A DNA stretch of 64,000 bases, taken from a virus. A model generated the notes under the pieces. That model was not told where the DNA came from and did no database searches. It saw nothing but the letters and a program-made list of their open reading frames with translations. Numbering within the stretch: the first letter of the stretch is position 1; each line of letters begins with the position of its first letter. Location: the IMG/VR virus record IMGVR_UViG_3300046007_007028, positions 8,440 through 72,439 of that record. One strand, written 5' to 3'. The position numbers and the translations under genes were made by a program. This document shows, in pieces, positions 1-64,000 of this stretch.

Positions 1-290
1 GCGGTTACTTCCAAGGAAGTTTTCTCCGTTCCGTCCGCAGCGGTATAGCTCCTTTGAGACAGCCGACCCTCAACCATTACCTGAGATCCTTTGGTAATGT
101 ACTTTTGGGCAATTTCGCCTGTTTTGTTCCAAGCAGCAATTTTGTACCAAATAGTCTTTTCGGGGTCTTGCCCCCGTGCCGGCTGGTTGATAGCGATTGA
201 AAATTCACAAACGCTTCCAGATTGAAGCGCTTTGGTTTCGGGGTCCTTGCCTACATTCCCGACAAGGGTTACTTTGCAATAAGATGCCAT
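1..290 (-). CDS. ssb: Single-stranded DNA-binding protein (3' end outside window; absent from ORF track)
   Basis: Manual translation MASYCKVTLVGNVGKDPE...WYKIAAWNKTGEIAQKYITKGSQVMVEGRL is a canonical SSB OB-fold pattern. Confidence 0.93.
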   Translation of the reverse strand, partial: MASYCKVTLVGNVGKDPETKALQSGSVCEFSIAINQPARGQDPEKTIWYKIAAWNKTGEIAQKYITKGSQVMVEGRLSQRSYTAADGTEKTSLEVT

Positions 291-308
291 AAGATTTTTA
301 AATTTCAC

Positions 309-316
309 CAAATATA
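309..316 (-). promoter_or_regulatory. Bacteroidota-type -7 box TATATTTG for ssb, with upstream TCGA box at 348-351
   Basis: Matches TAnnTTTG; repeat partner at 369-372. Confidence 0.7.
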
Positions 317-361
317 CCACCCCGCAGGGATGGGTGCAACAGGGTTTTCGATGGAATAGCG

Positions 362-931
362 TTATTTCCGGATGAAGTCAAAGGGTACGTATCCATCCTT
401 CTGATCTGGAAAAACCATCGCCGGCATAAAAAAAATCTCAGCCTCGAAATCGCAGTACATTGGCACAACGCAAATGCCTTTGTTTGGGGAAAAGATTCGC
501 AAAGAACCCATTTTTGCCCCTACTGACCTCAAGCCCCTTGCAAGAATGTTTGGCTCTATTCCAACCCATTCAATCGGCTGCTGCACCATATTCTCCGGCT
601 TTACAACGGCCCTGTAGTCCGGAAACTTCACATCCCATTCCGACCGGATTTCCAGCTTGCCGTATGTGGTTACGACCATCGCAGTTTCATTCTCCAGCAC
701 AAAGTCAATGCAGTCATCCGAACACCAGAACTTCCATGTTTTTCGATGAATCATCATTCCGTTGATTTTAGCCAGAATCTCATCCGGAATCATCTCCAGT
801 TTGACTTTGACCAAAACATGAGCGTCCGTCGCAACGGCATATTCGCCGTCAATGAACACGCAATTATAGGCTGCCAATACTTTTACGTTTGAGCAAGCCA
901 GATGCAGAGGTGGTAGATTCAATTTTTTCAT
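362..931 (-). CDS. Short DNA polymerase III beta-clamp-like protein
   Basis: AVATDAHVL (cf. VATDGHRL), KFPDYRAVV (cf. FPDYxRVIP) and C-terminal FFMPAM (cf. VMPM); only 189 aa. Confidence 0.6.
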   Translation of the reverse strand: MKKLNLPPLHLACSNVKVLAAYNCVFIDGEYAVATDAHVLVKVKLEMIPDEILAKINGMMIHRKTWKFWCSDDCIDFVLENETAMVVTTYGKLEIRSEWDVKFPDYRAVVKPENMVQQPIEWVGIEPNILARGLRSVGAKMGSLRIFSPNKGICVVPMYCDFEAEIFFMPAMVFPDQKDGYVPFDFIRK

Positions 932-987
932 GCTACAAAATGAACATGTCTATACCTGTGGTCAAAAAGCGTTCGATGAGCAAACAA

Positions 988-1017
988 AAAAGCCCGACCA
1001 ATTACGGACGGGCTTTT
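988..1017. terminator. Intrinsic terminator, potentially bidirectional
   Basis: aaaagcccg-N12-cgggctttt flanked by A/T tracts. Confidence 0.7.
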
Positions 1018-1035
1018 GAATGGGAAAAGGGGAAC

Positions 1036-1350
1036 CTATTTGCCTTTCAGCTCTGGCTTGCCAGCAACAGGGTTCAACGAAACCGCTTGCTGGGTATAAA
1101 CCGAAATGAACAACTTCTTCAATACCTGATCGCCCCTTTCCAGCTTGATTACGCAATCCCCGAAAGACAAAGCCTTAATCTTTGCCTTCGTGCCCTCTGC
1201 CACAATATCGAGAACGCTGTCGTTGTTAAAGAAAAACTCAACAGGCTCCGTTTCTTCCGGCAGATTGATTGTGAATGCCTCCCCAACAAGAACATCAACC
1301 TTCTCAACATCAAAGGCCGTTACGTTGGGGAAAATGAAATTGGCCTTCAT
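1036..1350 (-). CDS. Small Ig-like beta-sandwich protein
   Basis: All-beta pattern (NNDSVLDI...AKIKALSFGDCVI) resembling Big_2-type domains. Confidence 0.5.
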   Translation of the reverse strand: MKANFIFPNVTAFDVEKVDVLVGEAFTINLPEETEPVEFFFNNDSVLDIVAEGTKAKIKALSFGDCVIKLERGDQVLKKLFISVYTQQAVSLNPVAGKPELKGK

Positions 1351-1352
1351 GA

Positions 1353-1670
1353 TTACTTAGGCTCAGGCGTCCCAACGGTGATTCCCAAAGAAGCCGCAAG
1401 CGGAGTGGTCACCGCCAAAGTAATGGTTTCGCCAATCTCAACAATGCCTTCTCCAAGGTCAGCGTCAGCAACAACGGCAAATTCGGAAATGCCAGGCTCG
1501 CCAGAAATCAAGGTTGCAGAGAGTCCGTCTTCGGAAACCTCAAGGGTTGCGTCGCCAGAAATTTTTGTCCATACCGGATTCTCAACCTGTGCTGGGTTTT
1601 CAGCAGCGGTCTTAGGGGAAAGAACAACAGGAATTTTTTGCTCGGAAGTAATGCTAATTACAGATGCCAT
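1353..1670 (-). CDS. Small Ig-like protein, possible virion decoration
   Basis: PVWTKISGD...SEDGLSATL...V.ADADLGEG all-beta pattern; start placed at MASVISI. Confidence 0.5.
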   Translation of the reverse strand: MASVISITSEQKIPVVLSPKTAAENPAQVENPVWTKISGDATLEVSEDGLSATLISGEPGISEFAVVADADLGEGIVEIGETITLAVTTPLAASLGITVGTPEPK

Positions 1671-1770
1671 GTTTTTGCGTGTGTTAAAAGATTTGGTCCG
1701 CAAAATAACCCTTCCACTATTACCCCTAAAATATTTTTATGGCATTGTTTTTAGGTGCGGATTGGATATA

Positions 1771-1802
1771 AAAAAACCGCCTGAATCTCAAGCGGCCTTT
1801 TA
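1771..1802 (-). terminator. Intrinsic terminator
   Basis: Minus strand aaaggccgcttgagattcaggcggtttttt; near-identical to terminator at 24681-24711. Confidence 0.7.
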
Positions 1803-1833
1803 AAAACAATCATAAACCCTAAGCAATCGTTTG

Positions 1834-2052
1834 TCAAAATAAATCCTTCTCCATCCCCGCCTTCAACCCCTCCCACTTGTCCCCGTACACAATCTTGCCG
1901 ATTTCATCGAGGTTGCGGGATAGCTCTGCGAAGAGTTCTTTTGCCGTCTTGCCGTCCACAAACATATCATTCAAAGTTTTATCCGGCTTGAATAAAGTGT
2001 GACAGAGGAACCCAAAGTGGGCCGTGAATATGTCTTTTTGGTCTGGGGTCAT
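1834..2052 (-). CDS. Hypothetical protein
   Basis: 72-aa ORF coupled by ATGA overlap to upstream gene. Confidence 0.7.
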   Translation of the reverse strand: MTPDQKDIFTAHFGFLCHTLFKPDKTLNDMFVDGKTAKELFAELSRNLDEIGKIVYGDKWEGLKAGMEKDLF

Positions 2053-2276
2053 TCTCCTTTCAAAACTTGTTTACAAAAATCAATTACTTTTTTCTCAATG
2101 TCCCTTTGAGCCTTCTCCAGACTCCGCCACTTTTTGCCTTCGGGGAAGAAATGAAAAGTGGGGCTGGTATGGGCGTGCCAATACCCTTGTTCCTGATGAA
2201 TTTGAAAAAGAACCGTTTGGCCCTGCATAAGCCAAAATTCGGGGTAGGGTTGCAAGGTCATGTCGAGCCAAGTCAT
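2049..2276 (-). CDS. Hypothetical protein
   Basis: 75-aa ORF with overlapping start/stop coupling. Confidence 0.65.
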   Translation of the reverse strand: MTWLDMTLQPYPEFWLMQGQTVLFQIHQEQGYWHAHTSPTFHFFPEGKKWRSLEKAQRDIEKKVIDFCKQVLKGE

Positions 2277-2671
2277 AACTCAATCTTTTTCGGGAATGGG
2301 TTTTCGAGTGCGATATTTTGCCAATTCGTTGCTTCGTTACTTATATTTTGAACTCTAAAGCCCCTTTCTTTTGTTTTCCCAATAAAATAACCGCAAGCAG
2401 TTACTTTCGGCTTTTCAACCTCCCCATCCCAGCAATAAACAAAAGTGCCCGGTTCCGGCAATACTTCCGGCCTACGGACCTCGTAGGGTTCGGGGAAGAG
2501 GGTTGGGACGCACTTAGAAGAAATAGCCCCGTTCTCATTATAAGAGAAAAATTCTCCTATAAAAAATACATGGGTTCGATATTCTTTAATTTCTTTCACC
2601 TCCCCTTCCACCCCAGGAAACAGGGCCTCGTCGTAAACCTTTTGGCCGACATAGAATTTTGTGTGTTCCAT
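2273..2671 (-). CDS. Hypothetical protein (leaderless start MEHTKFYVGQKV)
   Basis: TAGGTTTG box at 2677-2684, 5 nt before ATG; the longer track ORF runs through the ncRNA. Confidence 0.7.
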   Translation of the reverse strand: MEHTKFYVGQKVYDEALFPGVEGEVKEIKEYRTHVFFIGEFFSYNENGAISSKCVPTLFPEPYEVRRPEVLPEPGTFVYCWDGEVEKPKVTACGYFIGKTKERGFRVQNISNEATNWQNIALENPFPKKIEL

Positions 2672-2744
2672 GTGAGCAAACCTACCACCTGTCCGGAAAT
2701 CCCGGACAACTGTTTCGATGGATGTATCAATTTCCCCGATAAAC

Positions 2745-2875
2745 AAAAAACGCCCCCAGTGGAAGCGTCGTTTGCTCGTTTTCAAACAGTATGAATCTAT
2801 AAGAACGCTTGCCTTTCGGCATTGTAGGCCACGTCGTCGACAACGTAAGCCCGGCACCACCTCCGAAAAGGTTCG
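2745..2875 (-). ncRNA. Putative stand-alone structured small RNA (~130 nt)
   Basis: Own -7 box TACATTTG (2879-2886), UUCG, UCGA and GAAA-capped hairpins, terminator cgcttcc-act-gggggcg-tttttt. Confidence 0.6.
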
Positions 2876-2950
2876 AGGCAAATGTAGCACATCAAATCTG
2901 AAATCAATTACCCCCATTCGACGAAACGACGGGAATGCTCGATGGGTGGG

Positions 2951-3373
2951 TTATACTTCTTTGATTGAAATGCCATGCACCTGCTTCATCAGTTTTCGCT
3001 TGGCAATATAGGTGCTGAGTTTTTTTGTTGCCTCAGACTTAACATCTTCCACCACCAGTTCCCCAGTTGCTTGTATTCGGTACACAAAATCGGCAAAATA
3101 GGACATTTTGCGTTCACCCTTTTGTGCCGGGACCAGCACAAACTCAACCTGTCGCTCAGGCAAAGTTATTTCGCCAATTTTCACCAAAAGCATAAGCTCC
3201 CGATACCGATTGTACTCTTTTTTGGAGTCAAAAGTCATGCCGTCATACAAGACTTTTTCGTTGTTATACTTCGCTCGCCTTGCCTTGCCCTTCTTAACTT
3301 CAAGCAGATGGCTGTTTTCCGGCCTTTTGGCGGCCTCTGACTTGCGAAACGACTCAATGTCCCATCCTTTCAT
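2951..3373 (-). CDS. DUF1064 family putative endonuclease
   Basis: KYNNEKV..DG.TFDSKKE..RY, YFADFVY, VVEDVK motifs. Confidence 0.85.
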   Translation of the reverse strand: MKGWDIESFRKSEAAKRPENSHLLEVKKGKARRAKYNNEKVLYDGMTFDSKKEYNRYRELMLLVKIGEITLPERQVEFVLVPAQKGERKMSYFADFVYRIQATGELVVEDVKSEATKKLSTYIAKRKLMKQVHGISIKEV

Positions 3374-4025
3374 TTGCGTTCGTTGTAGGGGCTAATAGAG
3401 GCTTTCGTTGGGCAGCGGGATGATATTTGGCTCCAATTGGCTGTACTTCAATTTTCCAAATATACTTGCCTTTATACATTCTGTTGTCTTTTATGCAGTT
3501 CATTACTGTTCTTTGGTTTGTTCCCGTTTGTTTATACAATGATTTAAAGGATTCGTATTCCTCTAATAAAACCCCGCTAGAATCGTATTTAAAGACTTTA
3601 GTTCTTCTGCGAGTTTTTTCTAGGCTTTTTGCATTTTCTCTCCCATGCAGATACCCTAGTTGCCTCATTCTTTCTGCCGCCTTTTTTCTGGAATTATCCA
3701 TAATCCCCGTATCAAAAGCGTGTCTCATATTTTCGGACAAGGTAGTCCACTCCAAATTGCTTGCGCAATTATTCTTTTTGTTGCCGTCTTTGTGATTGAC
3801 CTGTGGCTTGTTTTCTGGGTTCGGAATAAAATGCAACGCCACTAATCTATGAATTGTTCCTCTTTTGTTTTTGCCGCCAACCCACATATTAAAATATTCA
3901 TACCCGTTTTTGCCAAAGTTTGTTTTTGAACTTTTTTGATTTGTTGATCTAAAGTTGCCAAGGTCTGAAATTTCATAAAGACCGTTTGAGTTTTTTACAC
4001 TTACCCATTTTTCTTGCGTTTCCAT
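3354..4025 (-). CDS. NUMOD4-HNH homing endonuclease
   Basis: EKW...GLYEISDLGNFRS; HRLVALHFIPNPENKPQVNHKDGNKKNN..NLEW. Confidence 0.92.
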   Translation of the reverse strand: METQEKWVSVKNSNGLYEISDLGNFRSTNQKSSKTNFGKNGYEYFNMWVGGKNKRGTIHRLVALHFIPNPENKPQVNHKDGNKKNNCASNLEWTTLSENMRHAFDTGIMDNSRKKAAERMRQLGYLHGRENAKSLEKTRRRTKVFKYDSSGVLLEEYESFKSLYKQTGTNQRTVMNCIKDNRMYKGKYIWKIEVQPIGAKYHPAAQRKPLLAPTTNANERMGH

Positions 4026-4029
4026 AAAA

Positions 4030-4134
4030 TGAAAGACCCCGAACTCAAACGCTGCTACACATTCAAATCCGAGGTCAGTTGTTGGTTGTTAAACCAATAT
4101 TTTTTTGCTGGTAGCAGACAGCAATACAAAGGTA
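4030..4134 (-). promoter_or_regulatory. Promoter TACCTTTG plus kissing-loop leader 1
   Basis: Hairpin A loop CUGCUAC (4111-4117) is complementary to hairpin B loop GUAGCAG (4052-4058). Confidence 0.7.
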
Positions 4135-4135
4135 A

Positions 4136-4528
4136 TTAATCTCCTGAATATTCATTGGGAAGTTTTAAAAGAATTGAATACTCCGAGAGTGCCCACGTCC
4201 GGATTGCTTCGTGATAATCTTCGGCTTGTAAGGTGTTAAAGTCTTTTGTTGAACCACCAAACACCATTAGTTCGCCTGTTATTTTATTCAACCGCTCCAC
4301 AGGGTTAAATCGCTTTTTCAGCTCTTCGTGCATCTCCGATGGAAAATATCCGAAACATTCTGCCAATGGGTTGACAATGCAGGCGAAGTAATAGCCCCGT
4401 TGCGAATCACTGCGCTTTTTGCGCCACTTTTTGATCTGAATGACATTGCGGCCTTTCAGGGCTTTGAGGACAGCGTAGAGCCGGCGCTTGTCCGGCTCTT
4501 TGTCGAAATCAATGATTAAATCGACCAT
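4136..4528 (-). CDS. NinB/Orf-like recombination protein
   Basis: KKRSDSQRGYYFA...MHEELK...STKDFN pattern of NinB family. Confidence 0.6.
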   Translation of the reverse strand: MVDLIIDFDKEPDKRRLYAVLKALKGRNVIQIKKWRKKRSDSQRGYYFACIVNPLAECFGYFPSEMHEELKKRFNPVERLNKITGELMVFGGSTKDFNTLQAEDYHEAIRTWALSEYSILLKLPNEYSGD

Positions 4529-5033
4529 GGTGGTATGGAGTAATGATGTTTTTAGCCCCGTGTTCAAACCGGGCTTGTTTTGAAAGAGACAAAGCGTATT
4601 CCATGGCTGGATGATTGTCGGAACCCATATTCCCAAAGTACATAATCCCAAACTTGCCGCGTATCTCATCAGCAAAAGCCCAGCCTTCCGCGCTCCTTAC
4701 GTCTCCGTTGTTCCCTTCTCTCCAAAACAGGAAATTGGGGTTTTCGCTTGGCGGCCCGACAAAAAGCAAGAGGAACTTTCCGCTTTCGTCGACGAAGTCC
4801 CGGTGCTTTGAGTCCTTTTCAAAGTTTGATGGCTTTACCTCTCCGAAGGCGTCGTACCTGGGGAAGTAGAAGTCTGGTAGATACAAATCTCCACTCGAAA
4901 GGGCATAGCCCTCAAGTTCGTACTCCCATTTTACCCCAAGGGCGTCAAAATAGATTGCCCAACGGGCCTCGGTCCTACTTCGGAAACGGTAGCCCCTGTA
5001 TTGCGTTTCGATGGCTTTGATTTGCTGTTCCAT
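4509..5033 (-). CDS. PD-(D/E)xK nuclease
   Basis: FRSRTEARWA.YFD...WEYE...YLPDFY...GEVK. Confidence 0.8.
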   Translation of the reverse strand: MEQQIKAIETQYRGYRFRSRTEARWAIYFDALGVKWEYELEGYALSSGDLYLPDFYFPRYDAFGEVKPSNFEKDSKHRDFVDESGKFLLLFVGPPSENPNFLFWREGNNGDVRSAEGWAFADEIRGKFGIMYFGNMGSDNHPAMEYALSLSKQARFEHGAKNIITPYHHGRFNH

Positions 5034-5038
5034 GGTTT

Positions 5039-7012
5039 TTAGAAAGGTGCTTTTTCGTTGGAATTAAAATCAATCTTGCCCATATCGGGCACCACGGGCA
5101 TAAATAGCGGCTGCGATTCAAAATTCAAGGTTCGCTCCATGGCACTGACCGCGTTCATGGCACTGACTTTTTGCTCCGGAATGCTTACGTCGTAGTCCTC
5201 GTGTTCAAACTTGAAGGATATGCCACGTAGCTTCATTGCGTCTGCCATCGGGTCCCGGTCCCCATCAAAAATGTACCTACGCTTGCTATTGTGGTAATGA
5301 AACTCCGAATACCCAAGCTTGCCAACCACGTATTGCCGTTTGATTTTTTTAGCATGGAACTCGCAAAGGGTGTTGTTTGGTTCTTCCTGGTGTAATGGTC
5401 GGTGGTAAATCAGAATGTTATCCATCTTGTTTGCCCACATAGACCCTCCGGTGATGGAATAGTGGTCAGGGCACGGGAAATTGTTCCTCCCGTTCTTTTG
5501 CGGCTTTGTTGGGTGGGCCACAATAATGACCGAAATGTTGTTGTCCTGAGCAAACCGGGTCATGTTGCCCAAAAATCCCTCCAAATACCGGTGATCCTGA
5601 TCCCCGGAATACTGGTGGGCAAGTTGATTGTAGGGGTCAATAATGCAGGCGCAAACCTTTTCCTTCATAATCACCTGAAGAAAAATGCCCTTTATGTGGT
5701 CGGGAGTAGGCATTGCTTCTTTGGGGTAGACAAAGAAGATGTATTGGTTTAAGAACATGATTGCGGCCCTGTATTCGTCCTCCGTAGGTCCTCCGGGCAC
5801 GTTTGGCGTACAAATCTTGCCAATCAACATCTCGGCAAGGTGGTGGTAAAACTCCTCGGCGGGGCAATCTTCGGGCGGGAACAGGGCAAATTTGCGCTTA
5901 TACAAAATCACCTGCATAAGCATATACCACTTCAAAAACTGGCTTTTACCGTAGTTGGCATACCCCGACAAAAGCGTAAGTTCCTTCATTTTGAGCTTAA
6001 AGTGGCGGTCTACTTCCGGAACATTTATCCCCGAAACCGATTCAAAGCCGTTTCTCCAAATGTTGACGGCATCCTCAATAACATCTTCGGCATAAATTAC
6101 GTCTTTGATTTTCTCTTGAAGGTCAATTTCATCCGGAATTTGCTGTACGGGGGCCTCCGCGCCAGTTGTTTTGTTTTGAAGGCGGTTGTTTACAAAGTGG
6201 CAGGTTCCAAAGTCTTTTTGAGCCACCTTCCAAGCCTTTGCCGTAATGTCATTGGCTATTTCGGGGTCAGAGGGCAGGTAGTTGACGGTGATGTAGTAGG
6301 CAACGTCCGATTCTGGCAGCCCAAACCGGCAGCAGGAGCAGGCAAGGCGGAAAAGAAAGTTGTTTCTGTTGCCGTCGACGTATTGCTGACTTCGCTGATT
6401 CCAGATCAAAAGGTTCTTGAATATCTTTTCCTGCTCGGTAATGGGCTCGCCCATCATCATTTGCGACACTTGTTCTGGCACTTTATACACCTTCACCTTT
6501 GTGAACACCTTGGCGTTTGGATTCACGTAAATCTTGCTGTCGCAGCTTTCGTAGCACACCCTTGCCACATTGCGGCACATCTTGTCCATATCAGGGAAAA
6601 CGGACAAAAGGGCGTCAAAATGGGCTGTATGCTTGTCTGGGTCGGAAATCTTAACCAAAGCTTTGAGCCCGTTGCCGGACGGGGACAGCCAAAGGGCGTA
6701 AATAATTTCATTTCGCTGAAGCTCCTGTTTTTTTTCTTCCAGAGCTGGGCCTTCAAGGCGGTCAAAATCAAGGCAAATAAGCCCTGAGTGCTTTTTCACC
6801 AACAAATTCTTGCGTCTACCCTCAAAAACGCCTGAAAACATGACGCAGGGCAGCCGGCGCTTTATTTCGTTTTGCTCAACCTTGGTTTTTGCCTCCCTCA
6901 CCCGCTTTATGAGCGGCCAGCTTTTGCCGGTTTTTATGCGCTCGAAAGCTTCTTCGGGCGTTATGGTGTGGCTTACGGCGTCCTCGACCCCGTTGTAGTA
7001 GATGGAAATCAT
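5039..7012 (-). CDS. Primase-helicase (VirE_N/BT4734-like + PriCT + DnaB/Twinkle-type helicase)
   Basis: HSGLICLDFD, SPSGNGLK, GNRNNFLF, Walker A SGYANYGKS, IIDPYN, IIVAHP, GGSMWANKMDN. Confidence 0.88.
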   Translation of the reverse strand: MISIYYNGVEDAVSHTITPEEAFERIKTGKSWPLIKRVREAKTKVEQNEIKRRLPCVMFSGVFEGRRKNLLVKKHSGLICLDFDRLEGPALEEKKQELQRNEIIYALWLSPSGNGLKALVKISDPDKHTAHFDALLSVFPDMDKMCRNVARVCYESCDSKIYVNPNAKVFTKVKVYKVPEQVSQMMMGEPITEQEKIFKNLLIWNQRSQQYVDGNRNNFLFRLACSCCRFGLPESDVAYYITVNYLPSDPEIANDITAKAWKVAQKDFGTCHFVNNRLQNKTTGAEAPVQQIPDEIDLQEKIKDVIYAEDVIEDAVNIWRNGFESVSGINVPEVDRHFKLKMKELTLLSGYANYGKSQFLKWYMLMQVILYKRKFALFPPEDCPAEEFYHHLAEMLIGKICTPNVPGGPTEDEYRAAIMFLNQYIFFVYPKEAMPTPDHIKGIFLQVIMKEKVCACIIDPYNQLAHQYSGDQDHRYLEGFLGNMTRFAQDNNISVIIVAHPTKPQKNGRNNFPCPDHYSITGGSMWANKMDNILIYHRPLHQEEPNNTLCEFHAKKIKRQYVVGKLGYSEFHYHNSKRRYIFDGDRDPMADAMKLRGISFKFEHEDYDVSIPEQKVSAMNAVSAMERTLNFESQPLFMPVVPDMGKIDFNSNEKAPF

Positions 7013-7016
7013 GAGT

Positions 7017-7835
7017 TTAAATTTCGGCTAAGATTTCGAGGTTGTGGGTCCGGCAATACTGCTCGTACTCTTGGTAGGAGTCAAAGGTCATTTGAATTTC
7101 ACGTGGTTTGAGGTTTTGAAGGGGGTGTTTTTTGGGTAAAGCCGGAATATCGGATTCTTTTGATTGATACGTCCCGTTACGGCTTTTTTCATTTCTATGC
7201 CACGTAGCAAGTCTTTTTGGCAAGTCCCAGAACTTTTCTTTTTCATACCGGAATGCAGTGGCGGATTTGTTTTGCTCGGTCCAATAAGCAAAAAACGCAT
7301 TAAGCATTTCACGCCCATAGGTCTCTACAAACGGAACCAGTGTTTCTTTGAACTTATCCTTTCGCTCATTCAAACTTGGCTTTGCCTTGGGTGTGGAAGC
7401 AACCGCCGGTTGCGGTGCAATCACTATAGGTTCTAAGGTTATAGGTTCTAAGGTTATAGGTTTATCTATACTACTACTGCTTTCGCCTGTGCTTTCTATC
7501 TGCTTTATCAAGTGCTTTGCAAGTGCTTTCGTATGTGCTTTGTCAAATTTTAACAAAGCAATTATGTTTGCAGTGTATTGATTTTTGCTTTCCTGAATCA
7601 TTTCTATTGCCCCCAATTCCACCAATTCAGAGAGGGCTTTTTTGTAGGTGTTATAGGACTTTATCCCAATAGCCTCCATTGCTTCGGATGCCGGGAATCC
7701 AAACTTTGGCTTTTGGCTCATCCGGTTCCACTTTTCAATGGCCCACATATAAAGGGCCGTGGTTGTCGGGGAGTTTAGGTCCGGGTTTTCAAACGCCCAG
7801 TCGAACCAGTTCTTTGATAGTTCGTATCCAGTCAT
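7017..7835 (-). CDS. Phage replication initiator (N-terminal HTH, lambda O-like organisation)
   Basis: N-terminal wHTH-like region, low-complexity linker with DNA repeats, C-terminal FFAYW...WDL.KRL.TW; directly upstream of helicase. Confidence 0.7.
   Translation of the reverse strand: MTGYELSKNWFDWAFENPDLNSPTTTALYMWAIEKWNRMSQKPKFGFPASEAMEAIGIKSYNTYKKALSELVELGAIEMIQESKNQYTANIIALLKFDKAHTKALAKHLIKQIESTGESSSSIDKPITLEPITLEPIVIAPQPAVASTPKAKPSLNERKDKFKETLVPFVETYGREMLNAFFAYWTEQNKSATAFRYEKEKFWDLPKRLATWHRNEKSRNGTYQSKESDIPALPKKHPLQNLKPREIQMTFDSYQEYEQYCRTHNLEILAEI
7428..7591. repeat. Iteron array, putative replication origin inside initiator gene
   Basis: TGCTTT at 7478, 7490, 7501, 7513, 7524, 7536; tandem aggttctaaggttat x2 at 7428-7457. 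Confidence 0.65.
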
Positions 7836-8050
7836 TTCGATTCGGCTGATTTAATAACCCGGTTCAATTCTTCTACAAACGCCTTTGCCGTATCAACATC
7901 CAGCGGCATATAGGTCTTGCTGTATGGTGGTTCGGCGTCATCTGTTTCAATTTTTATAACCACTTGGGCTTTGTTATTGACAAAGGCGGAAAGCTCGTAT
8001 TCGTCGAACCCTTTACTGTTGCTAAAAAATACCCTTATTGAATTTGCCAT
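7832..8050 (-). CDS. Hypothetical protein
   Basis: 72-aa ORF coupled to the initiator. Confidence 0.7.
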   Translation of the reverse strand: MANSIRVFFSNSKGFDEYELSAFVNNKAQVVIKIETDDAEPPYSKTYMPLDVDTAKAFVEELNRVIKSAESK

Positions 8051-8098
8051 TGTTGTAAACTTTTGTTAACGGAAACGTTTCTTTTAGGAGCCAAAAAA

Positions 8099-8257
8099 TC
8101 AACCCTTGAACTGTTTTTTAAGAGCCTCTTGTATGTGAATAGGCATATCCCGGTGCTTGTGTAGGTAAATCGAAAGCAGGGGCCTTGAAATTCCTACCCG
8201 TTTGGCAACCCAGCTTATTTTGAGGCCACGGTTCTTAATTTCTTCTTTGAAATCCAT
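8099..8257 (-). CDS. Cro-like HTH protein (52 aa, not in track)
   Basis: MDFKEEIKNRGLKISWVAKRVGISRPLLSIYL; TAGATTTG box at 8262-8269, 4 nt before ATG. Confidence 0.75.
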   Translation of the reverse strand: MDFKEEIKNRGLKISWVAKRVGISRPLLSIYLHKHRDMPIHIQEALKKQFKG

Positions 8258-8301
8258 GCTGCAAATCTAATGTTAACAAAATTGTTTATCCAAATTTATT
8301 T

Positions 8302-8523
8302 TCACTTCTCCAATCCAACCCCAATCTCCACCCTAACCCCATCATCCACAACCTCAGTGATGGTGACGCATCTGGGAGTCATTTCCAGAAAGTCGCTGAA
8401 TCGCTTTGATCCGGGCAGAAGATCCTCTCCAAATGCCCGAATAGCCCTCACAGGGTACATTTTCCCCGTTACCCGGCTTTCAACAACACGTCCAAGGCGA
8501 ATGGTTCCGATGGTGGGTTTCAT
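8302..8523 (-). CDS. Hypothetical protein
   Basis: 73-aa ORF coupled to RepL-like gene. Confidence 0.6.
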   Translation of the reverse strand: MKPTIGTIRLGRVVESRVTGKMYPVRAIRAFGEDLLPGSKRFSDFLEMTPRCVTITEVVDDGVRVEIGVGLEK

Positions 8524-9026
8524 GGCTTTTGATTTTCAAAATCATCAATGTCGTTGTCCCTTGCTTGCTCGAAAGAAACCAAAACGCTTTTGGCCTCCAG
8601 CTTCTTTTTGCCCATAGCAGCCCGTTCGTCCGTACCGCCTTTCCAGAATATCTCGTGCGAAACGCAATAAGACCCGCCTTCGCCACGAATCAAATCCAGG
8701 CCCTTTAACCGACGCAAACTCCGGCTAATCTGCTCCTTGGTCATAACCAAGTCCTCCATCATCTTCTTGCGCTTTAAAGCCGTCAAATCAACCTCGCCGG
8801 TATTCATTTGAGCCCAGCTACACATCTTAGCCAGCACCTTAAAATCATCGGCATACCGAATCTCATAAAACGGGCCCATAAACTGAATGAACGTCATAAA
8901 AAACTCATCGGTCCTCACCGGAATGCTATACCGCTTCCGGGTAACCACCTCCCTGACCTCACCCGTAAGACGGTCGGTATCCGTCACCGTTTCCTCATTA
9001 ACCAGCTTTATTCTTGTTCTTGGCAT
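8520..9026 (-). CDS. RepL-like wHTH protein
   Basis: D.LTGEV N-terminus, ISRSLRRLKGLDLI, Y.VS.EIFWKG; TATCTTTG box at 9047-9054. Confidence 0.7.
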   Translation of the reverse strand: MPRTRIKLVNEETVTDTDRLTGEVREVVTRKRYSIPVRTDEFFMTFIQFMGPFYEIRYADDFKVLAKMCSWAQMNTGEVDLTALKRKKMMEDLVMTKEQISRSLRRLKGLDLIRGEGGSYCVSHEIFWKGGTDERAAMGKKKLEAKSVLVSFEQARDNDIDDFENQKP

Positions 9027-9093
9027 CTGTTGACTAAATAATGCAACAAAGATAATAAATCCGGAAACAAGTTGTACCGAAAATGTCAACCTG

Positions 9094-9152
9094 TTGCAAT
9101 AGAGCGCAAGCGGGATGCGTTCTAATGCAAAACACTCGGTATCCTATTGCAA
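9094..9152. repeat. Three 22-bp-spaced imperfect repeats (TTGCAWTAG...)
   Basis: ttgcaatagagcgca (9094) and reverse copies at 9116 and 9138, upstream of RepL-like gene. Confidence 0.55.
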
Positions 9153-9349
9153 TTGTAACACTACATACACCATTGAAAATCAATCATGTAACCATTGTTA
9201 CACCTCTTATCTTGTAGTATACACTTTTTATCACGCTACCATGTCATGAACTACCTGCATTTTCTCTTGGTTTTTACCCTCTTTTCGACCCATACCCCCC
9301 CCATCAAACCACCTACAAAACAAATCCATTTCAAGCCCGGTGGGGTGGC

Positions 9350-10130
9350 TAAACACATAGGACAGACAGCCGGGACAGAAAAGACAGGGTTCGGGTGGCC
9401 AAAAAGACGGAGATGCAGGTTTGGGGGTTAAACAGGGAGGATGGTTGAAAACAGCAACGTTTGAGTACAGAGGCGATTGGCCGAGACTAAGGGGAAGGGT
9501 TGATCGGTGAGATTGACCGGAGAGACGATTGGCAGAGAATGCGGCAGTAAAGACGGGCCAGAAAGAGACGTTACAGGATTGGGATTAGATGCAGAGTGGA
9601 TTGATAGATGGGCATGGCCGAGAAAAGAACGGGACAGATAAGACAGGGGATTATGACCGGAGAGACGATTGGTTACTCCCCCTCCACCCCGGCCTCTTCC
9701 CTCACCACAAAACCGAAACCATTTCGACCCGGTACCCTCGAAAATCCATCGCAAACCGGACCGCAACCAGCAAGAAACCCGATTGAGACAACGCAATACG
9801 GGAAACAGAAACCAAACCTAAGCTATCCCTTCGCGTGCTTTACGTGGCGTTTGTGTTTGTTGTGCTTCGCGTTGTGGCGTTGTGGGAAACCAAGTCAGGA
9901 CCGAAGCAAGGGAACCGGAACCGGAACCGAAACCGAAACCCGGAACCCGGAACCGGAACCCATGCGGAAGATGTGTACCAGGTAAAGCATACCAATTCAG
10001 TCAGGGCAGAACATACCAATTCAGGGAAACCGGACCGAAGCAAGGGAAACCATACCAATTTAGACCAAACCCGCAGACCAATTTCGCGCAAAATCTCAGG
10101 ACCGAAGACGGGAAAAGGTGCTTGGAAAGG
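9350..10130. repeat. Non-coding repeat-rich region, candidate genome terminus/packaging region
   Basis: GACCGGAGAGACGATTGG x2, (GGAACC/GAAACC)n 9911-9960, CATACCAATT x3, GGACCGAAG x3; strong strand skew. Confidence 0.65.
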
Positions 10131-10331
10131 TCAGGATTGAGGGGGAAACGGGAAGGTTTGGAGGGGAGGAAACCCACCTTCCTTTCGCCCAATTTCACCC
10201 TCAAAACGCCTAACCTCTTCATTTTCACCCCTATTTCTTTGGTCCTTCGATTCGCGTCAATCAACCCTCAAAACGCTTGTTTGGTCGAATGAATAGCGAA
10301 TATTTGCTTTTTTTGTACTTTAAATTGCGTT

Positions 10332-10514
10332 ATGGAAAATCAAATCAAAGCAAAGAAGGGGAGAAAAAAACTTCCGGAAGGGGAGCGAAAAGTTCCGATT
10401 CGCATATACGTTTGTGAAAAAGATGTAAAAGATTTCGGCGGGGAACTCGCTGTAATGGAGCAACTTATAAATTATTTTAATTTCTTGCTAAAAAAACGCT
10501 TGGAAATTAAATAA
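10332..10514 (+). CDS. Small basic DNA-binding-like protein
   Basis: KKGRKKLPEGERKVPIRIYV (GR.K/RHH-like pattern). Confidence 0.65.
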   Translation: MENQIKAKKGRKKLPEGERKVPIRIYVCEKDVKDFGGELAVMEQLINYFNFLLKKRLEIK

Positions 10515-10521
10515 TTCATTC

Positions 10522-10529
10522 TACATTTG
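10522..10529 (+). promoter_or_regulatory. Early promoter -7 box TACATTTG
   Basis: Consensus box with TTG at about -33, heading the early operon. Confidence 0.65.
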
Positions 10530-10572
10530 TCCTAACAATTCAACGGAAGCCCACGGAACGGGCAAAATAACC

Positions 10573-10869
10573 ATGTTTACAGAACCAGCCTTATTAGTAT
10601 CAGATGCACACGGTGTATTTATGATGCAATTATTGATTGACGAAAATAAGAAGTCCAATTCCTTATTTTTCCGTCAATTGTCTGAAAAATTATCTTCTGA
10701 GGACCTTGCCATTTTATTGGAAGGTCCGGATAATAAGTTTCATTTCGAGGTTTGTGACGACGTTTGCAGCCTGACGTTTACGGAAGAGGACGGACAAGAA
10801 TATTTTCTCAGTTATGAGGAAGGTGGAATTTTCGCTATTCCTTCAGGTTATGAATTTGAAAACAACTAA
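10573..10869 (+). CDS. Acidic early protein
   Basis: 98 aa, D/E-rich. Confidence 0.75.
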   Translation: MFTEPALLVSDAHGVFMMQLLIDENKKSNSLFFRQLSEKLSSEDLAILLEGPDNKFHFEVCDDVCSLTFTEEDGQEYFLSYEEGGIFAIPSGYEFENN

Positions 10870-10898
10870 CGCTGCCCGCGTCAAAGGCAAAAAAAAGT

Positions 10899-11177
10899 AT
10901 GTCAAAAAAAGCATTCCTTCATTTCGGCGGTTCTTTTGTCGGAACTCCCAACGGACCATTTTTCACAACGGAAACAGATTTTATTGAGGCTCCGCTTTGG
11001 TGGCACAAACAAGGCTTATCCTTTACCAAATCAGGCTATGGTTCGCGCATTCCCATGCCTTACAAGGTCCGCATGGGAAACAGATTTCACCGTGTTTATT
11101 GCTGTATTTATGGCAATTCAGGTACCTGCTTTATTGAGCAAAAAAGAAAGCCTGTTGCAACGGTTGATATTTATTAA
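10899..11177 (+). CDS. Phage early hypothetical protein
   Basis: SGYGSRIP..YKV...RVY...YGNSGT motif. Confidence 0.75.
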   Translation: MSKKAFLHFGGSFVGTPNGPFFTTETDFIEAPLWWHKQGLSFTKSGYGSRIPMPYKVRMGNRFHRVYCCIYGNSGTCFIEQKRKPVATVDIY

Positions 11178-11197
11178 AATCTTAATTCAAAAACAGT

Positions 11198-11638
11198 ATG
11201 AAAACAGTAAATGCAATCAATTCAGTTTCTGAAATTCAGGAGCTTGAAAAAATGGGAGTTGAAATAGAGTTCACTCCAGAAAATGAAGATATTTCTCCCT
11301 TTGGTCAGTTCGATGACGACGAAACGGCGCAAAAGATTTGTGACAAATACGAAAGGGGTAATGAGGCTGCATGGTTTTGTGCAAAAGTTTCCGTAAGGTT
11401 TCGCGGTTTTGAGGGGACCAATTATTTAGGTTGCTGTTCTTACAAGTCCTTCAAAGAGTTTTGCAGCGATGAATCCGGATATTATGTTGATATGGTTAAT
11501 CAGTGTATTTCCCAAGTCAATACAGAAATTCAGGCCCGCAATTATGAAACCCAAAAGGCTTGGGACATTCGCCGGGCTGTAAATTTGATTCAGTCTTACG
11601 GATATGAAATTTTCCAATCAATCAGAAAAACAGCATGA
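11198..11638 (+). CDS. Hypothetical early protein
   Basis: 146 aa, WFCAKV...YLGCCSY. Confidence 0.75.
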   Translation: MKTVNAINSVSEIQELEKMGVEIEFTPENEDISPFGQFDDDETAQKICDKYERGNEAAWFCAKVSVRFRGFEGTNYLGCCSYKSFKEFCSDESGYYVDMVNQCISQVNTEIQARNYETQKAWDIRRAVNLIQSYGYEIFQSIRKTA

Positions 11639-11768
11639 AACCCACAACATACCAAACCATCTCAATCCCCGGCTACCTTTTCCCTGTAAGGGTTGAGGTA
11701 GTTATGGGAGCCGGATTTATTGCCTACCGTAGGGCAGGAAGGGAGATTTTTAGGGAAACCATTAAACC

Positions 11769-12011
11769 ATGCGACAAATGAAAACAATCGACAAAATACT
11801 TTGCGAAGTATCAACAAAATATGGGGCGCCAATGGGACGCCCAAATGTAAACCCCACAACGCCGCAAGGCCACAAAACAATATTTGACTGTCGCGTAGTA
11901 TTGGACCGCGGAGGTTATGACAAGGGCGGGGCATATTGGGGCATTGGCAAGGAATTGCGGGTTAGTTACACAAAGGACCTTTCGTACATAAATTTTTATC
12001 GCAGACCATGA
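11769..12011 (+). CDS. Phage early hypothetical protein
   Basis: YGAPMGR...GGYDKGGAYWG motif. Confidence 0.75.
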   Translation: MRQMKTIDKILCEVSTKYGAPMGRPNVNPTTPQGHKTIFDCRVVLDRGGYDKGGAYWGIGKELRVSYTKDLSYINFYRRP

Positions 12012-12202
12012 AAACACCTCAAATATTAGCACTCAAAAAACAAGCTCAAGAACAACGGGAAAGGCTGCCCTCATACCATCCATGGCAGAAACTAAGCGAA
12101 AGCGCGTTGATTTCTGAGCTTATGTATCTGGAAAACCAAAGGATAAAGGCCGAAAGGGAGAAAATGGAAAGCGACAAATCTCACTTTTATTTCAATGATT
12201 AA
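12008..12202 (+). CDS. Hypothetical protein
   Basis: ATGA-coupled 64-aa ORF. Confidence 0.6.
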   Translation: MKTPQILALKKQAQEQRERLPSYHPWQKLSESALISELMYLENQRIKAEREKMESDKSHFYFND

Positions 12203-12516
12203 CCCCATAAAACCCTTACCCATTGCCCGAATCCTGTTTGCCCTATCCTTTTGTTTCCTGATTTTAAGCCTTCATTTCTTAATGATCGGGTCAAAGGTTT
12301 GGGGGTATGGATTGATTTTTCCAGCGTTTACTCACATGATCGGGGCCCTTTATTTATTCAGGAAACACAAATAAAAATCCCCTCCCTTGCCCCTGAAATA
12401 TGGGGGCCGCGTATCGGATACGGGGGAGGTGGGCAAAGACTTAATCCCTGAAAGGTCGATAAATGTAGAGGGGGAAAAAACCCGTCCTAAGCCCGGACGC
12501 AAAACAGGGGAATTTT

Positions 12517-12924
12517 ATGAACATAGTTGAAATGTTGGTTTCATTCGTAAACCAAAGGCCCGGATTAGATTTTGAAAATTATGGGGACATATCTGCGTAC
12601 CGGAAAGAAAGCCGCGAAATAACGGCGGATAAACACGATTTCTTTGAATTGCTTTCACTTGCCCAACGCAGGATTGACAATTTCCCGGCAAAGCTGGAAA
12701 CCTACCTGACAAACACCGATGGAAGGCTTCAGTATTGCACCGGACAATATTTCCCGACTGAATATCGGCCCGCGGCAAATGGCGTCCTCAAATCGTTTAT
12801 TTGGAACTCATACCGGGACGAAAAGCACCCGGACGGGACATCCGTTTATACTACGGGTCCGGAAATCCGCAAGGCTATCAAACGGAATCTTTCTACAAGG
12901 GTTGGGAAATTGTATTTTAATTGA
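12517..12924 (+). CDS. Hypothetical early protein
   Basis: RPGLDFENYG...YCTGQYFPTEYR. Confidence 0.75.
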   Translation: MNIVEMLVSFVNQRPGLDFENYGDISAYRKESREITADKHDFFELLSLAQRRIDNFPAKLETYLTNTDGRLQYCTGQYFPTEYRPAANGVLKSFIWNSYRDEKHPDGTSVYTTGPEIRKAIKRNLSTRVGKLYFN

Positions 12925-13169
12925 TTACTGAAATGGAACGCGAAATAATCAACGGAATGAAAAGAGGCATCCAATACTCGCACTATGTTGGAGGCTATTT
13001 ATTAGAAATACAAAACTCGCTATTTCTTGCACTTGATCCAGAACTTTCCAAATATATGGAAGGGGAAGAGGGGAAAAATGAATATTGGGCCAAACGTGCC
13101 ACCGATATGGTAACACAATTACGCGATAAAATTGCGGAATTGGATAAGCTCAACAAAATGGATTATTAA
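12921..13169 (+). CDS. Hypothetical protein
   Basis: Coupled ORF, TTG or nearby ATG start. Confidence 0.6.
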   Translation: MITEMEREIINGMKRGIQYSHYVGGYLLEIQNSLFLALDPELSKYMEGEEGKNEYWAKRATDMVTQLRDKIAELDKLNKMDY

Positions 13170-13182
13170 CTGATTGTAAGCC

Positions 13183-13557
13183 ATGAAAATTGATTTTTCA
13201 ACTATTGCATACGTCCGGCATTCGCTTGCCGGACCTGTTTCAAACCTTCGCGGATTTGCCAAAGACGTAAACGACTATCTAAGCGAAACGCACCCCGCAA
13301 TTTTGGCGGAGAAAACAAATCCCAAAGGGCTTTTTACTATCGGGCACAAATTAGAGTGTTTGGTACGCGATGCGGACAATATAATAAGCGAAATCGACCG
13401 CATTCGCGATGCGGCAACGCCGGAGGCTTATGAAATAATCCGCGCCCTTGTGGATGAACTGAACAGGCAAATAGAGAACACCCCGACGGCAAGAGAACGA
13501 ACGGCCCCGGCAATTTTAGACAAAGCAGAATCTTTTTTAACCAACTGGAATCCATGA
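13183..13557 (+). CDS. Hypothetical protein
   Basis: 124-aa ORF in operon. Confidence 0.7.
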   Translation: MKIDFSTIAYVRHSLAGPVSNLRGFAKDVNDYLSETHPAILAEKTNPKGLFTIGHKLECLVRDADNIISEIDRIRDAATPEAYEIIRALVDELNRQIENTPTARERTAPAILDKAESFLTNWNP

Positions 13558-13775
13558 CAATCTATCAAATTAAGCACGCAACCCGGCATACAGCACCGGA
13601 ATATTTTACCCGTAGAACCATGCGTTTTTTCGGGCAAACATTAAAGGATTTTTCAGTCCGAAAACAGGCTGATGGACGTTTTAGAATTGCGGCCCCTATG
13701 CGAAACTTTGAAGGCAAGAAAATAGGGGTTAGTGTTCGGTTTTTTAATCCTGAGAACAACAAATTAGAGGCATAA
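13554..13775 (+). CDS. Phage early hypothetical protein
   Basis: YFTRRTMRFFG motif. Confidence 0.7.
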   Translation: MTIYQIKHATRHTAPEYFTRRTMRFFGQTLKDFSVRKQADGRFRIAAPMRNFEGKKIGVSVRFFNPENNKLEA

Positions 13776-13780
13776 AAACA

Positions 13781-13830
13781 TCCCCTGCCTGCCTTTCGGG
13801 GGCTGCGGTCGAACCGGGGCAGGGGAACCA
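13781..13830 (+). other. tRNA-like mini three-way junction ending in ACCA
   Basis: 10-bp closing stem, T-loop-like cgg-tcgaa-ccg arm, 3' ACCA. Confidence 0.5.
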
Positions 13831-13852
13831 ATTTTTAAAACAAACAAACAGT

Positions 13853-14470
13853 ATGCAGACAAAACAATTTAATGGGCTTATTCAAATTGTAACAGGTCGG
13901 GACCTGACAATTAAAACCAATGATTTGGAATTGGAATTTGAAAAAGAATATTATGTTTTCAGGAAGCTACCCATAACAGGGAGAACGGTTTCTTTTTACT
14001 GGAAAACGCCCAAATCCGACGAAAAAATGCTACGGTCTTTTATTACGGCTTTTTGTTCCAAATACCGGGAACCGAACCCTGCAAAATATGGCCCTTGCAG
14101 CATTTACACCGAGGCAAAAACATGGGACCAAAAAACAGAAGAAGAAAGGGAGCATTGCTATATGCACCACAGTACCAATATGTACTCCAAAGAAAGACTA
14201 TTGGAACAAGTGCAAGCCAATTTCAATAGCCCCGAAATTACAGACGGGCTTATTAAGTACGGGTTCTACCCGACCGAATACGGGGTAGGTATTTTTGTAG
14301 TCTTTGAAACCGACTATGTAAAAAGGGCGGTCAATGCAATGTATAATTTTCTCAAAAAGAAAGGCATACCATTTTCAAACGAATACTCCGACGCCCGGTG
14401 GGTATTCAGGTTTAAACTCAACCTTACAAAACAAGTGCATCAAAACCTTTTAACGGGCTTTGTAGCTTAA
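13853..14470 (+). CDS. Hypothetical protein
   Basis: 205-aa ORF with A-rich start. Confidence 0.8.
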   Translation: MQTKQFNGLIQIVTGRDLTIKTNDLELEFEKEYYVFRKLPITGRTVSFYWKTPKSDEKMLRSFITAFCSKYREPNPAKYGPCSIYTEAKTWDQKTEEEREHCYMHHSTNMYSKERLLEQVQANFNSPEITDGLIKYGFYPTEYGVGIFVVFETDYVKRAVNAMYNFLKKKGIPFSNEYSDARWVFRFKLNLTKQVHQNLLTGFVA

Positions 14471-14564
14471 TCCACCCTTCCCGCATTGCCTGAAATGATA
14501 CACGGCAATAGCAACCCTTTAAACATCGGAACAGGGGCGGGAACCAAACCAAAATGCGGCCACC

Positions 14565-14789
14565 GTGTCAGAGTGGCAAGGGAAAATGACACAAAAGGAA
14601 AAACAAAGATGCCGGGATCAATTCGACCAAGTGAACGACTTTTACCGGATTAACCACAGGGAGCCACGTTTAGACGGGCCGCCCATTGAAAAGATGTTGT
14701 ATTTCAGACTTGAGGCATTCCGGAAAAATCCGGCATTTGCGCAAGCCGCAAGCGATGAATTTCAGCTATTGATTGACGTAAACAAGTAA
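14565..14789 (+). CDS. Hypothetical protein
   Basis: ORF in operon; start uncertain. Confidence 0.55.
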   Translation: MSEWQGKMTQKEKQRCRDQFDQVNDFYRINHREPRLDGPPIEKMLYFRLEAFRKNPAFAQAASDEFQLLIDVNK

Positions 14790-14793
14790 CAAA

Positions 14794-15021
14794 ATGCAAA
14801 CCTTATCCACCCGCTTTGCCACCCTGGCCGCAGCGCAGCAAATGGGATACTTTCCCAATTTCGACACACAATTTTTTGATTCCTTCAAAAAGGTTCCGAA
14901 AAAATACGTTCGGACCACATCCGAACAAACAGCCTTGAAAATGGCCGACCGCCTTGGCAAACCAACGGCGGCAAAGAAAGAGGGGCAGAATATTTTTATC
15001 ATTTGGACAAAAAACAATTAA
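14794..15021 (+). CDS. Hypothetical protein
   Basis: 75 aa. Confidence 0.65.
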   Translation: MQTLSTRFATLAAAQQMGYFPNFDTQFFDSFKKVPKKYVRTTSEQTALKMADRLGKPTAAKKEGQNIFIIWTKNN

Positions 15022-15025
15022 AACC

Positions 15026-15487
15026 ATGCACGCCAAAAAATATTTCATCCGCGAAAAACCCGTAGCAATCCTGCCGGCCTTCAGCGGAAAATGGGGCACG
15101 TATGCCAAAGTAGAGCGGGGCCTGAATTTGAGTGAGAAAAAGCTGGAAGAAAGGGGGTATGTCCTCAAATACCTGACCCCGGAGGAAGCGCAAGGCTACT
15201 ATCAGAGGGTGAACGCTGAACTCCACGAACAACGGGCCATGGAATTATTGGACAGGGCCGAACAAGTGGCCTTGTGTTTGACCTGCCCGCCTGTGCCAAT
15301 ATTTGATGGGATTGCCAAATTGAAAGGCGAACCCATGCGGGATGCTTACCATGGATGTGGTAAGGGGACGGCCTACATACAGGATGGTTTTGTGGTGGCC
15401 TTTCATTACGGATATGCAAGGCCGGAGAATGCACCGGGGGAAGGGTGTAAGGTGATGTTATCAGGGAATGAGATTGTTTTTGTATGA
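15026..15487 (+). CDS. Hypothetical protein
   Basis: Start at MHAKKYF. Confidence 0.7.
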   Translation: MHAKKYFIREKPVAILPAFSGKWGTYAKVERGLNLSEKKLEERGYVLKYLTPEEAQGYYQRVNAELHEQRAMELLDRAEQVALCLTCPPVPIFDGIAKLKGEPMRDAYHGCGKGTAYIQDGFVVAFHYGYARPENAPGEGCKVMLSGNEIVFV

Positions 15488-15768
15488 GAACGACAATACA
15501 CGACAACGGGCAGGAATTTACCTTCCCCAATGGCTTTGAAAGCTGGCACGAAACGCATTACCAAATTTCCGCAGCAATACATTCCAGACAACAAAGCCAC
15601 CCTATTTCCGGCCTTGTGCATGATACGCAAAAAGGGATGGGACTTGCCGGACTTCCGGCCCTTGCCGTCCATTTAACAAATGAATTTGAGCAAGCGAATG
15701 AGGGGCGTGAATGGGACGGGGAATATTTTGAAGCAATCGAAACTTTTGTTGACTCTAAAAACTTATGA
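15484..15768 (+). CDS. Hypothetical protein
   Basis: FPNGFESWHETHY...WDGEYFE. Confidence 0.7.
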   Translation: MRTTIHDNGQEFTFPNGFESWHETHYQISAAIHSRQQSHPISGLVHDTQKGMGLAGLPALAVHLTNEFEQANEGREWDGEYFEAIETFVDSKNL

Positions 15769-16061
15769 AAACAAATTTCACACCGGGACCTTGGATTTAT
15801 CAACAAGGCCACTCCCCAGCATTTCAGGGCCATGTTTGGTCTGAAGAAACGGGTAAATACATAGCCGTAACGCATGAAGACGAAGGCGGACACAACGCCG
15901 CCTTAATCGCCGCCGCCCCTGTTATGTACGAACAGCTTGTAAAAGCCCTTGAATGGCTGGACGCCCTCGAATCGGGGGTAAGTATGCCTGAGATGCGACG
16001 GGCCTCAATACAGGCATTTTTGCAAGAAATACGGGGGACCTTAAACAAGGTTGGATCATGA
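15765..16061 (+). CDS. TPGPW-motif phage protein
   Basis: FTPGPW...NAALIAAAP.MYE.L. Confidence 0.75.
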   Translation: MKTNFTPGPWIYQQGHSPAFQGHVWSEETGKYIAVTHEDEGGHNAALIAAAPVMYEQLVKALEWLDALESGVSMPEMRRASIQAFLQEIRGTLNKVGS

Positions 16062-16303
16062 GAATCACCCTAACCATCCAAACCTGCGACCGTCCCCGCT
16101 TTGATGCGGCGGTAAAGGTGGCATTGAAGGGCTCCAGTCCTTTGATTGATTGGGGCAAGCCTTTGGGCAACGCTTCTGGATTTGCTCCGGTGCATATTGT
16201 GTGTGATGGGTACACGGAGGGGGAATTGGGTTTTAAAATTGGGCAGGAGTATGGCAAACATTTTTTCAAATTCAAACAAATAAAACAATGGGATACAATT
16301 TAG
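16058..16303 (+). CDS. Hypothetical protein
   Basis: Coupled ORF. Confidence 0.6.
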   Translation: MRITLTIQTCDRPRFDAAVKVALKGSSPLIDWGKPLGNASGFAPVHIVCDGYTEGELGFKIGQEYGKHFFKFKQIKQWDTI

Positions 16304-16764
16304 CAATCGGTCAACTAAAGACCACAATCGAATCAGAAGGACTCCATACAAGAATTGTTAATGATGTCGAGCCGATGCGATTAGACGAAGCACCTGCGTA
16401 CGGAGAACCTACCGATGGGACCAACCAAAGATGGCCGTCATATACCGTATGGCGCAACGCAATGGATTTTATCGGTCTTTCTGATCTTATGTACAACAAT
16501 GAACACGGTCTTTTAAGGAGTCATCCCGGATGCTTTCCATTAACAAAAGCACACAAAAAAGCGATTGACGAAGCACGCAAAAATTTTTACAAGAAATATC
16601 CAAACTGCAAGCCCGGATACGAACCCGGAAAGGATATTTTCTTAACCGATCCGGACCCAAGTTGGCCGATTCAAAACAGTTATGCCACACGATTAGAATG
16701 GCTTAAATTCTGGGTTGATTGGGCCTTAAAAAATTGCTCACAGCCTGTTTTTTATAATTCGTAG
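16288..16764 (+). CDS. Hypothetical protein
   Basis: N.RWPSY...HPGCFPL...RLEWL.FW.DWAL. Confidence 0.75.
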   Translation: MGYNLAIGQLKTTIESEGLHTRIVNDVEPMRLDEAPAYGEPTDGTNQRWPSYTVWRNAMDFIGLSDLMYNNEHGLLRSHPGCFPLTKAHKKAIDEARKNFYKKYPNCKPGYEPGKDIFLTDPDPSWPIQNSYATRLEWLKFWVDWALKNCSQPVFYNS

Positions 16765-16769
16765 CATTT

Positions 16770-16952
16770 ATGACCACCACCCTCCTTCCACCTCGCACCC
16801 TCCGCCAACTAATGGCCGGGGATTTGCTCGCACAACCTGATTATCTGAATACCTTGCACCTCATCCAGATCATTTTGGACAAGAAAAACACGGATTCCGT
16901 CGTAAAATGGACGGCAGCCAAGATATTGGGGGATAGATTGCAGGAGAATTAA
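16770..16952 (+). CDS. Hypothetical protein
   Basis: 60 aa. Confidence 0.55.
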   Translation: MTTTLLPPRTLRQLMAGDLLAQPDYLNTLHLIQIILDKKNTDSVVKWTAAKILGDRLQEN

Positions 16953-16953
16953 C

Positions 16954-17244
16954 ATGGATATGGGTATGAAATCATCTTACATGGGCACGGCAATGTTTAT
17001 GGCTTTGTTGGCCACTCAGGACAATTTTGGCAGCCTACCAGAAATTGACGACCACGAATCCGACGAGGACCGAATAGAACGGCTGGAAAGGGACGCTCGG
17101 CATAAGAAACGGATACTTGCCCAACAAGAGGCCGACCGCAACAAAGCCAAAGGGCTGCGCCAATTCTTCTACGGGCCAAATAGCCTTTGGGCCCTGAATC
17201 AAAAGTCGGCAGACAAAAAGGCAAAAAGGAATAACTGGATTTAA
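16954..17244 (+). CDS. Hypothetical protein
   Basis: 96 aa, WALN.KSA..KA. Confidence 0.65.
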   Translation: MDMGMKSSYMGTAMFMALLATQDNFGSLPEIDDHESDEDRIERLERDARHKKRILAQQEADRNKAKGLRQFFYGPNSLWALNQKSADKKAKRNNWI

Positions 17245-17259
17245 TCAACAAAAACAAAA

Positions 17260-17646
17260 ATGAAAACAGTAAAACAATGGCTTGAGCAGCTTCCGGACGG
17301 ATACCGGGAGAGGGCGTTGGAGAATTTGGTCCAAGACGGGAGGGAGAAAAACTCTGTCGGGCTTATATATTTGGCAATCCACAGGGCTTTTACATGGCAG
17401 GAAACAAAAGAGGGTTTTAGTTTTTGGGCCGCGGTGTACTCCCACTATGCAGCCAAAAGCGTGCCTCTCCCGCAACTTGCCCCACTCCCACCGCCACCAT
17501 CAAAACCCCTCCCCTACCGCCTTATCCTTGCCATGTTGGGGGTACTGGTTGCGGCTGCCGGCTTCTTTATGGACCTCCAGTATTTCGTCGGCTTCGGGAC
17601 CGCCATCGTATCATTTGCCATATTTTTTAAAATTGAGAAAGCATGA
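17260..17646 (+). CDS. Membrane protein, 2 C-terminal TM helices
   Basis: AFTWQETKEG.SFW motif plus hydrophobic tail. Confidence 0.7.
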   Translation: MKTVKQWLEQLPDGYRERALENLVQDGREKNSVGLIYLAIHRAFTWQETKEGFSFWAAVYSHYAAKSVPLPQLAPLPPPPSKPLPYRLILAMLGVLVAAAGFFMDLQYFVGFGTAIVSFAIFFKIEKA

Positions 17647-17837
17647 AAACCCCTAAAGAAATCAAACCTCACCCCGTAGCCATCGGGCTGTTTTTTGTGG
17701 CGGTGGCCCTTTTGATTGGTGGCTGGATTGCGGCCATATACACACCCCTTGAATCCAGATTGCCACACGCTTTGTCATATACCGGGATTGCGGTCATGGG
17801 CCTATGTCTACTCATTTTAATCTTTCAGAAATCATGA
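17643..17837 (+). CDS. Small 2-TM membrane protein
   Basis: Two hydrophobic segments. Confidence 0.65.
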   Translation: MKTPKEIKPHPVAIGLFFVAVALLIGGWIAAIYTPLESRLPHALSYTGIAVMGLCLLILIFQKS

Positions 17838-18151
17838 TGCCACACCATATCATAACGGCCTGCCACGTGCTGGCTCAAACGGGGGTAAGATCCCGGCTTT
17901 TAATTCACTCCTTCCAGAAGGAGGTGATTGTTGAGATGCTCGATGCCTTTGGTGGGACGCTGGAGGTGACGGCCTACGGGCTCAAGTATTCGCAAGATGT
18001 CAAAGACATGGTGCAGGTAGAGGCGTTTGTCCCCATGTCAGAGGTCAAACAAAACGAACAGATTGCCGCATGGGGTTGTTCCTTGAATTTTTACAGCCCG
18101 ATGCAAGAGGGGCCGAAACCAGAATGGAGGGATGGGATATTGATATTATGA
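17834..18151 (+). CDS. Hypothetical protein
   Basis: Coupled start MMPHH. Confidence 0.65.
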   Translation: MMPHHIITACHVLAQTGVRSRLLIHSFQKEVIVEMLDAFGGTLEVTAYGLKYSQDVKDMVQVEAFVPMSEVKQNEQIAAWGCSLNFYSPMQEGPKPEWRDGILIL

Positions 18152-18258
18152 AACGAGAACTGCTTGAAAAATTCAAAGGATGGGCTTGTATAGCCCTTCT
18201 TTTTGCCTTTTCGATTTACGTCTGGGCACAGTTGATAGCGACTTTAATTTTGAAATAA
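18148..18258 (+). CDS. Tiny single-TM protein
   Basis: MKRELLEKFKGWACIALLFAFSIYVWAQLIATLILK. Confidence 0.5.
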   Translation: MKRELLEKFKGWACIALLFAFSIYVWAQLIATLILK

Positions 18259-18259
18259 A

Positions 18260-18508
18260 ATGTTTGACAACGACACCCCACCAACCTACCCTGTCACCGT
18301 CCAGGACTACATTGATAACAATTATCAAAAGCCTTGGTCTGATGTTTTAAGCTGGTTTTTGACAAGCTATTTGGAAGAGGAATGCGAAACCAAAACAGAC
18401 CTGCTGATTTATTTGGGATATGCAGATGCCCCGGAATCATTGATTGATATGGTTCGGAATGATACGTTCCCGGAGCAACTAACCGAAGAATACGAGGGGT
18501 TGGTCTAA
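18260..18508 (+). CDS. Acidic hypothetical protein
   Basis: 82 aa, D/E-rich. Confidence 0.65.
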   Translation: MFDNDTPPTYPVTVQDYIDNNYQKPWSDVLSWFLTSYLEEECETKTDLLIYLGYADAPESLIDMVRNDTFPEQLTEEYEGLV

Positions 18509-18618
18509 GATTTTTATTCACCCGACAAAACATCATTTACTTTGAAAAGTACAATCAAACAAGCGTTGCGGCTGCTTATCCTTGCCGCTATCATTTACAT
18601 CTCATTTTTTTAAAACCT

Positions 18619-19485
18619 ATGCAATTACAGAAAGCAACCCGGAAGAAGACGAAGCTACGGCTAAATCTTTCGGCCCCTTCAGGTGCGGGAAAGACCTATT
18701 CAGCCCTTCTTATGGCCAAAGGATTGGTCGGGGATTGGGACAAAATTGCCGTTATTGATACCGAAAACGGTTCGGCATCTCTGTACGAACACCTCGGCCC
18801 GTTCAACGTCATTGACCTTGCCCCACCATTTTCCCCGGAGCGATACATACAAGCCATTGACGCTTGTGTTGCCGCTGGGATGGAGTGCATTATCATTGAC
18901 TCCAGTTCACACGAATGGAGCGGCCCCGGAGGGTGTCTGGAGTCAAACGACGCACTTGCCGCTGCAAAGTTTAAAGGAAACAATTGGGCCGCCTGGAACG
19001 AAACGACGCCCCGCCACGAACGCTTTGTGAGCAAGGTGCTTCACTGCGACGCTCACGTAATTACCTGCACCCGTTCCAAGATGGAGACCGTTCAGGAAGG
19101 GGGAAAGATAAAGAAGTTGGGTATGAAGGACATCCAAAGGGAAAACTGGGAGTACGAATTAACCGTATCGCTATCAATTGATAGAGATACCCACATGGCG
19201 GTCCCAAGCAAGGACCGTACGCAACTGTTTGAGGGCACAGCTCCATTTGTCATCACCGAAGAAACCGGTAAACTGATAAAGGCATGGTGCGAAACCGGCG
19301 TGGTGGACCCGGTCAATGAGTTCCGGGACAAGTTGCGCAAGGTTATTGACAACCCGCTTATCACTCCAGAGGAACGGGCTAAGTGGGAGAACTGGATGCC
19401 GTCTGGCACGGCAGAAACCCTTCAGGGACAGATTGCAAAAGCACAGGAAATGATTAACCAACGCACCAATGAACCTCAACCGTGA
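18619..19485 (+). CDS. AAA_24 / Sak4-like recombination ATPase
   Basis: APSGAGKTYSAL, IDTENGSASLY, IIDSSSHEW. Confidence 0.88.
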   Translation: MQLQKATRKKTKLRLNLSAPSGAGKTYSALLMAKGLVGDWDKIAVIDTENGSASLYEHLGPFNVIDLAPPFSPERYIQAIDACVAAGMECIIIDSSSHEWSGPGGCLESNDALAAAKFKGNNWAAWNETTPRHERFVSKVLHCDAHVITCTRSKMETVQEGGKIKKLGMKDIQRENWEYELTVSLSIDRDTHMAVPSKDRTQLFEGTAPFVITEETGKLIKAWCETGVVDPVNEFRDKLRKVIDNPLITPEERAKWENWMPSGTAETLQGQIAKAQEMINQRTNEPQP

Positions 19486-19657
19486 ACTGACCTGCATCAT
19501 TTCCGACGCCCGGTTGTTTAGCGACGCTGACCGCACCCGATTCAGGGAGCGGACGGCTCGCAGGCCGGTGGAACAGGTTGTTGCCGTGGCCCGTCGGGTG
19601 GAAGCGGCAAGGTGGAAGAAGTGGAAAGAAGAGCATCGTAATTTTTTGATAGGATGA
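19469..19657 (+). CDS. Hypothetical protein
   Basis: Overlap-coupled 62-aa ORF. Confidence 0.5.
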   Translation: MNLNRELTCIISDARLFSDADRTRFRERTARRPVEQVVAVARRVEAARWKKWKEEHRNFLIG

Positions 19658-20166
19658 ATTTATTCAACATTACACACGAACGCAAGCTGCTTATGCAGCA
19701 GTTGGAAGCCGCAGACGGGGAGGCGTCAGAGGAGCTTCTGGAAGAACTTGCAATCAATCGGTCAAACTTTGAAGAAAAGGCCGAAGGATACGCCTACATG
19801 ATGCGCAAACTCGAAACGGATGTGAATGCCGTCAAAAGCGAAATCGACCGCCTGACGGCCCTAAAAACGGCAAAAGAAAGGGCATACGAACGCCTTGAAA
19901 AGACTTTGCTTGATGCCGTTGTTCAATACGGGGAGAAAGGCAAGGACGACGTGGCAAGGGCCGAGGTTGGGACTTTCCGGTTTTCAACCCGTCGCAATCC
20001 CGCTTCGGTTGAGATTTTGGATGAAGAGGCTATTCCAGAGGAGTACAAGGTGAGCAAGACGACGGTGAGCGTAAGCAAGACGACGATCAAAAACGCCTTG
20101 TCTTTGGGGCAGTCCGTTCCGGGGGCGCAGATGAAGGAGGGGGACTTGAGGCTGGTTGTGAAGTAA
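19654..20166 (+). CDS. Siphovirus Gp157 family protein
   Basis: EEKAEGYA...EIDRL..K...RRNP.SV.ILDE..IP.EY...V.GA. Confidence 0.85.
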   Translation: MNLFNITHERKLLMQQLEAADGEASEELLEELAINRSNFEEKAEGYAYMMRKLETDVNAVKSEIDRLTALKTAKERAYERLEKTLLDAVVQYGEKGKDDVARAEVGTFRFSTRRNPASVEILDEEAIPEEYKVSKTTVSVSKTTIKNALSLGQSVPGAQMKEGDLRLVVK

Positions 20167-20185
20167 AAAAATGTTTTTACATTTG

Positions 20186-20640
20186 CAGCGGATAGAAAAC
20201 CAAGCTGAACCGGTTTATTGCCCAACCAACCCCTCATAGGGCAAAAGTGTGCATCCTAATTACCGGTTCAGCCATAGTTTAGCAATAAGCTATGCGGTTT
20301 TTGGGGTGCACACTTTTGTTTTGCCCCTCTTTGGTTTTGACTTTCTACCATAGTCCAAAGACAAAAAGAAAGGCCGTTTGATCCGGCTGGGAGTAATCCT
20401 GAAAACTCGACCACACACAGGCTTGCGATTAAGTCCTGCTCTGACCCAAGGTGTCAACAGGCAACTGGTGCCGGAAGGTAGTAAGTCTGATGAACGAAAC
20501 ACCCAAAGCTGTTAAAGCTGAAGTTAATAAGAATTGGGACAGGACGGAAGTGGTGGTTTGGGTTGAAGTGTTAATAGGAGACACTTAAATCTTGGTACAT
20601 GGGGAACCTATACACCAGGATAAAAACCTTCCTATGATTA
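20186..20640 (+). ncRNA. Large structured RNA / leader (~450 nt) including kissing-loop element 3
   Basis: TACATTTG promoter at 20178-20185, no credible ORF, many local and long-range helices. Confidence 0.65.
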
Positions 20641-20654
20641 AAAACCAATAATTT

Positions 20655-20975
20655 ATGCTACTCCACACAATCGAACGAGGCAAGTATGCGAGGGTGGTCG
20701 CTGAAAGGGTGGTTTACATTGAAGCATCCGGTCAGGACCAAACAACCCTGCACATGACAGACAAACGGATGATTGCGGTACGTGGTGCATTGGGATTGAT
20801 TGCGGCCAAATTCCCGACCTTTTCTCAGGCTGCCAAATATTGCTATGTGAATCCGGACCATGTTTATTCCGTTCGGGTAATTGGTATGAGGGTTCATATT
20901 AAGTTTGGGAATGGGGAGAAGCTGGAGGTGGGCCGGAGCAAAAAATTCTACAAACAATTTTTGTCGTCCCTTTGA
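20655..20975 (+). CDS. Stand-alone LytTR-like DNA-binding protein
   Basis: VVYIEASGQ...TLH...L..I...F.Q..K.CYVNPDHV...LEVGRS, matching LytTR I.YIEA / F.R.HRSY.VN / L.VSR. Confidence 0.75.
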   Translation: MLLHTIERGKYARVVAERVVYIEASGQDQTTLHMTDKRMIAVRGALGLIAAKFPTFSQAAKYCYVNPDHVYSVRVIGMRVHIKFGNGEKLEVGRSKKFYKQFLSSL

Positions 20976-21029
20976 GGGGTTTGGTCGAAGAATTTATATC
21001 TGATTGAGAGGGTGAAATATTTTTGAAAC

Positions 21030-21290
21030 ATGGAAGCAACAAAACCAACAAAACAACAAATCAACGCTGCGGCACTGGAGGTGATTGCTCGTATTTCTGA
21101 AGGTAAGGAACGTGAGAGGCTGGAGAGGGAGGTAGGGGAGGTTCTAAATAAACCAAGAAACATAATTGGAAATGCTTTATGGAATAACGATAATCTAGCA
21201 TTTTCTTTTTGGCCTACTTGGATAGACTGTTGTAATTCAAATGGATACCTTGTCGCCACCTTCAAACTCAAATCCCGCAAAACCGTTTAA
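21030..21290 (+). CDS. Hypothetical protein, leaderless
   Basis: TATTTTTG box at 21018-21025, 4 nt before ATG. Confidence 0.65.
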   Translation: MEATKPTKQQINAAALEVIARISEGKERERLEREVGEVLNKPRNIIGNALWNNDNLAFSFWPTWIDCCNSNGYLVATFKLKSRKTV

Positions 21291-21323
21291 GAACATCCAA
21301 AACAAAACTTTAACAAAAAACAA

Positions 21324-21527
21324 ATGGAAGCAAAAGAATTTTACGACAAAAGATTAAAAGAAGATGGCACTATTGGTAGTGTTCAGCTTATGGAAGAGTA
21401 TGCAAAACACATTATTGAAATAAATTTTTGCGATGGAATCTCAATTGAATTTAATAAGCTGTCAGTAGAAGATTTAAAACGTATGCATAGGGCGGTAAGC
21501 TTATGTGTCATGTGGGTCAACACTTAA
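21324..21527 (+). CDS. Hypothetical protein
   Basis: 67 aa. Confidence 0.6.
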   Translation: MEAKEFYDKRLKEDGTIGSVQLMEEYAKHIIEINFCDGISIEFNKLSVEDLKRMHRAVSLCVMWVNT

Positions 21528-21548
21528 TTACTTAACCAAACCATTCAA

Positions 21549-22052
21549 ATGATCTTCCTGCAAACCTCCGCCACGACCTTCCACCAGATTGATGCTGGGG
21601 AGGTGGTATTTATTAACACAACAATCAATACAATCTTGCACAAGGATAATATTATCAATTATTCCGATGACTTTGAGGGCAGGATTGTTCAGGAATTGGT
21701 TCGGGCCAATCCAATGATTTCTAAAGTGAACGAATCGGAGTATCTGAATCGGAACAAGATTGACCGGATTGAAAGGATTGGATACGACTACCATGCCTAC
21801 ATTTCCGGAAGTCCATTTAGACTCGACCCCAACTGCCTTCTGGTCCACCTTACATTCAAAAAAAGCTATGTGAAAACAGCAAAGCAATACATCAATAACT
21901 TGGACAACCAGGGCATCATTGATTCAATAATCCTTGGTCCGGGAACCGTGGAACACAAAATACGGAGGATTGCAAAAGAGGACATTGGCGAAACGGTCAA
22001 TACCTACTACATCAACAAAAGGAAGAGGGAATTGAAAGCGAAAAACAAATAA
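21549..22052 (+). CDS. Divergent LytTR-like protein with C-terminal extension
   Basis: QIDAGEVVFI...SKVNESEYLNRNKIDRI resembles LytTR pattern. Confidence 0.5.
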   Translation: MIFLQTSATTFHQIDAGEVVFINTTINTILHKDNIINYSDDFEGRIVQELVRANPMISKVNESEYLNRNKIDRIERIGYDYHAYISGSPFRLDPNCLLVHLTFKKSYVKTAKQYINNLDNQGIIDSIILGPGTVEHKIRRIAKEDIGETVNTYYINKRKRELKAKNK

Positions 22053-22056
22053 GAGC

Positions 22057-22317
22057 ATGAAAACCAAAAACATCCGGGACTTTGTAATCGTCCCAACAAC
22101 GCCCGAAGAGGCGCAAAAGGTAGCAGATCGGCTGGTGGAGATGGGGGAGCCTGTATTTGAGCCGGAGGAGTTTGCTAAATGTTTTAATCGTTTCCGATGG
22201 GTGACGTTTGATGGGGATGATTGGGTCCAAAATAAGCCAAATTTTGAAAACCGCCCCCGCATCTCAGCAGCCGATTTTTTGGCGGGGGATACTCAAAAGA
22301 TTTTGGAGGTGGAGTAA
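22057..22317 (+). CDS. Hypothetical protein
   Basis: 86 aa. Confidence 0.65.
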   Translation: MKTKNIRDFVIVPTTPEEAQKVADRLVEMGEPVFEPEEFAKCFNRFRWVTFDGDDWVQNKPNFENRPRISAADFLAGDTQKILEVE

Positions 22318-22382
22318 GTATTCAACCAAAACCAATCCAGAGCCGTAAAAAGCAACAAAATAAAAACCTTTAATTTTACGAC

Positions 22383-23639
22383 ATGAAAAACCTCTTTCTC
22401 CTCGCAGCCTTCCTGATGGTATTGGGAAGCTGCACACGCAAACTTATCACGCCACAAACCGACGAATTGGTTGTAACCTCCGACGAAGTTCCTGGACCAC
22501 AAGAACTGTCAATGTTCCGCACCGCAAGTGAACCGGATTTCTGGGAACCAACTTACCGAAGCTACCGGATTGTTCCGTTCTACATCGAAGTTGATTCAAT
22601 CTACAACGCTCACTGGCGACCTTTTACCGAAGACACGGTAAGAGCCAGATTTGCCAGGATTGCATGGAACATGGAACGCCAGACGGGACTAAGGTTTACA
22701 ATTAGCCAAATCAAAATCCTAACCCGCCACGACATTGTAAGCCGTCAGACAAACGGAAATAATATGCTGTTTCAGTTTTCATCAACGGTTCCAAGGGTAG
22801 GCAACAACTTTATGCTAAGGATCTCAGGACGTTCTGGATTAGGTGGTTCGGCCTTCATATCCAGAGGAAGCCTGACAACTGCACCATACGCCATTTCTGG
22901 CTTCGGCAAAGCGATTGCAGGAGGGTTTGATAAGCCCGGAAACGACGAGTACGCCATTGGCCACGAAATCCTGCATAACTTGGGAATCTCACATTCCCAT
23001 AACTGTTGCGAGTGGTACACCAAGGACGGCAGACCATTGGGCAGACTTGATTCAGCAGCAGCCGGGGAAACAACTTGTTCACCTGTTCCGATCCGTTGTA
23101 ACAGGACGACCATACGCCAATCGGGAGGCTGGAATAGTTATGCTCATATTTGGGGACAGGCAACCTACACCCTGCATCCATCGGTATTGGCTAAGCTACA
23201 TCGGGCCGTGTTTTATTCAAGCCTTCAGACTTATACCCCGACACAACCACCATTACCACCCGTTACTACTTGCAGCACTCAGGTAGCCCACACATCAGCC
23301 ACAGGAAGTCATCCGGGCTTTGATAAGGCATTGGATGGTATTGACAACACAAACGCTTCCAGATGGGTTGTAAATGCCCCACAAACAAGCCTGACCTTGA
23401 CCTACAACAATGCCAGCGTGGATTGCATCCGGATATGGACAGGGTACTTGTCTGGCTCAACATGGGGCAGCCCAATCAGGCAAGCAATCGTATCGGTAAA
23501 CGGCACTCAGTTATTAGCCGTTCCTGGTGCTTTGGAGATCAACATTCCGGTTAATCGGGCTGGGGTGAATACCATTAAGATTGATTTCTTTGCGTTGGAT
23601 AGCCATGTAAGAATTAGAGAGGTTAGGGTTTTGGATTAG
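22383..23639 (+). CDS. Lipoprotein zinc metallopeptidase (metzincin, M12-like) with C-terminal F5/8C-like domain
   Basis: Lipobox LGSC; HEILHNLGISH; Pro/Thr linker; KALDG...SRW...IREVRV. Confidence 0.8.
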   Translation: MKNLFLLAAFLMVLGSCTRKLITPQTDELVVTSDEVPGPQELSMFRTASEPDFWEPTYRSYRIVPFYIEVDSIYNAHWRPFTEDTVRARFARIAWNMERQTGLRFTISQIKILTRHDIVSRQTNGNNMLFQFSSTVPRVGNNFMLRISGRSGLGGSAFISRGSLTTAPYAISGFGKAIAGGFDKPGNDEYAIGHEILHNLGISHSHNCCEWYTKDGRPLGRLDSAAAGETTCSPVPIRCNRTTIRQSGGWNSYAHIWGQATYTLHPSVLAKLHRAVFYSSLQTYTPTQPPLPPVTTCSTQVAHTSATGSHPGFDKALDGIDNTNASRWVVNAPQTSLTLTYNNASVDCIRIWTGYLSGSTWGSPIRQAIVSVNGTQLLAVPGALEINIPVNRAGVNTIKIDFFALDSHVRIREVRVLD

Positions 23640-23642
23640 GTT

Positions 23643-23733
23643 GCATAAAGTTCCGCAGATAAGCGAAGGCACAAATAGCGTTGGCTTTAGCAAGGGATTT
23701 GGGCTTTTGCTTATGTGCTGTTAGCAGAAGTAC
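23643..23733 (+). repeat. attC-like imperfect palindrome
   Basis: gcagataagcgaaggc...gcttttgcttatgtgc stem ending in GTTAGCA. Confidence 0.55.
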
Positions 23734-23774
23734 GGTCAATTTTAAACGAATTTTTAACTTAAATAAATAACAAA

Positions 23775-24044
23775 ATGAAAGTAACAGTAACAGAGGATTT
23801 AGGTATCCAATTAGAAGAAGTTTTTAGCGGTTTAACTTTAAAAACCGAAAGTGGGGAAACAATGTCAATTTGTATGCGAGATAGTGGCTTTGAGTTTAAT
23901 TATCAAGGCGAGTGGTATTTTGCAAAAGAAGGATATGTTGAGCCATTTCACAAGTCAGTTAGAGATAACTATTTAGTTTCTGAATTGCAAAGACACGACC
24001 ATAATTTAGATGCAGATGCAATGCCTGTTAGTAACGGTCAGTAG
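23775..24044 (+). CDS. Hypothetical protein in cassette-like unit
   Basis: AT-rich ORF bracketed by inverted repeat 23720-23733 / 24044-24057. Confidence 0.75.
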   Translation: MKVTVTEDLGIQLEEVFSGLTLKTESGETMSICMRDSGFEFNYQGEWYFAKEGYVEPFHKSVRDNYLVSELQRHDHNLDADAMPVSNGQ

Positions 24045-24101
24045 TATTTCTGCTAACTCGTAAATATCCGCAATCAACCTAACCAACAAAACCAGCGAAA
24101 G

Positions 24102-24458
24102 ATGAACTACGAAAAGCTATTTAATTATTTCCATGAGCAACATGGGATAAGTCTGTTGCTAACAGATATGCAGGAGGTTGCCCGTATTGTTAAGGAAGTG
24201 GAAGAGCCGGGAAGCACGAAGCCAACTTGTCCGATAATTGACGTTTGTGGGTTTACTATTGACTTGCGAAAAGTTGAGCGTGTTACTCCGGTCGGTGGCG
24301 ATAAAAACCATTTGTCATATATGGTTTATTTTACAGGCGGCAATAAAATAGAAATTCCTCATGCACAGCAATTTGCCAACGGGAAGAAATTTGACCACAT
24401 GGAACGGGAAAAGTTTGTTGAATTATGGAAATCTTTTAATCTGAGTATCCATGCTTGA
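24102..24458 (+). CDS. Hypothetical protein
   Basis: 118 aa. Confidence 0.7.
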   Translation: MNYEKLFNYFHEQHGISLLLTDMQEVARIVKEVEEPGSTKPTCPIIDVCGFTIDLRKVERVTPVGGDKNHLSYMVYFTGGNKIEIPHAQQFANGKKFDHMEREKFVELWKSFNLSIHA

Positions 24459-24660
24459 AATCCTCATAACCGGCTTCCTTCTGTTTGTGGCTTATGTCAT
24501 CTATCACCACAACCGCTACACCTACGGCCACTGCAACGGCATACCGGCGCGGAAGCATTGGGCATCTGGAGTGGTTGAGATGAAGTTGGAGCAGGAATGG
24601 GTCGTGATGTCCCGGAAATATTGGAAGGAGTTTACAGCGTATAAAGACCTTGAAAAGTGA
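24451..24660 (+). CDS. Small N-anchored membrane protein
   Basis: N-terminal hydrophobic helix. Confidence 0.6.
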   Translation: MLEILITGFLLFVAYVIYHHNRYTYGHCNGIPARKHWASGVVEMKLEQEWVVMSRKYWKEFTAYKDLEK

Positions 24661-24680
24661 GAATTTGGTTAAATGACTGG

Positions 24681-24711
24681 AAAGGCCGCTTGAATTTTGA
24701 GCGGTTTTTTT
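24681..24711 (+). terminator. Intrinsic terminator between convergent units
   Basis: ccgcttga-attt-tgagcgg-ttttttt. Confidence 0.75.
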
Positions 24712-24723
24712 ATTTCCCTTCCA

Positions 24724-24933
24724 TTATTTCTCTGGCATATCCACCTTGTTATACTTGCTAACCAATCGCCTAAACTGGTCCACAAATTGACCTAAAATAT
24801 AGATCAGGATTGCATCGGTTGTGTCTATCTTCCCAAATTTGTAAAGCCATCCAACTCCAATAAGAAGCCCGACAAGGATTGCGCTTGTTAAAAGGAAGGA
24901 GATAAACTGAATTGTTCTTTGCCAATCCCACAT
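24724..24933 (-). CDS. Small 2-TM protein, holin candidate
   Basis: Two TMs, basic tail, own TATTTTTG box at 24938-24945, near endolysin. Confidence 0.5.
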   Translation of the reverse strand: MWDWQRTIQFISFLLTSAILVGLLIGVGWLYKFGKIDTTDAILIYILGQFVDQFRRLVSKYNKVDMPEK

Positions 24934-24948
24934 TCCACAAAAATATCT

Positions 24949-25079
24949 TATATTTGCATGGCTTCCAATAGGAAGCAACCAACGGACTAGGTTGGACAAG
25001 AAACTGGGAGAAATCCCATAACACGGCCCTGAATTGGCGTAGCTAGTCCCTGCGTTGATTTGGGGCTTTTGTTTTTAAG
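24949..25079 (+). promoter_or_regulatory. Promoter TATATTTG plus kissing-loop leader 2
   Basis: Loop GGACUAG (24984-24990) complementary to loop CUAGUCC (25043-25049). Confidence 0.72.
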
Positions 25080-25592
25080 ATGGATAAGTATTTAAAATTT
25101 GTTGAAGCAGGGCTAAGAGTTTCTAAGGATGGAGTAGTCTACGGCAAAAGAGGGAAAGAAAGAGTATTATTCACCAACAATTCAGGTTATTCAATAACCC
25201 ATTTTCTATATAAGGGGAATCCCATAAACGTCTTGGTGCATCGACTTGTCGCAATGGCATTTATCCAAAATCCATTGGGTCTTTCTCAGGTAAACCATAT
25301 CAACGGGATAAAATCCGACAATCGAGTGGAAAATTTAGAATGGTGCTCTGTGAGCCAAAACATACGTCACAGATTTTCATCTGGCATAACATCTTTGCAA
25401 TCGCAATCTCGTCCTTCTTTACAAAATGGAAGATGCAGGAAGGTGCACCAAATTAAAAATGGGGTAATTATTGATACATTCCCTTACATGGTGGCTGCCG
25501 CACAAGCTGTTGGCGGCACAGCCTCGTGCATTAGAAATGTTTGTGCTGGTAGGGCTTCATCGCACAAGGGCTTTCAATGGGAGTACGCTTGA
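25080..25592 (+). CDS. HNH homing endonuclease with NUMOD1-like C-terminus
   Basis: VHRLVAMAFIQNP...VNHINGIKSDNRVENLEW; I.NVC.GR...KGFQW. Confidence 0.92.
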   Translation: MDKYLKFVEAGLRVSKDGVVYGKRGKERVLFTNNSGYSITHFLYKGNPINVLVHRLVAMAFIQNPLGLSQVNHINGIKSDNRVENLEWCSVSQNIRHRFSSGITSLQSQSRPSLQNGRCRKVHQIKNGVIIDTFPYMVAAAQAVGGTASCIRNVCAGRASSHKGFQWEYA

Positions 25593-25622
25593 TCCTTTTG
25601 CCTGTTATGTCGGAGTTGAATT

Positions 25623-26066
25623 TCATGGCTTCACAATCAACAATCCTTTTGCATTTGGGACCCACCTTGAGTCTGCATGAAGCCATCGCGGGGTCGCAGA
25701 AATGTCCTCTACGGCCCTGATAGACGTTTTGGCAATTACCTCTTCCTGGTTATCCAAAAGCCACTTGTATAGCTCCTCAACAGTCATATCCGGACTATCA
25801 AAGTCGGTGGCGTTCATTTTGTAGGAATGCTGGCTCCACGGATTGAAAGACGGTGCGTCGGGCGTTCTCAGGCCCCGCCAGAAATGTACGGGGTTCTTGG
25901 TGTGCCAGTTGTTTACAACAAGGCGCACTCCTGTCCGGGTCCGGAGCCACTGCATTGCCTCAACTTGCTCCCTGACCAGAAACCACGTAGAATTTGCGCC
26001 CCACTTTTGATAGGTGGACCGGCTTACAAATTCTTGGATGTCAAAGTTGGTTGTGAGATTGCCCAT
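25623..26066 (-). CDS. Endolysin, peptidase M15 family
   Basis: NF...EF, GLR, SQH...ATD, WLHAD Zn-ligand pattern. Confidence 0.85.
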   Translation of the reverse strand: MGNLTTNFDIQEFVSRSTYQKWGANSTWFLVREQVEAMQWLRTRTGVRLVVNNWHTKNPVHFWRGLRTPDAPSFNPWSQHSYKMNATDFDSPDMTVEELYKWLLDNQEEVIAKTSIRAVEDISATPRWLHADSRWVPNAKGLLIVKP

Positions 26067-26136
26067 TAGTCCACAAAATAATGGGTTTGGTCGAAAACTG
26101 CAAAATGGATTTATTGGGAAGGGGTAGGTTTGGGGA

Positions 26137-26325
26137 ATGGAAAATACTTATACTCCAATCATTGTAGACCTTGTTTACACCAATTTTGAATCCAATCTTT
26201 TAAAGCAAGATGGGAAGAAAATAGATATGGGGAAATTATCTATCACCGCAATTTTGGCAACCCAAAAGGACGTTGAGGGAATAATCAATCAACTGGAAAT
26301 CATCAAACATTGTTTTAAGAAGTAA
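26137..26325 (+). CDS. Hypothetical protein, leaderless
   Basis: TAGGTTTG box at 26125-26132. Confidence 0.6.
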   Translation: MENTYTPIIVDLVYTNFESNLLKQDGKKIDMGKLSITAILATQKDVEGIINQLEIIKHCFKK

Positions 26326-26495
26326 TGAAACAAATCCTTCTAACCCTAATCGACCGCCTATTCCCCGCCAAGTGCAAGCATGAGTGGGAGGATAAATATA
26401 TGGTTTCGGTAAAAAATGAGATTGGTCAAGTATATAAGACAAGAGTAACTTTGGCTTGCAAACATTGTGGTGAGATTAAACAGATGAGTTTATGA
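26325..26495 (+). CDS. Small Zn-ribbon protein (56 aa, not in track)
   Basis: CKHEW...CKHCG. Confidence 0.65.
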   Translation: MKQILLTLIDRLFPAKCKHEWEDKYMVSVKNEIGQVYKTRVTLACKHCGEIKQMSL

Positions 26496-26746
26496 CAAAA
26501 ATCAAATTTATTGCTGTCCCAATCCGTATCGGGAAAGCAGCAGCCCTAAATCAATGGCTTGACGGCTTTTGTGAAATCCACGACATTGATAGAGACAAAG
26601 TCAATGTCGTAATGGCTGGGAAATCTGCTGTGCTAAGAATTACGATTGCCAGTTTAGAGCATATCAAACTTTTGTCGGACGGGTTGAAGGATGTGGTGGA
26701 GAAGGCGCCTACCTCAACCCCGCAAAATACTCAACCGACCTCCTGA
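26492..26746 (+). CDS. Hypothetical protein
   Basis: Coupled ORF. Confidence 0.55.
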   Translation: MTKIKFIAVPIRIGKAAALNQWLDGFCEIHDIDRDKVNVVMAGKSAVLRITIASLEHIKLLSDGLKDVVEKAPTSTPQNTQPTS

Positions 26747-27008
26747 CCCTTTTCCATCGTCCCCGCCTTCCTTCTTCGACAAACAAAAAGCTGTCCGCCT
26801 GTATAGCCACCGGAAAAACATAGTTCATGTCCCGGATTAGATATGCCTGTTCCCGTTCCTGGGCCCGGAGCCTGTCCTGAAGCTGTAATGTCAGCAACGC
26901 AAGCGAATCAAACTCCGCACGAGATACGGGCCTTTCAGATGGGATATGAACCGTCGGGCCGGTGCAGGCGGTGGTTAATAATAATAATACGAACGCAATC
27001 TTTTTCAT
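26709..27008 (-). CDS. Lipoprotein, spanin-like candidate
   Basis: MKKIAFVLLLLTTAC lipobox plus coiled coil. Confidence 0.55.
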   Translation of the reverse strand: MKKIAFVLLLLTTACTGPTVHIPSERPVSRAEFDSLALLTLQLQDRLRAQEREQAYLIRDMNYVFPVAIQADSFLFVEEGRRGRWKRVRRSVEYFAGLR

Positions 27009-27349
27009 TTTTTGAACCCTAAATAAACCCCAACAATATGCCAAACTTTTGCCCATCCCTTCCTTTTGAGGCCCTCCACGGCCTCCCGCTTCAACACGGG
27101 CTTGACCTGCGTGTCCCATTCGGGTTTACGAACGTCCCTGAGTCGCTTGTAGGTGTCGAGCATGGCATTTAAGATACGCCAGCCGAGAAGCAATAGCCAT
27201 CCATGGGTGAATAGCCATTGCTCCCAATCGGGGAAGTCCGGTTTGATCTGAAGAAAAACGGCCCCGGCTCTAATTCCCCAGAAAACAGACTGATCCTGAA
27301 GGGTATGAATGTAGTCTTCTTTTAGGTTACAAAAAAACCGGGTCGGCAT
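27005..27349 (-). CDS. Membrane protein, holin/spanin candidate
   Basis: Hydrophobic Trp-rich segments, lysis context. Confidence 0.45.
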   Translation of the reverse strand: MPTRFFCNLKEDYIHTLQDQSVFWGIRAGAVFLQIKPDFPDWEQWLFTHGWLLLLGWRILNAMLDTYKRLRDVRKPEWDTQVKPVLKREAVEGLKRKGWAKVWHIVGVYLGFKK

Positions 27350-27747
27350 TACTCCTCTGTCTTGCGGTGGTAGTACAAGGTGTCGGGTGTCGCAGTTTTC
27401 CATCCGGGTAGTCCGAAGATGTAGGCGATGGCTTGGGCTCCGGTGATTTCATGTCCCTGAACTCTTTTGTTTCCAAGCAAGCCAGTCAGCCTTTCTTCCA
27501 TGGCAAAACCATTAATTCGGAAAGTTGTTTCAATTTTCCAGCCTTTTGAGGACATTTCCCCTGGTAATTGCCGGTTATCCATCCCGATTGCAAACCCCTC
27601 TGAGGTCATCAGGGCGTGGCACAAAGAATCCCCGTGCTTAACCAGCAAACACGGAATCCGCTCGATACGGGTATAAAGTCCGAAAAAGGACCTGACGGGC
27701 CGCTGGATAATGCGCACATCCCACGGCTTTGGGCTGTTATGCTTCAT
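27349..27747 (-). CDS. Hypothetical protein
   Basis: Start MKHNSPKPWD. Confidence 0.6.
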   Translation of the reverse strand: MKHNSPKPWDVRIIQRPVRSFFGLYTRIERIPCLLVKHGDSLCHALMTSEGFAIGMDNRQLPGEMSSKGWKIETTFRINGFAMEERLTGLLGNKRVQGHEITGAQAIAYIFGLPGWKTATPDTLYYHRKTEE

Positions 27748-28117
27748 TTTCGTTTGGCTCAATAAGGACGACAATAATCTTTTCCAGCAAAGCGGGTGCA
27801 ATCGTTCCGGTTTCGTTGGAGATGTCAATCATTTTCAGATCGAGGTCCTCTGTTTCCTGCAAGGCTTCCCAGCGGGTCGAAACGGCGGCATCGGCTTTTT
27901 GGGACATTGCCACAAACTCTTGGTAGGCGATGTCTTTGGCCCCGTCTTTCAAGGCATCCATCTCCTTTTGAACTTCTTCGGAAAACCTCTTCCCGATCCA
28001 TTTAAGCCTATCAAGATTGCGGGCAACCCGGTAAGCGGTAGTGTGCGACAGCTCCTTAGCTGCAAGCTCTCTGAGGCCAAAATACAACTTGGCGGCTTCT
28101 AAAATCTGTAACTTCAT
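27737..28117 (-). CDS. Helical protein, possible tail-fibre assembly chaperone
   Basis: AYRVARNL..L motif; follows fibre genes. Confidence 0.55.
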   Translation of the reverse strand: MKLQILEAAKLYFGLRELAAKELSHTTAYRVARNLDRLKWIGKRFSEEVQKEMDALKDGAKDIAYQEFVAMSQKADAAVSTRWEALQETEDLDLKMIDISNETGTIAPALLEKIIVVLIEPNENEA

Positions 28118-28136
28118 GTGTAAAAAATTTCTGCAA

Positions 28137-28499
28137 TTATACATTAAATCTTCCAAGGTTGTCAGCCCACTCAATCTTGGCCTCGACGAATTGATTGATA
28201 ACAACCGGCTGCCCCATCAGCATAATGAAGAAGTCAAATTCAGACATTATCCCGCCCTCATCAACAAGCTGGCCCTGCTGGTTCACCATCTGGTCTTTGG
28301 TGGCCCTTAGCGTGTACCATTTGGCCGGCATGGGATGGGCGGTTTTGACCTCGTCTTTGATGAAGTAGTGGTCAATCCGGATGCGAAGTCCGACCCCGAA
28401 TCCGAACTCTGGATCAGCGTCGACAACAAGGCCGGAAAAAGAGGCTTCCCGAAGGATATTGCTATCAATGGGGTGTATGGAGATTTCGATTGGAGTCAT
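28137..28499 (-). CDS. Hypothetical tail-associated protein
   Basis: 120 aa downstream of fibres. Confidence 0.65.
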   Translation of the reverse strand: MTPIEISIHPIDSNILREASFSGLVVDADPEFGFGVGLRIRIDHYFIKDEVKTAHPMPAKWYTLRATKDQMVNQQGQLVDEGGIMSEFDFFIMLMGQPVVINQFVEAKIEWADNLGRFNV

Positions 28500-28504
28500 A
28501 GTTT

Positions 28505-29341
28505 TTATACGTTTCTACCTAAAGCAGTTTGAAATGCGTTCACTAAAATCAAGGCTATACGGGCCTGTTCGTCGGTAAGGCCTTTCCCGCCAGCACCGAA
28601 AGAGATTTGCTGAGTTGAAGCAAAATCCCTGCCCGTAGCCCCGTTTCTTGTCCCGTAGTAGAGGTTTCGGTTTGGCCTCGTAGTTGATGCCACGGTTATT
28701 GTTCTGTTAAGCCGATCCCGAATCCACAACTGCATAATGTTGGATGCCTGCCTGTTTGCAAGCCATGCCCCTTGGGTATTGGTTATCCCCAAAGCAAAAG
28801 CCGCTCCCGCAGCGGTCGCATTCAGGGTTCCGTTCCCGTTAAAAGCTGTGCGTGAAGCATTTATCTGGTGGAGATTGGTCCCGTCGCCCGCTCCAAATAA
28901 TACGGTTGCGGCGCCAGAATCCGTCCGGGTGTAAACCATTAGACTTGCATCATTGAGAAGCCCTGCCGTTGATGGGTTGTATCCAAAGTCGGCATAATTG
29001 GGCGTAGGATTTGATGCAAATGCGGGTGTCATTCCCGTCGAAGCGTGCGTCCATGTGCCAAAAAAAGTGGTATTGTATGCGTTCTTCATATCCAAGGCAT
29101 GAGTCGCCGACAAGCCGCCGACTATCGGGTGTATAAAGTCCCATTCATCCCAAATCCCATTCACCACCAGTCCCCATGTAAGGGCGTTGAGAGCATTGAT
29201 AACAGGAACAGTCGGCTCGTATCCAGCAACGTCAAGCCGGTTTAGAAAAGACAGGCAAAAAGGATGAATGTTATCCGGAATAAACGTCGAGGTGGTCCCC
29301 ACGACTACCGTTCCTGATCCGCTTATGGCTGTGAGTGGCAT
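28505..29341 (-). CDS. Tail fibre/spike-associated protein, LamG/lectin-like
   Basis: GIWD...P..GG, GLTD...VNAFQTALGR. Confidence 0.65.
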   Translation of the reverse strand: MPLTAISGSGTVVVGTTSTFIPDNIHPFCLSFLNRLDVAGYEPTVPVINALNALTWGLVVNGIWDEWDFIHPIVGGLSATHALDMKNAYNTTFFGTWTHASTGMTPAFASNPTPNYADFGYNPSTAGLLNDASLMVYTRTDSGAATVLFGAGDGTNLHQINASRTAFNGNGTLNATAAGAAFALGITNTQGAWLANRQASNIMQLWIRDRLNRTITVASTTRPNRNLYYGTRNGATGRDFASTQQISFGAGGKGLTDEQARIALILVNAFQTALGRNV

Positions 29342-29348
29342 GATTTTA

Positions 29349-32300
29349 TCAATTCAAATAATGCGCATAAACCTGAGTTGCCGTAATGGTATTTGAGGCG
29401 CTTGCTGACCCCCATTCGGCCTGAACATCAAACGAAACAGTTGAAGTCATGTTGATGGCACCGGGAACGGCAGGAATATCAAAGCCAGAATCATGCCCGC
29501 TTGTAGTCTCAAAATAAGCCGAACCGCCCGCCCGAACCGTTCCGGAAGCCCCGGTAGTGATGCAAACTATCGTGGCGTTAATTTCCCAATATTTTGAGGA
29601 CATGGACCCTGAATGGAGGAGAGGAATAGTCGCCACCGTAACGCCCCCAATGATAATAAGAATATCGACGTTGTTTGATCCACTATTTGTCCCCCATTCC
29701 CCAGATGCAAATACTTTGATGGTTTTCCCAACCCCAAAGAATCCGGACGGCAGGGTGGTTGAGCCTGTGACTGAGCCGATGATGGAAGTGGGGTCCGTAT
29801 CATTTGTTACCGCCGCAGCAGGAGTAGTGACAGAAAATATCCCCAAAGCCGTCAGGTCCGAGGACTTGGTTAGGTTCCCGGATGAATCCGATACCACCAC
29901 GCCAGAAGAAGACCCGGTGGCAAAGTCAGGGTTGCGGTCAAGGGTAATGAATTTGGTTACCGCTGAGTCTTTGTAGAAAAGCAGGGATGTATTGGTGGGA
30001 GAACCAGTATTCATCCACATTGCCCCGTTTGTTGTCAGGGTTGGCGTAACCCCGGACATTGGAACAAAGATGGCGTGAGGAATAGATGCCGTCGCCCCGG
30101 AAATGTGCATTAAAGCCGTTGGCGTTGTAAGGCCGATACCCACCAGTCCCGCCGTTACCAGCAAGGCATAGTTGTTTGTTCCGCCCGATGCCGTTAGGGA
30201 CAAGGCGATGTTGGTGGTCCCTCCAGTAGCCGTCGAAGAAAGCCCGACATTAGTAGAAGTTCCGCCCGTATGGGTATTAGAAAAAGACCCAGCAGTCGTA
30301 GTTTGGCCTGCCGTCCCATTCGCCCCCGACAATCCCACCGAAAAAAGCGTCTGAGCGTTTGATGCCGCAGCGGTCGACGTTGAGGATAACCGGAAGGCCG
30401 TCGCCCCCGCCAAGGTGTTCCATTGCCATTCCTGAGCGAAATTCCCGTTCCCGGTGATGGTATTGCTTCCTGTTGCAGAGGTCAAAGCCGACAACGCCGT
30501 AGAACCGCCTCCTCCGCCCGTTACCCAACTCAGCACTCCAGACCCGTTCGTTTGAAGCACCTGTCCGGAAGTCCCGTCTGCCGTTGGCAGCGTGTACGTT
30601 ACCGATGCCGAGGCCACTCCGGATTGGATGGTGGTGGTATTGGCGTTGGTTCCGTTGCGAAAAACAATCGCCCCCGCAATCGAAGAGGCCGTACCCAAAG
30701 TCAGGGCCGATGCCCCCGTGGCGACAAGGCCGACGAAAGTACCGACGCCGGAATCATTTAGGGTAGCGGCGGAGTTTTGAATAAGCTTCCCAGTGGTGCC
30801 ATCAAACCTCGTAAAAGCATTGTCAGTAGCCGATCCTGGCCCCACCACATCCCCCGTTCCCGCTACGTTGGCCCACGAAGGAAGTCCGGACGCCAAAGTC
30901 AATACCTGACCATTCGAGCCAACCCCAAGCCTTGTGAACAGGCCGCCAGAATTTCGGTAGTAAATATCCCCCGTCGCATCCGAGCCTACGTTAATTACGG
31001 GGGAAGTCAGGGTTTTGTTTGTTAATGCCTGAGTGGTGGCCTCCCCAACGAATGTGTCGCTCGAATCAGGAACAATCCACGAAACAGCACCGGTCAGTAA
31101 AGAAATATCAAAGACAAGGCTCGATGAGGGCGATGTAGCGTCGTCGGCTATAAAGAAATTCGCAGCCGTAACCCACAGGTCCGACCCGTCAGTTATCATG
31201 CGGGCAAACCCGTCAAAAGCCCCAGCGTTGTTCCACTGAATTTCCCCGCTTGAACCTCCCGGAGTTCCGCCACCGCCACTTGATGTAAGCACCCCAGACC
31301 CAGACAAAGAAAGGCCAGAGCCAATCGTTATTTGCTGAATATCCCCTGAGCCCGCACCCCAACGACCAAGTAAGATTGCCGTTGATACATTCTGCATCTT
31401 AGCAAATGATACGGCATCGTTGGCTATGGTCATTACCCCGTCCTTATCCAAAGACCCGTCACCGGACATTGGAACCCCCACAGCCGCATTGGCGTCGCTT
31501 CCAACAAAGATGTAGGCTTCTGTCAGGGTATCATCAAGCTTATTTGCCAAAGCATCTGTAAGCCCAAAGACCTGACTCTGCGCAATCGTCGGAATATCTC
31601 CCGCAACCAGAGTGTCCCAGACGGGGGCCGTTGCCGTGCCCAATGTTGACAAAGACCGTAGAAATTTGCGGGTATTGGTGGTGTCCCCGGCAAGCCTTGT
31701 TGGCGACCCTAATGCTGCCCCGTAGATAATGTCCCCCAAAGTAGTCATCGGGTTTGTCAGGGAACTGATGGTGGCGTATTCAAGCTCTGTTCCGCCAGCA
31801 TTTACCCTCAAAACCTGCAAGGCCGACCCAAGCGTGGTAAGGCCCGTACCACCATAAGCAATCTGAATCGTATTCCCCTGCCATGTGGTTGATGTAATTG
31901 GCGAGGTTACCCTTATGCGGGATGTGGCATCGTCGTAGCTTAGATTCGTCCCAAGGGTTACAAACCTTGCCGCTGCCGAGCTCTGGTCCCAAAAGAAAAA
32001 GGCATCTGCCGCCGGGGCAGATAAAACCGTTTGAGTGCCACCATAGGCCAGTGCCACGGGATCAGCCTCCCATGCACCCTGCACCACCGACCCAACGATC
32101 AGATCAGACCCAATCGTTACATCCGTTGCCGTCCCGCCAATAAGCAAAGACCCCGCAGAATCAATACCAAAACCCGTCGAGAAATTCAGGGTTCCGGTCA
32201 TTGTGTCCCCGGCCTTTAGCACATACAAAGACAGATCCGGAGCCGATGGAAGGGTCGCCCATTCCAAAGCCGTAGCCCCGGCGTTCACCCTCAAATATTG

Positions 32301-32897
32301 CAGGGCCGTACCGATGGCAGTCAGGCCCGTGCCGCCTTTTGTAGTTGATATGGCCGTGGCGTTCCAGACTCCGGTGGTAAAGGCATTGCCCGTAAGCACG
32401 GCCTGACCAATATTTACCTGAGTGGCCCCCGTGCCAAGGTTTAGGACCCCCGTTGAGGTAAGGCCCAGTCCGGTGCCGAAAGTAATGTTGCCCGTCATTG
32501 TGCCTCCCGCAAGCAAGAGGTAGGTATTGAACTTGGCAATCAGGTCGGTTTGGTCGTTGATGTTGCCAACCCCGCCACCCCATAGCCACGAAGTCGCCGT
32601 CCCAGAGGGTGCGGTTTCAAACAGGAATGGTTGGTACAAGTTGATGATTTCAACCGGGACGTTGGTGTTTAGCTGCGCATTGTCAACCAGAAGAGTGAGC
32701 AGGCGAAGGCGTAGTTCCTCGGTTTGGTTGGTGTCTGCCGATCCCTCTAAAAGCTGGTTGTACCAGACTATGTTGTTGATCTGCTGCTGACCAGAGCGAC
32801 CCGCAGCCCTTTCGGTGCGCAGGAGTGCCCTTTGCTCGGCAATCTTCTCGATTGCGGCATTGGTGTAGGCTTCAAGGTTGTCTAAGTAATTTGCCAT
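29349..32897 (-). CDS. Long tail fibre protein
   Basis: G/T/S-rich; repeated GGTMTG, GGTGLT..G.ALQ.LRVNAG and GQVL..G..SW modules. Confidence 0.85.
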   Translation of the reverse strand: MANYLDNLEAYTNAAIEKIAEQRALLRTERAAGRSGQQQINNIVWYNQLLEGSADTNQTEELRLRLLTLLVDNAQLNTNVPVEIINLYQPFLFETAPSGTATSWLWGGGVGNINDQTDLIAKFNTYLLLAGGTMTGNITFGTGLGLTSTGVLNLGTGATQVNIGQAVLTGNAFTTGVWNATAISTTKGGTGLTAIGTALQYLRVNAGATALEWATLPSAPDLSLYVLKAGDTMTGTLNFSTGFGIDSAGSLLIGGTATDVTIGSDLIVGSVVQGAWEADPVALAYGGTQTVLSAPAADAFFFWDQSSAAARFVTLGTNLSYDDATSRIRVTSPITSTTWQGNTIQIAYGGTGLTTLGSALQVLRVNAGGTELEYATISSLTNPMTTLGDIIYGAALGSPTRLAGDTTNTRKFLRSLSTLGTATAPVWDTLVAGDIPTIAQSQVFGLTDALANKLDDTLTEAYIFVGSDANAAVGVPMSGDGSLDKDGVMTIANDAVSFAKMQNVSTAILLGRWGAGSGDIQQITIGSGLSLSGSGVLTSSGGGGTPGGSSGEIQWNNAGAFDGFARMITDGSDLWVTAANFFIADDATSPSSSLVFDISLLTGAVSWIVPDSSDTFVGEATTQALTNKTLTSPVINVGSDATGDIYYRNSGGLFTRLGVGSNGQVLTLASGLPSWANVAGTGDVVGPGSATDNAFTRFDGTTGKLIQNSAATLNDSGVGTFVGLVATGASALTLGTASSIAGAIVFRNGTNANTTTIQSGVASASVTYTLPTADGTSGQVLQTNGSGVLSWVTGGGGGSTALSALTSATGSNTITGNGNFAQEWQWNTLAGATAFRLSSTSTAAASNAQTLFSVGLSGANGTAGQTTTAGSFSNTHTGGTSTNVGLSSTATGGTTNIALSLTASGGTNNYALLVTAGLVGIGLTTPTALMHISGATASIPHAIFVPMSGVTPTLTTNGAMWMNTGSPTNTSLLFYKDSAVTKFITLDRNPDFATGSSSGVVVSDSSGNLTKSSDLTALGIFSVTTPAAAVTNDTDPTSIIGSVTGSTTLPSGFFGVGKTIKVFASGEWGTNSGSNNVDILIIIGGVTVATIPLLHSGSMSSKYWEINATIVCITTGASGTVRAGGSAYFETTSGHDSGFDIPAVPGAINMTSTVSFDVQAEWGSASASNTITATQVYAHYLN

Positions 32898-32898
32898 A

Positions 32899-33558
32899 TC
32901 AACAGTTACATAGGCATGAAGGATCATTGCATAGCGTCACAAGCTCGTCAATCTGAGCCTGCGCCTCCGTGTAAATATCCTCCGTGGATTCAACATTAGG
33001 AACAAGGGATGGAATGCACGTACTGAGCGTTGCTGCCGTCCCTATAAACATTGCATTCTTTTCAAGCCACTCCTCCTGAGAACAATTGCTTGGAAACTTG
33101 TTATTTAGCCGCCTCAAAGCATCGTAAACACAATTGGATTCGTTTACGTTCATCCATACCGGAAGCTGCCCCAGTGCCCCGCTTGACTGAGCAAGGTCAA
33201 TGAAAGCGTCCCAGTCGTAGCCTTCATCCAAAAGCTCCACCCAATTAAGGGAATTATCCACCACAAGTTCCACAAGCTGAATAACTCTGTCTGCCCCACC
33301 ACTTAGGTTGGCAAACGTGCGTGTGGACTGAGAGGGCGGAACGCGGATAAGGGAAATGTCTGAAAACGGCAAAAACCGGTACATAAACCAGATATTCACC
33401 TCGCTTTCTTCGGGCCTGGTCAGTGTTCCAGAGCCCGGAGGCGCAAAACCACCCGGACTTTCTGGATATGTTCCGGTGGCGTCGGCGACGGTGAAAGCCG
33501 TGTTGTCGGCAGAAATTGAAGTGACAGAAGGAATAATGCGAAGGTCAGAATACGGCAT
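32899..33558 (-). CDS. Tail hub/fibre attachment-like protein
   Basis: D.TG.Y...GGF and C-terminal CLCNC; directly upstream of fibre. Confidence 0.55.
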   Translation of the reverse strand: MPYSDLRIIPSVTSISADNTAFTVADATGTYPESPGGFAPPGSGTLTRPEESEVNIWFMYRFLPFSDISLIRVPPSQSTRTFANLSGGADRVIQLVELVVDNSLNWVELLDEGYDWDAFIDLAQSSGALGQLPVWMNVNESNCVYDALRRLNNKFPSNCSQEEWLEKNAMFIGTAATLSTCIPSLVPNVESTEDIYTEAQAQIDELVTLCNDPSCLCNC

Positions 33559-33752
33559 CAGCTTCCAAAGTTATTTTGTGCTTTCTCCAAAAGTTGCTCC
33601 ACCCTGACTCCGTCGTTTAGGGCCTCGCTCACCACAATATCGGCATAAATAGCCAGCATTTGCGTTGCCGTCCGGTCCGGACCGCTGTTGGTCCGCTCCC
33701 CGGCCTGAGCCACGGCAAGATAAGCGTTTGTCAAAAGTTCTGCGGCAGTCAT
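33558..33752 (-). CDS. Hypothetical protein
   Basis: Downstream of TACATTTG box at 33772-33779. Confidence 0.55.
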   Translation of the reverse strand: MTAAELLTNAYLAVAQAGERTNSGPDRTATQMLAIYADIVVSEALNDGVRVEQLLEKAQNNFGS

Positions 33753-33782
33753 GGGCAAAGTCTATTGGCTACAAATGTAAAG

Positions 33783-33812
33783 AAAAAAGCCGCGTATTAT
33801 TACACGGCTTTT
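33783..33812 (-). terminator. Intrinsic terminator
   Basis: aaaagccgtgtaa-taa-tacgcggctttttt on minus strand. Confidence 0.65.
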
Positions 33813-34129
33813 ATCAACTTATCGACGATTTCCTGTCGCTCGCAGCACGAGGCTATCAACTCGTCTATTTCTTTTGGGACAACAGCCCTTTCATCTCCCA
33901 CCTCCACAATATCGGGGTTCAGTGGTTCATTGATATGGGGCAGGATGTCAACCCAGCACTCGTCAAATCCCCCGTCAATAATGGCCTGAGCCAAGACGGG
34001 TCCACAGAACAGGATAATAGGCCCTTTGTTCTCTGCCCACCATAAAGCCCTCCCGACAAGGTCGGAAAGACTTTCTTTGGTGATGACAAAGTTGTTTGGG
34101 ACGGTTTGGTGTCCGGTGGTATCAAGCAT
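33800..34129 (-). CDS. Hypothetical protein
   Basis: 109 aa. Confidence 0.65.
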   Translation of the reverse strand: MLDTTGHQTVPNNFVITKESLSDLVGRALWWAENKGPIILFCGPVLAQAIIDGGFDECWVDILPHINEPLNPDIVEVGDERAVVPKEIDELIASCCERQEIVDKLIKAV

Positions 34130-35172
34130 TATTCCCCAACTTTAGCGGATTTTGCCCCGGACTTACTCGTCTTGGAAAGCTCATCAAGGTAGGTGGCAAG
34201 GGCTTTGTAGCCGTCGCTGCCATCAATCTTTTTCTTGATATACAACACGCGCTCCTCTTCGTTTACAAACGTCGGGATTGGCTCCTCAAACTTGAAAAAC
34301 ACCTTCCCGTTGTCGGTCCGGATTGCCTCAAAGTCTGTCAGCTTCACCTTACCGCTTTTGATGGCGCCAACAAACTGGTCAACCTCAATGGCATTGTCAA
34401 GGTCTGCAAAGATTTTGCGCATCCTGTCGTAGCCACCAACTTCTTTGACCTTGTTGACAAGGTAAGCCCGTGCCCCTGGTGTGGACTTGGCAAGCGTTGG
34501 TTGATTGAAGAATTTGTACCCGCGGAAATTGTCGGACATCAAAATTTGCAGATGGCCCTCCTGAACTTCGCGAATCTTGTCGTTGACCTCCTGTTCCCGC
34601 TCCCACGCATCGTACACATCCACGCCCTGAAGATCAGGGTTCTTGAACTCAAATGTCCAATTCCTGCGCAGCACCATATTAGCAATAACATTCTTGCGGG
34701 TCACTTCCTTCCCGTCCTGCCTTAGCTTTGATATTGTGGCAAGGATGTCCTGACGGCATTGTGGGTGCAACTGAAGCACCAGCCAATCAATTTGGTCCTC
34801 TTGGTTGTCGCCACGAAAGGTCTGAACGCCAAAGTTGTTGAACTGGCGACGACGGAACCTTGGCATATTGTTTCCGTGCCAGCCCGCATGAAAGCCAAGC
34901 AATACCTTTTGAGCATTCCATGTAATGTCCCATGATTTTATCAGTCCGATAACGCCGAGCCTTTGCTCCACGCCGGAAGATATAACCTTGTTTTTGTCAA
35001 GGGACGAGCCTTTCTGAACGTGAACCTTCGTAAAAAAGGTTGGGTTGATCGTCACTTGCTTTACTTCTCCCGGACTTAAAATGTCAAGGAGGCTTTTGTC
35101 TGTCGCTTTCGCATCGTACAATTCCGATGGGAGGTCATTGACCTTTACCACCATGGTAGTTAAGCTTTGCAT
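34129..35172 (-). CDS. Head-associated hypothetical protein
   Basis: 347 aa immediately after capsid gene. Confidence 0.7.
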   Translation of the reverse strand: MQSLTTMVVKVNDLPSELYDAKATDKSLLDILSPGEVKQVTINPTFFTKVHVQKGSSLDKNKVISSGVEQRLGVIGLIKSWDITWNAQKVLLGFHAGWHGNNMPRFRRRQFNNFGVQTFRGDNQEDQIDWLVLQLHPQCRQDILATISKLRQDGKEVTRKNVIANMVLRRNWTFEFKNPDLQGVDVYDAWEREQEVNDKIREVQEGHLQILMSDNFRGYKFFNQPTLAKSTPGARAYLVNKVKEVGGYDRMRKIFADLDNAIEVDQFVGAIKSGKVKLTDFEAIRTDNGKVFFKFEEPIPTFVNEEERVLYIKKKIDGSDGYKALATYLDELSKTSKSGAKSAKVGE

Positions 35173-35197
35173 TTTTTTGTTTGTTAAAAGGTAAATA

Positions 35198-35228
35198 AAA
35201 AAGCAGGGGACACCGCGCCCCCTGCTTT
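35198..35228 (-). terminator. Terminator after capsid gene
   Basis: aaagcagggg...cccctgctttttt. Confidence 0.75.
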
Positions 35229-35241
35229 GAAGAAAACATTT

Positions 35242-36672
35242 TTAGGCAGGTGCCCCAAAGTAGAGCTTGTTTGCAAGCATCGTTTGAACGGCAATGTCCT
35301 TACCCATGGTCATGTAGAACTCTTCTTTTTGAAGGTTCTCAGGATTGACGTTATAAACCCTTGTTTTGAGTTTCTGACCGCCAATCATTTGAGGAGATTC
35401 CTTCTGAAGAATCCGTACCATCGGAGCAGTAACGGAGAAAGAAGTGTTGGACATTCCTTTCTGCAAAGCATACTGCTGGTCAGGGATAATGATGAAGGCA
35501 TTATTCCAGTAGGCAGCGGTTTGCACGCCGTCAGAGTTCAATGGCGAATACATTTCCTTGTGTGACCACTCAGAGGCATTCATCAAATCAAACTCCCTTA
35601 CGCCCAAGATAAACCGGCCCAAAGTCCGCTTAATCTGGTTGCGCTCACTGTTTTGGATGCCCTCCCCGGAGATATACTGGATAGCCCCGTTGGTAAGAGC
35701 GGCAAAGTTGTTGCGCTGCAAGGTATTGACCGCGTTTGCACCACCCCAGAAATTGACCTTAGACCCCGCCTGAACAGCGTCAAGCTGATCGGAGATGTCA
35801 TAAAAGTCATCAAAGGTCATTGTGCCAGCGGCAAAAGTGTCGCTGATGCCGTATGTCTGAGCGGCGGAAACGTACCCTTGAGTAGTCGCCTTCCCGTTCA
35901 AAGTTTCGCCCCGGCTAACGGTGGCAATGGCAGAAGTTTCAAGGTAAGAAGTCAGGATTGCATCCGAGAAAATCTTGGCGGCAAGGTAGGTCTGACCCTC
36001 AAACTTGAACTCAAAAGACTGGTTGTAAGCAGCCGGATTGATTGTGGCCGAGCTGGTCAGTTGGTACTGCCATGTTACGCCATAACGGGACCAGCCACGA
36101 ACCGATCCACCAGGAAAGCTGTCGCCATACGCAAACGCAGAGGCTTGTGGCTTCAAAACGTCACCAGAGGCCACCAGCGTATTCAGCACCGCAGTTGATG
36201 TGGATTTGAATTTGATGGTGTGTGTGCTTGAGGCGGGGTCAAATACGGGAGCCTCGGAAACAATCAACTGAGTGGACGGAACCGCCCCTTCAAAGATTTT
36301 ACCGATAGTACCGTAGTTGTAGAAGTAGTCTGACCCGTTGTTGTCAAAGGAATTGGCAACAACAGTAACAGTGATTTCAGCACCGGCAGATGCACCACCA
36401 GTAGTGGAAACAACCGTAAGGGTGTTGAGGACAGAGTTTTGCTCTGTATGGAAGATGTTGTTGGTATCGACGGCAACGCCTACGAATCCACCATTATCAA
36501 CCTGATTAGCCATGAACCCATTTTCGATGGGGGCACGGTCTTCGTACTGGTCCAGAAGGACTGGCCAGAACTGACGGGTTTGCGACGTTGAGTCAGCAAA
36601 ACCAGCAAGAACCTGAGAGATGTCGGGGGTTGAACCACTACCGGCACCAACAGGACCAAATAATGCAGCCAT
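35242..36672 (-). CDS. Major capsid protein (putative)
   Basis: 476 aa, portal-scaffold-capsid order, followed by strong terminator. Confidence 0.75.
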   Translation of the reverse strand: MAALFGPVGAGSGSTPDISQVLAGFADSTSQTRQFWPVLLDQYEDRAPIENGFMANQVDNGGFVGVAVDTNNIFHTEQNSVLNTLTVVSTTGGASAGAEITVTVVANSFDNNGSDYFYNYGTIGKIFEGAVPSTQLIVSEAPVFDPASSTHTIKFKSTSTAVLNTLVASGDVLKPQASAFAYGDSFPGGSVRGWSRYGVTWQYQLTSSATINPAAYNQSFEFKFEGQTYLAAKIFSDAILTSYLETSAIATVSRGETLNGKATTQGYVSAAQTYGISDTFAAGTMTFDDFYDISDQLDAVQAGSKVNFWGGANAVNTLQRNNFAALTNGAIQYISGEGIQNSERNQIKRTLGRFILGVREFDLMNASEWSHKEMYSPLNSDGVQTAAYWNNAFIIIPDQQYALQKGMSNTSFSVTAPMVRILQKESPQMIGGQKLKTRVYNVNPENLQKEEFYMTMGKDIAVQTMLANKLYFGAPA

Positions 36673-36692
36673 TGTTGTGTAAAAGTTTTTTA

Positions 36693-37688
36693 TTATTGAA
36701 CCATTCGGACATCACTGAAAGGAGAGACATAGACCTGTTTTGCATTTGGGTCCTCACTCCTTACCCCTCCATTGTCCTTATTATGAAGAGTTTTGTTGGC
36801 AAGACTCGCTTCCAAAGCCTCCCGTGCTTCTTTTGGAGCCACCCTTTTTGCCGCTTCAACCATCGGTTTTAGCGCCTCAAGGGTTTTCTTCAAAAGAAGA
36901 GCGTCGTGCATCGCCTGAACGTCGGGCACGAAACCTTTTTCACCGTCAACCTTGAAAATGGCATTGCCATTATTAAACATTTCCGTCACCTCAGCATCGC
37001 TTACAACAGGTAGCTGAAACCCCTCTAAAGGGATGTCAACTTGTGGAACCACTTTCCCGGCAAGTCCGGCGTTGAGTTCTTCCGTGAGGAAAGCTATTTG
37101 AGCCTCCACATCCGGCGCCGACTGTTCTTGCCCCTTACTTTGCAAAGCGCTCTGCTTGGCCGCTTCAATCTTAGCCTCCAAATCAGACTTCTGTTGCGAA
37201 ATTTCAGCCCTTCGGCCATCGGCCTTGAACTTAATCTCGCCCCATTCGTCTTCGGGTAACCCCAGATTTTCGGGTATATCAAAATCCGCGTCAGGGAATT
37301 GTTTAATAATTTCTTTCCTCAACAAGCTTTCGCTGTTAAGCCATGGTTTTTCAGCCTGCAACGTCTCCTTAAACAAGTCAACGTCGGACAGAGATGCGGG
37401 GTCTGTATCCAGCAAACGCCTGTTTTCAGGGTTCTCCATAATGGATACATAGTCCTCTGGAAGCTGATACACTACCTCCTTAACCGGCTCCCGGCTTTCA
37501 AGGTCGGTGACTTTCTGCTTCCACTCCTCAAGCTCCTTTGCAAGAGATTCGGGGTCAACGGTTTGCGCCCCCTCCGCTGCTGCTTCCTGCCCCACTTCGG
37601 CAGGCTTGTCAGGGTCTACAAATGCCACGTCCGAAAACGGGCTTTGATATTCCTGGCCTTTCTCGACTACTTCTTCGTTATTCTCCAT
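36693..37688 (-). CDS. Scaffolding protein (putative)
   Basis: Acidic and helical, between portal and capsid; TAGCTTTG box upstream. Confidence 0.7.
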   Translation of the reverse strand: MENNEEVVEKGQEYQSPFSDVAFVDPDKPAEVGQEAAAEGAQTVDPESLAKELEEWKQKVTDLESREPVKEVVYQLPEDYVSIMENPENRRLLDTDPASLSDVDLFKETLQAEKPWLNSESLLRKEIIKQFPDADFDIPENLGLPEDEWGEIKFKADGRRAEISQQKSDLEAKIEAAKQSALQSKGQEQSAPDVEAQIAFLTEELNAGLAGKVVPQVDIPLEGFQLPVVSDAEVTEMFNNGNAIFKVDGEKGFVPDVQAMHDALLLKKTLEALKPMVEAAKRVAPKEAREALEASLANKTLHNKDNGGVRSEDPNAKQVYVSPFSDVRMVQ

Positions 37689-39978
37689 AAATCAATGCTA
37701 ATTCTCGTTGAATCTTTGGCAAAGCTACATCAGGGGATTCTTTTTCCAAAACCTTCTCAGCCCATTTCTCCATGATGGCCCCGACGGTCTTTAGTTTCTC
37801 CAGATTCTCTTTGCCCTTTTGTGCCTGTTCATTGCTTGCCTGTTGCTGCATGGCATTGGCCTCAATGTCGGCTTGCTTGGCCTTGGCCGCCCGAATTTCG
37901 CCCCGACGTTCCTTAATTGCCAGATACGCTTGCGCCTGTTTTAAGTTGTCAATCCATTGCAGGTAAACGTAGTCTGACATGGTGATGGTCTTGGCCTGCA
38001 TGGCCGTGTCAGCAATAGCGTATAGCTTCTGCCACATTTCATCGGTAGGCAATACCTCCGCTTGCAGGTTAGGAATAAGGCGGGTGGTGATGTATTCTCC
38101 GTCAAGGTCTCCTTCCCTTTCCGGATTGCCCGAAAGCACGTCAAACGGCCTTCCTTCAACAACGCCCGAAGCCCCGTTGATAAGAATGTCGTACATGAGG
38201 TTCTCCCATAGCCTTTCAATCAGGTCCACCTTAGCCGAAACAAGTCCGGACAAAATGTTGTCGCTTCCCGCCAAAGCAAGCTGGGTAAGCCCTTTGCCCT
38301 GGTCGGCGGTGGGTGCCATGCCTGACTCGACGTTGACAATACCCAAGGTATCCCGAATCAGGTTGAGTTGCTGAAGAAGCATGGTCCAGAGCATCTGAAG
38401 GTTTGCGGCCCCTTCGTTGCCCACAATCTTAAACGCATCTCCAAAGCTGGATTGAAATAGCCCTTGCAGATTTGAGCTGTCCCCAATAATCTGTCCCTTC
38501 TGAATAGCGGTGGTAAGGAAGTCATCGGCGGATATGGGGTCGCCTCCGTCCTTGGTAATAATTTCAGCAAGAGCCTTTTGGTCAATAACAACGAGCCACG
38601 GAATAAACTCCCTTGTGTATGTTTTGATTTTCTTAAAGGTATCCTCAGCAGCGTCGATATGAGGACGGGCCACGTCGATAAAGGACTTGGTTAAGCCCTG
38701 AATCATATTGGGGGTGGTCCAAAGGAAGCTGCCATACACCTTTGCGGCGTTCACCTTTGCGGCATCCTTCTTGTTTGTTACCAGCGGTTGAGAAATCCTG
38801 TCCTTTATGCCGTAGTCAAAAATAACGTCGGTTCCGCATACATACGAGCCGCCAATAAGGTTTTGCACGTCTGCCCTGCGCACTACGTCCGGGTCGCCGT
38901 CCTTTGGCTTAAAGCCGTAGTATTGCTTGCCGTTGCGGATGTTGGTGTAGTGGGTGTCAGTGGTGTAAAACTCAAAGTCCATCAAAAGGACGTAGTTTGA
39001 AAACACCGCATTAAGACCCATGGTGGAAAGGCCAAACTGGTCAACATTCCAAAAGAAAATGGAGTTGAAAAACAGGTTGAACATCCCGCCTCTCAGGTTC
39101 TTTAGTTTCTCTTCATCCACCTGCCCCTGAGCCATATAGCGCACGTCCTCAACACTCACCATCCTAATGCGGTAAGACCACCAAATATCCCTGCCATCTT
39201 CGTAGAACGACGGGGAGTGGCCGGCATTGAGCGGATTGATGTATTCAATCTGACGGCGGTTAAGATTGCGGTTGATGTAATACCCTGACGTTCCGGCAAT
39301 TACAAGGTCGGTGTCTGAATGTCGTGTCACCACCTCCATTCCGGACTGATTAGAAATATCCGTCAAGGCCATTTCCAGATTCATTTCGGTGGTGAACTGT
39401 GGCATCATTCCAGCCTTGATTTCAAGTTCGGTGGTGTCAAGTGGCACGTCCTCTTCTGTGAATCCGAATTGCTCCAGAATCGGCTGAATCTCCGCCCCTT
39501 GTTGGGCCATGGACATAAGGTAGGCAAGACGTGCCTTGTATTCACCCCGGTCCTTTTGGGAGAGGCTATCCACCATCGTGATGGACGGCTTTAGCTTGAC
39601 CCTTTGCAATTTGCCCACAAGGGTTCTTACCACCTGCGGGAGTAGCTGCATATTGGTCTGGTCCGAGCCGGGGATGGTTTGTTGGTCGTTGCCCGTCATC
39701 GTGTCGATGGGGGCAATGGAAGACCGGTAGGCTTGGTTTCCCAATGCGTACTGGTAGTTGACGGCGAGTCGGTTGTTTTGCACCCCGCCTACGTTCGTGT
39801 ATTGGGCAAGGTGTCGGGCCTGAAATTGTCTGGCAATAGCAAGTCCGAAAGAGGAGTCAATCTTTTTCTCCAAAGGGGCAGTCAGGTCCACTTCGGCCAT
39901 GAAGTCCCCTCCGCCTACGCTGTTGGTTGACGGCCTTGGTGGATTAACTTCTGAAAATTCCCGGTTTGGTGTTGACAT
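37678..39978 (-). CDS. Portal protein (crAss-like size)
   Basis: 766 aa, NYQYALGNQ, QLNLIRDTLGI..V..G, Q/A-rich C-terminal barrel. Confidence 0.8.
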   Translation of the reverse strand: MSTPNREFSEVNPPRPSTNSVGGGDFMAEVDLTAPLEKKIDSSFGLAIARQFQARHLAQYTNVGGVQNNRLAVNYQYALGNQAYRSSIAPIDTMTGNDQQTIPGSDQTNMQLLPQVVRTLVGKLQRVKLKPSITMVDSLSQKDRGEYKARLAYLMSMAQQGAEIQPILEQFGFTEEDVPLDTTELEIKAGMMPQFTTEMNLEMALTDISNQSGMEVVTRHSDTDLVIAGTSGYYINRNLNRRQIEYINPLNAGHSPSFYEDGRDIWWSYRIRMVSVEDVRYMAQGQVDEEKLKNLRGGMFNLFFNSIFFWNVDQFGLSTMGLNAVFSNYVLLMDFEFYTTDTHYTNIRNGKQYYGFKPKDGDPDVVRRADVQNLIGGSYVCGTDVIFDYGIKDRISQPLVTNKKDAAKVNAAKVYGSFLWTTPNMIQGLTKSFIDVARPHIDAAEDTFKKIKTYTREFIPWLVVIDQKALAEIITKDGGDPISADDFLTTAIQKGQIIGDSSNLQGLFQSSFGDAFKIVGNEGAANLQMLWTMLLQQLNLIRDTLGIVNVESGMAPTADQGKGLTQLALAGSDNILSGLVSAKVDLIERLWENLMYDILINGASGVVEGRPFDVLSGNPEREGDLDGEYITTRLIPNLQAEVLPTDEMWQKLYAIADTAMQAKTITMSDYVYLQWIDNLKQAQAYLAIKERRGEIRAAKAKQADIEANAMQQQASNEQAQKGKENLEKLKTVGAIMEKWAEKVLEKESPDVALPKIQRELALIYGE

Positions 39979-39981
39979 GGA

Positions 39982-40812
39982 TTATCTGAAAGTATCTCCG
40001 GTGTATCGTTTTCTTGCGAGAATGTTATTATAGGCATCTGACTGATAGGTCCCATAACCACTTCCATATCCAGAAAGAATAGAAGGGCTCCCCCCTTGAG
40101 GCTGGACGTTATAGAATTGATAGGAAGGCGTCATTCCCTCTAATGTTTGCGTTCTTTCAGTATCAAGCCTATCTGGAAGTTGATTTATCAGAGAATCGGG
40201 AATATCATCTAAGGTTCTTCCTCCTAAGTCAGAATCGGTATTATATCCCTTTTTTGCCAAAGCGTTTGTTTTGTTTTTTAGGCTATTTTCAGAAAGTCCC
40301 TGCATCCCATACCCCAATGCTCCGATGCCGCTGGTAAAGGCGTTGTAGTAGTTCTGCATTCCAGCACCCCTTAGCGCCCCAATAGCCTCCTCCTGTTCCT
40401 GACGGGCTTGTTCATCCATCCTTGCCTTACCCATCAAGCCCGTGTTGTAGGTGCCCAAACGCCTTTCCTGAGCCTCTTGTCCGGCGGCGTACAACCGACG
40501 CTTCTGAGCCCCCTTCTGCTGGTTTAGGCGGGAAAGGATGTTGTATAGGTTAGACGGGCTTACACCCGCTCTTTTGGCTTCCCCAAGGGTTGTGGCAGCG
40601 TCTTGATTGATTTCGTCAATGGCTTGGCCGTACCCCGCTACCTGAGCGTTGTTGGCTTGGTTTTGCTGATTAGCCAGCATTTGCTTGTAAGCAAGCGGGA
40701 CAATGTCGGCAGGACCACCTTTGGCAAGCTCTTTTGCCTGTTTGTTCTGCTGGTATCCCCGATACGCTTGGTATCCGGTTTGGGCAAGTGCTAATGCGGT
40801 AATCGGGTCCAT
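39982..40812 (-). CDS. Internal virion/pilot-like protein
   Basis: MDPITALALA start; A/Q/G-rich helical. Confidence 0.65.
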   Translation of the reverse strand: MDPITALALAQTGYQAYRGYQQNKQAKELAKGGPADIVPLAYKQMLANQQNQANNAQVAGYGQAIDEINQDAATTLGEAKRAGVSPSNLYNILSRLNQQKGAQKRRLYAAGQEAQERRLGTYNTGLMGKARMDEQARQEQEEAIGALRGAGMQNYYNAFTSGIGALGYGMQGLSENSLKNKTNALAKKGYNTDSDLGGRTLDDIPDSLINQLPDRLDTERTQTLEGMTPSYQFYNVQPQGGSPSILSGYGSGYGTYQSDAYNNILARKRYTGDTFR

Positions 40813-40819
40813 ATTATTA

Positions 40820-43800
40820 TCATTGAACGGGTGAACGGGTTGCTTTAACTTCGATATAGTTCAACTTGACGAAATTACTTGTACTCCAGACAAAAGTAGA
40901 TATAAGTAATCGACTTTCCATAATTCTGCCATTCATTACTTCTGCATCGTCGTCTACGCTTGTTTTTATAGCCGCTTCGTAACTCCATTTGCGGGGTATC
41001 CACCAGCCCGGCAAGATATAGCTTGAAAGAACGTCGTCGTCTGTACCCTCTGGGGCTTCGGAAGAAAGTTCGGTCTCTATCGGGCTCGGTCCAAATATGA
41101 CAATCTGATTCCACCGCTTTACCACGGTAGGCTCTACGTTGGTGATTATCGTTAATTCGGGATTTTTAACCTCATCAAAAAACCTATTTGGTTGTGCGCT
41201 TAATCCGGAGCCCATCTGCCAAACACGCCCTTGGAGAAAGAAAAACGTCCGGGTCGCAAGGGTGGCACCCCGCTCCGGCCTGATGCTTGGCTCGCCCTGA
41301 GCGTAGTCCCGTGCCGGCTGAAAGGTTTTGAACCGCTCCGAAAATACATACCCGCTTGAATTGTTCCCCACCAAAATGGCCTCGTCGGTCACTTGGTCGT
41401 AGGTGACAAATACGCTGTCTGAATTGGATAGCTGGTTGCGCAAAAAGTTCATGAACTGATACGTCTCTCCAAGCTGCTCAAGGCCCGCATTGGTGTAGCG
41501 AATCCAGTCCCGGATGCCTTCGCTCCAGTAGTACACCGTACCCAAGGGTGTGGCGCAAATGTTCCGTAGCTTTTCTGCCCCGTAATTACCCACCAATGGG
41601 CGCTGGGAAGCAAGGTACTTGTCCGACGTGGATACGTTGGCAGACCCGTCCACGTTGGTAAGCTGAATACCGTCGTAGTAGAAGCTGGAAACCCCGTTCT
41701 TTCCGATGGCAAGCAACACCCCTGGTTCCCGCTGCGTGGCGCTCGTTCGCACCAGTGCAGTGATGGGGCCGTTTTCCAATGGGGCTTGTCGCAGGTCCAA
41801 AGAATTGAACTTGGATAGCCCGTTGATTTGCGTGCCTTGGATAAGGGCGGAAGAGAAAGCAATGCCGTTTTCAACCCTGACCTGCTCCTGCCTTTCATTC
41901 ACCACGCTTTCCTGACCCTGTTGCGGGTTCCAGTCTTGAGAGTAAATGTCGGTTGGGTTCATTGCAACATACACCCCAAATGTCAGGTTTCCCCTAAACG
42001 GGAAAGAAGCGTTGGGGTCGGTTATGTACGAGATGTAGTCTGTTGTGTTTTGAGGCTGGAAGTTGTCAATGTATGGGGTGAACCATGGATTGAAAATCTT
42101 CTTAAATCTTGTCAGGTAGGCATCCCCATACAAAGTTCCCGTTGCTGATATTGCCCCGCCTGTGATGTCGGTAAATACGTTTTCGTTCTGATAGTAAATT
42201 TCAGAAGCCGTTGTTGTCTTTGTTGTAACCTCGATGCCAAAGTACATCGGGTCCTGATTGAGCGAACTTGCCAGCCCGTAGTTGACCGAAAACGGGAAGT
42301 CGGGCTCGTCAAGAATATCCCCCTGAAGTTTGATATACAAGGCATTGTTGACCTGTTTGTCCACCTTGTATTCCCGGCCCTCCCCGTAGTTTGCAAAGTC
42401 AAACGGGGCCAGCACCGTACCAAGTTCATAGGCATAGCTGCCAATAATGGTAACATAGGTTTCGTCGCCCTTGACAAAGTTTATGGGGCTTTCTGTGGGA
42501 AGAAAAATGGCATACCCCTTGTGAAAAAAGTCAAGGGCTTCGGTGAACGGGCCGCCCGTGTCGGATTGCCGGTAGACCTCCCCCAAGTAGAACCGGGACA
42601 AGTAGTCCTGCCCGTTTTCACCTTGATACCAGTACAGAAGTATAGTGGTCATCCTGTGAAACCTAACTACCCTTACCGCCGTGCTTTCCACCACCCGATA
42701 ATATTTCACCCACGAAGGAACCGTGCCGGTAAGCTCCCAGTCAATCCAATAACTATTGTCCTCCCAGTCCCGGTTTTCATTCTCAGGAACGTCGTTTCCT
42801 TCAGATTGGACGGCAAAGTTTTCATAGGTCGGAATAGTGACGGGGACCTGATTGACAACGCCAATGCGCCGGCCCCACTCGTCAAGCAACTCCACCCCAA
42901 CATTGTAGGTCCCTCCGGGCTTGTGTATCTTATTGACCACCTGCGCATTGATGTTTGCGTCGTAAGTGGCCGCCACCGCTGTTGCCGTAAGGGTCAGGGT
43001 GTCCACCGTTGGGTAGTCGATAAGGTAGTTGGACAGGGTTATCCGGTTTTGAGCAATTTCGTTGGACGTTGCCAGAAGCGGGACCGCATCAAAAGGCCGG
43101 TCGACAATATCGGAAGATACCGCAACCTTTGGGATAGTAAGCAGGTCGTCAACGACTATGGAGTAGCTGTTCACATCCACGTTGTCAACCGACTTAATAA
43201 CATACCAAACCCCGTCGTTGCCCTGCCGGTAGAGATACACTATTTGCTTAACAAGATTGAGGTTAAGCAGGTATGCGTTGTATTCGTCCTCTGGAATAGA
43301 GATTTGAATTTGCTTGGTGTAATAGCACTCGGTAGAAAACGGGGCTATGGTAGACTCTTCGTCGTTGTCGTAAATGTAGTAGTAGCTGAACTGAAAGGGG
43401 ATGCCGGTAAAGGTGGTGATGCCGGAATCGGAAAAGTCATTGCTTATGTCTGTTTTGCTCCAGATGTCAACGGTGAGATAGCCTATGCCGTTAAAGAATT
43501 TGGCGGCAAGCGGGAGTCCAGGCTGCCGCTTTATCTGCGTTATCATCCACTCCTCAAGCGGACTTGGATAATCCCCGGCGATACCCTTGGCGATGTTGAC
43601 CATGCGGGGTTGGTTGATGTTGTCGGTCCAATACAGCTTGCCATCAATAATGGCCATGGAAACGTCCGAGTCCTCCTCGAAAGCAAGAATAGACCCCTCG
43701 ATTACAAGGTCAATGCTTTCGCCTTGTATGCGGTAAATGCCGTGGTCGTCGTTTGAGTTCCATAAGGCAAAGAATACGCTCTGACTCTCGAAATCTTCAC

Positions 43801-44005
43801 GAACACCGATGACAAGGTTATCGCCGGCGGGCAACGGATGGGCTATGGGATATTCAATTTCTAACATCCCATTCACCAAGGTCGTAGCCAAATTGGTGTC
43901 CCCCACGGAAGCACCTAAGCGCAGGTTACGCCCTGCCCGTGCCGCGTTAGGCGGAAGGAGGCGGTTATCGAGATCCGGGAGTATGCGATCAATTCTGTGG
44001 ACCAT
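40820..44005 (-). CDS. Tail muzzle/stabilisation protein
   Basis: A.N.R N-terminus, LYWTD...PR..NI, QFSY.Y.YDN.E.S, beta-propeller-like; about 1060 aa. Confidence 0.75.
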   Translation of the reverse strand: MVHRIDRILPDLDNRLLPPNAARAGRNLRLGASVGDTNLATTLVNGMLEIEYPIAHPLPAGDNLVIGVREDFESQSVFFALWNSNDDHGIYRIQGESIDLVIEGSILAFEEDSDVSMAIIDGKLYWTDNINQPRMVNIAKGIAGDYPSPLEEWMITQIKRQPGLPLAAKFFNGIGYLTVDIWSKTDISNDFSDSGITTFTGIPFQFSYYYIYDNDEESTIAPFSTECYYTKQIQISIPEDEYNAYLLNLNLVKQIVYLYRQGNDGVWYVIKSVDNVDVNSYSIVVDDLLTIPKVAVSSDIVDRPFDAVPLLATSNEIAQNRITLSNYLIDYPTVDTLTLTATAVAATYDANINAQVVNKIHKPGGTYNVGVELLDEWGRRIGVVNQVPVTIPTYENFAVQSEGNDVPENENRDWEDNSYWIDWELTGTVPSWVKYYRVVESTAVRVVRFHRMTTILLYWYQGENGQDYLSRFYLGEVYRQSDTGGPFTEALDFFHKGYAIFLPTESPINFVKGDETYVTIIGSYAYELGTVLAPFDFANYGEGREYKVDKQVNNALYIKLQGDILDEPDFPFSVNYGLASSLNQDPMYFGIEVTTKTTTASEIYYQNENVFTDITGGAISATGTLYGDAYLTRFKKIFNPWFTPYIDNFQPQNTTDYISYITDPNASFPFRGNLTFGVYVAMNPTDIYSQDWNPQQGQESVVNERQEQVRVENGIAFSSALIQGTQINGLSKFNSLDLRQAPLENGPITALVRTSATQREPGVLLAIGKNGVSSFYYDGIQLTNVDGSANVSTSDKYLASQRPLVGNYGAEKLRNICATPLGTVYYWSEGIRDWIRYTNAGLEQLGETYQFMNFLRNQLSNSDSVFVTYDQVTDEAILVGNNSSGYVFSERFKTFQPARDYAQGEPSIRPERGATLATRTFFFLQGRVWQMGSGLSAQPNRFFDEVKNPELTIITNVEPTVVKRWNQIVIFGPSPIETELSSEAPEGTDDDVLSSYILPGWWIPRKWSYEAAIKTSVDDDAEVMNGRIMESRLLISTFVWSTSNFVKLNYIEVKATRSPVQ

Positions 44006-47000
44006 AAAGCATTTTTCTTTCATACGTCCGCATCCAGCGCGGGCGCATACGTTCAACATCTTCCTTGTCGTACAGCCCCGTGCTTTTCAAGAACTCCATG
44101 GCTTTGAGGGCCTGCTGGTATTCGGCCTTGTAGGTCTGCATAATGCTTTCGGTAAGTTCCCGGTTGTTATACAGTTGCCTGATTCTATCAAGCTGCTTTT
44201 TACTGTACTCGCTCTGAGCGGCCCGCATCTGTCCGGTTTTGTATATGGTAAAGAACTCATCCAAGTAGGACTGTTCAAGCCCAATCTTCTCTGTAAGCGT
44301 CCCCTCCGACAAGGCTTTCTTTGCGACCTCTTTCAAGACCTTGCGCTTCTCAAAGCCCGTCTCGTAGGTGCCTTTTAGCGTTTCAACGGCGTCCACGAAG
44401 GTCTTGACATCGCCGGTCTGAATGGCAGCGTCTATCACTTCGTTTGCCCGCTTGCGGCTTTCTTCTTCGGGCTTTAGCAGGGCGCGGGCCTGCTGGATTT
44501 TAGCCTTACCCTCTCGCTCCTTGTCTGTAATATTCTTTCTCTTTGCGCTTAGGTATTTATCCAAAGAAGGGGTTATTGGATTGCGAATTGCCATAGAGGC
44601 AAGAATATTCAGCATTTGTAGCGCTAAAAGCCTGTCCTTTTCTTCCGGGTCTTTACCCTGCAATAACTCATTGGACACCTTAGCTGTTGAATATGTGCCC
44701 CGTAGCAATGTCGCTCCAGTTGAACCAATTGCCGGCACAAGTCGTAGCCAATCTGTCCCCGTGCTTTTGTCTGTAACCGGATTCGTATAAAGCCCCTCAT
44801 TTGCATATTGGGCCAACTTCTCAACATTCTCTTTTTGCTCAGAATCTTTTAAAGCTGTTTTTGCAATTCCAAGGGACACGGCAATTAAAGCCCTAAAAAT
44901 AGGCCCATACCTTCCTGTTAGTAACGACAAATTATTCCCAACAAACATACTCCCCAAGTCGTCTGTCCATGTGGACAAAACCTTTTTCGCCTCTTCATCC
45001 CAAGGCTCATCATCGTCGTCCGAAATTTCCTTAAATGCTTGGGCAAGCATACTCATACCCACCATATAAACGGCGTTCGATATTTGAACAGATGCAATTC
45101 TTTGAGCAGCCTTTACGCGCCCCTCATTTGTCCCCAATGCAAGGTCTTTAAATGCTTGTGCGGTCTTAGTAGCCTCATGAATTGTGTAAGACTGAAGAAA
45201 CCCAAACATTTTTGCAACCCACTTCTTCTTTGATAATAAAGACTTAGTCCCCTCTGTAAAAGGTACTAATTTGGTATGGCTACTCTGAGCAAACGCAGAC
45301 GAGGGAACAAACTCTTTACTTAATTCGAGTTGCGAATCCTGTTTGGCAGACAAAATTGCTTTGGCATTGTCGTCTCTGTATGTATTGTCAGGGTCTAAGA
45401 AAGCGTCAATATCAAAGTCTTTCCCGGTTTGCTTTTTGAAGGCTTTTTCAAACAAAGTTATCGCGGATACTTTCATCGGCCCAGCATCTCCAAGCCCAAT
45501 CAATCTGTCGGAAAACTTGCTTAAAGCATCCTTGGAGGATGTAATACTTTCCTGCCCAAGAATGCCTGAAAAGTCCGAAACCGAAGTGAATAATTGCTCT
45601 AAAAGATGGTCGTACTTTTGGTCTTTATCAATAAGAATCTCAGTTGCTCTTGTGTATGCAGCCGGGTTCTCAATTGCAAGTCTGGAAAGGTTTGATACAA
45701 AATCTGCCAAGAATCTAACCGTGCTAAGTTTTAGGGTTCTGTTAGCCCTAAGAATAGCATCCACCGTTCTTGATACTTGGTCCGACCCTTCTTGTTGAAG
45801 GTCGAGCGTCGTAATTAGCCCTTGCTTTATGGCTTCTTCCATAGCCACAAGAAAACGCTGTTGATCGCTGTTTTTCTGACTTCTTGTTGCAAGCCGCGAC
45901 ATTGCTCCGATAGTCGTGCGGACCGGATCTGTAAGATAGTAGTCCCGGAATGTGTCTCTGATATGCGACAATATCATGTTGTCCAAATTGTAGGAAACGT
46001 AGTATCTGTCGCCAGTTCGTTTGTTTGTTGCCGCCTGCTTTAATCGGATTGCAGCAGGCGTTTTGCCGCCCAAAATATCCTCAATAAACTGAGCATTAGA
46101 AGCATCCTCTACTTCGGATTTTTGACGTACCATCCGATTAGCATATTCCTGCCGAAGCTGAAATATGTCGCCTCTTTTTTCGGTGTTTATACGAACGTAA
46201 TCTTCTGATTTTGAATAAATCTCGCGAACCGCATCAAGTATCTGCTTTTCTTTTTTCGATAAAGAAGCGACATAGGCTTTGATGTCGACATTGCCATTTC
46301 CGTCTTTTGGCATAGACTTCCACGCCCTCTTTATTCTGGCTTTCTCTTTGTCATCAACACGGGCAAAAGAGTCAAGATTCTCGGTAATGTACCGATAGTA
46401 GTCTTTCTCTTCGGTTGGCAAATCTTTGTGGTCAATTGTTTCTCCCTTAATAATAGAAGGGTTGGCTTCATAATCCATTTGAATCAAAGCCAATGCTACC
46501 CTATCTTTTTGAATTTCATCTGCCCCGGATACGGCTTTGTAGTAATTCGAGGAAAGCACTTTGGCTTGATGAAGCGCCTTGTCAACCGCGTCAATAATTG
46601 GCGAAAGAATCTTTTTCCAAATTGGCTTTTTCTTTCCAACGCCAAAAAAGTCATCCCAATAATCTTTATTTTTCAAAAGCAATTGAGCGGTCATTTTGTC
46701 TACACTCTTCCACATTGGGCCGCCAAATTTACCTACCAGTTGGTGTAACTGGCTGCGCTTCTCTGTATCGGCCTTGGCTTGCACTACGTCTTTAGAAGCT
46801 TCAGCAATGCTTCGGGCTTTTTCAATTAACCCCGCTTGCTTGATAAGGTCGTAAGTAGTGGTATTCAAAAATCCGTTTGACAGCCCAATGATGGCTTTTT
46901 GATAAGCATCCAGTTGTCCCGGCGTAAAATCCTGTAAAATAGAAATCGGGATGCGCATCAAGGCATTCCCTGTTTCTTTCTGCAAATCGGTAAGGCCGTC

Positions 47001-48605
47001 CATGTCAACGTCTGCGGATAGTTGTTTCGCATCGTTAATCATTTTGGTCTTTAATGCCGTTACTTGTTTTTGAACATCTATCTTAGTCCCGTCAAGCAAA
47101 GTAGTCTCAGCCTTGTTATAGGACTCTCGAACAAATTCCGCATCGGCTTCTGATATTTCACCTTGCGCAATTAACTTGTTAAGAGTTTTTTCAAGTCCCG
47201 AAAGAGCCGTAGACAACTCAAAATAATCTTCAAGAGATTCGATTTTATTTTCCGACAATGAAGCTACCTCTCTAACAAGCTTATCCAACTGATTCCTTGT
47301 CGCAGGAGGGTCGATCAGGTCCATAATATCATTATAGACCGCATTCATAACCTTTACGTCGGGAACTCTTTTTTGAGCCAAACCATTTAGCGCTTGTTCG
47401 TAGTCTGAAAGCAGATTGGCCGGTATTGCACGGGGATTTATGGCAAGAAACTGCTTGACAAGAGAAGTGTGATTCCCATAGTCTTTGTTGCGCAACTTTC
47501 GCTGCATAGAATTTATATCCGATACGCGATCAACATAATTCGCGTCGTCAATAATGTTGTTTACCAATTCAGAAAACTTCTCGTGAGACGCTTTAGTAAA
47601 CACCTTTGGAATACCATTAAGGATTTGCTGGACCTGCTTAGGAGAAAGTTCGCCTTTTAATGTGGCAATGGCTTCTGAAATAATGTCCTTGATTTTAGTT
47701 CGGGTTACATCAGCTCCCGCTACAAACCCAGCTTTCATGCCCTGCGTGGCTCCCTTCTGAAATCCCTCTTGTTTTCCAAAGCCCATACCAATATCAAACG
47801 CCTTATTGATAGCCTTTTGAATACGGGCTTTGGTGCTTTGATTTTTTGCCCCAGTTGTACGGTTTATGTCGGCCTTAACGGTCCCTTTTTCATAAGACAA
47901 AATTGCATTGGCCGCATCCTCTAACTCCTTGTCGCTATATTCCCCTTTCGCTTTTAACGCTTGTCGGGCCTCATACATGGCGTGCGCACGGGTAATGGCC
48001 TTTCCAGCCTCGCGTGCAGCCTTTAATATCCCCGCATAAATATCAAGAAGCAGCAGTGTTGTTGAGTTAAATAAAAAGGGGTCGTTTAATGTTCGTTTTT
48101 TTAAGGCGTCCCGAAGCTTGTCTACCGCGTCAATATGACTGTCCAGAATACTATCCTCCATTATGCGGCTTTCCACCGATACAGGCTTAATGCCATATTC
48201 GTTTTGTTGCGCCCTGACGTATTCCGCCATTTTAGCCGCTATGGGACTATCGGTATCAAGAAGTTCCGCTTGAGGGCGGGACAAAAGGTCTTGATAGATT
48301 TGATTGGCTTGCGTTGCTTTAGTCTTTTCATTTAATGGGGGTAGTCCCATTTGATTAAGATAGTAGGGAAGCTCTTCTTCCAGCGTTTCTTTTGAAAGAC
48401 CAGCCCCTTCTTCTATTCTTGAAAATACTTCTGCATAGGATGTGATCTTAGGGGCCTCTACCCCTTTTTTTCCCACCACACCCCCCTCCTCCTTCCTCCC
48501 CTCCATCCACACCTCCGGGTTGTCAATAAGGTACTGCCGGGCCTCGTCGTAAGACAAGACCTTGCCGGAGGAAACGATGGTGAATTTACATGGGGTTAAG
48601 CTCAT
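43989..48605 (-). CDS. Large cargo/ejection protein
   Basis: 1538 aa helical; FLQSY...E motif in C-terminal region. Confidence 0.7.
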   Translation of the reverse strand: MSLTPCKFTIVSSGKVLSYDEARQYLIDNPEVWMEGRKEEGGVVGKKGVEAPKITSYAEVFSRIEEGAGLSKETLEEELPYYLNQMGLPPLNEKTKATQANQIYQDLLSRPQAELLDTDSPIAAKMAEYVRAQQNEYGIKPVSVESRIMEDSILDSHIDAVDKLRDALKKRTLNDPFLFNSTTLLLLDIYAGILKAAREAGKAITRAHAMYEARQALKAKGEYSDKELEDAANAILSYEKGTVKADINRTTGAKNQSTKARIQKAINKAFDIGMGFGKQEGFQKGATQGMKAGFVAGADVTRTKIKDIISEAIATLKGELSPKQVQQILNGIPKVFTKASHEKFSELVNNIIDDANYVDRVSDINSMQRKLRNKDYGNHTSLVKQFLAINPRAIPANLLSDYEQALNGLAQKRVPDVKVMNAVYNDIMDLIDPPATRNQLDKLVREVASLSENKIESLEDYFELSTALSGLEKTLNKLIAQGEISEADAEFVRESYNKAETTLLDGTKIDVQKQVTALKTKMINDAKQLSADVDMDGLTDLQKETGNALMRIPISILQDFTPGQLDAYQKAIIGLSNGFLNTTTYDLIKQAGLIEKARSIAEASKDVVQAKADTEKRSQLHQLVGKFGGPMWKSVDKMTAQLLLKNKDYWDDFFGVGKKKPIWKKILSPIIDAVDKALHQAKVLSSNYYKAVSGADEIQKDRVALALIQMDYEANPSIIKGETIDHKDLPTEEKDYYRYITENLDSFARVDDKEKARIKRAWKSMPKDGNGNVDIKAYVASLSKKEKQILDAVREIYSKSEDYVRINTEKRGDIFQLRQEYANRMVRQKSEVEDASNAQFIEDILGGKTPAAIRLKQAATNKRTGDRYYVSYNLDNMILSHIRDTFRDYYLTDPVRTTIGAMSRLATRSQKNSDQQRFLVAMEEAIKQGLITTLDLQQEGSDQVSRTVDAILRANRTLKLSTVRFLADFVSNLSRLAIENPAAYTRATEILIDKDQKYDHLLEQLFTSVSDFSGILGQESITSSKDALSKFSDRLIGLGDAGPMKVSAITLFEKAFKKQTGKDFDIDAFLDPDNTYRDDNAKAILSAKQDSQLELSKEFVPSSAFAQSSHTKLVPFTEGTKSLLSKKKWVAKMFGFLQSYTIHEATKTAQAFKDLALGTNEGRVKAAQRIASVQISNAVYMVGMSMLAQAFKEISDDDDEPWDEEAKKVLSTWTDDLGSMFVGNNLSLLTGRYGPIFRALIAVSLGIAKTALKDSEQKENVEKLAQYANEGLYTNPVTDKSTGTDWLRLVPAIGSTGATLLRGTYSTAKVSNELLQGKDPEEKDRLLALQMLNILASMAIRNPITPSLDKYLSAKRKNITDKEREGKAKIQQARALLKPEEESRKRANEVIDAAIQTGDVKTFVDAVETLKGTYETGFEKRKVLKEVAKKALSEGTLTEKIGLEQSYLDEFFTIYKTGQMRAAQSEYSKKQLDRIRQLYNNRELTESIMQTYKAEYQQALKAMEFLKSTGLYDKEDVERMRPRWMRTYERKMLYGPQN

Positions 48606-49627
48606 TTTTTCAGCCTTTGGATTGCTTTTAACATTGACCTAACTTTCTCGTCTTTTATCGAATACCTCTGCCCCGGACCCCATAAAGTATCTGACTTGGA
48701 GGGCTCAGGCTGCGGTATGGGCATTGTTCTTAGCGTTTGCTCCGGAACAGCAGGGGCCACATTTGTCGAAGGCTGCATGGGTGCGATGGACTGCGGGACC
48801 GGGGTAGGTGCGGGCTGAAACTTGCCCTCTTCTTGCGGCGTGGCAAAGAATGGTTTTTTTTCTGCTTGCCTCTGTCTTGCAAAATCAATAGCCTTCCTAC
48901 TTATCACATCATCCACGCCTTGCCTCGCAGACGGATTGTATTTGCCAGAAAGTAAGTATGCCACCTCTGATTTTGTCAGGGTCGGCACCATAGTAGGAAT
49001 CAAAACTTCTTTCCCGCCAATATTCACTCCGATTGATAATTCGGTGGATACCTTGCCGTCAGGCCGCTTAATTTCCCCAAAGAATCCTTTTCCCTTTGGA
49101 GTGCCGTCGGGGCGTAGGTTGCCGTTGTTGCGAACTTGCACCAAATTTTCTTGTAAATGAAATCCCGGCCTTTTGGCTACCGTTTTCCAATTAGCCGAAT
49201 TATTGCCATAGTCTCGTTTTTCTTGGTTTAGCACTACTGGCTGTTGCGGAGCAGGAAATGGTAATGGTTTATGATGCCTTATTCCGGGCGAATCAATATA
49301 CTGATTCGTCCCCTTCATCTCTAATTGATTTTCTGGAATGTTTAGCCTATATCTTGCCTTGAATTGATTATCCCTAACCCTGTTAGGGTCCGTCGCCCTT
49401 TCAATATAATCTTTTTCATAAAAAGCATTTCTTTGGGCCGGCGTCATTTTGACCAACTCATTCCACTTTCCTATTTCATATTTTTGATATTCATGCAACG
49501 CCAAACTATCCTGATACGCCCTGAGTCGCGGGTCGTTCGGATTTGAAACGACAATAGGCTTCCTTTGCCGGTCTTGGAGGACCCGCATTGCAGCAAGTGT
49601 CGTAGGGTCGGCTGGCGGATAGAGCAT
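48602..49627 (-). CDS. Hypothetical protein
   Basis: RPDGTPKGKGFFG...STELSI...LIPTMVP domain with Pro-rich linkers. Confidence 0.7.
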   Translation of the reverse strand: MLYPPADPTTLAAMRVLQDRQRKPIVVSNPNDPRLRAYQDSLALHEYQKYEIGKWNELVKMTPAQRNAFYEKDYIERATDPNRVRDNQFKARYRLNIPENQLEMKGTNQYIDSPGIRHHKPLPFPAPQQPVVLNQEKRDYGNNSANWKTVAKRPGFHLQENLVQVRNNGNLRPDGTPKGKGFFGEIKRPDGKVSTELSIGVNIGGKEVLIPTMVPTLTKSEVAYLLSGKYNPSARQGVDDVISRKAIDFARQRQAEKKPFFATPQEEGKFQPAPTPVPQSIAPMQPSTNVAPAVPEQTLRTMPIPQPEPSKSDTLWGPGQRYSIKDEKVRSMLKAIQRLKK

Positions 49628-50097
49628 TATTTCAAAAGCCTTTGATTAACAAGCCCCACTCCAACGCTGTCGATTTCGGCGATTAGGTCAGCAATTTCTC
49701 CCACCGCCTCAAGCTGTGCCTTTGCAAAGTCTTGAAACACGGTTTTGAGCGCCACGCTATCGGCCTTCTGATACGCTTTTTCGTATTGCTTCATCAGGCT
49801 CACTTCGGCCTTATATGCCCCGTTTAGCGCATCCTGAATGGTTTCTCCATCAAATTCCACTTCGTCGATTGCCTCCATTTCAAGTTCAAAACCGCAATCA
49901 TTGGCTATGTTCCTTAGCTTTCGCCAATGGGCCAACTCATTATTAGCTTCGTCGTCAAAGTAGGCGACAAATCCGGTAAGATGCTTTGCGAGGGCGCAAG
50001 ATGCAGCGTAAAGGTAGAGGTGGTTAGCCGTCAATTCCGCATTGGCAAGTTCTTGTATCAAGTCCCTGTCCGTTTTTCCGACAATAGGCTCTTTCAT
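49627..50097 (-). CDS. Ferritin-like protein
   Basis: E-L-x-A..Y, GF..YF..EA.NE..H, AE, F...Q.E four-helix ferroxidase pattern; own TATATTTG box at 50103-50110. Confidence 0.8.
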   Translation of the reverse strand: MKEPIVGKTDRDLIQELANAELTANHLYLYAASCALAKHLTGFVAYFDDEANNELAHWRKLRNIANDCGFELEMEAIDEVEFDGETIQDALNGAYKAEVSLMKQYEKAYQKADSVALKTVFQDFAKAQLEAVGEIADLIAEIDSVGVGLVNQRLLK

Positions 50098-50183
50098 GGG
50101 TTCAAATATACATGAAATTTCATTTGTCGATAAAATGTTGGGAGTGGTCGAAATCCTGCCCTCCACGTGGAACGGGGGCTTGC

Positions 50184-53100
50184 CTACGGACAATCAATCT
50201 CGATAGCCCCTTTCTTTTGCAACCCCCTGAGTATCTTCTCGGCGTTCTTTGCCACCTGCTCGATAACATCAAACTTCTCCGGACCCACCTGTTCTTTCAA
50301 CGCCGCCCGTGCTTTGCGGCCTTCCTGTCCTTTGGTCTCGAATGCGGCAAGGGGAGAGGGGGCTGGCTGCTGCGCCTTTGTTTGATCGGGGGATTCGGGA
50401 GTGGGGGTTAATGGCGATTGGTCAGACTCTCCAGATTCTCGAAGACGAGTAAATCCTTCTTGCTGCTCACGATACGCCCTTTGCCCCTCAGAGACTCTCT
50501 CTTGAACGGCTTCCTTCGTTTTTTTAACGCCTTCAAATCCAGCTTTACTACCTTCAAGGTAGATAAATGTTTCAAATCCTTCAGGGGCATCTTCATTGGT
50601 ATAAGCAATTTTATCTCCGTTAAAATAATCTTCTTTTAATGGCTTTCTTGTGTCTGCGTTGGCATCTAAAAAAGCAACCAAATTCTTTGCATTCGCAATA
50701 GCATCGGCACGTGCTTTGCCTGTAAGGTCTTTGTTGTTTACAATTCCCCTTAGCAAATCCTTAGCAGCCTCCAGTCTGTCTATCCCTTTTTGCGTCACCT
50801 TCCTTTTGCTGGAAAACTTACCCGATGATGTTGTTTGTGTCAGAACTTTATCCTCCACCTCCCCCACCTCCTGTTGTGTTTCGGGGAGGGGTTGGGGTTC
50901 TGGTACGACAAACCCTCGTTCTTCTCTTAATAATTTAATTGCGTTTTCGCTTGTGAGTTCTTGTAGTTTTTTGTTTGAAACTGCCTTTTCAAATGTTTCC
51001 AAAGAGGAGTTTGGATTATTTGCAATGGACCAAGTAATATTACTTTCTTCTGGAAGTCCATTTACCCTATCCAAAACTTCTTGAAGTTCAGTATTTGATT
51101 TTGAGCCGTCCGCAATAGTTCTTAAAACTTTTGCTTTTAGGCTAATATCTTCTGTATTGTCAAATACTTCTTTCCAGTTTTTGCCTTTGCCAAATGTTGA
51201 TTTTCTGCTTTTCCAAAAAGATTTTCCCTCTTCTGTTAGGCTTTCCGTTGGCACCAATGGGTGTCCTTCGCTTTGTGCAAAATCATACATAGCGGTCATA
51301 ATCCCTTTCCTTCGATTCGCCTTGCTTACCTCAATATCATTCCCACTCCAAACCTTCCCGTTTCTTGTTTCAAACAAGGCGCTCCCAACCTCATTGCCAC
51401 TACTGTCGGCTGCTTTAATATAAAAGTGGCCGGTTTTTTTATCCTTATCTATTACAAGCGTAATTTCATTTCCGTCTTTATCGGTTATTTTCTTTTCTGC
51501 CTTATACCACTTTTTGCCGTCTTCTTTAACTTGTACTTCTTGATTCATTTCTGGTTCTACTTCCCCCACAACTTGCTCCTCCTCCACAACCACGCCCTCT
51601 TCTTGGTTAAGGCTGGGGGTGGGTTCCTCATCCAACTGCCTTTGCATTTCAGCAAACCTTTCCTGCTTTGCGTTTTCTTTTACCGCATCCACCTTTGCAG
51701 AACTTTCCGCTCTTGCAGGCTCGGTCTTGTTGATTGCAATATCCTGCTTTTGCTCCATTGTCATACCAGCCAATTCCTCTTCGGTATATCCAAGTTTCAA
51801 AAGAGCTGCATCAAATGGGTTTTGAATTTGGAAGTCCACTTCCGAGACGGACATAGTTGGCATTGGTGCACTCTCCTCCACCATCTGCCTTAATTCGGCT
51901 CCCTCCACGGAAACCGGTTCAGACACATCAGCCTGTACTCTTGCCTCGCCCACAGGTAGCTGAGTTCCAGTAGCGCCTGGCGATGGGGATTGAGTAGGTG
52001 TTTCATTGGTCCCGATTCTAAACTCCGAAAATGGTCTATTTTCCGTCCCGTTAATTCTGTTTTTAATATAATTTACTACCGTTGTTTGGTCGGCTCCAAA
52101 ATCAAAAACATGACCATTTGCCCTTAACATATCAGCAATTTGCTCAAATGTTAATCCCCTTTTTATACCAGAGGAAATCGTTCTTTCAATAGATTGCTCT
52201 TGAAATTCAGCATCTTCACCTTCTAATAAAATATTAGAGCCATCTGGGTTGTATTTTTTAACTAAAAAAACATTTGAAAAATACGGCTGCTTTCCATTTT
52301 CCGCTTGTGCCGTCCCGCCATCTTGGGTTTCAACAGGTGTTTCATAACTCTCAACCGCCAATCTAACCATTTCCCGGTAATTTGGGTCGTCGGGCAGGTC
52401 TTCCAAGGTCTGCTGCCCTTCAATTATTTTCCTTGCATCATCCTCAACCGACGCCAGTCGTGCCTCGTCCTGCAACGTACCGTCTTTAAAGGCTTGCAGT
52501 TCCTCGTCGGTGGTGGTGACGTATTCGGTGTCTTCCGCCACTGGGGCCGCTTGCTCCTGCTTTGACTTAGCCGCAAATTCTTGCATAAAAGTCCCGCCAT
52601 CTCTTTTTGAAATGTATTCACCAAGCAAGCCTAAAGTGTTCTCATAATCCGAAATGCCTTGTGCAATTTGATCCTGAGTCAAAACTCGGTTTGTAGATTG
52701 TTGTTGATTCCTAAATATTTTGTATTCATTGTAAATCCCTTCCATCAAATCTTTCACCGACTGAACTCCGACCATTTTTCCTTGAGAAACCGACTGGATA
52801 AGACTTTTAGCTTCTTGTGGAAGCGCCTGAATGGGGGATACGAATTGGAAGCCCGACCTTTCTTGACCGGCTTTTATTGCATCGTCGCTTTGTTTCGCCT
52901 GCTGTTTAACATCCTCTTCTTGTCTTACAGGAACTTCCGGCTTAAACTCAGGTGCTCCTTCTGGTACGTCCTGCGTCGGAATGCCGCCAAGCTGGGTTGG
53001 GGGCTGCTGTGGACCCGCATCTTTCTTGCCGCCACCAAAGGCCCTGTTCAACAACCGTCCGCCAGCAACCAGACCAGTACCACCAACAGTGCCACTTACA

Positions 53101-54266
53101 AAAGACTCTTTCAGCCTTTCCTGCCCTTCGGGACTTGAAAAAATGCGCTCTACATTCTGGCTAAATTGGTCTAAGTTTTTCGACGGGGCAGCCGCCTGAG
53201 CAAACATTGAAGTTGCTTCCTGAGCCTGTTCTATGGCGCCTTCGTAAATTCCAACACCTGTGGTAGCAAGACCGCCACGGGCCGCCCTCTGCCAGCTTTT
53301 ATTGCCAAGTCCTTTCAGTACATTGTCCCTGAGCCACTTATACCCACCCTTGGTTTTGATGGCTTTTGAAATTACTCCGCCCTCAAACTTTTCAAGCAAA
53401 CCCGTAACCCCGGCAGACAAATATGCAATAACATCCGCATCGTCTCCATCGGCAATAACTTGTTCGGGAGTTCGGTTTGTTTGTTTAGCAATTTCCTCTA
53501 CCCCCTGAGCGTATTCGCTTGGAAGGGTCTGGGCAAACATGGAATACCCACCTGTCCACGCGGCAGGAAGCATCTGCATACCGGCATCAAGGATAGTGGA
53601 AATCGTTGCTTCCGGAACTCTATTCCAGTCGCCCCGCTTAACGGCCTGATATACACTTGGTTCGATGTTGTATATCTCTCTTTCTTTTTGCAGCTTTTCA
53701 TCAAGGGCGCTGTTCCACCGCATGACGCTTTGCTTGACCTTTTTTTCGTTTTCCTTCGCCTCTTTTTCGCCTTCCCCAAACGTCAACAAGCTCCTTTGCT
53801 TTGCGGCCAAAAGCCGTTCGCCTTGGACAATCTTGCTATACATATTGTCAAAGGCAGCACCAGCTTGTTTGCCGAGGTCCTTGGTCTTTTCCCACCACCC
53901 ACGGCCTTCGTCTCTGCGATCCTGTGCATCCTGGCGGGCCATCTGTTGCTTTTCAGGCGGGAGGTTCATAACCATCCCCCTCGCCACATCGCTTACCGAC
54001 TGCGCCTTCGGAGGGGCCGTAACCAGCGGAACGGGGGAAACGGGTTTTGGCGGGGCCATGTATTGCTCAAAGAATAGGTCCACCGTGGGAACCACTCCCT
54101 TCTCAACCATCTGGTTGGCCACCGCCATAGCGGCCTTCTCGTCGCTCAATAAGCGGCTTTCAAACTCCTTGAAAGAGTATTGCTTAAACGTCCCCGCAGT
54201 CTTGGGGTCGGTAATCAACGCCCGATAAATGTCCCGACGGTCGCCCGGTTTTATTTCTTCTTCCAT
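50184..54266 (-). CDS. Large polyvalent cargo protein with GNAT-like domain
   Basis: 1360 aa; EG..E..QE cargo motif; V...RRKGIMTAMY acetyl-CoA-binding motif. Confidence 0.7.
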   Translation of the reverse strand: MEEEIKPGDRRDIYRALITDPKTAGTFKQYSFKEFESRLLSDEKAAMAVANQMVEKGVVPTVDLFFEQYMAPPKPVSPVPLVTAPPKAQSVSDVARGMVMNLPPEKQQMARQDAQDRRDEGRGWWEKTKDLGKQAGAAFDNMYSKIVQGERLLAAKQRSLLTFGEGEKEAKENEKKVKQSVMRWNSALDEKLQKEREIYNIEPSVYQAVKRGDWNRVPEATISTILDAGMQMLPAAWTGGYSMFAQTLPSEYAQGVEEIAKQTNRTPEQVIADGDDADVIAYLSAGVTGLLEKFEGGVISKAIKTKGGYKWLRDNVLKGLGNKSWQRAARGGLATTGVGIYEGAIEQAQEATSMFAQAAAPSKNLDQFSQNVERIFSSPEGQERLKESFVSGTVGGTGLVAGGRLLNRAFGGGKKDAGPQQPPTQLGGIPTQDVPEGAPEFKPEVPVRQEEDVKQQAKQSDDAIKAGQERSGFQFVSPIQALPQEAKSLIQSVSQGKMVGVQSVKDLMEGIYNEYKIFRNQQQSTNRVLTQDQIAQGISDYENTLGLLGEYISKRDGGTFMQEFAAKSKQEQAAPVAEDTEYVTTTDEELQAFKDGTLQDEARLASVEDDARKIIEGQQTLEDLPDDPNYREMVRLAVESYETPVETQDGGTAQAENGKQPYFSNVFLVKKYNPDGSNILLEGEDAEFQEQSIERTISSGIKRGLTFEQIADMLRANGHVFDFGADQTTVVNYIKNRINGTENRPFSEFRIGTNETPTQSPSPGATGTQLPVGEARVQADVSEPVSVEGAELRQMVEESAPMPTMSVSEVDFQIQNPFDAALLKLGYTEEELAGMTMEQKQDIAINKTEPARAESSAKVDAVKENAKQERFAEMQRQLDEEPTPSLNQEEGVVVEEEQVVGEVEPEMNQEVQVKEDGKKWYKAEKKITDKDGNEITLVIDKDKKTGHFYIKAADSSGNEVGSALFETRNGKVWSGNDIEVSKANRRKGIMTAMYDFAQSEGHPLVPTESLTEEGKSFWKSRKSTFGKGKNWKEVFDNTEDISLKAKVLRTIADGSKSNTELQEVLDRVNGLPEESNITWSIANNPNSSLETFEKAVSNKKLQELTSENAIKLLREERGFVVPEPQPLPETQQEVGEVEDKVLTQTTSSGKFSSKRKVTQKGIDRLEAAKDLLRGIVNNKDLTGKARADAIANAKNLVAFLDANADTRKPLKEDYFNGDKIAYTNEDAPEGFETFIYLEGSKAGFEGVKKTKEAVQERVSEGQRAYREQQEGFTRLRESGESDQSPLTPTPESPDQTKAQQPAPSPLAAFETKGQEGRKARAALKEQVGPEKFDVIEQVAKNAEKILRGLQKKGAIEIDCP

Positions 54267-55849
54267 ATATCAAGAATGCCTTGCGTTTTTTGAGGTCCAC
54301 TTCCTGCGTCGCTATCCCGGTCGATAGCAGTCTGAATATCTACGCCATCCTCCTCCGGAATAAAAAGCTTAATTGATGGGTATCTACCCCCTTTTAATTG
54401 CTTGCCGTCGGAATCAATCGGGTTGCCATACTCATCGGTATTGGGATACACCACGTCCGCCGTTACTTCATACCCGCTAAGGAATTGGGTCTTGGCAAGT
54501 TTGGCCTTATCATTTTTGATGTTCTGGTAAACAACATCGTCAAGTGGCGTATTGGCCGGAACGGTGTAAATAACTTTGCCATTACGGGTAAAGTCAATGG
54601 GTTCTTTGGTGAACGGCCTGCGCTGCTTAGAGGCAAGGCGATATTGGAATCCCTGATTGATTGTGTACCCGCCGCGATTGTTTGCTTGGACAAGCCCTGC
54701 CGCCTCAGCAACACCGGGGTCGGATAGCAGGAACGCCCGTGTACCAGCATTAGCAACTTGCGGCCTGTCAAATATGTGATTTTCTGCCTTTGGGTCAGTA
54801 AAAGTCCCGTTCATTTTAAGGTCTTTAACAACTTTTCCCTTGGCATCTTTGAGCGGCACAGAAAAGACAAAGTTGCTGCGGGTTCCCGTGCTGGTGGCGT
54901 ACTTCTTGTCCTTCTCGTCGCCTCCCTTGTCCTTCTTCTCATAATCATTAACCACCTCAAACCCAAGGCGACCACCGATATAGCGGTCCACGGCCTTGTC
55001 TGTAACTTTGAGCAAAATACCCTTCTCTGCGTCGGTTAGGTCCTCGTAGGCTTTGGATAAGATGTTTTTGTCGTATCCGAACTGATTGAAAAGCTCCTCA
55101 TAAACAAATGGCAGTTGCTCCTTAATTACGGGGTCCTGCTTCAAATACTTTAGGCCGTCCCCCGTCTTAACCTGCATCTTCCCCGTTTTGCGGTTGTAGG
55201 TAGCGAATACCGGAATGTTGGTTTCTGTTTCGTTGCCATCAATGTCAATTACCTTGGCTTTTTTCACCCCCGCATCTTTAGCCGCCTTGTCGCCAAGTTG
55301 AGCGTAATTGAAGTAGGCGGGGTTGCGTTTCACCTTTTCTTCCATCTTGATATTCAGCGACGGGTCAAGGTAGTTGTCGCCCTTTTGAGTCAACTCATGC
55401 GCCACTTTGTCGGGGTTGAAGGCGTAGCCGGTCTTGTTGAGTTCCTCAGCCCTTTTGTAAAATCGCTCTTGTTGCTGGTCAAGCATTACTCCCCTTCCCA
55501 TCTTTTTTGCCTTGGCGGCTCTGGTAACTTGCGCCGTTATATACGGATCTCCATTCGCCCGCCTGATTGCGTCAATCGCCTCCATGTCATCTTTTAAGTT
55601 ATCCTCGGCATATTTCATAGGAAACAATCCCCCCTTAGCCGCCACATCAAACTCTGGATACTTTATCGGCTCCTCTTTGACCGGCTTATTGGCCTTCATC
55701 CGCTGCAATGCCTCAAACTTAGCCATCGCATCCCGACGGTTGGCAAGGTTACCCAATACGCCCAAAGTAGGCATCGGGTTAAACACCTGCGCCTCACCGC
55801 TGCCAATCCGGCCTCCCGGAACTAAAACATTACCACTAAGTTCTGCCAT
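54251..55849 (-). CDS. Internal virion/cargo protein
   Basis: 532 aa, K-rich, precedes large cargo gene. Confidence 0.6.
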   Translation of the reverse strand: MAELSGNVLVPGGRIGSGEAQVFNPMPTLGVLGNLANRRDAMAKFEALQRMKANKPVKEEPIKYPEFDVAAKGGLFPMKYAEDNLKDDMEAIDAIRRANGDPYITAQVTRAAKAKKMGRGVMLDQQQERFYKRAEELNKTGYAFNPDKVAHELTQKGDNYLDPSLNIKMEEKVKRNPAYFNYAQLGDKAAKDAGVKKAKVIDIDGNETETNIPVFATYNRKTGKMQVKTGDGLKYLKQDPVIKEQLPFVYEELFNQFGYDKNILSKAYEDLTDAEKGILLKVTDKAVDRYIGGRLGFEVVNDYEKKDKGGDEKDKKYATSTGTRSNFVFSVPLKDAKGKVVKDLKMNGTFTDPKAENHIFDRPQVANAGTRAFLLSDPGVAEAAGLVQANNRGGYTINQGFQYRLASKQRRPFTKEPIDFTRNGKVIYTVPANTPLDDVVYQNIKNDKAKLAKTQFLSGYEVTADVVYPNTDEYGNPIDSDGKQLKGGRYPSIKLFIPEEDGVDIQTAIDRDSDAGSGPQKTQGILDIWKKK

Positions 55850-56600
55850 GCCTGTATCCTAAATTGCGCTCAATGATTTTAAGGATTGTCGTTCTGTCAA
55901 TCTTGTTCTGCTGGGTTATCTGATACAAATATGCACCCGCATAGTCATTCTTGTACGTTTCGGCCATCGCCAAAGACCCCCGACTCCGGTGCCACTTCCA
56001 CATACAGTAGTCCTTAAAGCAAGCAATAAACCACGGATTGATGCACGTTTCGCCCGACGGGGTAATGCAGTTCTTGTAGAAATGCAGGACAATATTGGTG
56101 TACGGATACCGGTGCGAAGTGTATATCCGGTTGGTCTTGTAGTCAATGCTGTAATCGCCAAAGTCCTGACCGTTCCCGAAGCTGGAAAGCCCCATCGACC
56201 CGCTCCCACTCCATGCCCCAACCCCGTACAAGCTACCCCAATACCAGGCATTTGCCTGAGAATCGTTGGTGACAAGTCCCTTGGTTGGCTGCACGGGAAG
56301 CTGGTTTGTCCCCCGTGTATTTAGTGCCAGCCCTTTGATGTACCTACCCACCTGAACCCCCACTGAAATAAGGTCCACCATGCCCACCGGAAGCGGGACG
56401 GAATTGGACCCTGAATTATCGAAGTAGTAGGTGACGGTAGCATCCCGGTCGGGGACCTGAAAGGTTTTGGCGTCCTGCTGCATTTGCCGGACAAAGTCAA
56501 GGCCCCACGAAATGAACTTGAGTTCTTCGGATGCGGGAATGTCGTTTTCAAGCAACATCACCCCGACAAGTTCCCGTATGGATTGTGTAAGTTTTCCCAT
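55836..56600 (-). CDS. Tail ring (tubular) protein
   Basis: SVPLPVGMVDL..VG; one of three tandem 200-250 aa genes. Confidence 0.6.
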   Translation of the reverse strand: MGKLTQSIRELVGVMLLENDIPASEELKFISWGLDFVRQMQQDAKTFQVPDRDATVTYYFDNSGSNSVPLPVGMVDLISVGVQVGRYIKGLALNTRGTNQLPVQPTKGLVTNDSQANAWYWGSLYGVGAWSGSGSMGLSSFGNGQDFGDYSIDYKTNRIYTSHRYPYTNIVLHFYKNCITPSGETCINPWFIACFKDYCMWKWHRSRGSLAMAETYKNDYAGAYLYQITQQNKIDRTTILKIIERNLGYRHGRT

Positions 56601-56601
56601 A

Positions 56602-57201
56602 TTATTTCACGTTAGGGTTCTGGTCGGTTATCATATCCGCCGGCATTCCCATCCGGATTCGTAGTAATGGCACAACCCTTTCAAGGACCAAAAGCCCCTG
56701 AGATTCGGTAAGCGTTGTGGAATTAGCCACGGCAAGCGTTACCACCACCGACGGAAACTGAATCCGCTCAACGCAGGTTGGCAGAATAAGGATTTTCCCT
56801 GCCAAAATGGCGTAAGAAGGTTTGTCCAAAAATTCAAGCAACGACCCACCTTTAAGCAATTCATACTTGTCGTAACCCATTAGTGGTAAAGTATTTCCAG
56901 CCGCCTGTACTTTGTGTACGCCCCGGTTCTTAGGAAGGGCAATATACGCTTCGGGCAAGACCGCTTGCTTTAATCCAAGGGTGGCGTTGTCGGTCAGGCT
57001 GATTTCGTATGGCACAAGCCACTGCCCCTGAACCTCCGACTGGTTCATTGCCTTGTAGTTCTCAAAGTATTCCTGACGGGCAACAACAGGCAGGGCCTCC
57101 CGGACCAAAGCCCGGACCTCACGCTTGTCGATACCCTCCACTGTCGGGCGACCCCCACTCACCATTAAAACCGCTTGGTCGGCAAGATATTCGATGGTCA
57201 T
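56602..57201 (-). CDS. Tail ring protein
   Basis: LP..YI.LP.NRG; C-terminal PADMITD. Confidence 0.6.
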   Translation of the reverse strand: MTIEYLADQAVLMVSGGRPTVEGIDKREVRALVREALPVVARQEYFENYKAMNQSEVQGQWLVPYEISLTDNATLGLKQAVLPEAYIALPKNRGVHKVQAAGNTLPLMGYDKYELLKGGSLLEFLDKPSYAILAGKILILPTCVERIQFPSVVVTLAVANSTTLTESQGLLVLERVVPLLRIRMGMPADMITDQNPNVK

Positions 57202-57896
57202 AGCTGCTGCTGTAATTGAGATTGTGAGCCCTGAATCAATACTCCGTTCTGCAAAGTAAATCCAAGATTCTGAATTGTAAGGAATACAAGGGCAGGAATC
57301 TTTTCAGGAGTCCATAACAGGTCCTGCGTCACGGTGATTGTCGGAATCGGACCACCGCTTTCTGTGAGGGTAAACTGGGGCTCCGGGGGCAAAATATACA
57401 CCGACGCCTCAACCCCCGTGTAGTCGCTTGGCAGCACCTCGAATTGCTGGTATTGCTCCGGGTCGGTTAAGCGCACAAATCGGGCGTATGGGAACTCGTC
57501 TTCGGGCGGCACAACCGCATTCTGGTTCATGGTGGCCCACTGATTCGGGGGTAGTATTTTGGCCCCGTAATACGGCCCGTCTGCCACGTATTGCACGTCA
57601 AGGTTCTCCACAATGTCCACCACCTGATCGGCAAGGCTGACAATAAGCGGGTTGCCAGTGAGGGGGATTATTTGAAACAATTCGGCAAGACTGTCGAGAG
57701 TTAATGTTGTTTCGCCGAAATTCAGGACGGCCTTTGGGCTGTTCTTTTGATATTGCGCCATGTTTCCACGGAACCTTTGGTATAGCTGTGTATTGGCAAG
57801 CGATATTGCGGTCTGCATTTCGGTTGTACTCCGGAAGTAGGCCCCAGCGTTGATTGCGTTATAGACATTGGTTATTACCGTTTCAAGGACTGCCAT
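57198..57896 (-). CDS. Tail ring/adaptor protein
   Basis: G.Y....E...A...A.; Y..PP.P. Confidence 0.6.
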   Translation of the reverse strand: MAVLETVITNVYNAINAGAYFRSTTEMQTAISLANTQLYQRFRGNMAQYQKNSPKAVLNFGETTLTLDSLAELFQIIPLTGNPLIVSLADQVVDIVENLDVQYVADGPYYGAKILPPNQWATMNQNAVVPPEDEFPYARFVRLTDPEQYQQFEVLPSDYTGVEASVYILPPEPQFTLTESGGPIPTITVTQDLLWTPEKIPALVFLTIQNLGFTLQNGVLIQGSQSQLQQQL

Positions 57897-57921
57897 GGCA
57901 AGCTAAATTTTTGCGAAAATA

Positions 57922-58587
57922 ATGAAAAATCACTGGATTGACCAACTAACACAAATTGACCACGGCGGCATTCAATATTTTATGCGCAAGGACAATTTTA
58001 TAGACAACCAATGCTTTCGGGAGTCTGTGCTTGAAGACCAATACCGCCTTTCAAGCCTTATCGGCAGAATAGACTACGTTATTGACATCGGGGCGTGTCA
58101 GGGCATCTTTGCCGTCAGGGCAAACGCCATCCTTAAATGCCCTGTCTATTCCTTTGAGCCGCACCCCGACAACTTCAAAATTCTTACCCTGAACGCAAAG
58201 GACAAGTATCCACAAGTTTACCCGTTTGAGGGGGCGTTTATGCCTCGTAATTCAGGGCAGAGGGGCTTTTTAACCAGCGACGGCCACGAAGCGGCAAATC
58301 ATTTGGCCGACGAGGGTATTCCCGTGTTGGGGTGGAATTGTGACGAAATCCTTTCCCTTGTACCCGGAGATGGGCGGTGTTTACTCAAAATGGACTTTGA
58401 GGGCGGGGAAGACCTTGCCATTCAGGACTTCCACTACTTCAACTACAAAACCCTTGATGTTGTTGGCGAGTGGCACCACGACCCTGAGCCCGTTAAACGT
58501 GCTTTACATCAATGGAATTTTCAAAACATTGAGGTTGAAGAAACAGGGGATATAACAGGACTATTTTTTGCAACAAAGAAGAGATGA
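57922..58587 (+). CDS. FkbM family methyltransferase
   Basis: VIDIGACQG, SFEPHPDNF, LLKMDFEGGE, VGEWH. Confidence 0.88.
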   Translation: MKNHWIDQLTQIDHGGIQYFMRKDNFIDNQCFRESVLEDQYRLSSLIGRIDYVIDIGACQGIFAVRANAILKCPVYSFEPHPDNFKILTLNAKDKYPQVYPFEGAFMPRNSGQRGFLTSDGHEAANHLADEGIPVLGWNCDEILSLVPGDGRCLLKMDFEGGEDLAIQDFHYFNYKTLDVVGEWHHDPEPVKRALHQWNFQNIEVEETGDITGLFFATKKR

Positions 58588-58877
58588 TAAATATTAACGG
58601 AATTGAACTCCTCGATTCGTGGGACGGGTCAAAGGAGAATGTAACGGTGGTGGTTAGCCCGCCGCAAAGAACCTATGCAAGCGCACCGGTTTTGCCAATT
58701 GACATTTACCCTGAATCCTATGAATCCTATGCCATTGCATTGTTTCGAGAGGACAGGGCAATTTCAAAGCCATACGCTTTAATTGCTTATGAAAGCCAAC
58801 GAGACGAAAAGCTGAATGCGTTATTTGAAGATTTAAAAAGAGTATTCGGCCCCGACCTTAAAATTGTAATTCAATGA
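58584..58877 (+). CDS. Hypothetical protein
   Basis: Coupled ORF in cassette. Confidence 0.65.
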   Translation: MININGIELLDSWDGSKENVTVVVSPPQRTYASAPVLPIDIYPESYESYAIALFREDRAISKPYALIAYESQRDEKLNALFEDLKRVFGPDLKIVIQ

Positions 58878-60526
58878 TCGAAATCAACAAAATCTATTGC
58901 CTCGAAGGCGACACCCACATAACCAACGACATCCGACGCACCGGAACGCTCAAATGGGACAAAACCTTTGAGAAGGTGCTACAACTCATTGGGCGGGGAA
59001 ACGGGCGGGTTATGGTGGACGTAGGGGCTTACATCGGGGATAGCACCAAATGGTTTGAGGATGCAGGGTTTAAGTGCCATGCTTTTGAGCCCATGCCCGA
59101 TGCGTTTGAGTGCCTTGAAAAGAATGTACACCCCGATACCACCTGCTATAATTTGGCCGTCGGGAACGGTCAGACCTATGGCACCACAACGGAGTCCGAA
59201 GGAAATTTGGGCGGTCGCAGCCTAATCCTAAACGGTGGCGGCACGATTGCTCCTACCCTTGACTTCTTGTTCCCCGACGGCATTGACGTGCTTAAAATCG
59301 ACGCAGAGGGCTTTGAGCCTTTCATTCTCGAGGGGGCTGCCAACATCCTGAAAAAGAAGCCTATCATTATCATTGAAGTCAATGAAGAGGCTTTGGCACG
59401 GTTCGGGTTCGGGCCGCAGGATATTTTGAAGCATCTGGAGGGCTATGAATTTGAGGAGGTGTATCGGTATGGGCACGGTCAATTTGACTTGGTCTGCTTC
59501 CCGAAAATGACCTTTGCCATTGCCATGCCCGTCTGCAACCGCCCTGAGTACACCGACAAGGCGCTGAAGGCGATTTATGCCATGGAGGGGTGGGGCGGGA
59601 CAATTCATGCCCATATAGACCCTCAACCCGACGGGACAATCAATCAAGACGTTCTCGATGTTCTCAAAAAATACCAAGTAGGAATACGGGCCGCAAAGAC
59701 AAAACTCGGCTGCAACGGCAACGTAAAGGCCACCCTTGACCTCGCATGGGAATCAAGTCCCGACGTGGTTATCTGCATCGAAGACGACGTGGTGGTAACT
59801 CCCGACGCATTCAGGTACATCAAATGGGCCGCCCGACGCTACAAGCACGACCCCACTTACCGAACCATCGGGCTTTGGTCTCATAAGGACGGATGGAAGC
59901 CGTCTATGCCGTGGAATGACTTGGAAGCAACCAAAGTGATGGAGCAACCTGCCTTTTCTGTGTGGGGATGGGCTACATGGAAAGACCGCTGGCAGGAAAT
60001 ATCCGACAACTGGACCACTGGACCCGACGTTCACGACACCTCATGGGACGTAGTAATGCTTTCGCAGCTAAACGGCAGGAAAGAAGTGGTGCCATCCATT
60101 TCCAGAGCAAACAACATTGGAGCCCTCAACGGTACGCACCAAGGCGCAGTTCACCCGACGGTGCTGGCTTCCGGATTCGACACCTCCGGAGCGTATTGGG
60201 CCCCGATGCCAGACAAGGCGAAAAGAAAGGTCTTTGTGGTTATGGGGGCCTTCGGAGACATCTATATGATTGCCAAGCACGTCCCTCCCGGTTCCATCAT
60301 TGCCACATCTCCGCACTACGCTGACATTGTGTACGAACTCTTTCCCGACCTTGAAGTGTTTGAGGTGGAGGGCGACCGCAATAGCCTACCCAACGTGGCT
60401 GCCATGTGCGCATACAAGTACCCGACCTACGACATTATTGTCGCCCAACAGGACGGGCAGGGAACTGACGTGGTGAAACCGTACCGGTCGTATCAAAAAT
60501 TTCAAGAGGCAATGGCCCGTTCATAA
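58874..60526 (+). CDS. FkbM methyltransferase fused to GT-A glycosyltransferase, with GT9-like tail
   Basis: DVGAYIGD, FEP, KIDAEGFE; PVCNRPEY, IEDD, WGWATWKDRW, SWD; GAFGDI. Confidence 0.85.
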   Translation: MIEINKIYCLEGDTHITNDIRRTGTLKWDKTFEKVLQLIGRGNGRVMVDVGAYIGDSTKWFEDAGFKCHAFEPMPDAFECLEKNVHPDTTCYNLAVGNGQTYGTTTESEGNLGGRSLILNGGGTIAPTLDFLFPDGIDVLKIDAEGFEPFILEGAANILKKKPIIIIEVNEEALARFGFGPQDILKHLEGYEFEEVYRYGHGQFDLVCFPKMTFAIAMPVCNRPEYTDKALKAIYAMEGWGGTIHAHIDPQPDGTINQDVLDVLKKYQVGIRAAKTKLGCNGNVKATLDLAWESSPDVVICIEDDVVVTPDAFRYIKWAARRYKHDPTYRTIGLWSHKDGWKPSMPWNDLEATKVMEQPAFSVWGWATWKDRWQEISDNWTTGPDVHDTSWDVVMLSQLNGRKEVVPSISRANNIGALNGTHQGAVHPTVLASGFDTSGAYWAPMPDKAKRKVFVVMGAFGDIYMIAKHVPPGSIIATSPHYADIVYELFPDLEVFEVEGDRNSLPNVAAMCAYKYPTYDIIVAQQDGQGTDVVKPYRSYQKFQEAMARS

Positions 60527-60527
60527 A

Positions 60528-61565
60528 ATGCACAACTACAAAAAAGTCATCATCAATCTCGACGGGAACTCCAGTAAGATTCAGCATCGGGACATCGTCG
60601 AAAAGAACATTGCAGAGGCCCTGCTTGCCCTGCAAATCCCATACGAGTTCTACAAGTCAAAGCGCAAAGGATTTAAGGTGCTGATGGAGGACATGAACCA
60701 GCCGGATACGCTCTATATTTTGGCTGATTCGCTCCAATATCATTTCTGCGAGCAGCCGCATATTGTCATTTGCCGGTCAATTCCGTGGGTACAATCTTCC
60801 GTAAAGCCGTCCACCATTGGCCGCCTGACTAACGAGATGCTATTGCAGGACCCGACCGAACTCATCGCAACCATCGCAAGAAACAAGGTGATGCGCCAAG
60901 AAAACGACGCCCCTGATTGCCGGACCTATCTGCTTTTCAACGACTATGCCGAAACCACTTCTGACTCCTTCGGGCGTAACGGCGGGGCGGCAATGTCGTG
61001 GATGGTTTGCGGGATAAACGACATCCACCTTGAGTTCTTGCCATACGAAGAGGAGGGAAGGCCGTTTGTCAATGAAATGCTAAAGCTTGGCATTGAAAGG
61101 TGTAAGCACCCCGACGACATTCTGATTCTGACGAATCGTGACGTGTGTCTTATCCCTGAAGCAACGGGGCTCATAAGAGCGTTCATGGACAACCGCAATA
61201 TCGACGCCTGCTTTGCGCAGAGGGTGGATGTGCAGTATTCAAAGCCCCTGACCTTTACGGACCTGATGGGTAAGCCTCAGTATTCAGGGATTGACGTTTT
61301 CTGCTTTCGGCCCTCCTACCACAAGCTACCTGAATTGCTCAGTGTGAATCTATTGCTTGGCTTTGAGGGATGGGATAATCTGTATGCCAACATTATTCAA
61401 TGCCGCCTACCTTTTTCGTGCGCCTACCACTGGCCCCATATTGGCGGCTGGCAAACAGACAACAACGAAGGGAATATGTTCAACAGGCAGCAAATAGCGG
61501 CCCATGATTCAAATGTGATTGTGGACGGGATGAACGGGATGGTTTGGTACAAAAGAAAGCATTGA
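60528..61565 (+). CDS. Glycosyltransferase-like protein
   Basis: N-terminal ADS..YH (GT9-like) and C-terminal LTNRD, G.DVF.F, G..GWD (GT-A-like). Confidence 0.6.
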   Translation: MHNYKKVIINLDGNSSKIQHRDIVEKNIAEALLALQIPYEFYKSKRKGFKVLMEDMNQPDTLYILADSLQYHFCEQPHIVICRSIPWVQSSVKPSTIGRLTNEMLLQDPTELIATIARNKVMRQENDAPDCRTYLLFNDYAETTSDSFGRNGGAAMSWMVCGINDIHLEFLPYEEEGRPFVNEMLKLGIERCKHPDDILILTNRDVCLIPEATGLIRAFMDNRNIDACFAQRVDVQYSKPLTFTDLMGKPQYSGIDVFCFRPSYHKLPELLSVNLLLGFEGWDNLYANIIQCRLPFSCAYHWPHIGGWQTDNNEGNMFNRQQIAAHDSNVIVDGMNGMVWYKRKH

Positions 61566-61589
61566 GGCCCCCGAAGAGGCCCCAATTCC

Positions 61590-61835
61590 TTACGCCTGAA
61601 TTGCACCAAATGCAGACCGGACGCTGGCAACAGACAACTTCACCGTAGTATTGTTAGCCGCCAAAGTGGCAGCGCCATACATAAAGGTGGAAGAAGCTGT
61701 GGTTCCAGGAACGGAAGCAAGCGTTGGCCAGTTGATAAAATCGCTGTCGAATGTTACCAACTGCGACCCCGGCGAGCCGAGGGGCTTCCCAGATGAAGGC
61801 ACCTGAGTAGCAACCATTGTTCTTAAAAGTCCCAT
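61590..61835 (-). CDS. Small structural-like protein
   Basis: MGLLRTMV...; TAACTTTG box at about 61869-61876. Confidence 0.55.
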   Translation of the reverse strand: MGLLRTMVATQVPSSGKPLGSPGSQLVTFDSDFINWPTLASVPGTTASSTFMYGAATLAANNTTVKLSVASVRSAFGAIQA

Positions 61836-61873
61836 TTCAGTAAGACGGATTGTTTTTGCCCGTCGGGACAAAG

Positions 61874-64000
61874 TTATGCAATTCTCCGATAAAAGAATCC
61901 CTCCCGACTCCAGTTTTTTGACCGCACCTGGCCGTCCTGCTGCTGCTGAACGTACCACTTTGCGTTCCCGTAGTCGTTAATATTATATTCTGCCGTACTC
62001 AGCATAAGCCTTGACATGGCGCCGTCGGACTTTTCCCGGTCAATCAGGTTGAAGTTCATGTCGTCCTGTATCGCCTGCTTGAAAGGGTAGCGGATAGGCT
62101 GCTCGACAATATTGTATGAAAACTCCTTCAGGTACACGCTGTCGCCCCGCAGAAACGAATTGTGGTATTCACAGGCGTCGCCAATACTTCCGTTCTTAGT
62201 CTGCTCACTGCTCCCAGTGAAAATCCCGATTTCCTGATTTTCCTTTTTGTTTTCAAACCCCAATATCTCAAACTTCTTGAGCATGAACCCAATAAGGCCA
62301 TGTTCAATCATATACTTCTCAAAGGCCGCACTCCGGTTGTTTTCAAGGGATATGGGCATGGAGTAATATTGGGCAATAAGGGCCATTTGCTCAAAGTCCC
62401 AATTCGGGTTCTGAGGGTCGTTTTGCCTGTTGACAAATTCAAGGAAAAAGCACGGGGTAGGCAGATAGTCGGGCAAGGTCATTCCCGTTTCCTCAATGTG
62501 ACGAATATTGGCCCGCTCGTATGCCTCGTTGAAATAAAGCTTGCCCGATGCCCCCTGCTTTGACCCTTCCTGCTTCACCTCTGTCTTAGCGTAGGGGTCA
62601 AGGCCAAGGATGCCCAGCTTGTGGTTGAGCGGAATGAGTACGTTGTTCTTGGCTCCGAACTTACCGATGGTATGCGCTGGCGGCTCCCAGGTCCTGAACA
62701 CCGGACCCTTGGAGTCATCCACCCATACGGGCAGGCGGCAGTTCTTCTTGTCCAATGCCTTGAAATATCCGGCCTTGATGCGGCCCTGAACCTCCGGAAC
62801 GTCTACCGCTGAAAGCAAGTCGCTTAGGATGTTCACGTCGAACGGGCAGAACGGGTTGAGGCTGGAAAATACATCGTATATGGTGAATGGGTTCTGACGC
62901 CGCTCCTCCATCCACAAAGACTCTCTTTGCTTCTTTTTCTGTTCGGCATCAAGTTCCAGCTTCCTTTTGGCCCCCATCCGGACAAGGGGAATCCCCTCGG
63001 AGTCCTCCAGATGCCGGTGATTGGCCTGCATATGCTCCCATTGCTCGTCTGTCGGGTCGTCGATAATGTCCTCTCCATACGGACCAATGAATCCAGGCTG
63101 TCCGATATAGGACGGCAAAAACAGGTTGCGAAGCTTGTTTGAGGTGTACAGGTATTTGCCTTCTTCAGTGGTGGCAAGGTCAGCGTCGAAAAAGAACTTT
63201 TTGTAGTTCTTGCCTCCCTTTTCAATCTTGTTTGAGGTGGATGGCAAAAAGGCAAATCCGGTCTTGCGACCCATGTTGGTCATGGTCTTTTCCTGAATTG
63301 ACCACCACTCAGTGATGTCAAAGCGAATCACCTTACCAATCTCATCCTGACCAATCATGTTCATCTCGTCCCCGTCAAAGCCCATCTCGGTGGACGTTTC
63401 AAGGCGGATGAGGGAGTTAAGGGCCTCAGATTCTTTGCCCTTGCGCATGATGTGGTGGCTTTCGGTAAAGCTGATGCTATCCTTGGTCACCTCCATGGTG
63501 TAGCGCATCCACTTGGGAAGCTTTTGAATCGGAATAACAAGGAACTTGCGGAAGTTGGCACGGGACAGCTTTTCATCCGTTGAGGACAAACCGCAGTTTT
63601 GTTCTTCCCTGAGCGTTGCAAACCAGTAGGCGAGAAAGTGCTGAAACATGGTGGCCGAAAGCCGGCGTCCCTTAGCGTAAATCACCCCGTACTCCCGCCA
63701 GAACTTGTAGCAATTCCAGCAATAAAGCATCACAAGGCGGTCCCTGTTCCGGTACTCTGGGAACCCGTCTTTGGTCTGCACCTTGGGCCTCCAGTACGTC
63801 AGGATGTTGTATTGCCAAGGCGTTATCCACGTCAGGTATTTGCCCTGAATGAAAAACCAATAGCCGTCACGGTAGTTGCGGTCATCCTCCTGAATAATGA
63901 AGTCGGCCTGAGATTTAGTCGGTGCCTTGGGGTCCACGCCCTTCATGAAGGCGGGTTCGGGCGTTCTCTGAAATTTAGACTTGGGGTCCCCGTAGCCGGG
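61874..64000 (-). CDS. terL: Terminase large subunit (5' end outside window)
   Basis: KGRRLSAT Walker A variant, QDEIG Walker B, GLDPY, ENN, KSDG nuclease motifs; frame open to window end. Confidence 0.88.
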   Translation of the reverse strand, partial: PGYGDPKSKFQRTPEPAFMKGVDPKAPTKSQADFIIQEDDRNYRDGYWFFIQGKYLTWITPWQYNILTYWRPKVQTKDGFPEYRNRDRLVMLYCWNCYKFWREYGVIYAKGRRLSATMFQHFLAYWFATLREEQNCGLSSTDEKLSRANFRKFLVIPIQKLPKWMRYTMEVTKDSISFTESHHIMRKGKESEALNSLIRLETSTEMGFDGDEMNMIGQDEIGKVIRFDITEWWSIQEKTMTNMGRKTGFAFLPSTSNKIEKGGKNYKKFFFDADLATTEEGKYLYTSNKLRNLFLPSYIGQPGFIGPYGEDIIDDPTDEQWEHMQANHRHLEDSEGIPLVRMGAKRKLELDAEQKKKQRESLWMEERRQNPFTIYDVFSSLNPFCPFDVNILSDLLSAVDVPEVQGRIKAGYFKALDKKNCRLPVWVDDSKGPVFRTWEPPAHTIGKFGAKNNVLIPLNHKLGILGLDPYAKTEVKQEGSKQGASGKLYFNEAYERANIRHIEETGMTLPDYLPTPCFFLEFVNRQNDPQNPNWDFEQMALIAQYYSMPISLENNRSAAFEKYMIEHGLIGFMLKKFEILGFENKKENQEIGIFTGSSEQTKNGSIGDACEYHNSFLRGDSVYLKEFSYNIVEQPIRYPFKQAIQDDMNFNLIDREKSDGAMSRLMLSTAEYNINDYGNAKWYVQQQQDGQVRSKNWSREGFFYRRIA

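What the first reader, a model, noticed from the sequence alone, without database searches (positions are those of the whole stretch)
24949..25079. Kissing-loop leader 2 gating the second HNH, with an orthogonal 7-nt code
Seen: TATATTTG; hairpin gcuucc-aaua-ggaagc; hairpin A ccaac-GGACUAG-guugg; GAAA hairpin uggga/uccca; 18-bp G.U-rich hairpin B with loop CUAGUCC; uuuuguuuuu; ATG at 25080. The A and B loops are exact complements and differ completely from leader 1. Inference: a modular family of self-regulating expression cassettes that travel with homing endonucleases, where loop sequence gives specificity and avoids cross-talk.
Basis: partly seen in the sequence, partly recalled or inferred. 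Interest (0 to 1): 0.78.

Follow-up and report, generated by a model that had tools for sequence, protein, structure and literature searches.

The report
Kissing-loop leader RNA of phage genes
A short folded RNA between a promoter and a phage nuclease gene has two hairpin tips that pair with each other on a terminator-like stem; it belongs to a large uncatalogued family that probably limits expression of the downstream gene.

Summary
At 24949-25079 (+) there is a Bacteroidota-type -7 box, four hairpins, a U-tract and the ATG of an HNH_3 gene. The 7-nt loops of hairpin A (GGACUAG) and of the 18-bp G.U-rich hairpin B (CUAGUCC) are exact complements.

It is not chance. The same build recurs at 4134-4023 (-) with other loop letters. 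My screen found 13 distinct copies in 739 kb of phage DNA: 22 hits before duplicates were removed, against 0-1 in 12 shuffles.

A loop-blind box pattern found 121 IMG/VR matches. Of these, 101 carry a complement of 7 nt or more, and all 99 recognised by a backbone profile carry 6 nt or more. Loop-loop pairs covary like ordinary stems. Rfam 15 has no match.

The family is not HNH-specific. In the loop-blind sample, 67 of 112 copies precede Lin1244_N replication-initiator-like genes and about 19-23 precede nucleases.

The most likely function is a promoter-proximal, kissing-loop-bearing intrinsic terminator and translation block that throttles the gene. This is inferred; no RNA data exist. "Self-regulation" and an "orthogonal code" are untested. 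This scan has already reported the family in at least 8 other genomes.

The parts
24949..24956 (+). -7 promoter box TATATTTG (TAnnTTTG type). With G at -5, the predicted transcript start is 24961.
   Evidence: Sequence. Consensus and numbering T-12 A-11 T-8 T-7 T-6 G-5 come from passages of PMC6847099. 89 of 112 family members have TAnnTTTG within 45 nt upstream.
24961..24976 (+). 5'-terminal hairpin gcuucc-AAUA-ggaagc. It is an extra hairpin that most family members lack.
   Evidence: The variant contigs keep it as gcuuuc/ggaagc (my reading of the loose-end consensus).
24979..24995 (+). Hairpin A, ccaac-GGACUAG-guugg. The loop at 24984-24990 is one kissing partner.
25005..25018 (+). Spacer hairpin uggga-GAAA-uccca.
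   Evidence: The population variant 25018 A>G turns U-A into U.G, so the pair is kept.
25025..25067 (+). Hairpin B: 18 pairs (7 G.U), loop CUAGUCC at 25043-25049 (the other kissing partner), G+C-rich base. It has the shape of an intrinsic terminator.
25068..25076 (+). U-tract uuuguuuuu directly after hairpin B, 3 nt before the ATG.
25080..25592 (+). HNH_3 endonuclease gene (170 aa), the gene headed by the leader.
   Evidence: PF13392 E = 1.3e-08; phrog_59 E = 7.3e-36.
4023..4134 (-). Leader 1, the paralogous copy. It has TACCTTTG, hairpin A uugcug-UCUGCUAC-cagcaa, a small hairpin, an 18-bp G.U-rich hairpin B with loop GUAGCA(G), UUUCAUUUU, then the ATG of the second HNH_3 gene (3354-4025).
20178..20326 (+). 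Possible third, atypical copy. It has TACATTTG, GCUGAACC (20204-20211) complementary to GGUUCAGC (20265-20272) at the tip of a 24-bp stem with a side hairpin, then a U-rich run. No ORF follows for about 330 nt.
   Evidence: z = -5.03. The location came from earlier notes. Membership was not tested further.
24719..25617 (.). Segment that varies between strains. It holds a 69-aa membrane ORF (-), leader 2 and the HNH gene.
   Evidence: One contig joins 24718 to 25618, and other contigs run on unlike the window at 24711/24718/24721 and 25618.

Best explanation
WHAT IT IS (well supported). Leader 2 is one copy of a widespread, uncatalogued 5' leader RNA module of phages with Bacteroidota-type promoters. 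The module runs from a TAnnTTTG -7 box to the start codon.

The transcript is predicted to begin at the first base of a 5' hairpin. A promoter-proximal hairpin A shows a 7-nt loop. A long hairpin B shows the exact Watson-Crick complement in its own loop. B has a G+C-rich base followed directly by a U-tract, and the ATG lies 0-13 nt further on. The two loops pair (a kissing-loop or pseudoknot contact), and selection keeps that pairing through compensatory changes.

HOW IT WORKS (inferred). Hairpin B plus the U-tract acts as an intrinsic terminator placed between the gene's own promoter and its ATG, so most transcripts would stop as an RNA of about 90-115 nt. In read-through transcripts the base of B sits inside the -20..+20 initiation region and the context upstream of the ATG is U-rich, so translation would also be damped.

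The kissing contact with the flush 5' hairpin locks the leader into one compact fold. That sets how often the terminator forms and protects the RNA ends. The net effect is low, insulated expression of genes that are harmful in excess, such as homing nucleases and replication initiators. Whether the kissing contact favours or opposes the terminator is not settled.
For: Structure:
- Folds.
- The architecture repeats in 13 distinct copies with 10 different 7-mers, with 22 raw hits against 0-1 in shuffles.
- In the loop-blind sample, 101 of 121 pattern matches have a complement of 7 nt or more. Mismatched partners reach that in 80 of 2196 trials.
- All 99 backbone-recognised copies have 6 nt or more, and 89 of them have 7 nt or more.
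- Covariation: in A5 all 28 kissing cells pair and 4 of 7 pairs change on both sides. In A6 (53 distinct rows, none dropped) 80.6% of kissing cells pair and 5 of 7 pairs change on both sides. Over the whole 18-pair structure 86.5% of cells pair, against 57.4% at most when the 3' partners are slid.
- The same box pattern in bacterial genomes gave 120 matches, of which only one (L501) looks real.

Terminator reading:
- B heads the printed list of terminator-like sites locally and has the most stem pairs.
- In every copy I listed, a G+C-rich base is followed at once by a run of about 9-12 nt in which 7-9 are U.
- The 7 G.U pairs of 18 make the stem specific to one strand (my reading).

Translation damping: in Flavobacterium, structure within -20..+20 lowers initiation and A at -3 raises it (passages of PMC6847099).

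Flush 5' hairpin: follows from the G(-5) rule in the same paper applied.

Precedents: free-standing homing nuclease genes in T4-type phages are limited by terminators and hairpins (passages of PMC2988022).
Against: - No transcript data exist. None of the 24 listed sequencing runs is RNA, so termination at 25068-25076 is unproven.
- B is much longer (15-24 bp) than the short G+C-rich stems with 4-nt loops described for T4 and E. coli intrinsic terminators (passages of PMC2988022).
- A U-rich tract next to the ATG could instead be the ribosome landing site.
- A terminator that nothing relieves, in front of a replication-initiator gene, is an odd design.
- In the one studied system with this topology (guanidine-IV riboswitch), the kissing loop opposes the terminator (passages of PMC11611296). 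That is the reverse of a 'clamp'.
- My rough length estimates suggest that with 12-14-nt spacers and 22-24-bp B stems (G001, G002) the kissing contact and a fully closed B may strain each other. With 18-21-nt spacers (G005) they need not.
Confidence: 0.5

Rival explanations
1. The kissing loop acts as an anti-terminator, as in guanidine-IV. Loop A captures loop B as soon as the upper part of B is made. Because the linker is short, the kissing contact then hinders closure of B's lower stem. Kissing would mean read-through and an open start site, and loss of kissing would mean termination. The strength of the 7-bp helix, or something that competes for it, would set expression.
For: - The topology matches that described for the guanidine-IV riboswitch. 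[quoted passage not shown]
- The loop-to-loop distance is nearly constant at 38-43 nt in 11 copies although arm lengths differ.
- Many B stems have a lower stem, an internal loop and an upper stem.
Against: - There are no conserved loop nucleotides to form a ligand pocket. The loops are fully Watson-Crick and vary freely.
- Copies with 18-21-nt spacers and 15-16-bp B stems (G005, L230, L172) leave ample linker for both structures at once.
- In leaders 1 and 2 of this window, B is one unbroken 18-bp helix and the linker carries an extra hairpin.
Confidence: 0.18
2. The leader is an mRNA stabiliser and translation module, not a terminator. The flush 5' hairpin, the kissing contact and the long stem would form a nuclease-resistant cap on the mRNA, and the U-rich tract would be the ribosome (bS1) landing site.
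For: - The predicted start is at the first base of the 5' hairpin in leaders 1 and 2 and in the box subfamily (using the rule).
- The module always ends at the ATG.
- The commonest client is a replication-initiator-like gene, which must be expressed.
Against: A G+C-rich stem base followed at once by a run of about 9-12 nt in which 7-9 are U is the canonical terminator signature and is kept in every copy listed. The contexts mostly lack the favourable A at -3 (against passages of PMC6847099).
Confidence: 0.14
3. The leader is the target of a trans-acting factor. It would be a promoter-proximal terminator unit that a phage or host antiterminator opens at the right time, recognising the shape of the kissing complex rather than its letters. 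The closest model is lambda PR'-6S RNA-tR' released by Q.
For: - Promoter, then short structured RNA, then terminator, then genes is the layout of lambdoid late units (recalled knowledge).
- There are several units per genome.
- One client gene encodes a protein with RNA polymerase alpha-CTD and sigma-70 region 4 matches (L312).
Against: No antiterminator candidate was identified, and I did not annotate the whole record for one. The units head single small cassettes as well as operons, and loop letters vary freely.
Confidence: 0.1
4. The leaders act in trans or as dimers. Terminated leader RNAs would pair through their loops with nascent leaders, or with other finished leaders, that carry the same 7-mer pair. 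This would give dosage-dependent feedback like plasmid countertranscript attenuation, with a separate code for each unit.
For: - Each multi-copy record uses different loop pairs (G000, G003, G005, L279).
- The main client is a replication-initiator-like gene.
- The predicted 7-bp helices are stable, at -7.0 to -10.7 kcal/mol.
Against: Nothing here separates cis from trans pairing. Different loops within a genome are also what drift predicts. The same 7-mer occurs in two unrelated phages.
Confidence: 0.06
5. The element is a DNA-level signal or a chance inverted repeat with no RNA role.
For: The module boundaries coincide with recombination joints in the lake population.
Against: 7 of 18 pairs in B are G.U, so the stem forms on one strand only. 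Compensatory changes are seen, and shuffles give 0-1 hits against 22.
Confidence: 0.02

Closest known systems
Guanidine-IV (mepA motif) riboswitch
   Same: In both, the loop of a 5' hairpin forms a kissing contact with the loop of a second hairpin whose extended stem plus poly-U is the terminator in front of the gene (passages of PMC11611296).
   Different: There the contact needs guanidine and the family is defined by conserved nucleotides. Here the loops are free-varying 7-mers with full Watson-Crick pairing, no conserved pocket is seen, and cmscan finds no Rfam family. The clients are phage genes, not guanidine exporters.
Regulatory hairpins and terminators of free-standing homing nuclease genes in T4-type phages (mobE, segB, segF, seg43(25))
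   Same: Self-contained nuclease cassettes whose expression is held down by intrinsic terminators and by stable hairpins at or just upstream of the start site (passages of PMC2988022).
   Different: Those are single hairpins that hide a Shine-Dalgarno site, or terminators inside the ORF. No loop-loop contact is described, and their logic depends on late promoters placed inside the hairpin. Here the promoter lies upstream of everything, and the host type lacks Shine-Dalgarno use (passages of PMC6847099).
Lambdoid PR' - 6S RNA - tR' unit released by Q (recalled, no call)
   Same: A constitutive promoter, a short structured RNA and a strong terminator, then the genes.
   Different: That is one unit per phage, for the late operon, and it has no kissing loops. 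No Q-like factor was sought or found here.
ColE1 RNA I/RNA II and pT181/pIP501 countertranscript control (recalled, no call)
   Same: Fully complementary 7-nt loops that kiss. In the pT181 type, kissing decides whether a terminator forms ahead of a replication-initiator gene.
   Different: Those act in trans between two RNAs transcribed from opposite strands. Here both loops lie on one RNA.
HEARO / IscB omega RNA (HNH-associated RNA; the name is recalled)
   Same: A structured RNA next to an HNH-domain gene.
   Different: No Rfam match at gathering score, nor at E up to 10 in 24850-25150. The protein is a 170-aa HNH_3 nuclease with no other Pfam domain match, whereas IscB carries a RuvC domain as well (recalled).

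Membership tests
Kissing-loop leader family of Bacteroidota-type phages (uncatalogued; defined here and in earlier notes of this scan) | TAnnTTTG box within about 25 nt upstream of hairpin A | tested here: met
   TATATTTG at 24949-24956. 89 of 112 loop-blind members have it within 45 nt.
Kissing-loop leader family of Bacteroidota-type phages (uncatalogued; defined here and in earlier notes of this scan) | Loop of hairpin A is an exact complement of 7 nt (6 or more) of the loop of the long hairpin B | tested here: met
   GGACUAG/CUAGUCC. Family-wide.
Kissing-loop leader family of Bacteroidota-type phages (uncatalogued; defined here and in earlier notes of this scan) | B has a G+C-rich base, then a U-tract, then the ATG within about 13 nt | tested here: met
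   GGCCC/GGGGCU, uuuguuuuu, ATG 12 nt after the stem.
Intrinsic (factor-independent) terminator / leader attenuator | G+C-rich hairpin followed directly by a U-run | tested here: met
   First in the printed list of terminator-like sites. The stem is unusually long (18 bp) and rich in G.U.
Intrinsic (factor-independent) terminator / leader attenuator | RNA 3' ends in the U-tract, that is, premature transcripts | not testable with these tools
   No RNA run holds the stretch.
Guanidine-IV riboswitch (mepA motif) | Match to the curated covariance model, with conserved aptamer nucleotides | tested here: not met
   No Rfam hit at gathering score. Only four sub-threshold hits to unrelated families at E up to 10. 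Loop letters vary freely.
Guanidine-IV riboswitch (mepA motif) | Kissing loop between the 5' hairpin and the hairpin that extends into the terminator | tested here: met
   Same topology (compared with passages of PMC11611296). This is a resemblance in mechanism only.
Riboswitch in general | Conserved unpaired nucleotides that form a ligand pocket | tested here: not met
   In A6 the only invariant columns are the two boxes the search demanded. No primary sequence is shared across subfamilies.
HEARO / omega RNA of IscB | Match to the Rfam model, with a neighbouring IscB (RuvC + HNH) gene | tested here: not met
   The protein is 170 aa and only HNH_3 was found.
T4-type translational hairpin of homing nuclease genes | Hairpin hides a Shine-Dalgarno site, and a late promoter inside the hairpin relieves it | tested here: not met
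   There is no Shine-Dalgarno site, and the promoter lies upstream of all hairpins (compared with passages).

The most novel reading that the evidence does not exclude
The leaders could be a sense-strand version of plasmid countertranscript control. If a fully closed terminator stem cannot coexist with the cis kissing contact, as in guanidine-IV, each terminated leader would leave both 7-nt loops free. These short RNAs would build up with phage genome copy number. They would then kiss nascent leaders of the same code in trans and shift the choice between termination and read-through.

This would give each unit (replication initiator, each nuclease cassette) its own dosage-sensing feedback channel. 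It would also make the 7-mer pair a true orthogonal address that co-infecting phages with the same code could read.
Probability: 0.1. Interest if true: 0.9.

Novelty: new variant of a known kind. Interest (0 to 1): 0.66.

Why it matters
If the reading holds, uncultured phages with Bacteroidota-type promoters share a compact, portable unit (promoter, leader, terminator, start codon). Its key contact is a programmable 7-bp loop-loop helix on the tip of a terminator.

- It would add a well-populated RNA family to the catalogue. One subfamily alone gave more than 100 copies in IMG/VR.
- It would be a natural case of a ligand-free kissing loop joined to a terminator.
- It would be a concrete handle on how selfish nucleases and replication initiators are kept at low dose in hosts that lack Shine-Dalgarno-led initiation.
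- The free choice of loop letters makes it directly testable by loop swaps, and potentially useful as a set of orthogonal expression parts for Bacteroidota.

Tried and rejected
Searches for close relatives of the locus:
- No DNA match in the phage collection.
- The endolysin query found no relative in IMG/VR.
- The 17-mer of hairpin A hit two unrelated contigs only.
- The 35-mer of hairpin B hit nothing in metagenome contigs.
- HNH2 has no relative above 47% identity, apart from a truncated identical copy. Direct comparison of orthologous leaders was therefore not possible.

Expression: no RNA holder is listed among the 24 runs.

Screens that gave little:
- MFE-based survey of HNH upstream regions: 1 of 76 had a 7-nt loop complement and the rest 4 nt or less. 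Distant HNH_3 genes mostly lack the leader. My screen saw 8 distinct leaders in front of the matched HNH gene among 253 HNH loci fetched.
- The loose hairpin-pair criterion showed no enrichment over controls.
- The lenient stem-extension scan gave many false positives and was replaced by the filtered screen.
- That general screen also missed many true copies: it found none in 60 of 120 loci that hold a box match. Its counts are therefore lower bounds.

Other points:
- The hit at 13833-13774 (-) is only the two strands of a + strand terminator stem, not a leader.
- MAFFT could not align all subfamilies in register, so I built no covariance model. In A6 about 12 of 53 rows have their loops out of register. 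I kept them, which lowers the kissing-helix figure to 80.6%.
- A short ORF (ATG 24958 to TAG 24988-24990, inside loop A) is probably upstream of the transcript start. Other copies do not share it, so I rejected it as a leader peptide.
- An antisense role against the (-) strand membrane ORF is specific to this locus and does not apply to leader 1, so I rejected it as the general function.
- The box pattern in bacterial genomes gave 120 matches with only one convincing copy. I did not look up the organism of L501.
- Literature searches for a prior description found none. These cover only the held open-access library. Supplements were not opened.

Full report
THE OBSERVATION.
- TATATTTG at 24949-24956.
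- gcuucc-AAUA-ggaagc at 24961-24976.
- Hairpin A, ccaac-GGACUAG-guugg, at 24979-24995.
- uggga-GAAA-uccca at 25005-25018.
- Hairpin B at 25025-25067, with loop CUAGUCC at 25043-25049.
- uuuguuuuu at 25068-25076.
- ATG at 25080.

RNAfold gives exactly these four hairpins (-48.6 kcal/mol, z = -3.93, 0 of 200 shuffles as stable). B has 18 pairs, of which I count 7 as G.U, so the stem forms only on the + strand RNA. Of the 20 terminator-like sites printed for 18000-30000, B is listed first and has the most stem pairs. The ORF is an HNH_3 endonuclease (PF13392 E = 1.3e-08; phrog_59 E = 7.3e-36).

It sits on the + strand between two - strand genes: a 69-aa membrane ORF (24724-24933, no family hit) and an endolysin-like gene (25623-26066, phrog_894 E = 2.5e-10). 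The promoter and leader can therefore serve only the HNH gene.

A SECOND AND PERHAPS A THIRD COPY IN THE RECORD. The window is part of a 72,439-nt IMG/VR virus record that holds two HNH_3 genes. The other gene (3354-4025, -) is preceded by the same build. It has TACCTTTG, hairpin A with loop UCUGCUAC, a small hairpin, an 18-bp hairpin B (again 7 G.U) with loop GUAGCA(G), UUUCAUUUU, then ATG. The 7-nt complement is CUGCUAC/GUAGCAG.

A strict scan of both strands of the whole record found this build at these two places only. Earlier notes pointed me to 20178-20326. There GCUGAACC and GGUUCAGC are complementary on a more complex 24-bp stem. I regard that as a possible atypical third copy.

A FAMILY. 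In loci around HNH_3 relatives and in five whole virus records, my screen asked for a TAnnTTT[G/A] box, a hairpin A, a long hairpin B with a 7-nt complementary loop, a U-rich tail and an ATG. It found 16 distinct hits. Thirteen had at least 3 G/C in the 7-mer and a convincing build. Three were A/T-only and spurious.

The 13 use 10 different 7-mers. The raw count was 22, because some loci duplicate parts of the whole records. Each of 12 dinucleotide shuffles of the same 739 kb gave 0 or 1.

That screen demands complementarity, so I ran two loop-blind tests.
- First test: a descriptor without any complementarity rule gave 33 candidates. Six had a 7-nt complement and 27 had 4 nt or less, with nothing in between.
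- Second test: four related leaders shared two boxes, AACUUAUU in the spacer and UUUUAUUUUAUG at the end.

Results of the second test:
- 101 of 121 matches have a perfect complement of 7 nt or more between the 30 nt upstream of the first box and the middle of B.
- With mismatched partners, 80 of 2196 trials reach that.
- Of the 99 matches that a backbone profile recognises, all 99 have 6 nt or more and 89 have 7 nt or more.
- About 25 different loop pairs occur.
- The same pattern in the bacterial genome collection gave 120 matches. Only one looks like a real leader (L501, before an HNH-like ORF). The other cases of 7 nt or more are A/T runs.

COVARIATION.
- On a MAFFT alignment of the four founders (A5), all 28 kissing cells pair, and 4 of 7 pairs change on both sides with none on one side only. 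One example is GUCGGAU/AUCCGAC against GUCGUAU/AUACGAC.
- On 53 distinct leaders (A6, no rows dropped), the kissing helix has 80.6% of cells paired and 5 of 7 pairs with double changes. The two parts of stem B have 87.5% and 92.5%.
- Over all 18 pairs 86.5% of cells pair. Sliding the 3' partners by 1-3 columns drops that to 29-57%.
- The roughly 12 unpaired rows are ones MAFFT put out of register. Read directly, they pair.
- The loop-loop contact is thus conserved like an ordinary helix.
- Predicted duplex energies of the 7-mers are -7.0 to -10.7 kcal/mol.

WHAT THE LEADERS HEAD. The HNH association partly reflects how the first examples were found. In the box sample, drawn without regard to the gene, the 112 good copies break down as follows:
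- 67 precede Lin1244_N proteins. Distant relatives of these in cultured phages are annotated as replication initiation proteins.
- 16 precede another family with no Pfam hit.
- 12 precede a cluster with NUMOD1/I-HmuI-like domains. It includes HNH_3 genes.
- 6 precede NUMOD3 proteins.
- 1 precedes a GIY_YIG_2 protein.
- 4 precede small proteins that look HNH-like to my eye only.
- The rest are assorted: a methylase-helicase fusion, and a protein with RNA polymerase alpha-CTD and sigma region 4 matches.

Among the six whole records, 7 of 9 clear leaders precede HNH_3 genes and 2 precede non-nuclease genes. The module is therefore a general head for small self-promoted units and early operons, and homing nucleases use it often.

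MODULARITY IN THE WILD. Lake-water metagenome contigs laid on 23800-26600 show two things.
- One contig joins 24718 to 25618, skipping 899 nt. Several others run on with unlike sequence at 24711/24718/24721 and at 25618. The block holding the membrane ORF, leader 2 and HNH is therefore a strain-variable insert.
- Contigs in three runs match only 24970-25075, with one difference: 25018 A>G, which turns a U-A pair of the GAAA hairpin into U.G. Upstream they continue with another TAtcTTTG box and a diverged 5' hairpin. Downstream they continue with a different ORF. The leader core thus occurs nearly identical in front of another gene.

HOST TYPE AND TRANSCRIPT START. The -7 box TAnnTTTG, with G at -5, is the Bacteroidetes consensus (passages of PMC6847099). 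Applied here, it puts +1 at 24961, the first base of the 5' hairpin. In leader 1 and the box subfamily it puts +1 at the first base of hairpin A.

The same paper reports that these bacteria lack Shine-Dalgarno-led initiation. It also reports that structure within -20..+20 lowers initiation and that A at -3 raises it. In the leaders, the 3' arm of B ends 0-13 nt from the ATG, and most contexts are U-rich.

MECHANISM. Shown: the architecture, its recurrence, and selection for loop-loop pairing. Inferred: B plus the U-tract is an intrinsic terminator between the promoter and the ATG. It would make most transcripts stop as a short RNA, and in read-through RNA it would also occlude the initiation region. 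Together these throttle the gene. The kissing contact fixes the fold.

The direction of its effect is open. The guanidine-IV riboswitch has the same topology, and there the kissing loop hinders the complete terminator stem for steric reasons tied to linker length (passages of PMC11611296). The near-constant loop-to-loop distance (38-43 nt in 11 copies; 52 nt in the two copies of this window, which carry an extra spacer hairpin) hints at a geometric constraint. However, copies with long spacers and short B stems leave room for both structures.

I put 0.5 on the throttle reading as a whole. The rivals are an anti-terminator kissing loop, a pure stabiliser/translation module, a factor-opened gate, and trans-acting feedback.

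COMPARISON AND NOVELTY. No Rfam 15 family matches the window or 14 related loci. Five literature searches found no description. Known relatives in kind are leader attenuators, the guanidine-IV kissing-loop/terminator switch, and the hairpins and terminators that limit T4-type homing nuclease genes (passages of PMC2988022).

The element fails the membership tests for each named family, so it is a new variant of a known kind. This scan had already reported the same family in at least 8 other genomes. I reached my counts independently, but I took from those notes the position of leader 3 and the guanidine-IV comparison.

Noticed in passing
window 24719-25617: This block is a strain-variable insertion site. 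One lake-metagenome contig joins 24718 to 25618, and others continue with unrelated sequence at 24711/24718/24721 and 25618. Two of those unrelated continuations begin with TATTTTTG or TATATTTG boxes.
   Followed up: partly
window 24970-25075: The leader core occurs with 1 mismatch in other contigs of the same lake community. There it lies behind a different promoter box and in front of a different ORF. Leaders may therefore serve as recombination joints between modules.
   Followed up: partly
window 24724-24933 (-): A 69-aa ORF with one hydrophobic stretch lies divergent from the leader promoter and downstream of the endolysin-like gene. It has no Pfam or PHROG hit. It could be a holin or spanin, or cargo of the insert.
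   Followed up: no
window 13776-13852: A branched G+C-rich hairpin followed by a T-run lies between two + strand genes. It looks like an ordinary terminator. My loop-pair scan first mistook its two strands for kissing loops.
   Followed up: yes
window 24958-24990: A 10-codon ORF (ATG 24958) ends at the TAG inside loop A. The ATG lies just upstream of the predicted transcript start, and other copies do not share the ORF.
   Followed up: partly
alignment A6 (loci L271-L390): In the box subfamily the spacer AACUUAUU is invariant by design of the search, but it was already invariant in the four founders. Many B stems also carry the internal loop UGAA opposite GGAU. To my eye this could form tandem G.A pairs and bend the stem.
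   Followed up: no
L312:2206-2991 (-): One leader heads a 262-aa protein with an RNA polymerase alpha-CTD domain (E = 2.6e-20) and a weak sigma-70 region 4 match. It may be a phage transcription factor.
   Followed up: no
G005 (L269:591-679): An unrelated leader in another phage uses the same 7-mer pair, GGACUAG/CUAGUCC, as leader 2, with quite different stems. A-loops are also biased towards starting with G (10 of 13) and GU.
   Followed up: no
L501 (genome collection): This is the only convincing leader among 120 box matches in bacterial genome records. It lies before an HNH-like ORF. I did not look up its organism, which could name a host.
   Followed up: no
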